Assembly: GCA_000708835.1 (NCBI GenBank)
Contig: DF237243.1
Span: 1-64,000, forward strand
Direction: 5' to 3'
DNA from: Klebsormidium nitens
Taxonomy: Eukaryota > Plantae > Klebsormidiophyceae
Length of the DNA stretch: 64,000 bases
The notes beneath the pieces were generated by a model that was given only the letters and a program-made list of their open reading frames with translations, was not told the origin of the DNA and did no database searches. Both the position numbers and the translations under genes were made by a program. Positions 1 to 64,000 of this stretch are shown one piece after another. Within the stretch, counting starts at the first letter, position 1. Each line of letters begins with the position of its first letter.

Positions 1-1437
1 ACCTTTTCTACTTGGCTCAGTAGGCGGCAGTTGTAGGCGGCTGACCGTCAGCAGTGAGTCGGGCCGCTTTCGGCGCGAGGCAACTCAAATCGCGCGCACG
101 ACGATCCGTGGCACAAATTGCGGCTGCGCAAAACCCTCTACTACGGTGCGCGCCAGCCCATGGCTGACTCAGCAGATCAGCATGTGCTGCCTGGTGTGCG
201 AGAAATTCGGAATGGGCGCGCTCGCGTAAAACCTTGCTCTACCAGTAAGTGACTGTAAGTCGTCACCGATCTGGGCTGTAAGAGCCTGTAACCGAGTGCC
301 GAATGCATACATCAGAATTTCGACCATGACGTGAGGACCGTACGGTAGAGTCAACGAGTGACGATTCTCGCACGTATGTAAGGCACACAGACCTCATCAA
401 TAATGATCATCAGCATCAAACGTACCGTGTACGGTGTCCAAACACATTGCTAGCGTAGCGTGGCACATTCCTGTACCTGTACTTTAGTACCCAATTTCCC
501 TGTACCGACGAAAAGCATACCTACTGGCTACCTTCTACAGAGATACGCACATTAGGTATTGGAACAAATGAGACAGGCACCCTGATCTCTTTATCCGGGT
601 CTAGACCTGCAGCGCGCACGGCTGGTTCTTCCTGCAGGCAACACGCCAACATTTCCCAATAGTCTTGTAAGCGAGCAATGATGAATGCGGGCAATGGAAC
701 CGGCCGGCCTGAGACTTGTTGGACAGCTGTGAAACACGTTCTCTTGATTCAACTGCTAAGCCAGACAACATTGTCAGCGATTGAGCTGCAAACATCTTTG
801 AAAAATTTCTGTGAACAAGGCGAGCTGACAGTGAAAGTATCCTTGGGCAGTTTCAAGTCTATGAGGGACTGCGATTTCATTGACTAAGGTTAGTAAGGTC
901 ATCAGTGATACAGCCGGTTCGAAAGTGAGCAACGAAACATTCTCGGTTGAAAATCAGAGCGAGTCTCTTTCATGTTTCCAAACCTATCGCCTTTCCATTT
1001 CAAAGTCAGTCACAAGAGTCCAGAACCTGTTTCGCGAATTGCCAAATGCTTGTTGGGGCTTCTTATACTTCAATGGAAAGTCTAAGCCCCAGTAAAAAAA
1101 TCCCACACCCAGCTCTTCTATGGAGTGCTCTTGAGTTCCCTACCCAAGTCCTTTTCATTCAATACGCAAAGAGGACACGAGGAAATATAAGAAGTTTTTG
1201 GAATAATGACATGGGTACCACCTCCTCCGATGATTCTTTTCCAGCCTTGCATGCTTGAGTCTGCGCTGCAACGTACACAAGTTGATTTAGTCGATTTGCC
1301 GCTGCTACATCTTCCTTTCAATGTTTGAGTCAACATTCTACTGGAATCTTTACGAGTGTGCAAATGCTTTCGGAGACCGATCAGGCACTGGTTACTGTGT
1401 AAAAGGGACGAAGTTTTTCTTACTGATCCAGATATCT

Positions 1438-4400
1438 ATGTCCAAACCCACACCAAACCCATCTAGCAAAATGGGCAAGAATGCGCCAGCGGCAGGCAAA
1501 CCTGTTGCTTGTGCAATGCAGGTGAAACCCTCGAAGCATCTCTTAAGCTGTCCGGCCTCAACGTCTCAGATCGCTCGAGTTGGTGCACAATCCGGAACCC
1601 CCAGGCCCCAAACCTCCATCAACAATGCCCCCCACTCCACACCCCCCAGCCGCGGCTGCCCCTGCTGACATCATCTCCCCCGCCCGTCAGACGGTACTAG
1701 CGGCGGAAGAAACAAACGCCAAGAATGGTCACGAGTACCTGGGGGCCCTGTCATTGAGCCATGGGTTCATGCCCAAGCGCGAGCCGCTCACAAGCCTGCC
1801 CCCCAAGTTCAAACAGTGGGATGAGCTTGTCACAAAGTTACCGGAGCTCCATGCCAAGATGGGCGCCCGGGCTTTCATGGATGCGATGCCGGTTCTAAAC
1901 GCTGAGAAGCTTCCGGATGAGTATGTGCACCGGGCAGGTGAGTGCAGCAGGAGCTTCCCTCCTCAAAAGTGCTGTCAACGAGCTTCCTCCTATGTTGTCC
2001 TTGTTTTCAGATACCGTGAACTCCAACAATTTGAAGCTGCTCTAATACATGTTGGGCCTCAGGTGTCTTCTTGTCTTCTCAACCTTTGCAGCTGTCCCTC
2101 CAGAGTTTCATTTTCCTTGTTGCACCTTTGGCTGCTTCCGTTGGTTCAAGAACGCAGAAGGGCTCCTGATCTCAACTCCTTTGTGGTTCTGAAGGACACG
2201 GCGTCAAGAGGAATGCCAAGACTGTCAGCAGGCATATACACAGTTTAAACCTGATCCACCTTTCTCATCCACACCAACTTTTCCCTTCAGCACTGGACCT
2301 CAGCATTAGTTTGCAGCCAGACCTCTTCCCGCAAACCTGATCAGGGCCTCACAATTCCTACAACGACGACTGCCAGTGAACTTCAAATACATCCTTTGAT
2401 TCTTGATGGCCTTCTCCCCAACCTTCCAGTGCTGGTCCTCGGCGTTGCCGCCATGTCGTACTACAACAACGGCGTGAAGCACTGCGGGGGCTACCTCCCG
2501 CCAGCAATCGACATTCCTTGGGGGGTCCTCTGTAGAAAGCTGCAGCGCAGGACCCAGCTCACATACTTTGACAACTCGCTGTACAACTGGGAGCAGCCTG
2601 TGCCCGAAGGGAAGTCCCCGGGGGGCGGAGAATACGATCCAGAGAAGCTGGTAGTCCACAAGCTGATCCGGAGCGTGTCAATCTCAGGCGCCAGGTGCGA
2701 AGAGATCTTTTTCATGACCATGGTGAGTGACGGCAGGAAGTATGACCTGATCAGGTTTTGCATGTACTCAGCCTGTTGCGTCTTTTCTGAGGAGTCAAAG
2801 ATAGTTCTTTCGATTAGGAAGGCACTTTCACATGATTTCTACTGCCCAGAGAACTGACGCTTTCAAGTTTGTACTTGTACAAGGGATATAAAGACAAACA
2901 AAGGCTCGATGTCTAGCACTAATATTCAACAAAGTTCGGCAGTCCCTTGCACCCAGCAACTTTCACAGAACATGCTTTCATCCGGTCTGGCTCAGCGGAC
3001 GTCTTTTAGAAAGTTTGCGTGCATGTCAAAGGAGCTGTCAAGTGTGGTAGACTCTAGTGAAGCTCGCAAAAGCTCCAACAAGGGCCCATAAAGCTGGGGT
3101 GGTATGTCTTTACGCTTATATCGAATCAACCACCTTTTCCACTTTCTGCAATTTCGCAGAAGCAGCAGTAGGGATCTAAGTTTGGGGAAGCCCCTATAAA
3201 GGTCCTCACACAACAGTCCCTATGTACATTTCTCTCCGTTCCCCTTTGTGCAGCTGTACACGATCTCCAGCAGCACCCCGATGGTCCGCTTCTGCTGCGA
3301 CATCCAGGACGCAATTCTGCGCGACGACCCTCCCGCGCTCAAGAAGGCGCTTGTGGGGTTGGGCGACGCCGTTTTGGCGATGACCAACGCGTTTGACGAA
3401 CTGTCCGCACTGCCCGAGTCGGACAGCTTCTCGGACCCGATCGAGTGGGCGCCCATGGGCAACGGGGTCATCGACCGGCGCTTTCCAGTTGCGGGTACGC
3501 GCGTTCGAGTTGTGACTCTCATGCCGTTTTGTACTTTGCTTCGCTTCTACGAGGTTGATGGCTTGTCTACGCAATGACATCAGGGGTGTGAAAGTTGCTC
3601 GATCAGATGAATGCGATGCTTTGAAGCAGTTTGAAAGGTGCTTTCCGTAGCGCTCCGAAAGGCTGGTTGAGTCGTACTCCGTCTGAAAGAGCCGATCCTT
3701 GCGAGGCTGCTCAATGTTCGACGATTTTCCCCCTTCCGCCAGTATAGGCTTTCTTGATTGGACACTCGTTCTTCAATTTGAGCCGCAGCGAAACAGGCCT
3801 TCAGCCAGCTGTCGGCCCATTCACGTACAATGCTCGCACCAATCATTTAAAATGCCGTGTTCACCTCAGGTGTGATCGGCGGCGGCACCCCGGTGCCCCA
3901 GGTTCTGGACGTTCTCTTCGAGCGCCGCAACTTCAAGCACGAAGTGAGCGCCATACAGAAGGAGCTGCTGACTGTGTGCCCGCCGCATTGGGTCGCCTTC
4001 TTCTCCGCGCTAGGCGAGGTCAGCCTGCCGGGCTACGTCAGGGCGTCTGGCGACAATGAGCTGAAGGGGCTGTTTGCGCGGGTGAGCTCTCCGAAGCCGA
4101 GAATACTGTTCTCGCAGTATTTGCTGGGTTAGCTAGAGAATAATGAAGATGCAAACGACAACCTGTTCAAATCCGCTAAGGCATGTTCCGTCTGACAAGA
4201 CTTGCAGATGCTGAGAGATGTTCTCAGCTTCCGGTCCAGACTCGTAGGGCAAGTATTGACCTATTTTGGGACGAAAAGGTGCGAAGATTTGGACGTCAGG
4301 CTCTTGAGTTTCGAGCGGGGAAACTGTCAAGCGATAATGGGTCGATGCTCTTAGCCCGCAGCGGAAGTCCTGAAGTTCGAATAAACATTTTTCAGTCGTT

Positions 4401-7400
4401 GGGACACGCGCCCCAATGTTTCGCATGTATTACCGCGCCAGTGGACACGTGCACTTGGTCTTGCAGGCGCTCATGCTCTACGCTGGGAAGGAGGGCTTCT
4501 TCGGCCGGCATATGCTGAAGATGTACGGATTCCTCAATAACACGTTCCGGTGCGGCCTGCGGGGTCAGACTACCGGAGGCCAAGCGCACTCCAGGGTGTG
4601 GTCCCACGCCCTGGGTGAGCAGACTTCTTGAAGGTATCGAATATTGAGAATCTTATGCTTCTGGAGGCTCATGCGCGGGAGAGTGGGATGCACTCTTTCG
4701 GCAAAGAGTGTATCAGGGCAAGATTTCCTATCTTCACGAGCTTCGCTCTGATCAGCGAATCTCACCCGAGCGCTCTTTCGACAATCCGGGTAAGAGGCGT
4801 CTTTCACTGATAAAGCACTTCGCTTATCTCGAATTGCTCCTTCCCGCAAAGCCGCTCCGGAAATGTTGGTTCAGCCAATATTGCAATCCATCTGCTCTTC
4901 CACCCACTTGCACTTCTGTCGAAATACGAGAAAGGTAACTGACGAGGTCTACAAGCTCAATCCTCAAAGTGTTCCAAGTAAGATCACCGTTCCGTTCCAC
5001 AACCACCTATACTATTTGCAGTCGAGCTGGAGAAGACGCGGCAGGAGCGCATCACGGAGTACCCGTCCGACGTGTCGAAAGCGGTGGCATACATCCACGC
5101 CAGTGACGAGAACGACGAGACGCCAAAGAGCGGGAAGCTGATTCACTTCGACATCAGCGGGAGCGGGCAGGTGTTTCGGGTGCGCTACAGGCCTGAATTT
5201 CAATCTCCTTCTTCTGCCTGCCCACTATTCAAGATAGATATTGTGCTTTCAAGTATCTAAACAGCCGAGCTGACAAGAATAGAACCTTTGTGGTCAGACT
5301 GTTCGCTTCGCCACCTTGAAATGCACTTAACAGAGCGGGCTGCGTAGCCTTCGCATCTTTGAACAGCTTTTCCGCTTTTCATCTTCGCAGCAACTACGTT
5401 TCTGTCCTTCAGTTCGCATCATCTTGGGACGAAGTCCCGACTCTACTTTCCCTCTTCTCGTCAGCCCCGCGTTCCGTTCTGCTTCCCTTTTGTATGCTAC
5501 CTTCATTCCAAATCCGCTCGTCTCAAACTTATAGGGACAGGCCATGGAGCACTGGTAGAGTGAAGAACGTCCAATTAGTGAATCTCCTAATGTGGTTGTA
5601 GACAAAATCAAGCTCGACATAAGTCCTGAAATGTCATTGAAGCTTCAGAGTACCCGTTGTATGTTCTCGCTGTCAAAGTTCTGAAGTAGAAACCCTAAAG
5701 CTTTTTTTTGTCAGGCGGGAGACCGTCTGATGGTCCTGCCCAAAAACGAGCACCGCATTGTCACGCTGACGATCAACTCGCTCGGGGCCTCGGCCGAGGA
5801 CATGGTTCCCCTGGACGCCACGTGGCGGCGCGCGCTCGCGGGGTTCGGCAAGTACCGCAGCAGGGAAGTCCTGGAAAAAGTACCGCTCTACGAGTTTCTG
5901 GAGCGAGCGCAGGTAAGCCGCAAACTCCGAGACAGAGTGGTGATTTTCGCGGACCTTGAGCGTCCGTAGAGATTTTGAGGTATATAGGAGCTGGTTTGTA
6001 AAGTTTGCAACTACTCCCAAATCTGCCCGATCAACCAATCCTTCTCGATCAACCCTTGCTCTTGTCTAGGTTGAAACTGCCTTCCGCCAAGCTCGTTCTG
6101 CAAAGCTGAGAGTGCTTGATTTGCCAGCGCTCTTATCTCACCTTAGTTCCAGTGGATCATTCGTCTCGGAAGTGGATCTCATCTTGACCGCTGTTCCGCA
6201 GTTCCGCCCGGTCTCCCTCAGGACTGCGCGCGCCTTGCTGGAGATCGCTCCTTCGGCTACACTGCAGACACTGGTGGATCGACACCTTGAGGAAAGTAGC
6301 TTAACTCACTTCTCGAACACTCTTTTTATTGCATACGTAGGTTCAGCCAATCTGTCCCTTCTGTTCGAACACCAGATAATAGAGCCGTTTCAGAAACGGC
6401 GCCACTCTTGAAAGGATCATGTCTCATGTCTGCGTTGAGGACTTTTCACTAATTATCCAATCTAGAAAGCAACCGACAATCCACTCAGGTCTATGGTTGC
6501 CGGGATGGGTCAAGTTGCAGACTTGTCTATCTTCACCACTGTCGCACGTGAGTTACATTCCAAGAGTTCGACTTAGACTGCTTCCTACGTGCTGAGTCGC
6601 TTTTCGTCCAATTTGCAAATATGGAAGCGGATTGTCCACGGGAAGCCCTCTTCACGCCTTGCCGAACGGAAGCAATGTGCAGATTCTACCCGACTCAGGA
6701 ACCTGCTCTCAGAGGCAGCCGTAAGCGCTGACGAAAGCAGTCTCCTCGTTTTTGCAGGCCCAGCTTGAATTTTGGGACCTCCTTATTGTTGCGGAGCTGT
6801 TCAACCCCGGGTTTGACGCGGTTGCCAAGGCAGACATGCTGACAGCAGACCCGGACAGCCCCTTCGCGCTCTGCAAAGTATTGGCCCCCGACTCTCCACG
6901 CCAGTACTCCATCGCTTGTGCCCCGGAGGAGGAGGGCAAACCAGCGAAGCAAATCTCTATCCTGGTGGGGGCTTGGAAGTGAGCACTCCTGACCCATATT
7001 CATCCCCTCAGAAAGATGAAGCACAATCTCTAAATCTGATTGTGTGGTTTGTTGGGCCTAAGGGGAGAGCCTAATCTATTGGTCTACTTGTAGCCGGGAA
7101 CGACATTCACCTGATTGTTCTTGTAGTCAGTCAGTCGTGACAAGTTTCTCAGTCGGGTCGCTTCCACCGTCACATTCTTCAATTTTCAGCACCTCCATCG
7201 GACAGGTGCTCTTGATACGCAGGTTGATTTATCACGCTAATACGCTTTCAACAAGAATGCATTCTCTTCCTGCGATTCTGAGAAATGAGGTGGGAGTTGG
7301 GGACGTGTGCACTTTGGATCCTCGACCCTTGGGAATTGAGCCTGCGAAAAGGAACCCACCTGAGCATGGCCCCTGTTAATACGTCAACACCGTTTCGAAA

Positions 7401-10400
7401 TGCAAGCTACGACAGACCCTCCGTTCACTCGGTTTTGTGCCTCAGATACACCACCAAGAACAGCACCAAGCTCACTCTTCCCCTTTTGAGCGACGAGGCC
7501 GCGGTCATCGAGCGCCGCGGGGTCGCCTCCACGTTCCTGCACAGTCAGACGATCACCCGGAGGGCCCTGGTAACAATACAAACCTAGCCTCTACCCGACA
7601 TCTGAGAAAAAGCAGTCAAAGCGGATCTATAACCGGATACAATCGACTATACACGCGATTGTGATAAATGATGGTGATTTTTCTAGGCAACCACGGAACT
7701 CTGGGTCCTTGTGCAATCGTAGACAAGGAAGGGACCCATACCGTAGCGTTTCGCCCTTCAATATTGTTCCGTTTTGCAGTCGGTACACGCACCGAGCCTG
7801 CTTTTATCCTTGCTTGAGCTTCGATTTCTATTCGAACTGAAATCGAACTTGAAACCGTTGCACTTTGACTTGTATAACCACTTCAGTGAACAATAAGCCC
7901 TCGACTCAACTGAAAACGCAACCCAAACCAAAGTCTCACGTTCTTCCCACTCGCACCCACCCTACATTCCCTAACAACCGCCCTAGCTCCGCTCCTCAAC
8001 ATTGGCTGGACTCATTGACGTTGCGTCGATAATCTATCTTATTACTTCTCAGGGGGCGGAGATATTCCGCAAGCTCGACACCGACGAAGACGGCCATCTG
8101 AGCCTGCCGGAGGTTGCGTACGGGCTGGAAGGCCTGGGCTTCTCCAAGGATTCCGCCGTGGAGCTGTTCCGGCGGGCGGACGCGGACCAGAACGGAAGCG
8201 TCAGCATCGACGAGTTTGCGGAGTCCATGGCGTTCATGTGGCTGGGGTGAGGAGCCCAGAAGTCAAGAATCTTGAGCATCCAGTCACATCTCCGGGAACT
8301 TCGCTCTGGTTAGGCTTTGCTTCAATCGAGGCCGAAAAGTAATAAGGACTGCAACACGCAATTCGATCCTGCGCTGACTTAGCTTCAGGTTGCACACAAG
8401 AACGTCCCCCACAGGCTTAGAACTGACTCAACCAAATTCACGTCGGTAGAAGAGGTTTGGTCTGGGCTCTTCTCGAAAGACCTAAGACGATCTCCGCATA
8501 TCTGGCAAGTAATGGATATTAGGGGCAAAGCACGCTGTTTGCTTCGTAGCTGGACCGTGCAGCACGGGAAGAGAACGGCTTGCCATTACTGCATCCCCGC
8601 CGGACGGTGCAAGGCGAGAAGAGGAATCTCTGACAAACCCACTCGTCAAAATCTCCCCCTCTGTCTGCCTGAAGAAGACGTAGTACGTCATTTCTAACAA
8701 CCCTCCCTGACACACTTATTTCGTCATCGCCGCTAAACTTCAACAATCAGACCAACAACGACGTAACACTGAAAATATGGTGATCCGTCGCAACGTGCAG
8801 GGACGAAGACGAGGATGATGGCACCGAAAAGGGCGACAGTCGGACCGAGAAGCACCCCGTGCAGGTCAGCGTGGTGTCGCCGCCCCGGTTCTGCCTCCCG
8901 GAAAACCCCGCCACCCCACTTGTCATGTTTGCCGGCGGAACTGGTGGGTGCTTCAGCTCGGAATCTACTTTGATATGGTATTAGACGGCATTTAAAAGTA
9001 CCCCTCAGAGTACCCTGTCAGACTTTTGCATTCGCGTTCTGAGCCAATTCCCGCTTTCTTTCCTCTGGCCTGTCCTGCAGCTTGCGGGTTCGCTTTGTTC
9101 TCTTCCTTCGGAAGTCTCAACCGTCCCAGCACCTGGTAAAGCTCCAAAACTTACTTTATAGGAGAGGGAGGTCATATACACCTTGTCTCCAACTCTACAT
9201 TGAATGAAGGGCCATGTTCCGCCAGGCCAGGTCTAGTCGATTACTTGTCGTCGTCATGCGAAGTAAGAAAGCCTGGCTGCCGTGACGTGGATAGTGATCC
9301 TCAAATGTTCAAGTAGGTAGATAGAGGATTTTATCCTTCAATTTCAGTAACAGCGTCTTCGAATCTTTCCCCGCCATGCATGAGTCAGCGGGCCTGCTCA
9401 GTGAGTTCAGACGATTCATGCCCTGCGCTCACAGACTTACTCAGTAGGCGCGACTCCCAGCCGTTCTGAGATCTCCGGCAGCTCGCTCTCAATCTCGGTT
9501 ACCTCCAATTCCTCTTTTTGTTTTCAGCTACTCGGCCACTTTGCGCAGGTTTCTTGGCAAATGAGCAATTCCGTTTTCGTCGTGGGCATCGCGACTTTCT
9601 GCGCGCTGGGCAGGCGCTCTCCGAGCGCGCAAAGCGCGTCACTGATGAGTCTTCAGGAATTTCTGAAACCTGGCCACTCGCGCGACTTTTTCGGCATAAC
9701 ATCGATTCCGTTTCCGCTGCAGGCATCGCGCCGTTCCGCGGCTTTTGGCAGGCGCTCGCTGCGCGCCCAAAACGCGCCATGGTGCTTTTGTACCTAAGCG
9801 TTCAAAGCGAGTCGCAGATGTTACTGCGGGAAGAGATGGAGCAGCTGCAGCGCGAGGGGAAGCTGACGGTGCGCGTCGCGCTGTCGCGGCAGGACAACGA
9901 CATGGTGTTCGACAAGACGGTCGGAAAGTGAGTGCGTTCAGGCTCTTCTAAGCTTTCTAAGTCGATGCAGTACTTTCAACACGAGAGCGGAAACGGAGAG
10001 GAAGTAAGTGAGGTAATAGAAAACTTGGAGCTGTAAGCAATAAAAACAGTTGAGCTTCGACACGACAGCTGCCGTAACTCCATGCGGAAGAGATGAGAGG
10101 AAGCAGGGAGGGTGATTTTACTCTGAACATGATTTCCGGGTCGTTGCGTAAAATCCTTTTTGATTGTGGATGGATTCTTTTACTTTGGAAACTCTCGGGT
10201 GCCGGCCAGGAACGCCGTCGAATCTTTCCGTCTTGGCCATATTCTATATGTACCTTGCTTTTCTGCATCATTTGTGAGCTTTATGGCGGCTTTCAACAAA
10301 TGTTTCGTTCCTTCAACGCTTCTCAGGTTCGTCCTGAAGCCCGGCAAGCGCCGGCGCATCGACGCACTCATGGAGAGCGAGTGGGACGCCGCGCTGCTAT

Positions 10401-13235
10401 ACCGGATCCTGCTTCCGGCGGAAAAGTCGGGGTTGGGCGGAACGCTGTACGTGTGCGGCCAGGCTGGTTTCACTAAGACGATCATGACGGCGCTCAAGAA
10501 TCTCATCAAACGCTTCCACATCGACATCCCCGGGTCGCTGGACCCCCATCCCGAGAGCGTGAGCAGCCCGCTCTAGTTGCTTTCGGCGGGAGGCGGCGCT
10601 TTGTGAATTGTATTCTAAAGCCGCTCTCGTTGTAAATGTTTGAGCAGTATGGTTCGAGCACCGGCCATTGTTCGAAAGCTGAAGTTATTGTTTGCCTTCT
10701 GACGCATAAGCTTTTGCTTGCGTGCTACTCCTCGTGGCTGACGTTTCTGACTGTTGGCGTCCAGCTCACTTTTATCTGCATATGATCAGCGGCCATATGA
10801 CTGCTTTGGGAATGCAGTAATCCCTTGTTATTTCTCCTTAATATGCAAAGTCGTGTGACAAATTGTTCGCCGTGAGCCAGAAGCCCCGAAAGCAGAAAGT
10901 CGCATTCTTTCATCCCTTTATTGCAGATTCTGTCCCGCCTGGTTGCCCAGCGCCGCCTCTGCCTGGAAGTTTTCACGTCGCACGCGGCCGCGGACCGCGC
11001 GGCGGAGGGGCGTACCTTCTGGCCGAGCGAGCTGTGCTTGCGCAATAATGACGTGGACGGCTGGTGGATGGCCATCGAGGCACGTGTGCTTGACGTCAGC
11101 GAGTTCCGGAACCTGCACCCCGGGGGGCCGCTCCTGACCGAGGGCTACTGCGGGTTCGACGCCACCGAGGTGGGCGGGTGACGTCGCTCTGCGCCCAATT
11201 CATGACGTCATGAACGTATGCAAAGCTGGAAGCCTCCAAAAATCAGCCTCTGAGAGCGAGAAAAAGCCATTGTCCCCCTGTTCGAAAGGAAGTTTGGCAT
11301 GCATTTGAGAGATGGCGCCGTTCTTCGGGAAACATTGGAAATAAGAACGGACAGGAGTTCCAGGGACCAAGCGCTCCGTCCACCATGGGAAGGAATCTGG
11401 CGCGCGAGCAGTCAAACATTTCTTCGCCCGGTCTTAAGGAACATCTCTTCTTGGAGAAGCAGTCCATCATCCGAAGCTAGCCCCAACTGCTGCCAAAGTG
11501 CTATTCGAAAGAGGCTCAAAAGTCAGTGTTTGATTCCTTCACTAAGATCACTGTTTGAGAGCACTTTTCAGTACAGGAAGGGAGGATCAAGATCGACGCC
11601 AACCTGTCAAAGCTTGAAGATTTTCTGCCATTTGTATTCTGAAACGGACGGTTCGGCTCCTCAGGCGTACTATGAAGTCGGACATCAGGCCGCGTCCGAA
11701 GTGCACTCCATGCTCGCGCTGTACGAGATCGGCAGGCTCCGCTGGATCGACCTGCCGCCCCCTCCGGAGGGGGATGCTTTTGCCGCCAATTTCACCCCCG
11801 TCTTGGTGCGCAAGTGGGTCGCGTTCCTTTTTAAAATGGCGGAGCTAGAGGGCATGTGCCGCGCGGCGTTCACCATGATGGACAAGGTGAGGGGGCGACA
11901 CGTGTACGGTAGGGAGAGCAAAGTAACGTCAACGCCCCTCATGAAGGCACTGGTCCCGGCTTTTTTCATGGAAGCAGAGAAGAGTCAGCAGAAGAGCGAC
12001 CCCAATTAGCGGCCTTCTTTCTCGTCCTTCTGTTGATCCTTTGTCGGTCCCGAAATTCTTATGCATTGTTGATCTGGCTTCTTGATTTGGGAAATGCATG
12101 GGGTTCAGACGCCTTCTAGCGACACTGAAAGGCACACAAGGAACATCACCCGACATAAGTGTTTAAAGCGTAACCGAGAGACGGTCGTTTTTGAAGAGGA
12201 TAGAAGCATTGGGCGACACTTATCGAACCTCTCGTCGTTTCCGCTTCCAGGAGCTCCAGAAGGCGCCCTCGCCCCAGGCCTACAACTACCTCCAAAACCT
12301 GCTGACGGTAAACAACATGGAGCTCAGTTGGCTGCCCATGATAGCCGGGGAAGACTGGGAGGCACTCCTCGCGAGCACCTTCGGCGCGGCCGCTCGCGCG
12401 CCGGCGGCGCCGGACGCGGGCGAACGCGCGAGCGCGGACGAGACGGTCGCGGCCGCGAGCGCCGCGGGCCTCGCCGACGCGCTCGCCGTCATCACAAAGA
12501 AGGCGGAGATCGACGGCTCGGAGGCCGGGAAGCTCCGGCAGGGCCTCCACGCGGCGCTCTCTGATCTGCTGACGGAGTCGACGCAAGGCGACACGGCGAA
12601 AGCGCCGACGGTCGCGAAGCAATGGGCGGCGATGCAGCGAATTAGGGCCGCTTCGCAGGAGCTGATGCGGGAGGCCAAGTTGGGCGTGCGGGACGTCGTG
12701 CGCAGCTTCGAGAACGTGAGTCCGGTGGTTTTGAACGATCGGACAGGAAATGGGAAAGGAACGCGTCTGTTCTTCGAACATCGTCCGGCCCTATTCTTTG
12801 TTCTGATCTGCTTCTGATCTTTGCTTCTGATCTGCTTCTTTGTTCTGATCAATCGCAATCACTTCGTGCATTTGCATTCGCGTCAGAATGTTGACAGAAG
12901 GAACTCGAGCGGAACGAGCGAGGGCGCAGATCTTTGCTACGTCCTTCTGTTGCAACGAGAGCAGAATCCCCATTTCGTGGGGGGCATCAGATCTCAGCCT
13001 TTTGCTAAGCAGCCTGCGTATCGGAGGAACCTTCCAATCAAGCGCTGAACGCCCGACCTCGCTTACTTTGCAGTTGTCGACGCTGAGCAAGCCGCAGGAG
13101 GTGCTAGCCGCGTACAACAATCTGCCGCTCAAGATTGCCGGGTACTGCGCGGCCGTCCCGAGGGCGGTTCAGAAGTACACGAACACAGTCACGGCGGTCG
13201 CCCTCGCGCTGCCGCATTTCAAGGCGGCCAATTGA
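1438..13235 (+). CDS. Multidomain heme/flavoprotein: IDO-family dioxygenase domain + FAD-binding + EF-hand pair + NAD(P)H-binding (FNR/CPR-type) + cytochrome b5 + unknown C-terminal region (~1,263 aa, 18 exons)
   Basis: Exons: 1438-1521, 1691-1937, 2430-2722, 3254-3494, 3870-4081, 4467-4614, 5022-5179, 5715-5912, 6758-6978, 7446-7569, 8053-8246, 8801-8943, 9723-9927, 10327-10558, 10927-11169, 11665-11886, 12251-12715, 13074-13235. All introns are GT-AG with matching phases; total 3,792 nt, one frame, ending TGA. IDO motifs: HGFMP...PLTSLPPKFKQWDELVTKLPEL, LPPAIDIPW, LTYFDNSLYNW, FFGRHMLK, TTGG. Reductase motifs: AGDRLMVLPKN, PRQYSIA, RRGVASTFL, F-LPENP...MFAGGTGIAPFRGF, LYVCGQ, LEVF. Cytochrome b5 motifs: HPGG...DATE...VGH. 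The first exon and start codon are less certain; an acceptor-like site at 1430 suggests a 5'UTR intron. Confidence 0.9.
1691..4614 (+). other. IDO/PrnB-superfamily heme domain (exons 2-6 of the fusion gene)
   Basis: The translated exons align by eye with the IDO family: N-terminal GFxP-x-PL-x-LP-x-F-x-W, YNW, E-x-x-FF, the DP helix, the LD-x-L-F-x-R turn, P-x-HW/R, the putative proximal heme His (CAT at 4509-4511 in GRHMLK) and a GTGG-like loop (TTGG). Confidence 0.85.
8053..8246 (+). other. Paired canonical EF-hand Ca2+-binding loops inserted in the reductase
   Basis: Loops DTDEDGHLSLPE and DADQNGSVSIDE both fit D-x-D-x-D/N-G-x-h-x-x-x-E, each preceded by an F-R-K/R helix. They are encoded on one exon between the FAD-binding exons and the GGTG NAD(P)H-binding exon. 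Confidence 0.9.
10990..11735 (+). other. Cytochrome b5-like heme-binding domain (spans exons 15-16)
   Basis: RTFWPSEL...NN...WWMAIEARVLDVSEFRNLHPGG...YCGFDATE|AYYEVGH...ML..YEIGRL matches the b5 fold. Both axial His residues are present (11116-11118 and 11683-11685). Confidence 0.9.
12794..12850. repeat. Short (TTCTGATC)-based tandem repeat in intron 17 of the fusion gene
   Basis: ttctttgttctgatctgcttctgatctttgcttctgatctgcttctttgttctgatc. Confidence 0.75.
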
Positions 13236-13710
13236 AATACTAATCCTGAGGCTGTTACTTCGACAACTCGCAAGATGTCTAGGAAACACATTTTGGCAGC
13301 CACACTGATACCCAAGCTCGCTTCAAGACACTGAACTGTGGGGGCTTCGTTGCAAGACCTCCTATTGACATGTTTCACTGATATAATGACATATTCCACT
13401 GATATAAGCTGGGACCGGAGAAACCGCTCAACGCGTGCTAGTAGCGAACCATGTCAAAGTCACTCAAAGCATTGCAACCGTTCAAATGCGTGTAGCTGGC
13501 TTATAATTCCCCAACCGCTCAGGGCACTCTAGTCATGTGAACGAGACCCGCAACTCACCTCTATGTCATCCAACTCAGCTAGTAATACTTTGAGGTCTTA
13601 AAACAAACATTCTCAGTACAAAACTCGTTGATGCAGAAGGGCGGCCTTTGAGTGCGTTATGAATATGGATGTGATGCAACCGCAATGCACTGACGGTACT
13701 AAGTCGATGA

Positions 13711-13958
13711 TCATAGCCGAATGATTGAAGGAGTCCAATAATCATTCCCAACGACGCTGCGGTTGAACCGTCGGTCGCGGATCACGCCTGCAGAATTGTC
13801 GAGCTGCTTTTTGAAGTGATCGGCCGGGCGTGTTAGACGCTTATCCGTGATGGGATCTGCGTGTATGTCTGTCGGACTAATCAAAACGATCTCCATATTG
13901 TACAAACATACGAAAAGGCACATGCACCTTGACCAAGCGTTGAGATGCTGCACTGCAT
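13711..13958 (-). CDS. Candidate small two-exon gene (~58 aa, unknown)
   Basis: Exons 13958-13928 and 13856-13711 with a 71-nt GT-AG intron in compatible phase give MQCSISTLGQDPITDKRLTRPADHFKKQLDNSAGVIRDRRFNRSVVGNDYWTPSIIRL*. The second exon is GC3-rich. I recognise no homology. Confidence 0.3.
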
Positions 13959-13974
13959 GGCAAACTTACACTTA

Positions 13975-14250
13975 GAGCTCTCGTGAGGCGGGCGTTAGGC
14001 CAACGCGGCCGCACCTCGTACGCTTGGGCCAGATACAGTACGTCCCGATCGCGTGCCTAGTACGCGCGCACGCACGCACGCGCGCGGCACCGGCCCCGAC
14101 GAAAGCACGCGCGGCGGCTGCCGCCGTGGCCGCCGCGCGCGACACTTGGTGCGGGGTTGAAACGTTCCGACGGCCAAGTGACGCTCGGATGCGCAAGCGC
14201 GGCCGCGGGGCACTCCCGCCTCCTCCGTCGGGTTGCACCCAAGCGACTGA
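13975..14250. promoter_or_regulatory. GC/CpG-rich promoter-like island, possibly bidirectional
   Basis: Very GC-rich non-coding stretch with GCGCGCACGCACGCACGCGCG and GCCGCC runs, similar in composition to 1-170. It is flanked by candidate genes on opposite strands. Confidence 0.45.
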
Positions 14251-14499
14251 CTAGCTAAGTTTGAAGAGTTGCAAAGCCGTCAGCCGCGTCGAATCTCGCA
14301 GGTTCAGTCTGAAACTGAGAAGGACTTTCGAGTTTTTGTCCACTCTTAGTTTCTCGGCCCGCTGTCGCTGATCATTAATACATGAGGTGGGTGATCCTAT
14401 CTCCTTGCATAACTCAGGGCGTGTTGTCACATAGTGGAGAGGGCCAGGGACGCAGAAATATTCAATTTTGATCCCTTGCAACAGTCTTCATCCAACTTC

Positions 14500-15498
14500 A
14501 TGGCAAAAGTTTTGAGATTTGCATTCGATAACGTTTTTGTTCAACCCTGTATTGCACTCTTCCGGTCCTTGAATACCGGGTTGGTTATTTGCAAGAGGAC
14601 TTACGTCAGACATAAGAAGACGTACACGATGTTCTCTACCTCAGCGGAACGAGACCTCTTTGTCCAGACTGGCATCTTTCATTACATTTGAGCGAATGAC
14701 GCTTTATTCTAAACTCACTCCGAGTCGATATTCTACCAGCTATTGAAGAGCTTCTTCACCGTCTTCAGGTTTGGTTTTTAAACCCCCTGACCTATCTGGA
14801 AAGCTGAAAGGTGGCATGAAAGCAGACGTGTTAGGTTGGCTGAGCAGTTGGCTGAGCGCCAACTATGAAAAGGGCGAGTGCCAGCCGTTGCTAGGAGTAC
14901 AGCCTTCGGACTTGTCGAAGTGCCCACTTGAGGTAAAAGCCTAAGCACTTCAACTTCAGCACCCTTAAGCAGACTGCCTCGTGAGTACAGGCTTGGATGC
15001 CCTCTACCGGTCCTCTTTTGTTTGTCGCTTCTGCTGCATGAGAAGTTGAACGGGAGTAATGGGAAACTTGGCTTGACCGTTCTTCTCATGATTCAACCTC
15101 TGACACGAGTATACGTATAGATGACGGAGGACCAGCTTTGTCTTCCGCCTTAAGCACGGCTGACATCGCCCTGGAAAGACTTGCAAGACGCGCCAGCAGT
15201 TGAGTCAAGCAAGACGTGCCAGCAGTTGAGGCATTAGACAATTTCCGGTTCCGCTCGTTTGCAGGAGCGCAGAAATACCCCGGAGTTTTTTGCTGCCTAC
15301 AAGCGGAGTAGGTTTCTGAGGCAGGTGGTCACAGACAATCTCGCAACTCTTGTCTCTCGACAGTGTCTCGCGTCCGGGGCAGAAGCAGAAGCACTTCAAA
15401 AGTCAATCGACCAGCACTGGAAGACCATCAGAGAGATCAACGTCCACGAATGCGCGCTGTGCCAGGCAAACACGTGTGAGATGTTTCTCGACTCCTGA
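14500..15498 (+). CDS. Candidate small unknown protein (~103 aa, 3 exons)
   Basis: The last exon 15265-15498 has a strong acceptor (ccgctcgtttgcag) and an open frame ERRNTPEFFAAYKRSRFLRQ...HECALCQANTCEMFLDS*. Upstream candidate exons 14740-14768 and 14500-14548 are phase-compatible, but the first donor (T|gtattg) is weak. Confidence 0.4.
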
Positions 15499-17252
15499 CC
15501 CAACATATTCAATCTATCAAGGTAGTTCACTGCAAAGGAAACCCTTCCAGAAGCCAGCCGACTTTGATTTCAATCCACAATTTCTGCACCAAAGGCCTCG
15601 GAAGGGAATCGTACTTGCGTGACATGCGTAAGTTCTGCAAACTGATCTGCTTGCTCTCCTTTCGAGTCGTGCTTCGATCTGCAGGCAAGGGGAAAAGACA
15701 ATCTGAATTGGCCTTTTGGTGGGCCTCACTTCCTGGAACAAGCTAGCGCTGCTCGTCTGCTTCCAAGCTTGCCAGTTCCTCCGTAGTTTTCTGCACGAGC
15801 ACCATTTTCATTACGCCCACTGGCCGAACTACTGCTGATATTCTGTGCTTGCTGCGTCATGCAGTGGGCCGCAACATCGATTCACTGGACGGCAACTTTT
15901 GGTGGGACCACAGTGCGCTGATCCATCATTTGCCTGAGGCGATGCGGCCAGCCGCTGTTGTCACTGCGAAAGTCAGCATTAACTCCCGGACTTGCGCTGA
16001 CCTAAGTCCTCCAGGTGGGACGCAATGAACGAGCATTGACGTGCTGAAAGCCACAAAGGGGGAAAGCTTTGGTATTCGGCTTCTATAGTGCAGCCAATCC
16101 ATTGGTCAACGGATAATAGTACTTATGTTGCCTTGACTGCTTTGAGAAAGTGTCTGCATTTGAGTCGTGGGTCAATGATGGTCGATACCGGTACGTCCGA
16201 TCGTATACACAAGTTTAAAGAGTTGGAACATCAACCATTTTAGAATTCTCAATCCTGCGGTACTGCAGCTCGTCTACACGAAGAGTGCAGGATATATGTC
16301 CTTGTGTATGGGCTCCACCGTTTTTGGATTGACGCTGCGCTGAGTCAGTATGCAGATCACTACGTTCATCACGGCCCACCGTTTTGAAATCCGTCCGTTC
16401 GAAATGAGGGCATGCAATTAGCATTATGACTCATCTTTAAAAGGCCTGCCGTAGGGAGCGGGTGGGCTCAGTGACGAGACTCATTGACAATGCAAGTGAT
16501 CTTTATATGAACGCTAGCTCAGGCCTGTTATGCTAGCCTGCTAACATACTATGCATAGATCATGATCTGCATGCAGGTAATTGCATCGGTTTTTTCGCAA
16601 CCGTGTGCATGAAATACTGGCGTACGTAAGGTGTGCACATGCCGAGTCCCCATCATTTTCATCATCCGCCGATGGGTTGAAGGTATGCAAGATTGGAGAC
16701 GGCTAACTTTACGAGGCCGGGCAGCAGTGCATCTCTCAATCGGATTCTCTGTCTTGTCAAAACAGTCGGTTTCAAGTAGTCAAGATGGCACGTACCGCTT
16801 GTCTCTCAACAAGCGATCCAAAATTTCGACGTGTCTCTCCCAGAGTGGGTGGAATGATGTTCAACACGCTGTGGTCCAGCAATCCGACGGCCTTTACGTA
16901 TGCCCTTGCTCGCCACGAAATGAATCCTACAATAGACTCGCAACCTGCGCGGCAGACTCAAAACGCGTGCCCTATGCAGTCAACGCAACACAGAAGCTCT
17001 TGCGGGTATTTTCGCTCTACACTGCCCGGCTGAGCCTACCAACCCCTATCTTACACTCTCAAACTAGCCGATCTTTTCTGCACTATTTTACAGAGGCGAC
17101 GCTGGCACATGCCCGGTGGATCGGCCAAGATCGACCAGGATGCAGAATCCGCCCCAGTGATTACTTCACGAATTCGGTGCTTGAACTTTGCAGTCTGAAT
17201 TAATCGACGTCATGCTGACGCCGGAGCTCTGACATCATCGGACCCCCCTCCT

Positions 17253-20200
17253 TCAAGTCTCTCCCGCTGACTCCGGTTTCTTCCGGATGGGCCTCCACAG
17301 GTTCGCCACCCAGGGAGCGAATTCGAAATTGTCTGGGTCGCGAGCGTGCGTCTTGTAGTAGTCCGACCAGTCACACCGGTTCTCTGACGTCAGCACCCCC
17401 CCCCGGCTGGAGTCGTACACGCACAGCGGCAGCCAGTCGTCGCCCCCGTTCATGCGCCGCTTGCGCTCCCGGGGGTACGCGAGCGGGGCCTGGATATACC
17501 TGCTGGGGGAGGGCGATGACGTCATTGCAACGGTGACGGCGACTGTATTAGGTGGGACTACAAAAGGCAGTATCTCCGACTGAGGGGGCCCATCTCGCCT
17601 GCGTTTCCGTGCTGTTTCCCAGAAGAGTGAATTTCAGGTATCTTTTAGGGTAAAGAATCATTTGAGGAAGTCCGTCGGAACACATCGCGGCCTGAAGCAA
17701 GCTAAGTGGTGGCAAGAACGTCATTTACGCGTTCGGTGTCGAAGAGTGCGGGGTCGAAGAGAAGATTGATTTTGCAAAATGGAGACTGAGGGTTCTGTCA
17801 ACATCGATAAGACGACGAGATACAGCGACATAATCCTGCTTTGGGCATTGTCTGACCACAGCGAAACTGACCACAAAAGTTCCAACCTCCGAAAGGCAAA
17901 CCTTGCCACGCAACAAAGATCGACAAGGTCCCCACTGATGGCCCAAGGGTTACCAACTCAACAAGATCCCGCTCGGACAGAATCCTGAGCTATCCGCACC
18001 TGACTCCGTCGAGCGTCATGTCCCAGCTGAAATGCGTATGCCCAAATAAGTGGCAACCCGGAGCGCCCGCCGCGTGGATGGCTCGCACGCGCGCCTCGAG
18101 CGCGTGCGACCCAACGGCCTTTGCGAGGTTGGGGTAGAAGAGGAAGCGCTTCTCGGGAATCAGCTCCAACCTGCGGAAGACGGAAGAACCTTTAGGGCTC
18201 AGAGCGCGCAAGACTACACGGGTCAAATCGGGGACCGTTGTAACAGGCTTAGCCTTTTTAGCCAGGAGACTCCGCCGAGTAGATTCGTGAAGCCAAACTC
18301 CTTCATTTATAACGTTCAGAATCTTCGTCTCACTTCCGCCACCGCCCTCAACGAATTCCCTTCCAGACCTGATTCCAACAAAAATCGAAACCCCCTTCGC
18401 TTCAAACCGTCCCTCTTTACCCTTGCCCAGAGCCCTTGTCCTTCGCTTTCTCAAACACAATCTGTACAGAAGCAATGGAAGATATTTCGAGACCGCATAC
18501 CTTGGGAGGAAGTGTGAGAACGTGATGACGTGGCACCCCGGGTTGGAGGTCGGGTCGAAACCCCGGTGCAGCTCGTGGTTCATCTCGTCGAACGCGCGTG
18601 CCACGGATTCGGTCCGGGCGTCCCAACCGGCGGGCCACTTGCAGACTTTGTGGTCTTTCGCTACCTGCGGAAGAGAAGAACGGCTAGGTCAGCACGGAAA
18701 CTTGCCGACGTCGTCGGATTTGAATGAGGTTTCCCCTCTGCTGTTTTGCAGAGAGGATAGAGGGTCAGTTTCGACAACCCGCGCAGCAAAGAGCATATTC
18801 ACACCTGTTATCAGCAGGGTAGTAGAGAGCCAAACGCGAATACCCCAGGGATAAGGCGGATCGGCAACAAAAGGCCGTTGCGAGATTCGCGTGGGGAAAT
18901 GCCTGCAACCTATGACGTACCTTATAGATGATGCGAAGCTCAAACTACAAAGAGCAGCGGACTCTTTTCCCTACGGTATATAGTGGCCGAATTTCGGTAA
19001 GTCAGATCTAGGCAGAAATGTCCGGACACGTGTCAGATTTTCCACCTTAGAGATTCGCCTACATGTTGAAAGGAACAACTTAACGAGTAAACTACCTGTC
19101 ATAATCTTAAGCCAAAGAACAATTTCTCAAACCATAGCAATAAAAGAATCATGCTCAACGGGGTTTCGTCGTCAAATGTTGGTAATCGGGCTCCATGATC
19201 AAGCCAGCTGTCAAAATGCAGAATCAGTCCTTACCTTTTCAATAGGGGGGATGTTGTAACCCGGAATGTCGGGCTCGGTATCAAAGCTTATATGGTGCCA
19301 AGAAAGAATCGGCACCACCCACACCCCGTGCTCCTCTTCCGCTACTCCGCTGTCTCGGCCGGAACTCCCCTTGGAGACGGACCCCCCCGGACCATCCCCT
19401 CCCCCTTGTGTCCCACTTTCTCCCCCCCTGCTTCTGCTCTTTTCCTCGCTGGTTCCGGCTCCGCCCCCCCTAGTTCCGCACGCATCTGCCCGAGCTCCGT
19501 TCTCTTCCGTCCGGGTTTGGTTTTCCCCCCATCTTATCCCGTTCTCGGTTTCCCTTCTTCCGATTCCACCCTCTCCGAAACCGCCCGTTTGGGAGCTTAC
19601 CCACTCCTCGGCACTCGTCAATCGCTCGTCGACGCTCGACAGCGGTTCTGCAACTCGCGCTTCCGTCGTTCGCCCCTCGGTTTCGGCACAGGCACCGTTC
19701 GATCCGGCCCCTGGAGCGGATCGCTGCGGTTCTCTTCTACCTGTCAAAGACGGTCGGACATTCCCCTCGACCGGCTCCGCACAGTTTGCTACCCGCTCCG
19801 GGATTCCAGCTTCCGGGTTACGCTCCTGCTCGTCGACCTGACTATGCGTGCTAGCAACACTCTTAAGATTATCTACACTCGCAGAAATGCCTGCATCAAT
19901 ATCTGCCCGCTCAGAAAGTCCAGTCGAACCGCACCCACCGGGCTCTTTCCGCTGGCTATTTACAATTGCCTGCTGCCCGCTTACTCCGCCATTGACGGGA
20001 CCTCTCCCCAGCGCCGGCTCCTGTAGAACTTTTTCCTTACTTGCTTCCCCGCAGTTCTCTGAAGCACTGCCGCCCTTTCTGGTCTGACCTGACTTTTCCT
20101 CCGGTTTCAGAAACTTGGGCCGCGTGTCGATCCCCAGATCCTGACAGATCTTGAAGAGCACTGCGAGCTTGCTCAGCGAGTTTTCCGGGGGGGCACTTGC

Positions 20201-22173
20201 ATCTACTCCCAATACAGCGCCGGACGCAGGCTCAGGAGACCTTCCGGACACCGCTTCTGTTGCTCGGGCTGTGTCCGAAACCGTACGAGATAAGTCGCGA
20301 GGACTGGGCTCTGACGCGTTAGCCGAGGCCGTTTCAGAGTTGCCTTCAGGCTTGAAGTCGACTCCGTCGCCAGTCCGGGGGGTAGAGTTGTTCTCGGGAT
20401 TCGTCTCGGAACCGGCTTTAGTTTCGGGTTTGGCAACGGATTCTGCAGCGGGTTGTGAAACGGGAGCCTTGTTTGAGCGAAGCCAGAGGTCGTGATTCCC
20501 CGGGGTGAAGAACACGTGGGCGAACTTGGGCCGGAGGATGCGGAATGTTTCCTCGAAGATGGAGACGTCATCGCTGATGTCACCCGCCACTATGAGCGCG
20601 TCGTTGAGGAAGGAGGTCGGAGACAGGTCCCGGATCCAGTCTAAGTTTTCCTCATGGTCAGTGTGAATGTCCGAGATCAGGTACACCTACAAAGGAGAAC
20701 AAGAACTTCTGATTGAGTTGGGTGTCGAACATTTCTGGAGGCTTGTTGACCAGCTCGTGTGAGACTGGGCTTTACAAAGAGCGACTTGGGAAGACTTGTG
20801 CGTTTGTCATCTGTTAGAGCGCAGAATTTCCCGTAGTATCGGACGGTTTGTTCCAAGGGTATTGTGACTACGTTGATAAAAGACTTCAGAAGCCCTTAGT
20901 TTCTCGGATCAAACGACTTGCTTGACAAACTCTGAGTACTGAAATTGAAAGATCGAATGGGATGCATGCGAAATAATCAGTACACAGAGACATTCCTGAG
21001 AAACCATACGAAGCGGAGTGGAACACTTGCCCGTGGTGGACTGAACCCAATGGAAAGCCTTCCCACAAATAGAATGCTTATCAATGCTAGATTGGCAGGG
21101 TTCAGAAACTCTCACTGCGGCTAAACCGCCATCCCAAGAAGAGAAAAGCACGCACTATTCCGACACTACAGCCAACAAACGCACTGTCAGATAGCTGAGA
21201 CACTGAGCCAGATTGTATGTACTGAACTCACCCTCATTGCGCCCGGTGCACTCTCGTGCTTTCTAGGTGCCGGAACTGCAGGGAGGAAACGCCGCCCCCT
21301 GCCAGGGCCTTTCTCGCTTGTCACTGGCTCTGCGCTATTGCGAATGGCGCCAGTGCCAGCAGAGGCGGCCGAAAGAAGTTCCTTCACCAAGCCGGTCCTG
21401 TGGACGCACGATTGAGAATGTTATGTCTTATTCCTTTGCATTTGACACCGGTGCGACTGTTGTGCCCATTGAGATGTCCAAGCGTACACGATGGTGTCAA
21501 GCCGCAGATCGCAAATGGGCCTCGCAGACCCAAACGACTGCCTTCTGAAGAATCCATTCCAGAAAATGCGGTTTGGATTCAATGCTCTACGATGCGCCAC
21601 CCATGAGGTTTACTTGGGGGAATCGCATCAAAGTGGTTTCATCCAGGAATCCGCAACAAGTCATCAATGGGGCCAACACATTGGATCACTGCACCTGTCA
21701 GTATAAAATTCTTGGGGAGACTACTTTCAGAGCGATCTAATGCATGTACTACAGAGGTTACTGGAAGAAGTAAGTTCCGCCGTATGAGTGCCACTTTGAT
21801 TGGTGTAAAGGGTCTGATATGCCTTCGCCTCTTGGAGGTTTGCTGCCAAATATACGGTGCCATTGCAAAGGCTGCTGCATGTATCCTGCTCGATACGTGT
21901 GCCTTTGAAAAACAGGCCCTCACAGGATGTATATTCAGACTAAATCCTGGCAATAACTCCAAATTCACTGGGATCTCACCCTGACTGGCTGAATGCCCGG
22001 CTTTGGAGATGCTCCAGAATCCCCTGTGACTGCTTCCGCCGACCGCTGCTTTGGCAAAATGCAGGTCTTTGCTGGGCCGCCAATGTCAATTCAAACTGGC
22101 ACAGAGAACGCCCAGAGGTTCGAAGCTTTGAAGGCAATCTACAAGGGACAGAAACGGAGCGTGTCAACACCAT
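17253..22173 (-). CDS. Calcineurin-like metallophosphoesterase of the plant PptH (ACP phosphodiesterase)-like family, with N-terminal transit-peptide-like extension (~797 aa, 6 exons)
   Basis: Exons 22173-21980, 21397-21232, 20686-19235, 18664-18501, 18170-18000, 17499-17253; total 2,394 nt, phases consistent. Metal-binding motifs: SDIH, AGDI, PGNHD, FSHFLP, FGHTH. Family motifs: SWHHISFDTEPDI, DHKVCKWP, ELIPEKRFLFYPNL, YIQAPLAYPRER. Confidence 0.88.
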
Positions 22174-22607
22174 GCCGCTGAGGGCTGCATGCGAGGGGAG
22201 GCATCACGCATCGAGTCTGTCGTCTGTCGCCGTCGGAGCCAAGACTTCTCAGAGTTCTCTGAAACTGAATCTGAGACTAAGGTTTGAAAGCTTGGCCAAT
22301 CTGGACTGGGACTCGGAAGTAAATGGCAATGGATGGGGGGCCCAAACGTATGGTAGAGAGTGGTAACTGTTATTAGTGGAAACGTATTCCCTTCTTTCTA
22401 GTTCTCAGAGTCAGGGATTGAAGTTTTTGCTAGCGATCAGGCGCGGCTGGGTGGTGGCGGCTGTTTCAATGCCAATGGAGCGGCCTTGCAAGGGCAGTCG
22501 GGCGGGCCTGGTCCTCCTTAGAACTTCTAGAAGAGCAACAGCAGACGTATCTAGGTTACAGTAGAATCAATACTTGTTGAATGCTCATCATTGTGCGGCA
22601 GCCGCCC

Positions 22608-25600
22608 ATGGCGACCAGCTGTCCGCGTCTGCAAGTGCCGCCCACCAAAAGCACGCGGTGCGCCACTGCGTCCCCATGTGCCCACAATTGGAAAGTTCCT
22701 GGACAGCCGCACCGTAGCTTATCGGCTTGCAGTGGCCGGGCTCTGATAAGTGGGCGCTCGCCATTCTGCATTGCAAGAAATAGCGCCGCGCAAAGTTGGG
22801 CAAAGTTGGGTTTGGTTCAGCGGAGGTGGCGCTGTAGGTCCATCGGAAGAAGGACGGTCAAAGTATGCAGCGGCATCACTGTCGGGGCGACAGAAGAACC
22901 AGTGCCAAGAAGGTCGAACCTTTCAAGCACTTCTTTGATAGGTTCGCCGGAAGACCCGGCTGCCCTTCCAGGGCTTGAGGTCTTGGAAGACATTTTTGAA
23001 CCCCGGCGAAAGGGAAAACCACTCGCAGCCGAATTGTCTGCCGTGGCTGAGCTAGAAAGTCCTCCAGAATTGCATATTTTAGAAGAGCTGCTAAGTGAAG
23101 GGGGTGGTGTGACTGGGGCTGCTCAGGGGGTTGCCGGTTTGAGAGGACGGGGTCAAAGCCCGGAAGTTACGAAGGTTGGTTCGGGGGACAATGTTAGAGA
23201 CAAAGACGTGGGCAGAATACAGGCGGGTGGCTTCGGAGTGAACCGCCAGAAATGGAGAAGACCTCCATTGAAAAACGAAGTGGCCAGCAGCAATGGAGAG
23301 GGCACAAGCGGGGAGCAAGGAGGTGACTCCCGCTCTACTCTGGAGGCAGCTCTTCGCAATGCGTCCAAGAGCAAGGAAGCGAGACTTGTACTCGGTGGCG
23401 GGGGGGTCCCCAAAAAGGCCTTCGATCCCCCTAGTAAGAAGCTGACTTATGCTGGGCGTTTTGGCGAAGATGGGCGGAATGAGCAGATTCCGAATGTAGG
23501 GGAAGGTAGTGAGGAAGCCCGGGCTTCTAGAAGCCCAGCAAAGGGTGAGAGTAGGCAGAGTCGGGTTGTTGGACAATCGGTAGCAAGTACAGGCATAGCC
23601 CAACCTGCGGAGAAGAGCGTTTTGAGGAGTCGCAGTGCTGATACTCAAGCCAGTCGCGTGCCCGGGGCCTGGGCCCAGTGGCTGAACAGTGTCAGTGAGC
23701 GGAAAGGGGAGGAAGAGCGAAGTGGTGTCTGGGACAAATTGCAATCGCAGACGGGCAATAGTGAGGGGGTTGGGGATCAGCAGGTCCTGGAGGGGCGGGA
23801 GACTGGGGAAGATTCTGCAGTAACTGGGGGGGTCAGGCCGGTTGTGGAGAGGTACTCAGGAGGCGCAGCAGGAAGTGGGCAGGAGTTCAATCTGAGCAGG
23901 GGAGGCGATCCGGAATGGGATACAGGCAGGGGTGCAAAAGGCGTTCTCGGAGAAAGAGGTGGGAAGTCGTTCTCAAGATCAGATTCTGAGGACGTTCTTG
24001 GGCTAGGCGGCCAACTTGCGGGTGTTTGGTCGAGCAACGAGGACAGAGGGGTCTCCCAGGCAGCTTCGGCAAAATCAGCTGCTGCCAGTGTACAAACTCT
24101 TGGAAGAAACGGAGTTCGCTTCATTGCGGAGGGGTCCCAGTTGACGGAAGAGCCCGCGCTGCGGAGAAGGGGGCTGGCGTACGAGAAACTGAGCCCCAGC
24201 GAGCTATTCGGGGAGGAACCGTTTGAGGCGGTCACTGCAAAGACCGGGTTAAGAGAGACGGGGTTAGGGAAGGGGGGACAAGGGGAACGCTGGGGAGTTG
24301 AGGGGCTGGAAAAGGACTTTGCAGAGGAGGATGGTGCGTTGGTAAAGGAGAACGATGGTGGGTCGGGGGAAGGTGTTGAGCTGGTGCAAGGGTGGTCAAG
24401 AAACGCAGAAGGAAAGGGGGACGATGGAGAGCTTTCGCGGCGCGGGTCGAGTCGGAATGGGGCAGCGGGGATCCCTCGAAACCTGGAAGGTGCGGAGATT
24501 GGTCATGGCAGGGCTTGGGCGGTTGACACTGTCTTGAATCCAGTCGGCCAGTCTGCTGATGGAGTCGAATCATTGAGGAAGAGCCGGTTAGAAAGTGGGT
24601 TAGGAGGTGGTCAGCCGGCGACGAGAATATGGAGCGCGAGTGATCGGAGCGGGTCAGCAAGCGGGTTGGGAAGCGGGTTTGAGGGCCGGCCGATTGCACT
24701 ACGGCGGGGCAGAGCGGATGCTCCAGAAAGGCAGGGTCCATTTACAGAGACAGGGACTTCTAGGGAGGTTTCGGAACGGGTGGGTGACGGTCGGGAGCAA
24801 CGGGAAGCGGAACGAGCTGCCGCGAAAGACAGGGCCTGGGCCGCTTGGCAGGAGTTCAGCTCGGGGAGGGGCGGGAGCCCCCAGGAGATGAGCGAGTTTC
24901 TTGCCAAATGGACTGCGGAGAATGCCGCTACCGGGAGTGGGGAGGAAGAGGAGCCGGTGAACGAGCCTCGGTCCGCCGGCGGCGACATGGGGAGAAGGAG
25001 AAGCGCGGTCAGTGGGTGGGAGGGTTACGTCTCAGATGCAAATGGAGGAGCCCCTGAGGGGTCATACAGTGCGTTTGCGGAGAGAGCGGCTCCCAGAAAG
25101 GTCTTTGTACGAGGGGCGGCGAAGGGGACGCCAGGCGGGGCAAGAAGAGAGGCGATCAGTTTGTCGAAGGGTTATGGCTCAGATGCAGACGGGGAGCGCC
25201 GTGAGGGGTCATACAGTGGGTTTGCGAAGACAGCAGCCCCCGAAAAGGTTTTCACACGAGGGGCTGCACCAGGGACGCCAGGCGGACTTAGGAGCAAAAG
25301 CAGTGGAAGGGGCAGAGAGGTCAGGCCTGTGGCAGAGAGTTTAAGAAGCGTCGAAGAAGCGGATCGACCCGGTCTAGAAAGACCGAAGGAGGTCAGGGCG
25401 GAGGAAGGTGAGTTCGGCGGGCGGGAAGATAGTTCACGAGGGGGGGGGAGTGACCGGGCATTGAGCCACCCCCGAAATGGCGGTGTTCGCACACTGAAGG
25501 ACATCGCTCCTCAAGGCCCAACTAACGGACGGCAGATATCGGGGGATCCCCCAATCGCTTCAGAGCCCAGTCGCGAGACATGGGTGAGAAGGGCCGATGC

Positions 25601-28600
25601 GAGCGAAGGGCCCGGGGCGGAAGCTGACGTCAGCACGGCCTTCGGGGCCGATGGCGAAGGTGCTGACGTCAGCGAGAACCGCAACGGCGTGCCAGCAGCG
25701 GGTGCGGGTGAGGTCAGCGCAGAGTCTGAAGAGGCGCTGGAGTGGGGCATGAACGAAGGAGCGGACCCAGATTGGGTCGGCGATGACCAACTGGGAGCTG
25801 ACACGTGGCAGGAGTGGGAGGTGGAGGATGACGACGATATCGTGCAGCCGGTATGTTGGCACATTTCTGCAGTGTCCACTTAGAGTGTTTGTGGATAGTT
25901 TCGCACCAGCTTCATACTCGCTTTTGCCATATCTGCAGGGTACTCTTGTGAATTGTTCTTCGCTTTCTCCATTATCTGTACGTCCTTTTCCTTTCTCAGA
26001 GCTGGCTTTGACGAGAAAGCACTAGTGTCACGGCTTCCCCAAGTTCACGTATGGCCAATTGCTCTTTTGATTCTGGGACGTCCTCATATGGCCATTCGCC
26101 CTTTTGATTTTGGGACGTTGCAGGCTTCTCTGCACATCACTGTGCTCTCCGGCGGGCATCCCTTGTGAATGCCTGTCAACTCATGTGTTGCTGGCATCCA
26201 CTTTCGTCTGCAAGGCTGTACCAGTTTTTCCTCCATGGGCGCATGTCCTCCTGAGACTATGATCCTGCTCTTGGCCCTGAGGTACTGATGGCCGACACTA
26301 TTCATAATCTTGAGTGCTCAGGTCACTGACGTTTCGGCTTTCTCAGGCTATCGAACCGGAGTTTTACGCCCTTGGATACCCCAAGTCGCCGGGTCAAACT
26401 GATCACCCTTGTCCCCCTTCCTGCAGACCGAGACCGACTGGCAAAAGGTCTTTGTCGCCGCGGCAGCCCGGCGCCTCCAACGCGCCGGCCGGGAGCCGGA
26501 AACCGAGCCCGAGCCAGTCGAGCTTCCGGCAGAGGTCGCGGCCGGGGGATCCCCCCGGGTGCAGTTTGAGGAACTGTGCGAGGAGGAACAAAAAGCCCTG
26601 CTTCTGCGCGAGTCGCTGGACCTGTCGGTGCGCAACCGCGTGCAGAAACTGAAGGACTCGCGGCCGCGGAAGAAGCCCCGGGATGAGGTGGGCGCCTCGT
26701 GTTCTGCTGACGCGTGCATGACGTGTGTGTAATTTCAAAGGCCCGGAGCGCGAAGGAGTCTCGAGATGTAGCGGCAAGCTTCGACCGTGATGGCAATGAG
26801 AATGCGCCGAACTAGCTGTGATGACTTCTGCGTGATTTCTTTCGCAAACGAGTTTCGTGGCTGGCCATATTTTTTGCGAAAATCGAGAACAAGCCCTTCA
26901 AAGAAGTCGAGGGTCCCAGCAGTTGCGAAGTATCAACAGTCTGTCCGCTGTATCTGTCTGTCTGTTCGCAGTGCTCCTTCTATTAGAGATTCTCGCTTTT
27001 TTTCCAGAAATACGACTGTTCGGTCCGTGTGATTGGCACGCCGTCTTTGCGATCTTTGCGAGGTGAGTACCAACTTTTAAACGTTTTGTACCAACTTTTG
27101 AGCGTTTGAATCATGTACGGTTGGGGACGTTCCGCAATCTGTCGAGGGTTACAGGTGCAACTAGCCAACCGGAAGATTCACTTTATGCCCTTTTTGCCGA
27201 GGGTGGTTACATGTGCAACTCGCCAACGAGAATTTTTTGACAGCCTGAAACACAGCTTTGGTCAGCACCACCCTGAAGCCAGCATTTGCATCATTGGGAC
27301 GTCACCCTGACGTTTTTAATAACGTGTCCGTACCAGCGGACCATGGAGGAGCGCCGCTTCGCGGTGGTTCCGGAGGTTTTTGCGCTTCTGTGACGTCACC
27401 CTGACGTAATCTACTTTATGGTTTATGCAGCGGACCATGGAGGAGCGCGGCTTCGCGGTGTTCCTGGAGGTCTTGCCCGAACTAGAGCGGCAAAAACTGC
27501 TGTGCCAGAAGATCAAGTCGGGCCAGCTCGTGTGGGCGCCTTGCTGCGTCTAGTGAGTCGCAGCTTTCGTAACTCGTCTCTCGTTGTGTTTTCTTCTTTC
27601 GCTGTTTTGTTTAGTTCTTTGTCGCGGTTCTTAGATCAGCCTCAAGCGATGCCACATGCTTCGCGTACGAGGTTTGTGCTTTGCTCGTCTGTAGCTTATT
27701 CTATCACCGTTGTAGCCATTTCGCGACATGGAGCGTTCCTTCATCGAGACTTCGCTGGCAAAAGAAGTATGGTTTGATTGGGAGTGTCACCATACTCCAC
27801 TCTGCTCCTGTTGCGTGACGTGGTCTGATTCAAATATGGGCGAAACACATGATATAACATCCTGAATTGTTTTGAGGTTTCTTTCCCCGCTTTGCCACTT
27901 GACAAGGGAACGCGGCTTACTTTCCGTAGTCGAGCGGCAAACTTGTGTGCTGCATTTGTGGAATTGAGTGGCGGCAGCACAACTTTTTTTCAATCAAATC
28001 ACAGCCGCGTTTTGTCACCAAGCGACGCCACTCGCGGAAACTCGGCGCTTCTGCAATGTCGTTCAGTATTGCCCAACCCTTATCAAGCAGTCGAAGTCCG
28101 TGCATCTGCGTATTGCGCATGCCCAACATTGATCTTCAATTTTCGAACCCTCGCCTCGCTTCTTGAGAATGACGATCCTAGAAATTGCATTCCACGGCGG
28201 TCTTCTGAGGTTCGTCCTTGCCAATCCGTTCTAAGAGTACAAATATTACCCACTTTCTTGTACTTCCTTCTTGCGCACTTCCGCAGCTACATATCCGTCA
28301 CGACTATCAGAACAAACTCTATAAGCTTTGGAATTCTTTCCTCCTGCCGACCTACTGTTTGGTCTAGAGCTTATCGTACTTTTGCACTTCTCATCCTTCC
28401 TTCCTTCGCCCCCGCAGCTACGTGATCCACCACAGCCACACGGAGATCCTGCGCTTCTTCAACGCGCGCACGCGCGCGCTCGCCCGCCAGTGGAAGCTGG
28501 GCTACTCCGCGACCAAGGCGCTCAACTACTACATGCGCTCCAGCTGCGCGCTCACGCTCGCCATCAAGAACCAGCTCAAGTCGCGAGCCGCAGTAAGGTT

Positions 28601-29300
28601 TCTCAGTGTTTACCTGGTTGGGGAGTGGGTTACCCGTGACACGTCGTCGACTTTGAATGAGTACTGTCACGTTCTCGTCAACCTGGTTTCAGAAGTTCGG
28701 GGATGTGGGGGAGCCGCCGCTTGCTCAAAACAGCTCAAGCCGCTCGAGTCGATGAAGCGCTTGTCACTTTGTTTGCTCAAAGAGCGCATGCTTCAGATGC
28801 ATCATCTGCTGCACTTCAATTTTGGCTGTCGCGAATGTCACAAAGCGCCCTCCTTCAAGATGAGCTGGACACCTTTTCAACCTTAACCCATTGCCATTTC
28901 CTAGGTTCAAACCAAGCCTTTCATCAGGGTGTTAAACTAAACCTCTTGCTGAGTCCGTACCTGAACACTAGAATCATCTTCGCAGGCGTACCGTAAGTGG
29001 GGCCGGGAGTTAACCGACCCCGTAACCCGGGCCAAGTTTGAGATGAAAACGCCCATCCCTCTTGGGGGCTGGGACACTATCGACTGGGACCGCCCGGTTG
29101 GAGTGCGAGCGGTCGGGGGAGGGTACTATACACCAGAAGAGATGAGGGTCCGAACCCGGATGGTGCCCCAACCGATTACTTGGAAGATTCCGACGGTGAA
29201 CGATCCCACTTTGGGGGGAAAGTGGGACCTGGGGATCGAGACCCCTCAGAAAGTGCGGCAGCGGACGAAGCCGGATGGGGGGCGGAGGGGCCGGAGGTAG
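22608..29300 (+). CDS. Large unknown protein: transit-peptide-like N-terminus, ~1,000-aa G/E/S/R-rich disordered region, folded-looking C-terminal domain
   Basis: Exon 1 is 22608-25850 (strong donor CCG|gtatgt). Further exons are 26427-26687, 27431-27551, a short exon ending about 27770 (acceptor uncertain), about 28418-28591, and 28986-29300 (TAG). The GC3-rich frames read RTMEERGFAVFLEVLPEL, YVIHHSHTEILRFFNARTRAL, AYRKWGRELTDP. Middle exons are not fully resolved and I recognise no family. Confidence 0.7.
25021..25287 (+). repeat. Coding tandem duplication (147 nt / 49 aa period, 2 copies)
   Basis: GYVSDANGGAPEGSYSAFAERAAPRKVFVRGAAKGTPGG versus GYGSDADGERREGSYSGFAKTAAPEKVFTRGAAPGTPGG; copies start at 25021 and 25168. 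Confidence 0.85.
27295..27480 (+). repeat. Tandem duplication of an intron end plus exon start (94-nt offset)
   Basis: gacgtcaccctgacgt...cag|cggaccatggaggagcgc..cttcgcggtg occurs with acceptors at 27336 and 27430. Confidence 0.85.
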
Positions 29301-30428
29301 GATGCTGTGGTGGAGGAGGAGAGTAAAATCGTGGACGGATTGCGAACAAAAGCAGGGACTCCAGACAATAACTGGTGGTACAAGTGCGTTGTCGAGTTAG
29401 TACGCATGCAAAAGCCACATTCAACCTTGGTTCACCTCCAAGTTTATGCCTGATTGGGCGCGTTGTTGTTTGTGGCAACACTGATCACATTTTCTTGATT
29501 CATATGCTGCATGCGGGATCGTGAAGAGAGATACGATTGAGTGCTTTTCCTGTGTTCAAAAAGCGCATGCAGAGTTGTCCTGGCACGCGGCGGCTCTTGC
29601 ATGACGATTCAGAATGATATTATTCAAAGAAGTTAGCGGATCCGTCGTACCGATGCACATATGGGTTTTATCGGCTAGTGTCTAGCTGCTCAAGGTGCAT
29701 TGGCAGAATTAGGAATCCCCCGCGTGCGGACGATCGTCACTTGAGGTGTCCGCGATATGCATGGACATTATACATCATTGCAGATTGTATTCTAGCCGGG
29801 CCGGGCACTATAGCATCATGCTATAACACGTACTAATGATCCCGGATGCACGTACGTGTTGCCACAGGCACTCATGCATGCAAAAGCACTCGATCATAAT
29901 ATCTTTTGAGGTATCGTTACCTCAATGCGCACATACACGCATTTCAATGTACCAGGTCCTCATGCTTTGTCTGCAGAATGCCGGGCTGACGAATCAATCG
30001 GAGCTACTGAGCTCTGTCAAATGTCAAACCATGGTGCCTTCCGGCCGATGTCAGATTCCAGGCCTCTGCTTACATTCGAGCGTCGAATGCAACGCAGAGC
30101 TTCAATAGTGCGGCAGCTCTTGTTGAGTTGTGGCTTCAAATGCTGGCCAGAATGGTTATGAAGCAAAGTACACTAAACTCAGCAACAATTACGACTACAG
30201 TGTAGGTAATCACAATCTCCATGGAGAATCTGGTGCGACCTCGATCTCGGATCGGTCACTCGTACCTCAATGTCAAAGCCCGTCTGCTGTTTGAGCACTT
30301 TTGCCAAGCGGCACAAACCATCTCCCTTTGCTTCCTTCAATTCAGGAACACAGGACTTTCCTGTCTGGACCAGCTCAAAGAGCAAGCCGCAAACGAGTCC
30401 GAGCAGGCGCGCGGGGCGCGCGCCCCCT

Positions 30429-33400
30429 CTAATAGCTCCGGCTATTCGCAAACCGCTTCTCAAACCGGACGACCTTCACCTCTACCGGGTCGTCGTCATC
30501 GTCTAGCCCCTTCCTGAACGCCGCCACTTCTATCGAAGTCGCTCCAAACTTCATCTGGACGTCGAACGAGCGCTGGCCACGTGGCATTATTCCCAGATCG
30601 ATGGAAAACCCGAAGCTTTCTTCCACTCCGTTGTCATCTGCAAACTTGGGATTCCGCTTGTCTGTCGTCAGCAGAGTGACGGAACTCTGAGTGTCGTCGA
30701 GTCGCGAGGGGTTGAAAGTGTGGCTGATCTTGGAGTCCACAGGGACCTGCTCAAAAGGACACGCAGAGACCATTCAAAACTCACCATTAAAAACGCCGTT
30801 CAGTGCAATCATTTTCATCAATCTAAATTCGTGAATGATAATAAACAGACCCGGGTCCAAATGCTCTTTGGAAACTCGGAGTGGACAACCAAGAAAAGTC
30901 CGTTCTTTCGGCGCAGAATCGTTTTCACGCGTAGGCAGCCCTGTTTTGGCCGGGTAAAGTGCAAGCGTTCCGCTTTTGCAGGTATTTCTGATGTGTAGGG
31001 GGTGCTCAATGACAGATGGGAAACCTGAAAATTCGAGCCGCCCAAGTTCTCTCGTTCAGAAGGGGCCATTCGGGCCATGTGATAACGTTTTTAAAGCACT
31101 AACTAATCTACCTTATTGCAAAGTTTAGGACTTTCCGAGCATCCTAAAAAGAAAGTGTGCCAGAGCCTGACGCATTGTGGCAACGATTCACTAGGAGAGC
31201 CCCGGAAACGGGTCACGTGAAGGCCAGACAAGGTGATAGAAAGCCCTGTTTAAGCAATCTACAGACGTGAAGAGGAGAGAAGAAGAGAAGAAAGTAGAGA
31301 AGAAAGAGAAGACGGAAGCGTGTTAGCACGCTTGATCACGTATCCATTATTATCGTGCTTTTCACGCCAACGCATCTGGGCTCCCCAGAATGATGCAGAT
31401 TAGCGGGCTATTCGCGAATGTGAGGTGTGTGTGGGTTGTCCAACCACACGCGTTCGGCTAGGCCATCCGGCATCACAGCGTTGTTTCCTTGTGCCACGCT
31501 GATTCGTTGCGAAAGGCACCAAGACAGAAAAGAAAAGACCCAGATAGTAATATGATTACCATAAAACACCAGAAACTAGTCTGTAGCATTTCTTGATTGA
31601 TGCGCAAACACTTAGAACGCGTAGGAATAGGCGCATTTTGTATAACCGGTGAAGCTCGAACAACATGCGCGTTACATGCAGATGAAGGACAATAGTATGG
31701 ATCTCTACCTGCTCGCCGTTGCGCACGAACACGTGGAACGAGCCCCTGACGTAGAAGCAGCCGTGGTCCTCGTGGAGGAATTTTTTCTCTTCGGGGTCGC
31801 CCTTTTCGAATGGGCGGTCGCACTTTATTCCGTACGTCTTGCGCGAGGTGCGCTCCGCGATGATGGACGGGTCCAGCCCGAACAGGACCGCGCCCTGACA
31901 GATGGCCGTGCCTGGAGAAAAAGATTAGGAGGGGGTTGAGAATGGCAGGACGTTGAAGATGGGTCAAGATTGGGGTTTGGGTCCAGCCCAACAGGACCGC
32001 GCCCTGGCAGATGGCCGTGCCTGGAGAAAGGGGTAAAGAGAAGGTTAAGTTGGACTGCGCCCAAAGAGCGGGCAGGGGAAACCAATCGGGGAAAGGTGAA
32101 CATGGAAAAAGGCGATGATTTACAGAGGATGGCCAGCACTGTATAGGTCAAACGGTGGCCCGACCTCGTAGATCAGCAAGATCGATTGGTTTCTCAAGTA
32201 AGGCCCCAGTCCGCCTTACCTGTCTCGGGCGGCGTCACGAGGTTGGCCAACCGGGGCGCAAAAGCTTCCTATAATCATTTCATAAATCTGGGCAACCGGT
32301 AGAAACCCGCGACCATAACTTCCGGGTTTCATTTTGGCTCTTACCTGGCTCCGGGGGCGTCACCATAAAGGCCATCGGTGCGCAATCGCTTTCGTGACCT
32401 TTCCACAAACTTGCGCGACCGGTAAAACCCCCCGCCCAAACCTTTCTGGCCTCGTTCTTTGGAGTCTAACCTCGCTCCGAGGGCGTCACGATATCGGCCA
32501 CCCGGCACGCAAAAGCGTTCTTGATTATTTCACAGACTTTTGCGACCGCGCATATTCCCCGACCAAAGCTTTCTTGCCTCAATTTGAGTCGTACCTGGCT
32601 CCGGGGGCGTCACAATATTTGCCACCCTGTGCGCAAGAGCTTTCATGACCATTTCGCGCAAAACATATCCTGACAATCTCATAAACCTCGATGACTGGGG
32701 AAGTTCCCCAACCAGACCTTTTTGGCTTCATTTTTACTCTTACCTGGCTCGGGCGGCGTAACGATGTTAGCCACCCTGTGTGCGAACGTGTCGGTCACGC
32801 GCTTGATGAGGTACGGCGACTGGGAGAACCCCCCGACCAAAAACAGCTGGTCGCACTTGGGGCTCGCCGCCAGCTGCGCGTCGATGAGCGCCAAAATCTT
32901 GTCCAGCGTCGGGTCGAAGATGGAGCGCAGCTCCGCGGGACTAATGATCAGCCGGTCCCTGCGGAGAGGACGGGATCCGGCAGTTACTTGGGCGGATTCC
33001 GGCGATCTGCGGACACCGGGAAGAGCAGATCAAATTGCGCACCAAAAGCATAGCCAGATCGGGTGGAGGGCAGCTCCTCAGGGGTGATGATCAGCCGGTG
33101 CCTGCGGAAAGAACGGATTCCGGCGGTCAAGTATGGACGGATTCCGCAATAAATCTGGGCGGAGCCCTTCGCTCTGCAGGCAATGAGAAGAGCAGGCCAA
33201 ATTGCGCACCGACGGAATAACAGCGTCATGCAAGTCGAAGATGGAGCGCAGCTCCGCGGGGGTGATGATCAGCCGGTCCCTGCGGATCCGGCAGATCGGA
33301 GTCGGCCGGCCAGAAGAAAAGGACAGAGTGCGTTTCAAAGGGTTAATATTTCCAACCGGATAAGGAGCATACGAGGCGGGGGTGATACATGGCCGGCCCC

Positions 33401-36400
33401 TGCAGGAAGACAGTCCGGCGGATCACTTGGGGATCACAGTCGGGTCTTGAACGAGACCTGATTCAGGACGGAAAGCAGGCCGAAAGCTTTTGGTGGTCAA
33501 GACAGAAGCGCGGCGGAATCCAAGCGTGCTGCTTCAAGGTTTAGAAGACCTGCCAGCCGTGAGATAAATCTGAGCGATCGGTCGCTGAGCGTCGGATGAG
33601 AAACTCTCACTTCTGAGCGGTACAAATTTCGGCAAAATCATAAGGCCAGATGATTGAATGACGTCGGAATGCAAAACGCACCTGTCCTCAAACACCTCGG
33701 AGTCTTCCTTTTCCCACATGGCCGCCAGCCTGGCCGGCAGGTCGAACACGACCGGGTTGCCCGCGCCGCTGAAGCCGCGCTTCTGCTGCTCCCACCACGA
33801 CATGAGCAGCACCATCTGGCGCGGGTGGGCGTCCAGGAAGCGCTCCAGGCACGGGATGCGGTCGCCCAGAAACTCCAGGAACGCGCCGTCCACGTAGGTG
33901 CCCCCGCACAGGTCGCCGCTGCCGCGCGACACCTCGCGCAGCGAGCGGTCCATCTTCTCTTGCACGATCAGGTCCGCCGTGCCGCCGCCCACGTCTGCGA
34001 ACAATGGTCGAATGGTCAGTCGGGATGGCACTACCACTTTAGGACCGCTTACTCTCCAAGGATGCAGATGAGTACCGGAAGATCAGCAGGATCCAAGGAG
34101 AGGCAAAAGACACAATAAGAAAGAGAGGTCTTTCGGTACGAACAGGTCCGTCCCACCTTTCTTGGAAAACATCTCAAAACAGATTCAGAAGGGACAAGAT
34201 CGTAAGTATGTGTTGAATTGAATAGAGAGGTGGAATCGCTTGTTTGAACGCCCGCGGATTTGAAAGTCAGCCGCCGACGTCTGCAGAGGCGTATGAGAGT
34301 AGCTCAGAACGAAGCAGATGACCAAGAGGATGTAGATGAAGCAGTCAAGCGCCCGAGTACGTGTGCTAACGCACCTGCCTACTTCCCAAGATCCATGACA
34401 CGTTATTAGGGGTTGAAAGGAACGGACTCTTCGCCTACCTCGATGAAGTCGAACCCGCATAACACCCGGCCAGTGTTGTGAGGGTGAACAACGTTGTGAA
34501 CGCGGGATGCTCCTATCATGACTCTCGATTCCCAATTCGTGTTCGCAAAACGCATCTGATACTTGAGCATTCCTTGAGGCCGCATCGCACACCCACCTGG
34601 GGTGTGGAACAATCCGCGACGGTTGTTTCGCACCTGCACGGCTGCCCGTGTACCTTGTCGCAAGGTGAAAAAAATACGGAACAGACAAGGAGAAAGCAGA
34701 TCTAGAGCCCAACTGCAATGGAAAAGTTCCCCGCGCTTGATCCCTGCCCTGCTGGCCGCCCTGCGCTTGTCGTAAAGAAGGAAGTAAAGCATGAAAACAA
34801 GTGAGTACGACATAAGAGCCCACCTGCGATCAAGAACACGTCGCCGCGCTTGATTCCCCCCCTGGCGGCCGCCATGTGTTTGTCGCAGTAGACGGCGGCC
34901 GCCTCGGGCTCGAGCACGATGAGCAGCGGGTGCGGGCTCGCGCCGGGGCCGATCAGCCCCGCCGCCTCCGCGATGCGCCGCATCTCCTGCTTCGCGGGCT
35001 CGTCCCAAATGGCGGGCACGGTCAGGCACCACTGGATGTCGGACTGCGGGGAAGAGTTCCCGGTTCTGAGAGGTTTACCTTTCTGGACCTTTGCGTCAAC
35101 ACCGAGTCGAAGATCGAGAATGGTCGAGATGGTAATGTTCTTTGCCAGAGAGGAGAAGATGGAGCCGAGATTGAGCCCGAAAGAGTTCGAACATGAGGAT
35201 AAGATTGCGCTGGTCGTTATGTGAATGTCAAGCACTATTGGATGACGGACTGCAGGGATGAAGGTTTCGGACCTGAGGAATTCTCCGGATTTTGGAAGCG
35301 AAAGGAAGTGGAAAGTTGCAAAGCGGATTCCTCTAGAGAATGTGACTGCTGCTGGGTGTTTGTGACTGCCAAGCTCCATGACATTTTGGACTACTGTGAC
35401 TAGGGTTTGTGGTTCAAGGGGCAGCCTCGAATGGTTGAGTCGTCTCGCGGTGGAGGTCTCGACAGGAACGGTACTCTTGAGTATGGAAGGAGGTCTTAAT
35501 CAATGTCAGGCACCGCTGGGGCTGGTTTTGTGACAGGAAGGGTTCAAGGGAACGGTTCAAAGTCCCCCGCATAAGTAAGTTAAATGCAGGTACGCCTCCA
35601 GCTTAGCTTGAGTCTCAATTAGGTTCCATTATCTCTACTCCGAAGAACATCCGGTTTCACCAAGTATGGGAAAAGCCGGAAACTCCCCCCCACCTTTCCG
35701 ATGCACGCCCCCAGCTTGGCCTGGAATTCTTCGACAACCCCTTTTCCAGTCTCTCTACTCAAGAATACCACCCGCATGTTTGCAAGAGCACGAAAACCGC
35801 GGGAATCGCCCCCTTAAATTTTTGCTATACGCCTCCAGCTTGGCCTGAACCTGTTTCCCATTCTCTCTACTTCAGACAGAAATACTACCCGCATATTCGC
35901 AAGAGCATAAAAATTCGGAGCTCCCTCCCACCTTTTTGATATACGCCCCCAGCTTGGCCTGGATCTCCTTGACGGCCATGGCCCCCATCTCCGCTAGGTA
36001 CTCCGACAGCACGCGCCGCACCGTCAGCCCCTCCGGCAGCTGCAGCCCCTCCCCCCCGCGCGCGTACTCCACGCTCGCCAGGTAAAGCTTCACGCGGCTC
36101 AGCATCACCTGCAAACGAAAAAGCTCGCGTTACTAGTTTCCCACACGTTTGGTTAGTGAAGCTTTCAAGATTTAGTACACACTATGTGGAAGCTGTTGGA
36201 GTGTGGGAATCTGCTCACGTTAACTAAGCCCGTTTAGTAAGGTTCAAGCTTCCTCCTTCTTCAACGACTTTCGGAATTGTGCCTAGCGACCGTCTCCATC
36301 GTTGTCGCTTGAAAGCAGGGCCTTATGAACCTTATCCCGAGAGCCGCGATGGTCCTGGACCACAAAGTGTCAGATGCCAATAGCTCATCAGCATACAAAC

Positions 36401-36968
36401 GAGGCTTTGACGCTGACAGTGTTTCACGTCTCAAAGGAGCGACCAAGCCTTTGGTTTTTACCCCTGCTTATCCCTGTTTTGACAGCCACATGCGACCAAG
36501 CCTTCTGCGCGCATGCAGTTGAGGACGTCTGGAAAACCTGAGCCCGGACTCGGCATCTACATTTTACCTTTTCAGACGATGAAAACGATTCGAGGTTCAG
36601 GGAAGATTGCAGTGATTCTTTGCAGGGACGTCTTGTCATGATCACCCCACCTGCCGCCCCTCCCCGGTGTCTTGCCCCGGGCCCAAGTAGTCCAGGTGGC
36701 GCAGCATAGCGGGGTATCCGATCTCCAGCAACTTCCAGCCACCCCCCGGAGAAGTCTCCTGGTATAGAGACGTGGTGGAAGTCTTGCAATAAGGGCGACC
36801 GATTGCCTCCACTTGCCCCGGCCAGTTGTATTCGCCGTAAATGTTCCCCGGGTCACGCCGGTAGGCGTAGAAGAAGCCGGAGTACGTTGTCCCGAGGTCG
36901 ATCGCGGCGACCACTGGGGAGGGGGCCAGGCTCACGGACTCCAGAGCGTGCCGCGCGTCTTCCACCAT
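30429..36968 (-). CDS. Atypical Hsp70 (HSPA12-like actin/Hsp70-fold ATPase), ~587 aa, 7 exons
   Basis: Exons 36968-36651, 36108-35932, 35043-34824, 33994-33682, 32958-32744, 31911-31709, 30746-30429; total 1,764 nt. Motifs: AIDLGTTYSG, NWPG...CKT-T, WCLTVPAIW...AKQEMRR, LEPEAAA, DVGGGTAD, CGGTYVD, VGGFSQSPY, AICQGAV, R-SRKTYG. These are typical of the HSPA12 subgroup rather than canonical DnaK. Confidence 0.88.
31975..32030 (-). repeat. Intronic copy of Hsp70-like exon 6 start including acceptor
   Basis: gggtccagcccaacaggaccgcgccctggcagatggccgtgcctggagaaa nearly equals 31869-31920. The offset is 109 nt and the copy has a 1-nt deletion. Confidence 0.85.
32205..32745 (-). repeat. Four degenerate ~125-nt tandem copies of Hsp70-like exon 5 3' end plus donor
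   Basis: Unit (c)ttacctggctc(c)gg(g)ggcgtcac...gccaccc...gcgc(aa) at about 32215, 32340, 32466 and 32590; the true donor is at 32743. Confidence 0.85.
33060..33420 (-). repeat. Three degenerate copies of Hsp70-like exon 5 start plus acceptor
   Basis: ggagcgcagctccgcgggggtgatgatcagccggtccctgcgg-like units with acceptors at 33102, 33280 and 33400; the true acceptor is at 32959. Confidence 0.85.
35585..35960 (-). repeat. Three degenerate ~120-nt copies of Hsp70-like exon 2 3' end
   Basis: (t)acgcc(c/t)ccagctt(g/a)gc(c/t)tg at about 35590, 35704 and 35828; the true copy is at 35942. The 35690 copy keeps the donor (cccac). Confidence 0.8.
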
Positions 36969-39153
36969 CTCTGAAAGACGGGGTAGAAGTTACTCTTGGT
37001 GTGGCTGTGTTTGTATCTTACTACTTGTCGCAAAAGAGTTGCTCCCGGTGTGCCTATATAGATACTTACATTTTACGTTCAAAGGGGATTGCCTGGAGCG
37101 GGCAAGAAGTGGACCTGTGTGCAAACTTCAACTGTCTTCTTTCGGAGAACCTCTGTGGTTTGATTGCAAGAAGAGGTATTGGTGCTATCTGGCGCTTCCG
37201 GTCGCTTCTTCGAACGGGGTCCTGCTTACATATTTTCGAAGAGTTGCTTCTTTGGCAGGGCAGGCCTGTTTTTGATGCATTTGGGCGGTGGAGAAACAAC
37301 CTTACTCTTTAACAGAGGCACTTCTGGGTCTTCCGAACTGCTACTTTGGAGGAGCGCCCCTTGCAGATTGGAGAACCGGAACTTAGTTACGCTTTAAATC
37401 ATGGAAGCGAAGAGGACACTCCCTGTGAAAGAGAGTTTCAGGAAGTCGAGTTCGTAGCTCGACTCGAGTTCCTGTCACATCAATGGCAGCATCGACTTGA
37501 TGATGGAAGACTGACTGCTAGAACGAAGTTTTCCGAAACGCGTCCGAAACGTGCGCACTTGTGTGTTTGGATGTGACTAGAGATGTGACTGGAGGCGCTT
37601 GCCTTCTCCCGTCCACGACCAATACCCCCCCGGCAGTTAGATCAGTAGGTACCCTACCTTGATACACACGCAGAAGCGGATCTCAAAAGTGTCTCAAAGG
37701 ATCTGGATTCCCGAATAGATAACAGATCAGTTCATGACAGCCGGTACAAGTTCTCAGTACGAGTATCCCACTCCGACATTTTGTCCCTGGTAAAAGCCCT
37801 CACTGGGCCTTCGAGGATGACACTTCTCACGTCATCATGGGAACCCCAACTCTATTCCCGGGGTGAGCATTAACGGTGTCTCGTCCGGCTTGACTTCGTC
37901 TCTCCCTTCCGTTGGTGTCGAGCGTCCTTCTCCGCCACACCTCTAACTTCTGGGCTTCCCCTGGCGGCTTCTACAATCGGCAGCCTGCTCTATAGAAAGC
38001 ACTGTACTAGATGCATCTGGCCGCTTACTCTCCCGAAGTTTGCAGCTTGGAAGACCTGAGCACACGTTCCCCCGCCGTCTTCCCCGCTCGTGACCCAAGA
38101 CTATGCGGTGAGAAGCCTTAAGTGCGCACGTCTTACGAAAACTATACATAAGGCTTCGGCGTAACCTTGTCGAACAAGCAGCGGACAGTACCGAACGGTG
38201 CTGCCGAGACTAGCTCTGCGTGCTCGTCTGAGAGCCCCTCCATAGACTGCATGCGATCATTTTAGACTCTGAGATGGTCTTGCCGTTATGCCGCCAGCTA
38301 TTACTTGGTTCTTGACGAACTCTCTATCCTCTGTTAAGCAGTCACAAGAATGTGCAGTCGACTTTGCGGAAGGATCTGGCAGGATCACAACAAGCCCGGG
38401 CGTGCGCAATGGGGTTCAATCGTTGGTGCACTCACAAACGTATAACAAGTATAAAGCTTGTCATAAGTTCGGCAAAATCAGCAGGCAACGCAATCGTGTT
38501 TGGAAAGACTTGGCAGTTTGAATAATTGGATAGGTAGTCATCAGTAGTCGATAAAGACGGGATAACGATGGTCATGAGAGGCAGAAGAAGCTGTGGAGCA
38601 CGAATCCGTGATCTTCCACCGACAAGTATTTGCACGAGCGTTTCCCAGTTGTGATGTATAAGCGGACCAAAGTGCTCCTTTTGGTCCCCGAAGAAAGCTG
38701 AGGCCGACGTGAATTCTTTGTGATGGTCAGACACAGTCAACCAAATGTGCACCACACGATCATGCCTTCACATTGTAAGGCAAGCGTTCTTCAGACCGAG
38801 CCTGTGTCGGTTACGGTCGGAATGGAATCTTGTACGAAGATCGGAAAGTCGAATCACTGAAAGGCGAGGCTTGTGGCCACGTAAGATAGACAGGCTTAAT
38901 GAAGATAGCATAGTATCATGGTGACGCAGTTTTGAAGTAGCTCGACAAGCCCAAGAAGCTGGTAAGTTTTAGGTATGAATATCGAGATAAGCTTACAGGC
39001 CTTGCCAACTGTCGAACAGGAACCCGCACATGCTACCACACCATCATCTGCATCAGTATTTCAAGTTGAAGCAGCATAGACAAGGGCGAGTACGTTTTAG
39101 CACCTCGCACAATAGCGGGCGTGTACAGAACCAAAACAAACTTCAAAATGAAA

Positions 39154-41049
39154 TTATGCATAGTGTTTACTGTCATCCTCACTTACAGGGGGTCCACTAC
39201 TTGACGGAAGGCAATCGAACTCTCGAATTTCTTGGAGGATTCGCCGTTCTGCGAAAGCCTGCAGGATCAGAAGAAAGGCCTCGTAAGCTGCCTGGACAAA
39301 CTGCTCACGAAATGCATATTGAGGATGCCTCCTGCATTCGATTTTTAAATGCTTGTCGATGAACACGCTTAAGTTCGAGGCAGCTTTAGTGTCGGGTCAG
39401 AACATTCCGAAACTGTTTCAGTCTCGAAAAGCGGGCCCATCAAATGAGCATCGCAAAAGGCGGCTCGGTTGCGGATGTCGAACTGGCCGTCGAAAATCGA
39501 CCAATCGCGACAGACTCATGTACAGCGGAGGTAGGTGTTTGTGGAGCCCATACAGCGCCTTTGGAAGTGATGCAAGACAAAAAGTTGACTGCGCGCAACC
39601 ATTCCGTTTGATCCACTCAGGGACTCAAAACGTTGCAGTCAATCAAGGACCTACTTTCAAAACCATTGGCTTCAACCATGTGTATTAGTTAGTGAGCTTC
39701 CACGTTAGTGAGGAGCCTTGGCAACCTCCAGTATACTGTGTGAGTTGATTTGCAGCCAAATCGAAGCGGAGGTGTGATCAGCTCCAATGCTTGGTCGAAA
39801 TAAGCGTTCTGTGACAGCAGTGAGTGGGTCAAACGAGAGCGTGGTCACAGATGTTAAAAGATAGCGGATCTGTCGACTTCACCTCTATCGAAGAAGAGTT
39901 GGACGGCAGGCTGCACGCCAGGAATATTTGACATCCCGTCCGTTTGGAAAGCCTCTGTGCCATCAGAGCCCCCGCATCCCCTCCTTTGGTTATCAGCTGC
40001 GCAACGCTTGGCTGCGGGTCGAATTTGGTTGGTACGGCTGCGTAGAGACTTCCGAAGGCCGCAGAGTTGCACCCAACCCAAACGTAGTACTGCGGGCATG
40101 TGAGACACGCATATTTAGCAAGTCAGACGTTTTGATGAGCTTGTTGTTGAGGCCCCTTCTTGATCTGTACGCCAGAAAGACGTCTATTCTGCCCAGATGA
40201 AGCAGGGCTTTCTGTGGGTTAATATATATCACTGCCAGATGATGAAATGATCTTGCCTGCTTGAAGCCGAAACCCGGGCAGCCTTTTCAAAATAGACAGT
40301 TTGCACCAAAGGTTGGTAGTGGTGGTAGTGGTATCTTTAAAAGGAGGTGGTGGATCAGGCAGTTGAACACTGTCTGGAGAGTCCGCAGATGTGTTTTCAT
40401 GACTCCACATAATGAACACTTCAAAGAACGAAGTGAGCCTGAGTCGACCATGCAGGAGGCCCGCTGCCTATGTGGAGTCGCCCATATATTTGTAAGTGTA
40501 GACTACATCACCAGAGCACTAAGCCACAGTGAGATTTTCCTAGATCGCTACTAGGAGGTGTCAACCAGGGAAACAATTGGGTTTTCAGCATGATCAACGA
40601 TGTCAAGGTGGAATCAAACATCATCGCTTTGACCCTGTAAGATAAAGGATTTTGTTACATTTTCAACGTTTTGCCTGCTTGATGTAGCTTTTGCAGAAGG
40701 AAGTTGTTCTTGCCAGTTCCGCCAGATGATGCATGTGGAGAGCAAACTGCCAACACGTATGGTCAACAGCAAATCCCCAGCATGTTGATTATGAGGAAAG
40801 AAGCCCCTTCTCCCCTCCTCAAGCCTTTACTTTATTCTACTTGAAAGCTCTGGTCACATACTTTTTGTCATTGAATCCAATATCAGACTCTGTGCTTACC
40901 TGCTGTTCAAATTTGATAATCTGAAAGTGCACCACCACATCTGAAGCTTCCTCGCTAAAGCACCTCTGCACAATGCCCAGCTGTTGCTCATGTGTCACAG
41001 GCGTAGCTTCAGCAGCCTCCGCCCCAGCTTTTACACCCTGCTCCGCCAT
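39154..41049 (-). CDS. PSMG4: Proteasome assembly chaperone 4 (PAC4/PSMG4), ~153 aa, 3 exons
   Basis: Exons 41049-40900, 40089-39883, 39258-39154, all phase 0. The protein reads ...CFSEEASDVVVHFQIIKFEQQ|YYVWVGCNSAAFGSLYAAVPT...MAQRLSKRTGCQIFLACSLP...E|AFAERRILQEI, which follows the plant PAC4 pattern (CFSE...HFQII...YVWIGCN...ARRL..KTG...LACN.P). An alternative donor within the last exon is possible. Confidence 0.85.
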
Positions 41050-41681
41050 TGATCCAACTCTGCTTTAGGCACAATGGTCTGCGTGGCGCCTCTTGTGCAT
41101 TCCTGAATCCTGAGTGGCTTTTATCCTCTGGTCTGGCCAACTGTTCTATGATAATGTTCTATGATGTTCTGTTGTCAGTTCTAAATGCTTGAAATGCTGC
41201 GAAAATCAAAAACTCTTGACAAAACATTGATGCTGAAGAGAAAGCAGTTTTTAGGACGATTTTAGGGGGTGTCCAAATTCAAACCCAATCTGCTGAAACC
41301 GCAGAGGATTCCTCATCTGGAAATGCGAGTTTGGCAGCCGGGTCTTCTTCATTTGTTGGTGTGAATGCACACGTTCCTCTGCGTGAACAAGCACGGAGCC
41401 AGGTTCAAATCCAAGTCATGGATCTGTCACTTCAAGTTGTGGCAGAAATTGTTTACTGTACAGTCTATACTGAACGCATTTGCAATTTGCATGAAAACTG
41501 CAGTCCTGAGCTTGTCATTGAATGGCATTGGTGAGGACTTATTCAGGAAGATGTCTTCAGAAGGTCAATAATATTGAGCCGTCCAAGCTTCTTACCTACG
41601 CGTCGCTCAATGGGGCGCCACTAGAAGGGCCACAATTAAGGCTGTCTGCTGGTTTACTCAGACCGACCTTTGTGAAGCAGC
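41050..41681. promoter_or_regulatory. Shared divergent promoter region of PAC4 and cereblon
   Basis: The start codons are about 630 nt apart in head-to-head orientation. An acceptor-like site just upstream of the CRBN ATG suggests a 5'UTR intron. Confidence 0.55.
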
Positions 41682-44600
41682 ATGCATCATGGTGGAGCGG
41701 GACTGGGGCGACTAACCCAGGAAGAAGGCTCAAGCTTTGGGTTGACAGAGCGGGACGTCAGTCTGATGGACAACATAAGGCGCTTGCAATCGGACTTTGA
41801 GCTGGAGGAGGAGTCGGAAGACGAGAATGAAACGAGCTGCTTTCGTACTCAGTTGGGGAGAGTCAATGTACCGGAAAGCCAAGAGGGCGGGGGAAGCATC
41901 TTTGAAACATTGTCAGAAGATCCCACTGGGACAGCTTCAGTCGAGATTGATGTAGCTGGTGCAGAAGTCATCAAGACGGGGGAGCAATTGTGTGAAGAAG
42001 TTTCTTGCAGCCAAGATTTGCCTGCAAGAGAAGGTGGACAAGCGACATGGAGTGTGGAAAACATGAGGCCTGAGCATAATGCAAGGGATTCCATATTTCC
42101 ATCACATGGCACCGGTGATTTCCAGTTGCGGGGGCTAGAAGCCAGCATCGATGCACCTGAAGTTGGGGAGACGTTGCAGCAAGAACAAGGGCCTGGCGAC
42201 CAGGATGGAGACAGCGACTCCGAGCGGTATGACAGCTTGTACCAAGAGCATGTGCGGCGCCAACGTGATGCGGCACCCGAAAGCCGTGTCATGGAGGAAG
42301 ACTTGGAGGAGGACGATCGTTTTGAGATCTCGCAGCCCGAGTCAGACTCCCAGCAGCAGCCTCTGATGACTAACCTTAGCCAGAGGGACCAGCAGTTCCT
42401 AGCAAGCATCAGGCAGCTGGACCAGGTGGAACTAGAGGAGGAGGAAATGTCCGACGCGTCTGAAACGGATAGTGACGAGGAGAGGTAGGTGGTGGTGCGG
42501 TTGAGGCGCTCGGTCTAGACGCGGTTTTTTTGCTCGGGTGCCTCCTTTTGTATCATGCAGTAGATGGAATTTCTCCATACCAGAGTGAGCTCGCAAATCG
42601 TCGATGCCATGCACCAGGACGTTGTGAGTGCAAACAAGTTGGATTGTTCCTTTTAAGGTGAGGAGGATTCTTTCGCTACAACCTGAACCTGGACTGCCGC
42701 CTGGTTGTTGTTCGCTGTCAGATCATGTGTCACGAACTTCAACTTACGTCAGTCGCATAAAGCTGAGCTTGTCATGCAGACCTGAAACTCCAAGGTTGGC
42801 TGCAAATCGGAGGGAGGACATCACCTTTGACACCACGCTGCCTGCCATGCACACCTACCTAGGTGGTAAGTATCAACTCTCTTAGTATATCCTTACAGTA
42901 TGGAGACAGCACCTCCCTCCTCGATGAATGCAGATCACAGTCTCTTATAATCGGTGGTGTCTCCTTCCTTTTACAATGACTTCGTTGAGTTGCGATCGTG
43001 TTGAGTCTGTTATCTATCTGCCTGAGGTAAAAGTGTGTATATCTTTGTTGTTTGTTTGATATATCACATCCTGTCTGATACTTGGCAAGTGACACGTTGC
43101 TAAAGGCGCACCTCTCGGACACTTTAACAGAGGCCAACAGTGCTTGCTTACCATTCATTCCTGTTCGTGAAGAGTTCGACGACGTCGCTGGGGGAAGGGC
43201 TTTCGAGGAGGGCGGTTCGCTCGTCACCCTACCCTTGTTCTATCTTGATGGTAAGCACGTCTGCTCATAGTCACACTTTCAATTTTCTTTTATTGTAGAA
43301 TGAGGAGTCCGTTTCGCAAGGATGAAGGCTTTGGCAACACCTGTGATGCTTCTTGTCGATTCCTGTGACATCCGTCTCCGGTTTCCATGTCGTGATACTC
43401 CTCAAGCGATGAAAAATGCATGTCCAGTAGGACTTAATTTTCCTCTCTGCTCTACGGGACCTACGGGGCGTCACGTTCCCTAAGAGGCAACATCGGAGTG
43501 GCATGATAACACTCAAGTTGCAGACGCTTTCGTCCCGTTTTGGACTCTTAAGATTCCATCAAGATTCGGACTCTACAACGGACCCCGGTGTAAATTTGAA
43601 GTGAGCCACTTCCGTTGCGCCAGGTGTCGTGCTGTTCCCGGGTGACTCCCTGCCGCTCCGTGTGATCCAGCCGCGCTTCCAAAGCGCCGTCAGGAGGGCC
43701 ATGCGGCAGACGGCACACGCGTGCACCATTGCAGTGGTACGAAGTCGTAACCAATCTGACCGAGGCTCTCTTGATGTGCAATGATTGACCGGTGCGTGCT
43801 ATCTTGCAAGGTATCACTCACATGCCGTTTCCTGGTCAGCATCTTTTATCCTCATTCGATTCGAATCTGAGATCGTGATACTTCAGCAGTGGCTTTCGGC
43901 TTCTTTTTGGACCAAAAGCTCAACGTATACGCAAGGCCAAAATATGAAATTATGGCCAACTTGCAGATATATTTGGATTTTCGGATACTTTCGAAGACAA
44001 AGTTGAATTTGATAGTGAGCTTTCTCCATCTACACAGGTCCTGTGCCGAGGGTACCTTCATCCGGAGGGTCCTGGTGTCGCAACTGTCGGAACAACTGCA
44101 GAGGTGGGAATACTTAACGTACCAAATGTTTATTTCTTTGCCCTCGAAACTCCGGCTATGTTGCAATTGAGTTCGGATCAACATGGTTAAGAAAAGCGTG
44201 GTCGTTCGTGTGATTCACGGAGAAGGCTTTTGTTTATCACAGAGGTTTGCATGGACGGGTCAGCCCTTCTGTTACGCACTTTGAGATTCTCGGCTGGTGC
44301 AAGAACGATAGGGGATCGACAAGGCTCTCAGCTTGATACCGACTTTGATACTTCCCATTTACTTGACGTTGGTTGCTTCTCAAGGGGCGTGTGTTGCCAC
44401 CTTTCGTAGCTGGGCTGTCGCTTACAACCCACCGTCAAGCAGGTCTTTGAGACATTCGTGTCAATCTCCTAGGTCCCAATGTTACTGCCGAAGCAACTCT
44501 GTGGCTGACAAAGTAAAGCTCCGTTTCTTCTGTGTGCAGATCCGGCAGGTGAAAGAACAGGACGACGGGACCTTCAACATCGTCGCAAAGGGCCGCCAGC

Positions 44601-47600
44601 GGTTCTACGTGCGGAGGATCTCTTTCGAGGGGGACGACTCGGTGAGTCCGACTGGTCAAGTGGTAGCTCCGTGAGGAATGCTCGCTGCTTGATCAAAACC
44701 GTTTCTTCCTTCATTTGCTAAATTTCTAACCCTTGAATGTGGCATTGGAATTCCTGCAGAGAAATTTTTGCAAAGAACGCGGCAGTTTTGACTGTAATGT
44801 CAGCATAAGCGGGGCTTGATTGTTGCCCACAAACCGGAGATGTCACGCGATGGCTCCGGTAGAGCCGTCCGTTGGTTATTGGCAACTGGCGGATGCGTGC
44901 TCGTATAGGATGCCTTCTCGATTTTCTCAACTGCTTTTGCAGCGGAAGCTTCATAATAAGTTTTCGTTGTCGTTTCAATCAGCGCCCCCTTAGAATGGTA
45001 CCGGCCATGGCTACCCAAAAACGTTTCCAACGAAGTTGCGGGTCATTATCGTGTACAGGCGTCGGCGCACGTGCAGATCATTCCTGAAGAGAGGCCCCTG
45101 CGCATGCCGCGCGCGGCTTTTGGCCAGCTGGCAGCCTGGCCGTCTCCTCAAAGCGGACGTGTCCCCTCTGCTTTGGAGTCCCGGGAATCTGCCGGAAGCC
45201 CAACTAATCTCTCACCAACAACATACACAAGGTAAGTAGCAACTTGGCTCTCCTCGCTTTGCATTCATGTTCTTTCTGAAGAGCTTCACGGCCGCTCGGT
45301 CCCCATGCAGCATATTCGATACCGGAACGTACAACTTCCTGTATTTCAATCGGTCTTCTCAAGGTACGGAGCCTACCCGCACAGTGACGAAGGGTCAGAG
45401 CAGTCGACGGAGAACGTTCGTGATAATTCAGGAATTGATTTGCCGACGTCCTGAATTCCTGGATGAGCGGCACGCAACCAAAGCTTCCGTTTTTTGTTTC
45501 CCGTGCAGGACTCCTCGCCGGGCCAGTACCGGCGGCATTCCAACCAGCTCAATCTCCCGCAGGGGACGCCACCCGCCTGACGTCAGCCCCTCCTCCGGAC
45601 CCCGTCGAAGCCGGCGCCGCGTCAGCTTCGACGGCGGCGCAGTCGGCGGCGTTTTGGGGCGACTGCGCGAACGGCCGGGACTCGCCGTTTTCGACTTTCC
45701 CATCGAAGAGGAGCGGGAGACGCAAGGGGCGACACGGAAAGCGGACGAGCCAGCGGAACGGCCGCCTGGGATTTCAGGAATCGGGGCGGGCGCGACGCCG
45801 CCAGCTGGCAGGCAGGGAGCGCGCCACGTGGCGACCCCTCGGAGCGCGCTGTTCCTGCCGGCGTACAAGAGACGGAAGCAGCGGAGGCTGGGAAAAGACT
45901 GGGAGGTAGCGGCGTCGGCTGAGAGGGCGCCGGAAGAAGAGAAACAAGGGGGAGGAAGGGAAGCATCTCACGGTCCAGAAATAGTGTGGCCGGAGCTTTG
46001 TCCCGTGCGCCACGACTTGGTGAGGGGGATCACCCAGGAAGAAGAAGCGGGTTCGCAAGCTGCGGGCGATTTGGCTGAGACGAGTATCGGGGCAGAAACT
46101 GTTCGGGGGGTGAGAGTTGGTGGCGAAGCCACCCCCCAAAACGTGGACATTCAGCGGTTGCTCGAATCACGCTGGGCGGGTACTAACTGCCGCTGGGGGG
46201 GTTTCCAAGGAGAGAGACACGGAAGCAGACACGACCAAACTCCACCGAAAGCCAGTCCCCGCCAATCGGGTGATACAGGTGATGGGGACGAGAGTACGGA
46301 GAAATGGCAGGGGGTGTCGAAGGCGTGGGCGGCAGATGATGCCACGTGGCGCATCCGGGCGCCGCTGAGCGCCTGGCCGTACTGGGTGTACAGGTGAGGT
46401 GGGGTGGTGTGGTGTGCGGACGGCGGTGCGTTTAGGGGCATTGGCGTCTCCCAGCAGGGTTTTCAAGAGGTTTGAAGGGCGTAACTTTTGATCCAGGCGC
46501 CGATTCAAACAGCTTCACATCTGCAGTTTGTGCACAGAATTGCGTCAGCTTCTTGTGGTCCTGCCGATGGTGAGAAGGTCAGGGAGCTCGAACAGGGTCG
46601 TATTTCTGGCGTCTTTGAGCTCCAAAAAGAGAGCGTTGGTACCCTGACACTTAAAATTCCCCCGGGGCGTAAATTTACTGGATTTCGTAAGCTCTAGTGA
46701 GGCTAAAAGTTTATTGGTTCTCTTCAACCGAGGAAACTGTCTTTGTTTCTTTGAAATGTACGAATTTCAAAAGAACCATCCTGACGGTCGTGCTGAGTAA
46801 GTTTCTTTAAACTTACGGCACCCCTTTTGCGCTTCCAAGTATTCGTTGGCTTTTCGGTACAGATCGTTTCGGCAAAACTCAACCACCATCCCTTCCAATG
46901 CAGGATGCATATGTACGACGCGAACGTGTTTGTGCGGTGTGCCAGACCCGATGCTACTACTATGCTGCTAAAGCAACACCTTCGAGCTTCCAAGTAGCTT
47001 CTTCCGTGGGATAGCTACACATAAACATTTCGCCAAAGAGGAGTGTAAACGATCTCGGCATTTCTGCAGGATGCACGATGCGTACGTGCTGGCGAGGCGC
47101 GTGGCGGACCTGATGCGGCAGGTGGTGCCCGCCCGCAAAGTGGACGACCTGCTGAACGAGCCGGAGGCGCTGTCCTACTACGTCGCCAGCAATCTCCCTC
47201 TGCAAGACGCCACTAGGTAATCTGACCCCATTTTTGAACAGAGACGCTCGTGCCTCGGTAAGTTGGATTACGTTTGAGATACACTCACGCACGTCTGACT
47301 GAGTGCTACGAGCCGGAGGCGCTGTTCTACTTCGTCGACCAGCAATCTCCCTCTGCAAGACGCCACTAGGTAAGCTGACCCACATTTCGGAGACAGACTC
47401 GGTCATATTTAGGTAAGCTTATCTACTTCTGAGGTTAATCCCACTCATGTCTTACTGAATGCCACGAGCCGGAAGCGCTAATGTATTTCGTCGCAAGCAA
47501 CTTGTCTTTGCAAAGAAGCCACCCGGTGAGCTGGCCCACTTTTTGGACAAACTCGCTCAAGTTTAGGTATTTGACCCACTGTTGAGATCGAACTCGCTCA

Positions 47601-49464
47601 TGGTGGACGGGTGCTTTGGGCGATGTTTCTCCGAGTGTCTGAACTACTCGGCACCGGTGTCCTATCACGTGGCCAACATTTCGCCGCTGCAGGACGCTAC
47701 CGTGTAAGCTACCCCTTTTTCTTTCGGGAGCAAAAGCGTTCAATTCTGGGTTTATGCTGAGAAAGAACTGGTCAGGGCTCTTCTCAGAGCCTGAAAGAGC
47801 TTAGAAAGGCTCTCCGACTACGTCGCCAGCAGCCAGAGCTGCAGGAGGTAACCTTGTGCGCTCTCCAGAGGCTTTTCTGGGCTGAAAGCTGCTAATAGAG
47901 GGTCAAGTTCTGAATGCTGATTGGAAAGTGGAAAATCGAACGGTTCCCTGAACGTTTCCACGACATGCCGGAGGCGCTATCGTACGATCTTGCCAGTAGG
48001 GCTGCCGCTGCGGGGCGCGACCACATGCCGAGCAAGACTCTCCGTTAAAATGCAAAAGCGCTCTAGGGATTGAAATTTGCCGAGATCGTCTGAAACCACG
48101 ACTCATCTGGCAATCGAAGGAAGGTTCTATTTGCGGGCAGGAGCTTCTCAAGATGAACGGTACCTTGAGCGGGAAACGCAAAGACATTTCAAAACCTTCT
48201 CATGCTAACGTCATATTTATGATCATGCTGACGTAGCAGTTCTACGTGCAGGCAGGAGCTGCTGGAAACGAGCGGCACAGTGTACCAGCTGCGCAAGGAG
48301 GCCAAGATCCTGGAGCCAATGAAAGGCTTCCTCAAAAGTTCCGTGCTGACGTCATCTTTCATATTCCTGCTGACGTGGCAATGTTACGTGCAGGCAGGAG
48401 CTGCTGGAGACGGTCGGCACGGTATACCGGCTGCGCAAGGAGACCAAGATCTTGGAGACGCTGGACAAGCTGCGGTGCAAGGCGTGCGAGGTCGTCATCG
48501 CCAGCAAGTCTGACCTCATGGTGATGTCAGCAGACGGACCCATCGGGGCATACGTGAACCCGCACGGGTGAGAGCCCTCCGTCTGGCCGGCTCCTATTTT
48601 CAAGGCGTTTCCGACGTATTTGATTATACGGTCGCCACAGTTTGTCCATTGGAAGCGGCACATCGACACCCTTGATTTTGCGTGGAGTCAACCAAAGGCT
48701 TTGTGATACCCCCGTAATCCGTTGGCATAAGTCCGTTTTGCTTGTTGCAACGGTCAAGATACGTCTTTGCTTGATCCAGCTTGTGCTCAACACCATCTTG
48801 TTCCTCCACTTTCTGGGAAGGCCTCACTTGTTGCCGGACAGTCTGCTATGAAACAGAATTGCAATACTTGTGCGACGTACTCAATCGATCAACCGGTAGT
48901 CTGGAGTCTGTCACGACTGACTTATCACGAACTCGGTGGGTGCCTGGGTGGTACGATAAGTACTGATTTCACAAAATTTATTGACCGAGTATGAGCGAGT
49001 ATTCGGTCATGTTGGAAGTTCTGATTGCCCTACTCCGTCATTTCCTTCGTACACTTGTCGCCCTGCAGACTACTTCACAGGACGCTGACCCTGGGCTGCG
49101 TCCAAGTTGTGCCCAGATAGTAGGTGCCAGAATTCGAATTTGTAACGAGTCATTCTGGTCAGATTGGAAAGTCGTCATCTCTTTTGTGAACTTGTTTTGC
49201 AGACACATCCATGAGACGCTGACGCTGCGCCGCGTGCAAGGCCTCGCGCTCGACGGCTTCCAAGAAACCGAAAACAGCTGGTTCCCCGGCTATGCGTGGA
49301 CTATTGCGCACTGCCAAAATTGCGGCTATCACATGGGCTGGAAGTTCACGGCAGTGCGCCCGGGGATGACCCCCGACTGCTTCTGGGGGGTGACCAGAGC
49401 GCACCTGGCCGAGTCGACGGCGTCGGAGCACCAGAGTGACCCCATTCAGATGTTCACGTGGTAG
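41682..49464 (+). CDS. CRBN: Cereblon homologue (LON-like domain + CULT domain), ~962 aa, 11 exons
   Basis: Exons 41682-42484, 42780-42865, 43173-43250, 43624-43736, 44038-44103, 44540-44641, 45059-45231, 45509-46393, 47070-47216, 48394-48567, 49203-49464; total 2,889 nt. Motifs: TFDTTLPAMHTYLG, LPLFYLDGVVLFPGDSLPLRVIQP, VGTTAEIRQ, GRQRF, WPYWVYR, LSYYVASNLPL, CKAC, YVNPHG-IHE, SWFPGYAWTIAHCQNCGYHMGWKF (Zn CxxC pairs and tri-Trp pocket). Confidence 0.93.
46895..47860 (+). repeat. Intronic copies of CRBN exon 9 boundaries (1 start copy, 4 end copies with donors)
   Basis: The start copy tgcag|gatgcatatgtacgacgcg is at 46904 (true start 47070). End copies have GT donors at 47370, 47526, 47704 and 47848 (true donor 47217), e.g. 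gagccggaggcgctg...cagcaatctccctctgcaagacgccactaggtaa. Confidence 0.85.
48205..48460 (+). repeat. 142-nt tandem duplication of CRBN intron 9 end plus exon 10 start
   Basis: tacgtgcag|gcaggagctgctgga(a/g)acg...gctgcgcaaggag(g/a)ccaagatc has acceptors at 48251 and 48393. Confidence 0.88.
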
Positions 49465-50829
49465 AGCGAGTCATGGTGTCTGTCGTACATTGGCTTCTAT
49501 GATGTAGGCTTGTTGTGTACTTTCTGATGGTTACTGACGTCTAACATCGACGAGGGAAGGTTGATAGCATGCTGTGCGCATGAGTCCTTGCAAAGAAGAG
49601 GGGTACCTTGGATACTCTGCAACAAACGTGCAAGCTACAATGTATCAAAGCAGAGTCTGGCTTAATTCTGTTTCAAAGCACCTTCTGAGGTTCAGTTTTG
49701 GAGAGTCTTCCAAGTTCTTCATGATCTGTTGGCTTCAGAACTGTTCTGGTCAATTTGGAATCCATCCATCCATCCATTATCCATCGTTCATGGTATCGCA
49801 ACCTTTCGCGGATAGCCTGCCTGTGGTCCAAGGATTTCAGTTTCTTGTGCCGTTCCCACATCGCAGAAAGTCTGTTTCAAGATAATCCAGAAGCAATGCA
49901 AAATGCAGTTTAGGCACCTTTGACTCTTTGGTGCGTTCAAGCTTCCGACCAAACCCTCTGTAAGTTCTCAGGCGCCAGGCCGGACGGGTACGTACTACGC
50001 AGTACCGTAAGATCTCGCGTGGGAAGTTAATGCCAAGCAATCTGCCGACATTTGTCGACATATGTCCAGTCAAACTCGCGACGAGCGAGCTCAGTCGACC
50101 GTGGACCGTCGGATCCAATTCCCTCGATTTATTGGGTCCGTCGATCTTACTTCCGTCGTCATTGTGTCTGGCAACTTGCACAAAACCTAGATTAAACCCG
50201 CACCTACCTACTGTACTTACATCTAGAGGTAGGTACGGTATGTTATTGTGGGCCATTTTGTCGGTTGACAACTTGAACTTGCCTGCACAGTGCGGGCTAT
50301 CTAAGCTAAGTACTACTTGTCTGAACTGTTTTGAGCAAGGCGACGAAGCAGACTTCCAAAGTCAACGTGAGAGGAAAGCAATGTTGATAGTTGCAGTCTA
50401 GGTACCTACATTGGCGGGCACCTTCGTTCACCTTGTAGAATGATAACCCAGGACTCAGCTGCCTGCAAACCGTCCTGTGGAGTTCCCAAGGCGCAAAGGC
50501 ATTGAGCATTACCCATTTGGCTGAGAGTCTGGTCACTGATGGGTCATGCACATTGAGCTTCAATATCACAGACTGCTTAAGCCAGGTGGTTGCGATCTCG
50601 GCAGGGCAGCATTACTGTCAGTAAAGCAGTAAAGGGGAGGACTTGTAAGATATGCGTATGCAGGGGCTCAGATCAGGGCGGCTTTGACTTGCTTTTTGTG
50701 GAACTTAAAGATCGACTGTACCTTATACGTACACAGTCGTGATTCCTCTACTAGTAAACATTGTTTGCAGAGCCCTCATATCGGCTGCAAACATTAGCAA
50801 TCAACTCTTGCTATAATAGAAAGGTTCAA

Positions 50830-53800
50830 ATGGAGCCCGAGTACGAGACTCGGGCTGATGACGTGAGCGCCAACGCCGCCAACCACCAGCCCAGTCACCG
50901 CGCAATTAAGGGATGCAATCGCCGGCACCCATCCCTGCTCCGCTTCGGACGTCCGGCGCTCGGGGACGAGCGCCCGGAGCTGACGACGGTCCAGGAGGTG
51001 TTCTCGCGCGCGTACAAGATGCTGATGAAGCACAAGAGTCTGGAGAAGCAGCTGCTTGACATCCCGTTTAATCTGTGCCTCCTGCTGAAGGAAAAGCGGC
51101 CTGCGTTTCTGATCCAGGTGGGCAGCTTTGAAAGAACTTGTCTTGTCTGTGTTATCTGGGATGGGCTGATGAGAAATAAGAGTATCCTAGAAACCACAGT
51201 AAGCCATTGGATTTGCAGTTGTTGAATGCAGTCCAAGTTGTCGGCTTTGGAGGAAGATTTGTGTGTGCTGGCTTTGTGTAGTGTTGGAAGGTCGACGGAA
51301 TGGCAGTGTGATGATCTGAGCTGGATAGAAGGATGTGCCTCATTCAGGTGGGCACTTCTTGGAAATGTCAGCTTTTTGTGAGCATTGGAGTGTGAGATCT
51401 TGGCCAGACCTGTTGTGCTGTAAAGCTTAGAGACTCGAATCAGGAGTACCACTTCACATGTATCAGAGCTGTTGACTGAGCCTTGTGGTTCTTTCGTCAG
51501 ATGCCAATCTGGTGCCTAAGAGGTTTTTACTAATCAGATCCGTTTAGTTCCGGTTTGTGCATTTTGAAGCACTAAATGGTACAACATAGTCATTAGCAAC
51601 GCCTCTGCCGGCTGAGGATGAGCTCTTGTGACCTGATGCGTAGTTGTATCAGATTGGATATCATAACCTGTGCAATGAGGTGGAGTTAGCTGCTCAATCT
51701 GTCTATCAGATCGAGTCCGAGCATTGCTATACTACCAGCTTGTGTTGATGCCTTGGGTTGAGACATGCAAAATCCTGAAAAGTCAACCATTCGCTTGAGA
51801 TCCATAGAACTACTTTCACATTGTGCACTGCCCAAGTTCAAAGAGCTTCCCACAGTACAGCAACCGTGTTGTAGCACCAATGACCGCTGTAACGTTGATT
51901 AGACACCGTATGCGTCCAATGTGCAGCTTTCTTTCTAGGGTTCTTGGCTTTTAGGAAGCTTTTCAGCCATGCTGGCTTAGCTCGTTACCTTCAAGGCTGC
52001 CAGGATATCAAGAAGTAGACTGTCACCTGGAGAATCAACACATTTCTGGGTTCCACGATTTGTTCGATACAGCAATCTAACAGGCTGCTGAAAGGAGATA
52101 CACAAACGTAGGTACAAGAATAAGGAAAACCCATTGGGACTTGTGTACTACTATGTTCGGTTTAGGGTTGCGCTGCTTCTCCAACTGATGCAGCTGTGAC
52201 GGGCCTGAGGAAGAAGGACAGATAGGCACCAGGTAGGAATAGCGTGTTGCTCACCGGACGCGTTAGACCTTGTACCAGCAACCCGTAATCTCTGACAGTA
52301 CATCAAGCGAATCTCAGTTGGTCGTCTTAAATCAACCTAGCCTTCGTGTCCCGCAGGCGGACAACCGCACAGCCCATCTCCGTGCCAGCATTGACGCGTG
52401 CCTCGCCGAGCTCAGCAGCATCTTTGCGACCATTCACACCTACCAGGGGCAGCTCGTGTGCCTCCAATCGGTGAGCAATCCGTGGTCGTTCCAAAAATCA
52501 CTAATGCAGGAAAGGACACCAATGCAGGGACGATTGGACCCAAATGTTGCCCTGCTTCGACATCAGTGGGCGACTCGTAGAATCGTCTCTAAGACAAACG
52601 GACTCCTATTTACCAAAGTCGGGGTTTCAAACCGTAGTATTCTGGCACTTGGAGGGGCGTTAAGCTATCAATACGAAAGATTATACGTTTCCAGCCAACT
52701 ATCACTTCCAGTACAGAGACGGCGGTCTCTGCAGACAACCGCCTGAAAAAGTCCGTGTTTCTACGAGTCATTTCGTTGTTCCCTACCGATAGCTGAGAAA
52801 CCTAGCCGGCCACGCTGGACGACAATAGACAACACAAACGGCCTTGAAGAGTTTCATTTAGCCAATACGCCCTCTTCTCTTTGGTCTCCCAGAGCCAGAG
52901 GAGTCCATCTTCTCACGCTGATTTTGGCTGTCCCCACGCAGAGAGCGGAAGAGATCCGGCAGACCATGCTGGCGGACGGCAGCTGCTCCTGCTTCGGGCG
53001 GATCCTGGGGTATCCGTTTGCCGGGGAGCTCGACGAGATCCACTGCTGCGAAGGGCGGTTCCGAGTTAACCTCAAAAGTAAGTTGGCTGTCTTTCTTTGC
53101 TTTTCAGTTTTTGCTTTGTTTTGAACCCTACTCGCTCGTTCTGAGACACGCTTATTTCCAAGTGCGGTCTTTTCACCGACTGCTCAATGGGGCCCTGCAA
53201 TCGAGGGAGTTTCTGAGCTTGCTGTCATGGTTTCTCCGTTTGTTTTGCTCATTAATCCGGTTCATGCCAAAGATTGGTTTTGCTTCGAGACTCACCGCGT
53301 TTTTAACAGTCTGGCCGAGACAATTTCTAAAGGCGGGAACTTCGCAGCCCACTTTGCGCTTTCGCATATACGCTTTGCATTCGTCGCTCAGAAATGCTTC
53401 CTTTAACGTGTTATGCATTAGATTTCAAGCGACCTGATGGTTACGTCGCTCAAAGGAAGCTTTTCCAGACGAGCCAAACACGTGCCGGGATTAGAAGTCA
53501 GTCCAACTAAATCAATATGCTCGTAAAGCCTCTGCCCTAGTTTCGGTACGACTTCGACGCAGTTCGCACAGGCCGCTTACTTTTAGAGTTCAATCCAACA
53601 GGTGCTGTGGCCGTCAAGAAGATGCCATATTAAGAATTGGAATATCAGAAGTCCGGTCGTTTTATATTCTTTCGATCAATGTCTTGCCGAGAATCATGAA
53701 TTCCACAAGCTCGGTCGTGTGACTACCCGTTCAATATCACGGGCCAATGCCAAACCATGAAGAAAGATTGTCAATGTTCGGTCGTGCTGTCAAGCCCTTT

Positions 53801-55190
53801 GAACCGCAAGCACCCTCGGAGGAGCGGCTCTTCTCGCTTTCCGTTAGGCCGCCTATACTAGGCACAGTCTTCCACTTCGAATCTTAAGTTCACATGCTTC
53901 TGCTGAGGCCTGAGAGACACGTACGGAGAGCTTCACAACATTTATTTCTTTCAAAGTCGTTTTGTGGTCCCAAAAACAGGGGCTTTGTAGGACGACAAAG
54001 CAAAAAAGTTAAGAGTATTATGAGCCTAGAAGTTTTGACGAGCGTCGTTAACTCAGGACGCGAAGTATGAGAAGCCCGGTTGTACGTCTTCTAACCCCTT
54101 CGACTCTCCCGCAGTTTCCACGAGTGACATGGAACTAGAGACGGGACAGGCCGCGAGCTTCCTGGCAATGGTTGGCTGTCACAACCACTGCGTCTCTGAC
54201 GTCATGCGGATGTCACTCGACTTCCAGGCCGTCGCCTCGGAGATCTCCCCCACGCTGCGGGTCTCTTTTCTGGTGAGTCTGCGGTCGTCCCCTACGTTTG
54301 TTCCGTGTTCCGTTTTGTCTCCCTTCACGGGTCGGGATAACTGGTCTTTCTTAATAGAACCAAAAGCATGGGAGCTGCAAAAGAAACAATTGTTTGCCTA
54401 AAATCCAGTCCGCGCCGTTCTTCTTGAGTTGCTAAACAGAATAGTGCTTTGCGACTAGGTAGCACAATCCGCTCGCTTAGAAAAAGAGGATTTGCTTCTT
54501 CTCCACGATGGTCAGCACTCAAGTCCGAACCCGCAAGTAGAGAACCGCCATGATTCGAAGTTGCATGATTCGAAGTAAAAGGATAGCGACTTTCGCTCTT
54601 TACGTGACAGGCTGGCCGATGCTGATGTTGAACAGTCTACACGTCAGACCACCGTACAGCCGTTGAAAGGAAAGCTGGGCGGAGGACTCTAGGATCGAAA
54701 GGTCTTCACGAAGCTAGATTCTGGATTTGTCACAGCCTGAAACTGCTAAGGTCCCCCCATTCCTCTTACAAATGGCATTGAAGTCCGAGTCTCCTGCACG
54801 AAACTGTCTAAATGGGACGCACTCGGTCTGCAGGTGGACTTGTACAATGACGATCCCAGGCAGCGGAGTGACGTCACTTCAGGTGGCACCGGACCGCACC
54901 GGAGCCATCACGCAGAGTGCAGCTTCGGCCACGTGGCGCCCTGCCATTGGCCCAGCCAAGCGGGCGCGGCATTCTCTCGGAGACAGCCCTTTCAGGCGGG
55001 AGCAAACGAAGAAAACGCGGGCTCGCGGGTGCCTAGAAAGAAGTCACCCAAGCGCATCGCTTCTGAGAAGAGATATCAGTGCTCGAAGTTCGCCAAATCT
55101 GAGCCGAGAGGGATCGAGAAAGTTTGCAAACGGCACGAGCAGCCGTGCACGGTGACCCCGCGAGAGCGAGAAGGGTGGAGAATGAAATAA
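50830..55190 (+). CDS. Unknown protein (~350 aa, 5 exons) with KRPAFLIQ / TYQG / GRILGYP motifs
   Basis: Exons 50830-51117, 52357-52470, 52942-53077, 54115-54272, 54834-55190; total 1,053 nt, phase-consistent GT-AG introns, GC3-rich. No confident family assignment. Confidence 0.8.
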
Positions 55191-56317
55191 GGCCAAAGAC
55201 GTTTGCGTTCAATTCTTTGTGGGCAATCAGTGCCCAAAACATTACTGCTTGAACTCAATCATACGGATGGCCGGTACGTTACCGTCTTGAGGAAATCATA
55301 CTGTATGTGTAGTAGATGCAGTGCCGGCACAGGGGTGCAGGAAACTTGAATTTGAACGGTTGCCAGGTTCAGGGACGCCAGAGGATAACCGCCCACTCAC
55401 TCGACTTGACTAAAGTCCGGCTACGTCAGGATCCTCATGACTTTTCGAAGTAGTGCATTTTCCGCCCTCTGCTGCATGGCACCTCCTAAGTTTAGATCTC
55501 ACTGCCAAAAGTATCGTTTACAAGCCCCCAGCTTATCGAAACTGAGTCTGACCGGATCTGTGCTACAACGGCCGCGGCCCGACGCCATACTCATGCCAGC
55601 AATCGCGAGTGATCACTTTTCAAGCTGCATGCATAGTCAACCTTAGCTAGCAAGGTCATGTTATATGATCAGATTATCATGCATGGCGACGCTCAATTTT
55701 GATGTGGCATGGATGGCCGGGCAGTGACTGCGCATGCTCGACTCAGGAGATCCCATGCATCAACAGGTTCAATATGATCGATCAAATCCACGCGATTCAC
55801 ACATCAACTTGTTATACTGGATCATGCAGTCACTGCCGCATTTGAATCCGTTTTCGATTGCGGACTCTGGCCGCTGGCTTCTGCCGCCGTGCCATATATG
55901 GCCGAGCCGCGGCACGATTATATAGGCCAATCTTTACCACTGTGCATCATCCAAGCTTGAGCTTCATGTAGGGCCCGGCGGCTTGCTAGCATGGGACTAA
56001 CTCACGAATTCGTCTTGGTTCATCGTGGCAAACACAGATCAATCAGAAATATTAATAAGCCCCATCTAGGAAAGGCAGTGCATCATAAGCCCTGATTGCG
56101 TGGCTTGGCCAGAGCCGCAGATCTACTTGTCGCGCCTTTCTTATGGCCCGTGATTTGCATCACAGAGCCTTCAATTCACCTATAAGAATAAGCCCCCTAT
56201 AACAGCGAACTCGTCATGTACCCCGTTTCGGAGAAGCGATCGACCAAAGTTGTATGTAAGCTTATCACACGCGTACTAGCGCCTTGTATGAACATACTCA
56301 GCAAAGCCAACACGCTG

Positions 56318-59300
56318 TCAATGTTTGTCGCCGCAAAAGACCGTTGCGAGCGCCTGACGTATTTGGCACTCTACGACGGGTCCGTACTGCATGACGTCGT
56401 TTGAGGCCTCGCCCACCGCCCCAGGGCCTCGGGCCACAACCTCCCCGTCAACGCAGAGGAGCCCGCCCTTCCCGTCCGACTTTCTGCCGCCCGGTTCGAA
56501 CCGGAAGGCTTTCACCTGGACGGCGAAGAGAAAACTTGATCAACGTGAGCCAGCTTGCACCATTTAGGTAAGGATGACACCAAGGTGGTTTGCTCACGAG
56601 ACAACGGGATGAAGAGATTTCGCCTTGAAGTCAGGATACCTTGAGACCCGTGTCGATAGGCGGCATATAGCGACAAGCAGCTTGCAGCACTGAAAGAGAA
56701 CCGACGATCCTTCCCTCCCTCTTCGGCAAAAGCATTCGTTGGTTTTCTCCTTGCAACCTACTACAGGCGCCGCCGTCATGCTCTGCATCAAGCCGACTCA
56801 AAGAGATTTTCCACACTTGCGTAAGCCAGTATTTGAGAAGTTTTGGCAGAGACTGCTCACCTTGAGGTACTTAAAGACTCCCGGCCCCAGCTTGAGCCCC
56901 TTGTCGACGTGCTTGCCGCTCTCGATGGCCAGGAAGAGGTCGAGAAGCTTGAGCCGTCCGATCTCGTTCACGATCACCACGTCCAAGAAGCCGTCCGAAA
57001 GCTGCAGGGATCAAGGGTTTAGCGGTGTAGGGGTTTAGCAGGTGATGGTTCGGCAGAAGAGAGCATCTGCCCAAGATGGTCCAACGTTCGATGAAACGAT
57101 CTGGTCAGCATGTCAACCCACACTCTATCGCCGGCGTAATCTCATCAAACAAGCCCCCACAGCGACCCCACCGTTATAACGGGCACTGTCTGACTCAATA
57201 TAGCTGCATCTCGAACATCTCTCCGCCAAAGCACTTTGCAGATTCGCATCGAGGGAGGCTACAAGTCCACTTCAGCCGGTGGATATCAAAACACCGGAAT
57301 TTGGGCGTCAATCGACACTGCCGGAGCTTCCAACGGTGCGGTGGACCTGTCGTCGAGCAAAGGGGCAGTCTCGTTCCTGGCACCCTACCAACCGACTCTG
57401 ACCTTTGCTCTCGACGTACATTGCATGTTGGTTAACGTGGATGTTGAGCACTTCAGAGGGCCGATCGGCCATCTTGATCGTTTCTTCTCCGAATCTCGCA
57501 TACTTGGCAAACCTTGAAAACTTATCTCTCACCTCGGCTTTTGGCGCAATCTGCATATCGGTCGCCGCCCACTTTGTATTGTTCGCCCAGATCAGTGTGA
57601 ACGGTCCCTCCTCCCGCCGCCACGCGCCCACGTCCGCTCCGCTCTCCCCGTGGTCAAAAGTGCTGGCGCCGCCCAACAGTGACTCTTTCATGTCTGCGGG
57701 TGTAACGAAACGGGATTAGCGGCGAGGTCTGGGCTAACCGGGTCTGCATTTGAAGCTCAAATGCGGCTGTAGCAACTGACGTAGCGCCAGCAGCGAGTTG
57801 TTCATATCTGCGGGGTCGTACCAGAACGGGGTTAGTGGCGAGGTGTGCGCTAAACGGGCCTGCCTTTCAGAATTCTGATCACCGCGGATCACTGCGGATG
57901 TAGGAACCGGGTTAGCGCCAGCAGCGACTCTTTCATATCTGCGGGGTTACGAAAAGGGGCTAGCGGCGGAGTCTTGGCTAACCGGACCGGCGGCAAAGTA
58001 TAACCGCGGATGCAGGCCAGTAGCAACTCCTTCATGTTTGCGGACGAACAGAATGGGGTTAGCAACGGGTTCTGGGCTAAACGGGCCTGTATTCTCAGCA
58101 TCAAACGCAAATGAAGGAGCCGGGGTAAGCGTCAAAAGCGACGCGCTCGTATAGGCAGACGTACAAAACGCGATTCGCCGCCGATGTTGAGATGTTCGGG
58201 CTTACCCCTTGAGCATGACCACGGGTGTACAAAATGCGTTAGCTACTGGATGTAAGCAGTTCGGACCACGATTTACACCAATTGCTGTCAGGATTCTTTT
58301 ACACAGGAATGGTGGCTGAAGCGGACGTAAGAGGACCATGTCTAAAGTCTGTTCCGCTTGCCACAGCTTTGGACAAAAGCTTTGGAGGAAGCGTTGCTTG
58401 GAGTCGCCAAGGGAATTGCTTTCGACATTCGGCATCTTTGTGGGACCGAGGAACAGCTCCCTGATTAGGTCTTCAAAGGGATTGAAAACGTGGATCCACA
58501 CATTGTAAACGCGGATGCACACTTCGTAAACGTGGATCCACGCTACGAAACGCTGACGAATATGAAGGAGGGATGTGCGCTCTTCTGAAACTACATCAAA
58601 TTTGCGAGCGGGATTGAAGTTGTTCGCGCTTATCCCGCTTTCCGGCCCACATAGTGTCATTCGAAAGAGTTGACTCGCCGGGACCAATATTCTATTATCT
58701 TCTTTATCATGGACCGAATGACGCTAATGTTGTATGAATGTGGTGGTGAGCAGCACGTCACAGGTCAACCTTTAACGGAAGCCAATGGACGTAACAAGCA
58801 ACGCATCGAGCTGCGGGTGTCTCCTATTTCAGACCCAGATACTGAGCAAGAGAGCAGAAAGCAGGAAGAAGCAAAAGGAGAGAACAGAACGGGTGCTCAC
58901 TTCGGCCAGAAGGAGAGGGGAGCGACATGTCGTCGGCTGGCAAGTAGTGGAACGTGCCGTGGTATTGCCGCAAGCCGATGATGCGTTTGACGGTCTGCAA
59001 AGATAGAAGTGAGTGAGTTCCAGGAAAGATTACAAGTTTGTCGACAAAGATGTCTCCGAAAGGGGCAGAGGCCAAATCCGCTCAGAAGCTTCGTTGCCGA
59101 GACGGGCTCCATGATCCAGGACGTTGGGCGAGAGCCTTGCTCGGGTGATTATTTAAACCTTCGGGCCTTCGAAGTTCCAGGCCGCAGGCCGTAAGGTCGT
59201 TAGGCCGTCAGGAAAAGCGCATCAAAACTAGGAAATAAGAGAGATAAGAGGCAAGGAGACAAGAAGATGAGAGAATGTCTGCCCGCAAGAAGACAAAGTC

Positions 59301-62300
59301 AGTACGTTGGCCGAAGCGGAACACCACTCTTCGTGAGATGCTGCTTGTCTATCCCGTCAAGCCACGGCACATAAATCCCAAATTCAAACCCCCCCTGTTC
59401 AGAGGCTCGAAACGGGAAACATTTCCAGTGGACTGTTGAGCAATCAACCCAGACAGTCCAGACAAACCAAATCCCGAAAGCCTACTAAACGGAGAGGGAA
59501 TTCGCCGTGGTTCCAAAATGTTGCAACTCTGGACGGGCAAAGCAAATTTTTTGAGCCGTATCTGATAGAGCAGTCTACCAAACCGGGAGGTCCTTTCACC
59601 GATTCGAATTCCCAATTGTTAAAACGCTATTCCGGACGCCATGTGTCAACTAGCACGGACTAAGTTTGTTACGTCCGGAGTAACATTTTTGCTTTACCCC
59701 TCCGGAATTGCATATTCGAAATTAGGTCGAATACTCTGAACACCTCAAACCGTGTACCCACTCACCTGCACGGTGAACCGAGCAGCCCCCATCCATTTGA
59801 ACGCCTCTGACTCAATGTCGACATCCGAGACGAAACCTGCGCATCAAGGACCGACCAATTTGCGAACGCCGGGGCGAGGTGCGAAAGGTACTCTTGACGA
59901 CAGAAGATAATTGCTGACAAGCACGCAGACTGCCCTTGTTGCAACAGTACACGGAACGTAAGGAGACTGTCAGGCTCTTCAAGGCCAGCCACCTGGCTCA
60001 ACAATGAGCTCGATGGCTGTTCACGCAAACCCGATTTTCAAGTGAGGGCCTGAACCCGATGGCGCGCTTGAGGTACTGTCGAAACGGACAATTGTATCCG
60101 ATCTTGGGCGTCCCTGCTGCCTATCATTTCCATTTTAGGTGACCGTACGGTTGCAAAAGCGGGACGGTCGAGGGCCTTTTGGCTGTGCGAAGAGAAGGAC
60201 GGCTCACCCCATGTGACGCACAGGAGGCCATGGTAGTCCTTCACCCCCTGGCTCAATGTGAATACGTCCAGCTTCTTCTTCTGGCCTGCATGAAGGAAAG
60301 GGGTTTACGCCAACGTTGATTGCCTAGGACGACGGGTAACCTGGTTGTGGATTGGCTTTCTCGACAAGACCTGGGTGATGCTTTCAAGGTGTTACCGAAA
60401 TCAGGGGCATACTCCGTGTAGAGTGCTCGTTGAAGCTAGAAATCGACATGTGCTACAGCCTGTTTCCAAGTACGAACATGAAGCTCCTCAACTCCCAAGC
60501 TTGTCATTCGTCGAGGGAACGGAAGGACCTTCCGAAGAAGACGGGTTGTGCTCAACCAGGACAGAAAGACGGACTGTCGATTGAAGCGCGCACGGATAGG
60601 ACGCAATAAGCTCGCGACGGCTCACCTAGGATGATGGCAAGAACAGCCCCAGCCGGATCATACGGTTCGCCAGCAAGCGTCAGAAACGACTTTGCGAGCC
60701 CGTTTCCCGATCCTGCAAACGGGTTTTGAGATGACCGGTTGCTTTGTAGGGTTGCGCCCAACGTTGACTGGAGATGCTTGCTGTAAGTCGACCCTTGCTG
60801 GCTCTTTGGGGAGCTATGGGAAAAATGAACCTTGAGAATCTTCGATGAAGGCCTCTGAGGAGGGGGCTACGACACAGTTTGAAGCAACCTGTCTCACAGA
60901 CGGCTGCAGCTTTTGATCACGTTGATCACATTTCTTGAAATCCGCCTTCCCTTTCGTATCCCCCCCGGCCCATATCCGAAGTATCCGTCTTGACCAGACC
61001 CAGTCTCTGTACCAGTATGAAGTGCACGAGCTTGTTCATGAAGATGCTCACCTGCTGGGACGAGGCCAATGGGAATCTGAATCGCCTCTTGCCAGTCTGC
61101 TCGGTCAAGAAGACCATTCATCACCTGCAAACAAGCAGCGGCTTTTCGTATTTCTAGTCGAATGCAACTCTTGCAGAAATCGTGCTGTAAGGAGGTTCTT
61201 TTCATCTCAGAAACTCCTCTTGCTCGAGGGTGCTACGAGAGCCCCCTGACACCGGTGAGCATGTAGTCTAACCTTGCTTCCAACAAAGCCAGGAAAGCGG
61301 TTTGATTGTTCGCCACCCAGAGAGTTCCTCTCTGTATGCTGAGATTTACGAAGCAAGGGCTGCTCATTCTCGCGCTCAGATCGAGGACGGACTGCTGCTG
61401 TGAAGGTTTGTTTGCGCGATGCTCAGGTTTCGCATGTAAGCAGAAACGGTCCAAAGATGAAAGGTCGCCTGTGCTGTCTGCCTGCATGGAAAGTGTCAAG
61501 TTTCTTACCTCCACAGCACTCCCATCACCACTGACACAGACGATCCCATCGCACGACCTCCTCTCCGCTTCTTGAGCAATCTCCTTGGCATGGTTCCAAT
61601 GAGTGGTGACTGCAAAGAGCCAGAGACCATCAGAGCTCAGCAGCATAAAGAGGAGGGACTTGAAGAGGGTCAAATCAGAAAAAGACAAAGTTATCAAGTC
61701 AGAAGTAGCGTGGGGAGCAGGAGAATTGCACTTTGCACCTGCACCTTGCCCACACACTTATCCAATAATGGACACATTCCAGCTGTTGTTGGCACGAAAA
61801 TCTGTGATTCAGCACCGGTCTGCACAATTGAAGAAGGGGCGAAGGCCAATTTTTGGTGAAAAGCGGCATGCCCGATCCATACATAAAGATGGTGCTTCCG
61901 AAGGCTTTCACTGACTCTAGAAGTTTGTCACTCAACGAAGTAATAAAATCACAAAGACGTTGAGTGGCCAAAAGCAGGCAGCATTAGAGTGGAGCTGATT
62001 TCCAAGTGAAGTCTTCCGTGTGAGCCGAATGGACCTTTTCTTTAGGCGAAGCAGAGAGGGATCCCCCTGACAATCATCAGGTGCTCACATGTGGTGGTGT
62101 ATTGCACTCCTGCCGCCTTGAGGAGAGGTTCAACATCTTGATTGTAGATCTCAGGGGCCTTGCCTCTGCCGCTCTTTGGATTCACTATCACGATCAGTCG
62201 CTTTGGTCTGCCTGCACATTGAAAATTTTTGGGGTTGTGCGGGCAATGGTTGGAGATGCAGGATCGGATCAAGCGCGAATAGGATTTTGATCTGGTTCAT

Positions 62301-63078
62301 TGTCGACTCTTCCCTGTTAGACAGGACACATTCTGTAGCAAAAGCCTCTTCGGTCTTCTTACCGCCTACTCCAAGACTTTCTGAAGAGCAACAGTAACAC
62401 GTAGGACGACAATGTGTGCAGAGATTAGAACATGCTGAGCTGAACTTACCTGCGCTAGCAAAAATGCCTTCCAACGTTGTCCCCCAATCGTCATGGGACT
62501 TTTGCTCATCAAACTCAAGGATTGTGCTCTTGACCCTTCTTTTAGGTCCCCGGAAGCAACCCCCAGGGGCGAGCGGCAGAGAGTTTATTGTTATACTTGT
62601 AGCCCCTGTGCTAAAGCCCAAGGCCTGCACACAATGAAATCAACTGAGAAGGGAAGAGAACAGGAAATGCATATGAACAAAGCAGTGAAAGAAGACTTCC
62701 TCCATTATGCATTGCTCTCATAAGATCTAGGCAAGATTTAGGTCTTTCTTTTGAGTCCTATTTTGGAGTCCCCGATTGCAGGTCTTACAATTGGTGCTAC
62801 TTTAGTACTGCCATCTAAAAATGGGGGCATTCAAGCCACTCAGGAGAGCATATCAATGCCTAAAGCAGCCGATCGAACAGGCCATTCAGCAGCCAGCCCT
62901 GCATTCTCCCTTGATGGAAAGCCCAAGCGATGATTGTATAACCGGACTACCTTTTTTGGCCACCCACCTCATTCAGAATGTCCAAAGCACCCCCTGGCCA
63001 GCGCAGAACTCCATCCGAGCTCAAAGTCGCCTCTCCTTTCTTCCCTTCAATTGTAATCAATGCTTTGCTGGCAGCCAT
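56318..63078 (-). CDS. SPHK: Sphingosine (long-chain base) kinase, DAGK-catalytic family, ~470 aa, 12 exons
   Basis: Exons 63078-62968, 62624-62450, 62211-62089, 61609-61509, 61124-61052, 60712-60626, 60285-60208, 59836-59766, 58994-58901, 57693-57533, 57001-56861, 56515-56318; total 1,413 nt. Motifs: GRPKRLIVIVNPKSG, GIVCVSGDG, EVMNGLL, PIGLVPAGSGNGLAKS, TWGFVSDVDIESE..KWMG.ARF, LRQYHG, SDGFLDV, VDGE. Confidence 0.93.
57690..58110 (-). repeat. Three degenerate intronic copies of an SPHK exon start
   Basis: ccgcag|a(c/t)atgaa(a)gagtc(a/g)ctg units have acceptors before 57807 and 57938 and a mutated acceptor near 58038; the true exon starts at 57693. Confidence 0.85.
58486..58552. repeat. 21-nt minisatellite (about 3 copies) in an SPHK intron
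   Basis: aaacgtggatccacacattgt / aaacgcggatgcacacttcgt / aaacgtggatccacgctacg. Confidence 0.75.
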
Positions 63079-63679
63079 ACTAATGATAAGTGCGTCAAAG
63101 GCCTATGACGATTGAATACCACTTTAGCTGCCAAAGTGCGCAATCTGCAAAACTTGCAGTTATGCCGTCCGCCCTAAATAAGTTTGAAGAAAACGCTAGG
63201 AGCCCAGCCAGTACTACTGAACGCACTTGGTGTCTTGAGCTGCTATGCTTGTATAGCCAATTGCCAGGTAGAGGAAGAGAATGATGAGCTGTGCGCTTGT
63301 GCTGCCCCTCTTCTTGCAAATGCAATGCAATTCGTTGGACAAGGCTACAACTTACAAGGCTAGGTATTATCCGACTCATTGTCAAGCTAGGAGGCTGCAT
63401 AATGCGCCAAGCTATACACCTTCTGCACGGCCGCCGACGCTTGATGCATGGAATAAAAATCGCGAATGTGCGCGCGAGCAAAGGGCGCAAATCTTCGAAG
63501 CGCGCGCGGCATCCCCGGTTGTCGTGCGTTCAGCCAAAAGCCTCCAACCCAGCCTCACAGATTTTATGAGGAATCTCTCATATTACCCAAGGCCGGCAAC
63601 TGGCAAATAAGTCATAAGTCAATGACGAAACTTCCAGTTCGGTATGGAGAATCTGCTCAGAGCTTATGGTGAATTTGAA

Positions 63680-63860
63680 TCCCCGGGCGGTTGTCACAGG
63701 GAGGAACCGGGCACACTAAAAACCTAGGATAGAGTGACCGCCACACACCCTAATGTCAGTGGGAAGTGCCCGGTTGTCACCCGGTTGCCCGCGAGACCCT
63801 AATGTCACAGGGAGGGCCCGGTTGCTTCTCGGGTGGTATGCGAGACCCTAATGCTAGTGG
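63680..63860. repeat. Degenerate ~48-nt tandem repeat upstream of SPHK
   Basis: accctaatg at 63747, 63796 and 63845, with gcccggttg / gtcacagggagg segments shared among units. Confidence 0.65.
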
Positions 63861-64000
63861 ACTTGCAGTGTTGGTGGCACCCGGTGCAAGCCGTCGCGGA
63901 CCACCACCCCACAAGGGGCGCCGCCCTTATGTACTGCAATCCACACGGTCGCGGCGGCAATTCAAAACGGTCGCTTCGGCCGTCCTGCACGGTCGATATT

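What the first reader, a model, noticed from the sequence alone, without database searches (positions are those of the whole stretch)
1438..13235. Self-contained electron-transfer chain fused to an IDO-family heme enzyme (IDO-FAD-EF-NAD(P)H-cytochrome b5)
Seen: one 18-exon reading frame joins an IDO-superfamily heme domain, an FNR/CPR-type reductase, an EF-hand pair and a bis-His cytochrome b5. Established: IDO enzymes need ferrous heme, and cytochrome b5 with its reductase is a physiological reductant of mammalian IDO1; known IDOs are standalone proteins. Inference: this polypeptide carries its own NAD(P)H -> FAD -> b5 heme -> catalytic heme chain, analogous in logic to P450BM3, NOS or flavohemoglobin. 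I recall related uncharacterised fusions with an AYAG..GF.GRH..K.YG motif in actinobacteria and fungi, but I cannot verify this and know of no biochemical description.
Basis: partly seen in the sequence, partly recalled or inferred. Interest (0 to 1): 0.92.

Follow-up and report, generated by a model that had tools for sequence, protein, structure and literature searches.

The report
IDO enzyme fused to its reductase
A green alga (Klebsormidium nitens) makes one 1287-residue protein that joins an IDO-type heme oxygenase to an NADPH/FAD reductase, a calcium-binding EF-hand pair and a cytochrome b5, a member of a large bacterial family for which I found no biochemical study.

Summary
Spliced RNA contigs from four runs give 17 coding-region splice joints and one open frame of 18 coding exons. 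The ATG is at 1625 (not 1438) and the stop ends at 13235, giving 1287 aa.

The domain order is: IDO-like heme domain, CysJ/CPR-type FAD/NADPH module without an FMN domain, an EF-hand pair inserted in a loop of that module, cytochrome b5, and a helical bundle with no convincing structural match.

The architecture is not unique. At least 316 bacterial protein clusters are colinear with it over their whole length, mostly Chloroflexi and Actinobacteria. They carry only generic names, and half have an N-terminal FHA domain. AlphaFold DB also holds longer proteins named IDO that carry the same b5-plus-helix module.

A neighbouring gene identifies the window as Klebsormidium nitens, a streptophyte alga. 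Three related eukaryotic loci carry the same intron-rich gene with the EF-hand insert. No bacterial member has that insert.

All cofactor motifs are conserved. The arginine that holds the carboxylate of L-Trp in IDO1 has no counterpart.

Best reading: a self-sufficient, probably Ca2+-gated IDO-family oxygenase wired NADPH, FAD, b5 heme, catalytic heme. Its substrate is probably an indole other than free tryptophan. Ten literature searches found no description.

The parts
560..886 (+). 5' UTR exon. The 3' end at 886 is fixed; the 5' end is approximate.
   Evidence: The loose end before 1520 in all four runs matches window 857-886. The contigs carry 215-327 nt upstream of 1520.
1520..1937 (+). 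Coding exon 1. ATG at 1625, residues 1-104, IDO-like domain N-terminus.
   Evidence: Joint 1937/2430; Pfam IDO 8.5e-9; depth 0 upstream of 1499.
2430..2722 (+). Coding exon 2, residues 105-202, IDO-like domain. Contains YNW and the distal-helix FF pair.
   Evidence: Joints; Pfam IDO 3.7e-8.
3254..3494 (+). Coding exon 3, residues 203-282, IDO-like domain.
   Evidence: Joints; colinear with the bacterial family.
3870..4081 (+). Coding exon 4, residues 283-353, IDO-like domain. Glycine-rich distal loop and FERR motif.
   Evidence: Joints. This was the query that recovered the full-length fusions.
4467..4614 (+). Coding exon 5, residues 354-402. YAG..GFFGRH..K.YG motif; predicted proximal heme ligand His368 at 4509-4511.
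   Evidence: The histidine is invariant in 27 IDO-domain sequences, conserved at >=90% in the 131 full-length bacterial members and kept in the window protein, and kept in the eukaryotic orthologues.
5022..5179 (+). Coding exon 6, residues 403-455. Linker and start of the FAD-binding domain.
   Evidence: Joints 4614/5022 and 5179/5715 in all four runs.
5715..5912 (+). Coding exon 7, residues 456-521, FAD_binding_1-type domain.
   Evidence: Joints; aligned to CysJ domain 1 through P0011.
6202..6291 (+). Coding exon 8, residues 522-551. Followed by a non-canonical GA..AG intron (6292-6757).
   Evidence: Joint seen in all four runs; GA..AG is the only placement ending in AG, and none gives GT..AG.
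6758..6978 (+). Coding exon 9, residues 552-624. FAD motif RQYS at 6899-6910.
   Evidence: Aligned with CysJ RLYS; conserved in the family.
7446..7569 (+). Coding exon 10, residues 625-666. GVASTFL strand just before the insert.
   Evidence: Reciprocal loose ends at 6978 and 7446; the X6 contig spans it.
8053..8246 (+). Coding exon 11, residues 667-730. EF-hand pair; Ca2+ loops at 8077-8112 and 8179-8214.
   Evidence: Pfam EF-hand_7 8.9e-11. Both loops are canonical. Absent from 131 bacterial members and present in the orthologues.
8801..8943 (+). Coding exon 12, residues 731-778. Acidic linker, last FAD-barrel strand (RFCLP), start of the GGTG NADPH motif.
   Evidence: Joints; alignment to CysJ FRLP...GTGIAPF.
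9723..9927 (+). Coding exon 13, residues 779-846, NAD_binding_1. IAPF; Ser833-Arg834 at 9884-9889.
   Evidence: Pfam NAD_binding_1 1.4e-7; the SR pair aligns with CysJ SRD.
10327..10558 (+). Coding exon 14, residues 847-924. NADPH domain, YVCG motif.
   Evidence: Joints; conserved C890 and G891.
10927..11169 (+). Coding exon 15, residues 925-1005. End of the reductase (Phe940 at 10972-10974, aligned with the terminal Tyr of CysJ) and first half of b5 (HPGG; His988 at 11116-11118).
   Evidence: Pfam Cyt-b5 7.2e-8; CysJ alignment.
11665..11886 (+). Coding exon 16, residues 1006-1079. Second b5 heme ligand His1012 (11683-11685) and start of the helical domain.
   Evidence: Family-invariant histidine; b5 fold in the homologue model, Z 13.4 to bovine b5.
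12251..12715 (+). Coding exon 17, residues 1080-1234. C-terminal helical bundle with an Ala-rich insert.
   Evidence: Joints; colinear with the bacterial C-terminal domain.
13074..13235 (+). Coding exon 18, residues 1235-1287 and the stop codon.
   Evidence: Joint 12715/13074; frame ends at 13235; the X6 contig continues into the 3' UTR.

Best explanation
This is one nuclear gene of the streptophyte alga Klebsormidium nitens. It encodes a single 1287-residue soluble protein, a eukaryotic member of a large family, otherwise bacterial in these searches, with no biochemical description that I could find.

Proposed mechanism:
1. NADPH binds the CysJ/CPR-type module and reduces its FAD.
2. FAD passes single electrons to the bis-His heme of the fused cytochrome b5. 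The b5 stands where diflavin reductases have their FMN domain.
3. b5 reduces the His-ligated heme of the N-terminal IDO-like domain, which binds O2 and oxidises an indole-type substrate.
4. The canonical EF-hand pair, inserted in a surface loop of the FAD barrel only in the algal lineage, probably makes electron flow Ca2+-dependent.
5. The C-terminal helical bundle, which packs on b5 in the model, probably positions b5 or mediates oligomerisation.

Shown here: the single spliced transcript, the domain folds and their order, conservation of every cofactor motif, and the lineage-specific insert. Inferred: the direction and partners of electron transfer, the NADPH preference, Ca2+ control, and the substrate class.

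The substrate is probably not free L-tryptophan for NAD synthesis. The residue that binds the Trp carboxylate in IDO1 has no counterpart, and green plants lack the kynurenine pathway.
For: - Transcript: joints and a single 1313-codon frame.
- Family: an exon query found 1100-1457-aa proteins matched at the same relative position. Their Pfam order is IDO, FAD_binding_1, NAD_binding_1, Cyt-b5. A profile search found 316 clusters at E<=1e-10. They align colinearly end to end, C-terminal domain included.
- IDO fold.
- Cofactor residues: the window protein keeps 173 of 266 positions that are >=90% conserved in 131 bacterial members. These include His368, R599/Y601/S602, G776-G779/P782/F783, S833, C890/G891, F940, H988/G990/G991 and H1012.
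- CysJ alignment covers RxYS, GTGIAPF, SR and the terminal aromatic residue.
- b5 fold plus helical bundle: model pLDDT 87, pTM 0.87.
- EF-hand insert: absent in all 131 bacterial members. It is canonical in the window and in two related loci and degenerate in a third.
- Purifying selection: all 18 coding exons are colinear in the one related locus that spans the whole gene, at 39-79% aa identity. The other two loci are colinear over nearly the whole protein: residues 18-1277 at 32-62% identity, with the two b5 exons covered by one match, and residues 1-1104 before the contig ends, mostly at 67-98%.
- Organism: the neighbouring ORF is 99% identical to KFL_002940030 of K. nitens.
- Tryptophan chemistry in bacteria: Trp-halogenase genes sit next to the fusion gene in 2 of 6 loci, one inside an NRPS/PKS cluster.
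- Cytochrome b5 as a reductant of IDO: Vottero 2006 and Maghzal 2008, as cited in PMC4191572.
- Viridiplantae lack the kynurenine pathway: PMC4217691.
Against: - No biochemical data exist for any member, so no cofactor, electron step or substrate has been observed.
- The structural models are of a bacterial homologue that is 33% identical, not of the algal protein. The tools gave no coordinates, so inter-domain geometry is unknown.
- A dioxygenase needs only priming electrons. A permanently fused three-cofactor chain may therefore point to different, electron-consuming chemistry.
- Two residues invariant in the bacterial IDO-like domains differ in the alga: Glu181 of P0011 becomes Tyr204, and Lys247 becomes a gap.
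- The loop alignments used to judge the absence of the IDO1 Arg231 counterpart disagree between the IDO1 and IDO2 alignments.
- The EF-hand loops are degenerate in one related lineage, so Ca2+ control may not be essential.
- No single RNA contig spans the whole coding sequence.
Confidence: 0.6

Rival explanations
1. It is a canonical tryptophan 2,3-dioxygenating IDO (L-Trp to N-formylkynurenine). The fused chain serves only to re-reduce heme that autoxidises to the ferric state.
For: IDO fold and proximal histidine. b5 is a physiological IDO reductant. The distal-helix Phe-Phe pair of IDO1 is kept. Trp-halogenase neighbours occur in bacteria.
Against: There is no counterpart of the IDO1 carboxylate-binding Arg231 in the window protein or in the family consensus. 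Viridiplantae lack the rest of the kynurenine pathway. In Kitasatospora a truly canonical IDO (Pfam 3.5e-89) sits next to the fusion gene and is only 29% identical to the fused domain, so the two are not redundant. IDO branches distant from IDO1 show very low Trp turnover (PMC4217691).
Confidence: 0.2
2. It is an electron-consuming heme enzyme for small molecules rather than for indoles. Candidates are an NO dioxygenase of the flavohemoglobin type, or a Ca2+-activated soluble NADPH oxidase that makes superoxide or H2O2 for signalling, in the manner of NOX5/RBOH.
For: A complete NADPH-to-heme chain is what turnover-by-turnover electron use requires. Different lineages attach different regulatory modules to the same core: FHA fused in about half of the bacterial members, a CBS-domain gene overlapping the start codon in 4 of 6 bacterial loci, and EF-hands in the alga. 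That pattern suits a signalling enzyme.
Against: A large, conserved IDO-type substrate pocket and small domain are retained. There is biosynthetic-cluster context in some bacteria. Nothing direct points to NO or ROS.
Confidence: 0.15
3. The N-terminal domain is a non-catalytic or sensor heme domain, and the protein mainly donates electrons through b5 to other proteins in trans.
For: In Kitasatospora a standalone canonical IDO lies immediately downstream. ESM Atlas holds clusters whose members carry IDO and Cyt-b5 hits, or IDO and FAD_binding_1 hits, on representatives of 668 and 590 aa. AlphaFold DB has a 788-aa protein with the IDO domain followed directly by the b5-plus-helix module. These suggest modular use.
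Against: Only 1 of 6 bacterial loci has an adjacent IDO. The IDO-like domain is the best conserved part (mean column identity 51%, 39 invariant columns in 27 sequences) and keeps its heme ligand in all lineages.
Confidence: 0.04
4. It is a gene-model artefact: two or more adjacent genes read as one.
For: No single RNA contig covers the entire coding sequence.
Against: There is an unbroken chain of joints at similar depth in four runs, no internal transcript ends, and one 1313-codon frame. Hundreds of intron-less bacterial single-ORF proteins have the same domain order. Three other eukaryotic loci show the same colinear exons.
Confidence: 0.01

Closest known systems
Bacterial IDO / FAD_binding_1 / NAD_binding_1 / Cyt-b5 / helical-domain proteins with only generic names (e.g. 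Kitasatospora sp. MAP5-34 WP_280714323.1; MAGs of Caldilineaceae, Anaerolineae, Acidimicrobiales)
   Same: Colinear over the whole length, about 33% identity, the same cofactor motifs, and the same C-terminal helical bundle.
   Different: The algal protein has 18 coding exons, a 64-residue EF-hand pair plus acidic linker inserted in the FAD barrel, and an Ala-rich insert in the C-terminal domain. It has no FHA domain or CBS partner, and it differs at two bacterial-invariant IDO-domain residues.
Human IDO1 / IDO2 (PF01231), reduced in trans by cytochrome b5 plus its reductase
   Same: Two-domain IDO fold (TM 0.7-0.85 for the homologue model), histidine heme ligand, Gly-rich distal loop, and b5 as reductant.
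   Different: About 18-20% identity. A few extra residues precede the histidine (GxxGxxGRH). There is no Arg231 counterpart. The reductant chain is covalently fused rather than separate.
E. coli sulfite reductase flavoprotein CysJ / NADPH-cytochrome P450 reductase (FAD/NADPH module)
   Same: RxYS, GTGIAPF, SR, YVCG and a terminal aromatic residue; best PDB match 1DDG at 1.8e-24.
   Different: No FMN (flavodoxin) domain; a cytochrome b5 follows instead. The terminal aromatic is Phe and is followed by more protein. There is an EF-hand insert.
Natural b5-reductase fusions: Ncb5or/CYB5R4 and assimilatory nitrate reductase
   Same: FNR-type flavin domain passing single electrons to a fused b5 heme, which reduces a further metal centre or heme protein.
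   Different: Those use the small b5-reductase-type FAD domain with b5 on its N-terminal side. Their terminal acceptor is molybdenum cofactor or a separate protein, not a fused IDO heme. (Comparison from established knowledge, not tested here.)
Self-sufficient heme oxygenases P450BM3, NOS and flavohemoglobin; EF-hand-gated NOX5/RBOH
   Same: The logic of one polypeptide carrying NAD(P)H, flavin and catalytic heme; Ca2+ control of electron flow in NOS (through calmodulin) and in NOX5/RBOH (through EF-hands).
   Different: A different catalytic fold and ligand (His-ligated IDO versus Cys-ligated P450/NOS or globin). A heme rather than FMN is the shuttle. The EF-hands are inside the flavin domain rather than at the N-terminus. 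This is an analogy only.

Membership tests
IDO family (Pfam PF01231) | Significant match to the IDO profile | tested here: met
   Window exons score 35.1 and 33.0 bits (cut-off 26). Full-length homologues reach 5e-27 to 5.5e-31. The family profile hits IDO2 at 2e-31 and IDO1 at 4e-29.
IDO family (Pfam PF01231) | Two-domain all-helical IDO fold | tested here: met
   AF2 of P0011:1-425 (33% identical homologue, pLDDT 91) gives Foldseek top 50 all IDO1/IDO2, probability 1.00, TM 0.64-0.85 over about 390 columns. This was not modelled on the window protein itself, because no single reference exists for the spliced product.
IDO family (Pfam PF01231) | Proximal histidine heme ligand (IDO1 His346) | tested here: inconclusive
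   His368 aligns with a histidine invariant in all 27 IDO-domain sequences and >=90% conserved in 131 full-length members. It lies one helix after the point where the IDO1 alignment ends (IDO1 residue 339, i.e. chain 2d0t_A index 342, offset +3 from my recalled IDO1 sequence). The HMM alignment stops just before it, so the equivalence rests on motif position.
IDO family (Pfam PF01231), Trp-cleaving subgroup | Arg binding the L-Trp carboxylate (IDO1 Arg231) | tested here: not met
   There is no Arg or Lys in the aligned segment of the window protein (ESDSFSDPIEW) or in the family consensus (YSxxYVDPVVW). The loop alignment is ambiguous. The canonical Kitasatospora neighbour has two Arg in a corresponding stretch, FYHRVRP.
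IDO family (Pfam PF01231) | O2-dependent indole ring cleavage activity | not testable with these tools
   Needs an enzyme assay.
Diflavin reductases (CysJ/CPR/NOS reductase) | FAD/NADPH module motifs: RxYS, GxGxAPF, Ser-Arg for the 2'-phosphate, C-terminal aromatic | tested here: met
   RQYS 599-602, GGTGIAPF 776-783, S833-R834, F940. Aligned to E. coli CysJ 1DDG through P0011.
Diflavin reductases (CysJ/CPR/NOS reductase) | FMN-binding flavodoxin-like domain | tested here: not met
   No flavodoxin hit in the Pfam or NCBIfam scans of any member. NCBIfam CysJ matches start at profile position about 195-226 of 539-597 and score far below the cut-off. The protein is therefore not a diflavin reductase.
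Cytochrome b5 (PF00173) | HPGG histidine plus a second axial histidine, b5 fold | tested here: met
   Pfam 7.2e-8 on the exon. H988 (HPGG) and H1012 (VGHQ) are conserved. The homologue model matches bovine b5 1F03 at Z 13.4, rmsd 1.6 Å.
EF-hand pair (PF13499) | Two 12-residue loops with Asp/Asn/Ser at positions 1, 3, 5 and Glu at 12 | tested here: met
   The loops are DTDEDGHLSLPE and DADQNGSVSIDE. Pfam EF-hand_7 8.9e-11. Loops are canonical in L001/L007 and L011 and degenerate in L009. Ca2+ binding itself was not tested.
Bacterial IDO-reductase-b5 fusion family (unnamed) | Full-length colinearity, including the C-terminal helical bundle | tested here: met
   MAFFT alignments with 10 and with 131 members; 173 of 266 highly conserved positions are kept.
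Self-sufficient P450 (CYP102) / NOS | Cys-ligated heme domain of P450 or NOS fold fused to a diflavin reductase | tested here: not met
   The heme domain has the IDO fold and there is no FMN domain. The resemblance is functional logic only.

The most novel reading that the evidence does not exclude
The fused chain exists because the IDO-like heme performs chemistry that consumes electrons at every turnover. That could be monooxygenation of an indole compound or cleavage of a carboxylate-free one (tryptamine-, auxin- or melatonin-like), or NO/O2 reduction. In Klebsormidium this activity would be switched on by Ca2+ through the inserted EF-hands. The enzyme would then be a signal-controlled indole-oxidising or ROS/NO-handling enzyme that streptophyte algae acquired from soil bacteria: a functional counterpart of NOS or RBOH built on an IDO scaffold.
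Probability: 0.2. Interest if true: 0.85.

Novelty: new variant of a known kind. Interest (0 to 1): 0.64.

Why it matters
[quoted passage not shown] Here the complete NADPH, FAD and b5 chain is welded to an IDO-type heme domain in hundreds of bacterial lineages and in a streptophyte alga. That is independent evolutionary support for the b5 route. It also offers a self-sufficient enzyme that could be assayed without artificial reductants.

The missing Trp-carboxylate anchor and the permanent electron supply suggest that this branch of the IDO family may do chemistry not yet described for it.

The algal copy sits in a lineage that lacks the kynurenine pathway. It has acquired introns and a Ca2+-binding insert. 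It is therefore a candidate case of a bacterial redox enzyme being domesticated and put under eukaryotic calcium control.

Tried and rejected
- First homology search with a single exon returned only exon-sized fragments because of the length filter. It was wasted.
- I first inferred a dinoflagellate origin from the G|GT..AG|G pattern and the one GA..AG intron. This was wrong: the neighbouring gene is 99% identical to a Klebsormidium nitens protein.
- The metagenome scan with the b5 exon matched 460 patterns, but none was confirmed by tblastn.
- The alignment of two full-length homologues with all window exons (A2) smeared the fragments. I did not use it as a query.
- No full-length eukaryotic protein, and no id for the window's own product, could be obtained. 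Pfam, AF2 and Foldseek on contiguous multi-exon stretches of the algal protein were therefore not possible, and bacterial P0011 was used as a proxy.
- FastTree of 126 sequences: the window protein sits on a very long branch (1.73) joined to P0008, another long branch. The donor lineage is unresolved.
- The C-terminal helical bundle has no convincing PDB match: Z <= 9.4 for the bundle region, within the helical background noted by the tool.
- NCBIfam has no specific model for the family.
- Ten full-text searches found no paper on an IDO-reductase-b5 fusion (one failed on syntax; the others are). The K. flaccidum genome paper does not mention IDO.
- There is no paralogue within the window.
Full report
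**Observation**

I laid Logan contigs of four RNA runs (X1, X2, X5, X6) on 1300-7250 and 7250-13249. They give 16 joints at consistently high contig depth (about 110-330) in every run. The 6978/7446 joint was recovered from reciprocal loose ends. A loose end at 1520 has a sequence found at window 857-886, which marks a 5' UTR exon. Placing each joint on its only consistent splice dinucleotides gives 16 GT..AG introns in the coding region, and one GA..AG intron at 6292-6757.

The joined exons hold one open frame of 1313 codons. The first ATG after the upstream in-frame stop is at 1625 and the stop ends at 13235: 1287 residues in 18 coding exons.

One X6 contig of 2372 nt covers the FAD-motif exon through the EF-hand, NADPH, b5 and C-terminal exons into the 3' UTR. 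Another X6 contig of 1527 nt covers the 5' UTR and the first five coding exons. The four joints between them are each present in all four runs. No internal transcript ends or foreign loose ends were reported. Low-depth contigs that run through introns are ordinary intron retention.

**Domains**

Single exons hit Pfam above the gathering score:
- IDO: 35.1 and 33.0 bits
- EF-hand pair: 8.9e-11
- NAD_binding_1: 1.4e-7
- Cyt-b5: 7.2e-8

The tools take no reference for a spliced product, so I looked for full-length relatives. A search of 1.84 billion representatives with the 70-residue exon 3872-4081 found proteins of 1113-1457 aa matched at the same relative position, residues 265-345. Their Pfam order is IDO, FAD_binding_1, NAD_binding_1, Cyt-b5.

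A local alignment of the assembled window protein with ten of them is colinear from the first helix to the last. It includes about 220 residues after b5 that no Pfam model covers.

**The family**

A profile search found 316 clusters (90% identity) at E<=1e-10. Every one of the 120 listed has the same architecture except one that lacks a FAD_binding_1 hit, and about half have an extra N-terminal FHA domain. Named sources are Chloroflexi (Anaerolineae, Caldilineaceae, Promineifilaceae), Actinobacteria (Kitasatospora sp. MAP5-34 WP_280714323.1, Acidimicrobiales, Solirubrobacteraceae) and one Cellvibrionaceae MAG. The names are generic: 'cytochrome b5 domain-containing protein', 'FHA domain-containing protein', 'sulfite reductase alpha subunit-like flavoprotein'. 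NCBIfam has no model for them; the partial CysJ hits fall far below cut-off.

ESM Atlas clusters whose members carry IDO and Cyt-b5 hits, or IDO and FAD_binding_1 hits, are mostly Actinomycetota. AlphaFold DB clusters include proteins of 788 and 995 aa, named indoleamine 2,3-dioxygenase, that carry both the IDO-like domain and the b5-plus-helix module. I believe these are fungal, but the tool did not show the organism.

**Structure**

A profile of 27 IDO-like domains hits IDO2 (2e-31) and IDO1 (about 4e-29) in the PDB over about 310 positions. AF2 of P0011:1-425 with that alignment gives pLDDT 91 and pTM 0.88. Its top 50 Foldseek PDB matches are all human IDO1 or IDO2, with probability 1.00 and TM up to 0.85.

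AF2 of P0011:805-1113 gives pLDDT 87 and pTM 0.87. It shows a b5 fold (Z 13.4 to bovine b5) packed against a bundle of about seven helices that has no convincing solved relative.

The reductase part aligns best with the FAD/NADPH fragment of E. coli CysJ (1DDG, 1.8e-24), then with P450BM3-type reductases, CPR and NOS reductase.

**Cofactor residues**

Of 266 alignment columns that are >=90% conserved in 131 bacterial members, the window protein keeps 173. These include:
- His368 in GFFGRHMLKMYGF, the predicted proximal ligand
- RQYS 599-602
- GGTGIAPF 776-783
- Ser833 (followed by Arg834)
- YVCG 888-891
- Phe940 in EVF, which aligns with the C-terminal Tyr of CysJ in RDVY
- HPGG 988-991 and His1012

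The Ser-Arg pair aligns with the SRD of NADPH-specific CysJ. From established knowledge of this family, that pair contacts the 2'-phosphate, so NADPH is the likely donor. This is an inference.

There is no flavodoxin domain, so the protein is not a diflavin reductase. The b5 occupies the role of the one-electron shuttle.

**Active site**

By the HMM alignments to IDO1, the Tyr126, Phe163 and Phe164 positions are kept (Y, F, F). Cys129, Val130 and Ser167 are replaced (N, S, M). The segment that holds Arg231, the L-Trp carboxylate anchor, has no basic residue either in the alga or in the family consensus. IDO1 residue numbers come from my recalled IDO1 sequence, checked against the printed alignment of chain 2d0t_A (index = residue + 3). 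The two printed loop alignments differ, so this is suggestive rather than firm.

In Kitasatospora the gene directly downstream of the fusion is a fully canonical IDO (Pfam 3.5e-89) that is only 29% identical to the fused domain. The fused domain is thus a distinct subfamily. The alga also differs from the bacteria at two positions that are invariant in the bacterial IDO-like domains: Glu181 to Tyr204, and Lys247 to a gap.

**The EF-hand insert**

Residues 667-730 form two canonical loops (DTDEDGHLSLPE and DADQNGSVSIDE), followed by an acidic linker. They lie between the strand GVASTFL and the strand preceding RFCLP, in the loop that reads ADRVEEEGE in CysJ. None of the 131 bacterial members has more than 13 residues there.

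**Organism and relatives**

I first took the splice pattern for a dinoflagellate signature. That was wrong. The uninterrupted metallophosphoesterase ORF at 19214-20686 on the minus strand is 99% identical to KFL_002940030 of Klebsormidium nitens, a streptophyte alga of the Klebsormidiophyceae.

Three other genomic loci carry the same gene:
- A JGI metagenome contig (L001+L007): all 18 coding exons, 39-79% aa identity.
- A Logan contig (L011): mostly 67-98% identity, truncated by the contig end in the C-terminal domain.
- A more distant Logan contig (L009): 32-62% identity over residues 18-1277, with the two b5 exons covered by a single match.

All three keep the GRH motif, RQYS, GIAPF, the b5 histidines and the EF-hand insert. 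The Ca2+ loops are canonical in the first two and degenerate in L009, which also has HPAG in place of HPGG. The insert therefore predates the divergence of these algae, but Ca2+ binding may not be universal.

No full-length eukaryotic protein appeared in the protein collections. In a quick tree the window protein sits on a very long branch, so a bacterial donor cannot be named. The patchy distribution in eukaryotes against hundreds of bacterial members makes bacterial-to-alga transfer followed by intron gain the economical reading. That is an inference.

**Bacterial context**

In 4 of 6 loci a CBS-domain gene overlaps the start codon of the fusion gene. In 2 of 6 a tryptophan-halogenase-type gene is adjacent, once within an NRPS/PKS cluster. 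The Kitasatospora locus also holds amidohydrolases, PhyH and sulfotransferases.

This points to tryptophan or indole chemistry, partly in secondary metabolism, and to regulated activity through FHA, CBS or EF-hand modules, depending on lineage.

**Mechanism**

The most likely electron path is NADPH, FAD, b5 heme, IDO-type heme, followed by O2-dependent oxidation of an indole substrate, gated by Ca2+ in the alga.

Cytochrome b5 has been suggested as the physiological reductant of IDO, and it raised the Trp-catalysing efficiency of mouse IDO2 (Vottero 2006 and Maghzal 2008, as cited and discussed in PMC4191572).

Two points push beyond the simple 'keep the heme ferrous' reading. A dioxygenase needs only priming electrons, yet the full chain is conserved across hundreds of lineages. 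Viridiplantae lack the kynurenine pathway (PMC4217691), so a role in NAD synthesis is unlikely. IDO branches far from IDO1 are known to turn over Trp very poorly (same paper).

I therefore rate the readings as follows:
- A self-sufficient indole oxygenase with a non-Trp or modified-Trp substrate: about 0.6.
- A canonical Trp dioxygenase: about 0.2.
- An NO- or O2-reducing signalling enzyme: about 0.15.

**Novelty**

The architecture is present in databases under generic names. I found no paper describing it in ten full-text searches, and the Klebsormidium genome paper does not mention it. The library lacks most subscription journals, so a prior description cannot be excluded.

What is specific to this window is a eukaryotic, intron-rich copy with an EF-hand insert in the flavin domain. 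I file it as a new variant of a known kind: IDO-family heme enzymes and self-sufficient oxygenase-reductase fusions.

Noticed in passing
window 6292-6757: The intron after coding exon 8 is non-canonical: GA..AG is the only placement ending in AG. All four RNA runs support it. All other introns of the gene are GT..AG.
   Followed up: partly
window 2693-3280, 4585-5050, 5883-6226, 6263-6785, 7541-8081, 9076-9751, 11141-11692: Low-depth RNA contigs (roughly 2-10% of the spliced depth) run unspliced through several introns. This looks like ordinary intron retention or pre-mRNA.
   Followed up: no
window 19214-20686 (-): An uninterrupted 491-codon stretch with a calcineurin-like phosphoesterase domain, 99% identical to Klebsormidium nitens KFL_002940030 (a 797-aa model). 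This is what identified the genome.
   Followed up: yes
window 22581-25880 (+): A 1100-codon open frame without introns in an intron-rich genome. It has no Pfam hit and only weak ESM Atlas look-alikes (score 0.69, green-algal hypothetical proteins). It could be a low-complexity gene or a chance frame.
   Followed up: partly
window 48985-49461 (+): A stop-free segment with a sub-threshold Yippee/Mis18 zinc-binding domain hit (24.9 bits, cut-off 26.6).
   Followed up: no
L004, L005, L006, L008 (bacterial loci), gene ending at the fusion gene's start codon: A small CBS-domain gene overlaps the start of the bacterial fusion gene by 1 to 14 nt in 4 of 6 loci. This suggests a translationally coupled regulatory partner.
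   Followed up: partly
L002 13348-14475 (Kitasatospora sp. MAP5-34): A canonical standalone IDO (Pfam 3.5e-89) lies 6 nt downstream of the fusion gene. Amidohydrolase, PhyH and sulfotransferase genes lie around it, which may be a biosynthetic cluster.
   Followed up: partly
P0036-P0138 and others: About half of the bacterial family carries an N-terminal FHA domain (PF00498/PF16697). One branch (P0008, 1457 aa) has an extra C-terminal 6-phosphogluconate/HIBADH-type dehydrogenase domain.
   Followed up: no
L009 7781-7963: In the most distant algal relative the EF-hand insert is kept, but both Ca2+ loops have lost ligand residues (NVAADGKLTLSE and DQGGKGWVSVEE). Its b5 reads HPAG instead of HPGG.
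   Followed up: partly
P0005: A 1611-aa protein matched residues 23-48 of the exon query in 20 separate stretches. It is a repeat protein sharing a short motif with the IDO-like domain, and I did not examine it.
   Followed up: no

What the first reader, a model, noticed from the sequence alone, without database searches (positions are those of the whole stretch)
8053..8870. Ca2+-sensing EF-hand pair inserted between the FAD- and NAD(P)H-binding halves of the reductase
Seen: two textbook 12-residue EF loops sit on a dedicated exon just after RRGVASTFL, followed by an acidic linker (DEDEDDGTEKGD) before the FxLP...GGTG strand. Established: Ca2+ control of flavoprotein electron flow occurs through N-terminal EF-hands in RBOH/NOX5/DUOX and through calmodulin in NOS, but not normally through an insertion inside the FNR module. 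Inference: a built-in Ca2+ switch gating heme reduction, which could link calcium signalling to an oxygenase product. The 194-nt exon cannot be skipped in frame.
Basis: partly seen in the sequence, partly recalled or inferred. Interest (0 to 1): 0.75.

Follow-up and report, generated by a model that had tools for sequence, protein, structure and literature searches.

The report
Calcium-sensor module inside an algal reductase
In the green alga Klebsormidium nitens, a large enzyme that joins a haem dioxygenase to its own electron-supply chain carries a calmodulin-like calcium-binding module spliced into a surface loop of its flavin reductase; the module is in the mature mRNA and is absent from every fungal relative checked, so calcium may control this enzyme directly, though that is untested.

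Summary
Window 8053-8246 (+) is a 194-nt exon encoding two canonical 12-residue EF loops. These are the only two PROSITE EF-loop matches in all six frames of the 64-kb window. Pfam EF-hand_7 scores 4.7e-11.

Spliced contigs from four public runs (four studies) join 7569>8053 and 8246>8801 at the same depth as the flanking exons. No exon-skipping joint was listed.

The gene is an IDO-like haem dioxygenase, then a CPR/SiR-type FAD/NADPH reductase without an FMN domain, then cytochrome b5. NCBI annotates it in Klebsormidium nitens as a 1281-aa product with Pfam hits to IDO, EF-hand_7, NAD_binding_1 and Cyt-b5.

It is a 30-43 % identical homologue of a widespread fungal IDO-reductase-b5 family of about 1600 aa. 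Its exons map colinearly onto a profile of 66 fungal members, except the EF exon, which falls between profile positions 773 and 777. The spacer from the GxxS-FL motif to FxLP is 24-35 residues in fungi and 104 here. The acidic stretch is ancestral to that loop, not a new linker.

Strictly, the insert sits inside the FAD subdomain, before its last strand. Calcium gating of electron flow is plausible but untested. No paper describing it was found. The joined spliced protein was neither searched nor folded. Another note from this scan covers the whole gene.

The parts
1625..13235 (+). Whole gene: IDO-like haem dioxygenase, then FAD/NADPH reductase with an EF-hand insert, then cytochrome b5, then an unassigned tail. 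18 exons totalling 1287 codons in my model. The NCBI annotation gives a 1281-aa product.
   Evidence: Exon-by-exon Pfam. Colinear mapping on the fungal family profile. NCBI-annotated product with precomputed Pfam IDO, EF-hand_7, NAD_binding_1 and Cyt-b5. Junctions from 4614 to 10927 are supported by RNA contigs. Junctions upstream of 4467 and downstream of 11169 are predicted only.
1625..4614 (+). Five predicted IDO-domain exons (1625-1937, 2430-2722, 3254-3494, 3870-4081, 4467-4614). The last one carries the proximal-His motif GFFGRHMLKMYGF.
   Evidence: Pfam IDO 2e-9 and 7.7e-8 on the first two exons. All five match the fungal profile colinearly. The join of the 4614 end to 5022 is seen as a loose end in all four runs (table 7).
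6758..6978 (+). Exon carrying the FAD-binding motif P-R-Q-Y-S-I-A (RxYS).
   Evidence: Sequence. Aligns to the fungal 'vPrtYsis' motif. Joints 6291>6758 and 6978>7446 appear in four runs.
7446..7569 (+). Exon carrying the FAD pyrophosphate motif R-R-G-V-A-S-T-F-L (GxxS/T), followed by 10 residues leading into the insert.
   Evidence: Aligns to fungal 'aGvssgfl', profile positions 747-773. Joints.
7570..8052 (+). Phase-0 GT..AG intron upstream of the EF exon.
   Evidence: Low-depth contigs (7-13x against 250-310x in X1) retain it, consistent with pre-mRNA.
8053..8246 (+). EF-hand-pair exon (194 nt).
   Evidence: Pfam EF-hand_7 4.7e-11. Two PS00018 matches. AlphaFold2 single-sequence model with pLDDT 75.5 and helix-loop-helix x2 topology with paired short strands. 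Foldseek top hits are calmodulin lobes, centrin and ALG-2, probability 1.00, TM 0.55-0.70. No counterpart in the fungal profile.
8077..8112 (+). EF loop 1: DTDEDGHLSLPE (ligand positions 1, 3, 5, 12 = D, D, D, E; Gly at 6; Leu at 8).
8179..8214 (+). EF loop 2: DADQNGSVSIDE (ligand positions 1, 3, 5, 12 = D, D, N, E; Gly at 6; Val at 8).
8247..8800 (+). Phase-2 GT..AG intron downstream of the EF exon.
8801..8943 (+). Exon with the acidic stretch DEDEDDGTEKGD (8802-8837), the last strand of the FAD barrel (VQVSVV), FCLP, and the start of the NADPH-binding strand and glycine motif (VMFAGGTG).
   Evidence: Matches fungal profile positions 777-812, E 1.4e-5. Weak match to E. coli SiR-FP 1DDG residues 205-237.
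9723..9927 (+). NAD(P)H-binding exon (IAPFRGFW ... ALSRQD).
   Evidence: Pfam NAD_binding_1 3.4e-7. PDB hits to P450 BM3-type and CPR reductases, 1e-4 to 1e-2. Fungal profile 4.8e-15.
10327..10558 (+). Exon with the LYVCG motif of the NADPH subdomain.
   Evidence: Fungal profile positions 891-940, E 2.6e-6.
10927..11886 (+). Two exons (10927-11169 and 11665-11886). They hold the end of the reductase (RRLCLEVF, with the C-terminal aromatic) and the cytochrome b5 domain (HPGG ... second His in YYEVGH).
   Evidence: Pfam Cyt-b5 5.8e-8. Fungal profile positions 953-1059.

Best explanation
Shown: the exon is real and is included in the main assembled mRNA form. It encodes a calmodulin/centrin-like pair of canonical EF-hands. 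The pair was inserted, relative to the fungal members of the family, into the surface loop between the GxxS/T helix and the last beta-strand of the FAD-binding subdomain of a CPR/sulfite-reductase-type FAD/NADPH module. That module sits in one Klebsormidium nitens polypeptide between an IDO-type haem dioxygenase domain and a cytochrome b5 domain. There is no FMN domain. All cofactor motifs are intact: the proximal His of the IDO domain, RxYS, GxxS, GGTGIAPF, SR for the 2'-phosphate, CG, the C-terminal Phe, and the two b5 histidines.

Inferred: electrons run from NADPH to FAD to the b5 haem to the IDO haem. The EF pair binds Ca2+ and, like the cis EF-hands of NOX5/RBOH or calmodulin in NOS, changes conformation. 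This would switch inter-domain electron transfer on or off, for example by docking on, or releasing, another part of the same protein so that b5 can reach the FAD. A cytosolic Ca2+ rise would then be converted into reduction, and so activation, of the dioxygenase haem.
For: Both EF loops are canonical, and they are the only two such matches in the window. The Pfam EF-hand hits are strong. The predicted fold matches Ca2+-sensor EF lobes. The exon is present in spliced contigs of four runs from four studies, at the depth of its neighbours, with no skipping joint listed. The exon cannot be skipped in frame (194 nt). The public annotation gives a 1281-aa product with IDO, EF-hand_7, NAD_binding_1 and Cyt-b5. 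The exons map colinearly on a 66-member fungal profile, with the EF exon unmatched between profile positions 773 and 777. The spacer is 24-35 aa in 90 fungal homologues and 104 aa here. None of the 120 listed homologues has an EF-hand Pfam hit. In a fungal homologue model the insertion site is a coil of roughly 24 residues with moderate confidence, between a short helix and a strand, so it is a permissive surface loop. Cytochrome b5 has been proposed as a physiological reductant of IDO enzymes (PMC4191572, read), which fits the fused b5.
Against: Ca2+ binding and any Ca2+ dependence of activity are untested. I could not obtain 3D coordinates. By general FNR topology (my recollection, not computed), the loop after the GxxS helix lies away from the isoalloxazine edge, so direct steric gating is not obvious. 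No orthologue from another alga could be retrieved, so conservation of the insert, a proxy for function, is unknown. Contig data cannot exclude minor isoforms. The substrate and product of the IDO-like domain are unknown, even for the fungal family.
Confidence: 0.45

Rival explanations
1. The EF pair is a tolerated or structural insertion. It folds and may bind Ca2+ constitutively, or not at all, in a permissive surface loop. It does not regulate electron transfer, and enzyme activity is independent of Ca2+.
For: The site is a variable-length loop (24-35 aa) of only moderate model confidence in homologues. The insert is absent from every listed fungal homologue, so it is not needed for catalysis. 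Earlier notes of this scan (unchecked) report several other enzyme-EF-hand fusions in this genome, so EF-hand shuffling may simply be frequent in this lineage.
Against: Both loops keep every canonical ligand position, which decays quickly without selection. The exon is retained in the main mRNA form of an expressed gene.
Confidence: 0.3
2. The EF pair is a Ca2+ sensor, but it acts outward. It would mediate Ca2+-dependent dimerisation, membrane or partner binding, or localisation of the enzyme, rather than gating intramolecular electron flow.
For: The exiting helix of EF-hand 2 is hydrophobic and Met/Phe/Trp-rich (FAESMAFMWL), like the target-binding surfaces of calmodulin-type lobes (fold matches). 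By FNR topology (recollection) the loop may be far from the flavin edge.
Against: No partner or targeting signal was identified. Cis EF-hands in other flavohaem enzymes (NOX5, RBOH) act on the enzyme's own dehydrogenase domain.
Confidence: 0.2
3. The exon is an annotation or assembly artefact, or a rarely used cassette exon absent from the main mRNA.
For: None found. The only caveats are that contigs drop rare variants and that the four runs are labelled RNA only by guess.
Against: Nine consecutive spliced joints, including both joints flanking the EF exon, appear in all four runs. Single contigs span exons 6758 to 10558 and beyond, including the EF exon. The 543 contig letters between the 7446-7568 and 10327-10558 pieces equal 194+143+206. 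Skipping would frameshift. The NCBI gene model includes EF-hand hits.
Confidence: 0.03

Closest known systems
Fungal IDO / FAD_binding_1 / NAD_binding_1 / Cyt-b5 fusion proteins, about 1500-1700 aa. They are annotated 'NADPH--hemoprotein reductase', 'sulfite reductase flavoprotein alpha-component' or 'related to nitric-oxide synthase'. Examples are Fusarium oxysporum FOXG_12094 and the Serendipita indica protein P0243.
   Same: The domain order is the same and the homology is colinear across the IDO, FAD, NADPH and b5 parts, at 30-43 % identity per exon. Both lack an FMN domain. Both have an acidic loop at the insertion site.
   Different: None of the 120 listed fungal members has an EF-hand Pfam hit. 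Their loop is 24-35 aa against 104 aa here. The fungal tail after b5 is longer and is not detectably similar to the algal tail. I found no paper characterising the fungal family either.
NOX5 / plant RBOH / DUOX (EF-hand-regulated NADPH oxidases)
   Same: EF-hands lie in the same polypeptide as an FNR-superfamily NADPH/FAD dehydrogenase that feeds a haem. Ca2+ binding activates electron flow by an intramolecular interaction.
   Different: In those enzymes the EF-hands form a separate N-terminal (or, in DUOX, an intervening cytosolic) domain, not an insert within the FAD subdomain. Their haems sit in a six-helix membrane domain. Their FAD subdomain is the short ferric-reductase type, not the CPR type with a connecting domain. 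Here the protein shows no ferric-reductase membrane domain and the acceptor is b5, then an IDO haem.
Nitric oxide synthase
   Same: A haem oxygenase domain lies N-terminal to a CPR-type FAD/NADPH module in one chain, and Ca2+ controls haem reduction.
   Different: NOS uses calmodulin in trans on a linker and an FMN domain as the shuttle. Here the sensor is built in, it lies inside the FAD subdomain, the shuttle is cytochrome b5, and the haem domain is of IDO type, not NOS type.
Ca2+-dependent external type-II NAD(P)H dehydrogenases (plant NDB1/2, Neurospora NDE1); from my own knowledge, not tested here
   Same: An EF-hand motif is inserted internally in a flavin dehydrogenase and makes activity Ca2+-dependent.
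   Different: The fold is unrelated (a two-dinucleotide-binding-domain flavoprotein), the acceptor is quinone, and there are no haem domains.
Nitrate reductase / NCB5OR (cytochrome b5 fused to an FNR-type reductase)
   Same: Electron transfer goes from FAD to b5 haem within one chain.
   Different: Those enzymes use the short cytochrome-b5-reductase-type FAD_binding_6 module, have no EF-hands and have no IDO domain.

Membership tests
EF-hand pair (Pfam PF13499 / PROSITE PS00018) | Two helix-loop-helix motifs with 12-residue loops, recognised by the family profiles | tested here: met
   EF-hand_7 4.7e-11 and EF-hand_1 8e-12 with two stretches, on the exon alone.
EF-hand pair (Pfam PF13499 / PROSITE PS00018) | Canonical Ca2+ ligands at loop positions 1, 3, 5 and 12, Gly at 6, hydrophobic residue at 8 | tested here: met
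   D,D,D,E and D,D,N,E, with Gly6 and L8/V8. Both loops match PS00018, and there are only two matches in about 128,000 six-frame residues.
EF-hand pair (Pfam PF13499 / PROSITE PS00018) | Four-helix EF-lobe fold with a short beta-bridge between the two loops | tested here: met
   The AF2 model has pLDDT 75.5 and elements H-E-H-H-E-H. Foldseek finds calmodulin, centrin and ALG-2 lobes with TM 0.55-0.70 and probability 1.00, with E-values only about 1e-3 because the domain is short.
EF-hand pair (Pfam PF13499 / PROSITE PS00018) | Measured Ca2+ binding and a Ca2+-induced conformational change | not testable with these tools
   Needs ITC, 45Ca overlay or NMR on the protein.
CPR / sulfite-reductase-type FAD/NADPH module (FAD_binding_1 + NAD_binding_1) | RxYS and GxxS/T FAD motifs, GxGxxP NADPH motif, CG motif, C-terminal aromatic residue | tested here: met
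   PRQYSIA, GVASTFL, GGTGIAPF, LYVCG and EVF are seen in the exon translations and align to the family consensus.
CPR / sulfite-reductase-type FAD/NADPH module (FAD_binding_1 + NAD_binding_1) | Profile match to NAD_binding_1 and FAD_binding_1 | tested here: inconclusive
   NAD_binding_1 scores 3.4e-7 on exon 9725-9925. FAD_binding_1 does not hit any single exon, and the joined protein was not searched. However, the exons map colinearly on fungal homologues whose FAD_binding_1 hits are significant, and the profile of those homologues hits SiR-FP, CPR and NOS reductase at 1e-23 to 1e-20.
Diflavin reductase (CPR, NOS reductase, SiR-FP, MSR) | N-terminal flavodoxin-like FMN domain | tested here: not met
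   There is no Flavodoxin_1 hit in any exon, in the annotated product's Pfam list or in fungal homologues. A b5 domain takes the place of the one-electron shuttle.
NOX5 / RBOH / DUOX | Six-helix ferric-reductase haem domain with N-terminal EF-hand domain | tested here: not met
   The Pfam list of the annotated product is IDO, EF-hand, NAD_binding_1 and Cyt-b5 only. The EF pair is internal.
Nitric oxide synthase | NO_synthase oxygenase domain, calmodulin-binding linker, FMN domain | tested here: not met
   The haem domain hits IDO, not NO_synthase. There is no FMN domain. For contrast, a true NOS (locus L016) shows NO_synthase + Flavodoxin_1 + FAD_binding_1 + NAD_binding_1.
IDO-reductase-b5 fusion family (fungal type) | Colinear IDO, FAD_binding_1, NAD_binding_1 and Cyt-b5 homology along one protein | tested here: met
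   13 of the 18 exons hit the 66-member profile in colinear order, with E-values from 5e-15 to 0.1. The EF exon is the exception within the conserved span. Exon 5024-5179 gave only a non-colinear chance hit, and exon 6202-6291 and the two tail exons gave no hit.

The most novel reading that the evidence does not exclude
This is the first self-contained, Ca2+-switched IDO-type haem dioxygenase. A cytosolic Ca2+ spike would be read by an EF-hand pair built into the FAD subdomain. That would license NADPH > FAD > b5 > IDO-haem electron transfer, turning calcium signals directly into a tryptophan- or indole-derived oxidation product in a streptophyte alga close to the origin of land plants. It would also be the first case of Ca2+ control exerted from inside an FNR-type fold.
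Probability: 0.3. Interest if true: 0.8.

Novelty: new variant of a known kind. Interest (0 to 1): 0.6.

Why it matters
Ca2+ control of flavoprotein-to-haem electron transfer is known from NOX5/RBOH/DUOX, which use terminal EF-hand domains, and from NOS, which uses calmodulin in trans. An EF-hand pair grafted into a loop of the FAD-binding subdomain would be a third, structurally different solution. It would also be a natural test of which surfaces of the FNR fold can transmit regulation.

The host protein is itself an uncharacterised, widespread fusion of an IDO-type haem enzyme with a complete NADPH-FAD-b5 electron supply. [quoted passage not shown]

The algal version, with its apparent built-in sensor, offers an easy on/off handle for biochemistry. 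It also offers a possible link between Ca2+ signalling and tryptophan-derived metabolites in a close algal relative of land plants.

Tried and rejected
1. A representative-library search with the EF exon alone returned only multi-EF-hand proteins whose summed scores swamp the list. Five candidates of suitable length were all plain EF-hand repeat proteins.

2. The search for homologous proteins with the 87-aa stop-free stretch around the EF exon found nothing. The length filter keeps out the full-length protein.

3. A MAFFT alignment of the separate exon translations to a fungal homologue (A1) scattered most exons and was not used. A local profile search, exon by exon, replaced it.

4. Exact look-ups of the 1100-codon open frame at 22581-25883, tried to reach the annotated record, were not on record. 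The neighbouring ORF 19214-20686(-) worked instead.

5. Synteny in a related species was tried through locus L019 (Logan, run SRR23617307). The contig ends just after the neighbouring gene, so the orthologous position is not covered.

6. An ESM Atlas feature search with a fungal reductase-b5 segment gave scores of 0.82 or less and no cluster listing an EF-hand family (at most three families are shown per cluster). It did show one IDO/NAD_binding_1/Cyt-b5 cluster of 1127 aa labelled bacterial.

7. PDB searches with the two short flanking exons alone gave only weak or chance hits.

8. Nine literature searches found no paper on an EF-hand inside a CPR/FNR-type module or on IDO-reductase-b5 fusions.

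9. As a result the K. nitens protein itself, its cluster members and algal orthologues could not be retrieved, and the full protein was not modelled.

10. Considered and rejected: a cassette or artefactual exon (refuted), and membership of the NOX or NOS families (defining domains absent).
Full report
**1. Observation**

The window is eukaryotic and intron-rich. On the + strand, exon 8053-8246 (194 nt) translates to a 64-residue stretch plus a split Gly codon. It holds two 12-residue loops:
- DTDEDGHLSLPE at nt 8077-8112
- DADQNGSVSIDE at nt 8179-8214

Both loops satisfy PROSITE PS00018. They are the only two matches in all six frames of the 64-kb window, about 128,000 residues, and they lie 34 residues apart. 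Pfam on this exon alone gives EF-hand_1 at 8e-12 with two stretches, and EF-hand_7 at 4.7e-11.

A single-sequence AlphaFold2 model of the exon has pLDDT 75.5. Its order of elements is helix, strand, helix, helix, strand, helix, which is that of an EF lobe. Its best structural matches are calmodulin lobes, centrin and ALG-2, with probability 1.00 and TM 0.55-0.70.

The preceding exon, 7446-7569, ends ...RRGVASTFLHSQTITRRAL. The following exon, 8801-8943, reads (G)DEDEDDGTEKGD...VQVSVVSPPRFCLPENPATPLVMFAGGT(G).

**2. Is the exon in the mRNA?**

The 24 public runs found are labelled RNA only by guess. I laid four of them, from four studies and two species labels, on 5000-10990. All four contain contigs with nine consecutive joints:
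- 5179>5715
- 5912>6202
- 6291>6758
- 6978>7446
- 7569>8053
- 8246>8801
- 8943>9723
- 9927>10327
- 10558>10927

That shows these are spliced RNA.

In X10, one 2372-nt contig places 7446-7568 at its letters 224-346 and 10327-10558 at letters 890-1121. The 543 letters between equal 194+143+206, which are the EF exon and the two exons after it as laid. X9 has an equivalent 1614-nt contig. Contigs that carry the EF exon have the same depth as those carrying its neighbours (174-310x).

Only low-depth contigs (2-14x) cross the introns, consistent with pre-mRNA. No 7569>8801 joint was listed. Contigs can hide rare isoforms, so minor skipping is not excluded. Skipping would shift the frame, because 194 = 3x64+2.

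**3. What the gene is**

Exon by exon, Pfam finds:
- IDO on 1625-1936 and 2432-2722 (2e-9 and 7.7e-8)
- NAD_binding_1 on 9725-9925 (3.4e-7)
- Cyt-b5 on 10927-11169 (5.8e-8)

The neighbouring ORF 19214-20686(-) is 99 % identical to KFL_002940030 of Klebsormidium nitens, which fixes the organism. The NCBI record DF237243.1 (assembly GCA_000708835.1) annotates our gene as a 1281-residue product. Its precomputed Pfam families are IDO, EF-hand_7 (plus fainter EF-hand models), NAD_binding_1 and Cyt-b5. My RNA-supported exon lengths sum to 1287 codons. There is no flavodoxin/FMN domain.

**4. Relatives, and proof that the EF pair is an insertion**

A metagenome scan with exon 9725-9925 returned 17 loci. 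Seven of them (L001-L004 and L007-L009) are 56-99 % identical to listed fungal proteins. L006 is the source of the query itself (P0151, 100 %). Pfam on L003, L006, L007 and L009 shows FAD_binding_1 + NAD_binding_1 + Cyt-b5. In L006, L007 and L009 an IDO-bearing open frame lies just upstream.

One such natural ORF (L006, P0151) retrieved 417 homologues. The 120 listed are fungal wherever a source names the organism (Ascomycota and Basidiomycota). Full-length members are about 1500-1700 aa, and their Pfam list is IDO + FAD_binding_1 + NAD_binding_1 + Cyt-b5. None has an EF-hand hit.

I built a local profile from 66 full-length fungal members and searched each window exon separately. The exons hit in colinear order:

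| Exon | Profile positions |
|---|---|
| 1625-1936 (IDO) | 98-182 |
| 2432-2722 (IDO) | 237-270 |
| 3254-3493 (IDO) | 320-373 |
| 3872-4081 (IDO) | 395-457 |
| 4467-4613 (IDO) | 464-508 |
| 5715-5912 | 580-625 |
| 6758-6976 | 711-731 |
| 7447-7569 | 747-773 |
| 8802-8942 | 777-812 |
| 9725-9925 | 815-878 (E 4.8e-15) |
| 10328-10558 | 891-940 |
| 10927-11169 | 953-1032 |
| 11665-11886 | 1035-1059 |

The EF exon has no colinear match. Its only hit is a non-colinear chance match at E 3.1. So the insert lies between profile positions 773 and 777.

The spacer from the end of the GxxS-x-FL motif to FxLP is 24-35 residues in the 90 fungal proteins my pattern caught. In the window it is 10 + 65 + 29 = 104 residues.

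The fungal loops are themselves D/E-rich, for example ...SEDIESDDE... and ...DNDDDNDDDDN....

A profile of 34 fungal reductase-b5 segments hits E. coli SiR-FP, CPR and nNOS reductase at 1e-23 to 1e-20, and cytochrome b5 at about 1e-15. In SiR-FP (1DDG) the equivalent loop has only about nine residues.

In an AlphaFold2 model of a Serendipita segment, the site is a coil of about 24 residues between a short helix (226-229) and a strand (254-260). Its 10-residue block pLDDT values are 68-79, lower than much of the module, where many blocks reach 85-93. That is what a permissive surface loop looks like. The tool returns no coordinates, so I could not measure distances to the flavin or to b5.

**5. 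Where exactly the insert sits**

The insert is not at the boundary between the two halves. It lies inside the FAD-binding subdomain, after the pyrophosphate-binding GxxS/T helix and before the last barrel strand (VQVSVV), which leads into FCLP and the NADPH glycine motif.

The cofactor motifs are all intact:
- the proximal His of the IDO domain (GFFGRHMLKMYGF, against fungal GfmGtHrykvyG)
- PRQYSIA
- GVASTFL
- GGTGIAPF
- ALSRQD, where the Ser-Arg suggests NADPH (inference from CPR)
- LYVCG
- EVF
- HPGG, plus the second b5 His

**6. Mechanism**

Shown so far: an expressed polypeptide with a haem dioxygenase, an FAD/NADPH reductase, a b5 domain and a canonical EF pair.

Inferred: electrons flow NADPH > FAD > b5 haem > IDO haem. 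Cytochrome b5 has been proposed as a physiological IDO reductant (PMC4191572). Ca2+ binding to the EF pair would alter an intramolecular contact that controls b5 access or flavin reactivity, by analogy with NOX5/RBOH and with calmodulin-NOS.

I put about 0.75 on Ca2+ binding and about 0.45 on Ca2+ control of catalysis. The rivals are a structural or neutral insertion (0.3) and a Ca2+-dependent interaction directed outward, such as dimerisation, partner binding or localisation (0.2). An artefact or a minor cassette exon is essentially excluded.

**7. Comparison and novelty**

The protein works like NOX5 or NOS, in that Ca2+ would control NADPH-to-haem electron flow. It is a member of neither family, because their defining domains are absent.

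It is a member of the fungal-type IDO-reductase-b5 fusion family and differs from the listed members by the insert. I know of internal EF-hand inserts in type-II NAD(P)H dehydrogenases (my own knowledge), but of none inside a CPR/FNR-type fold. Nine literature searches found none, and found no paper on the IDO-reductase-b5 fusions.

The domain combination is visible in public annotation, so the sequence itself is not new. The architecture and its implication appear undescribed. My verdict is a new variant of a known kind.

**8. Limits**

The joined protein was not assembled, searched, looked up or folded. For that reason I could not retrieve the K. nitens protein's database entry or any algal orthologue, so whether the insert is conserved beyond K. 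nitens is open.

Junctions upstream of 4467 and downstream of 11169 are predicted, not read-supported.

Earlier notes of this scan (unchecked AI notes) report other enzyme-EF-hand fusions in this genome. I did not test them. A first-reader note on the whole gene (s1-267506) gives the same domain order, which my tests confirm.

Noticed in passing
window 6292-6757: This is a non-canonical intron. All four RNA runs join 6289-6292 to 6756-6759, with three ambiguous letters. None of the four possible cuts is GT..AG or GC..AG. The only cut with an AG acceptor is GA..AG. The other eight introns laid are GT..AG.
   Followed up: partly
L003, L006, L007, L009 and proteins P0151-P0270: There is a large, apparently uncharacterised fungal family (Ascomycota and Basidiomycota, about 1500-1700 aa) that fuses IDO, an FMN-less CPR-type FAD/NADPH reductase and cytochrome b5. 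It is annotated only as 'NADPH--hemoprotein reductase', 'sulfite reductase flavoprotein' or 'related to NOS'. It is a natural fusion supporting b5 as the IDO reductant.
   Followed up: partly
ESM Atlas cluster seen (no locus): A cluster of 87 members, about 1127 aa, has Cyt-b5 + IDO + NAD_binding_1 and is labelled Bacteria (Actinomycetota; phylum known for only 4 members). If that label is correct, the fusion is not confined to eukaryotes. This bears on how a streptophyte alga came to share it with fungi.
   Followed up: no
window 11887-13232 (exons 12251-12715 and 13074-13232, plus the second half of 11665-11886): The C-terminal tail of about 250 residues after the b5 domain is Ala-rich and has no significant Pfam hit. 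It has no detectable similarity to the longer fungal tail. It includes a basic amphipathic stretch (..KQWAAMQRIRAASQELMREAKL..) that could be a docking helix for the EF pair; this is speculation.
   Followed up: no
window 1625-13235 against NCBI DF237243.1: The annotated product has 1281 residues, while the exon lengths supported here sum to 1287 codons. The six-codon difference may lie at the non-canonical intron or in the unverified 5' exons.
   Followed up: no
window 17990-20686 (-): The neighbouring gene is KFL_002940030, a calcineurin-like metallophosphoesterase of 797 aa. Its catalytic motifs are split by a low-complexity insert of about 350 residues, rich in Ser, Gly and Glu, within one 491-codon exon. 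A 57 % identical relative exists in a Logan assembly (P0272, run SRR23617307).
   Followed up: partly
window 22581-25883 (+): This is an 1100-codon open frame, rich in Gly, Glu, Ser and Arg and of low complexity. No gene with exactly this product, or with the product starting at the second Met, is on record.
   Followed up: partly
window 7541-8081, 7742-8081, 9076-9751 and other intron spans: Low-depth contigs (2-14x against 170-310x for spliced contigs) run through introns in all four runs. This suggests a few per cent of unspliced or intron-retaining transcripts.
   Followed up: no
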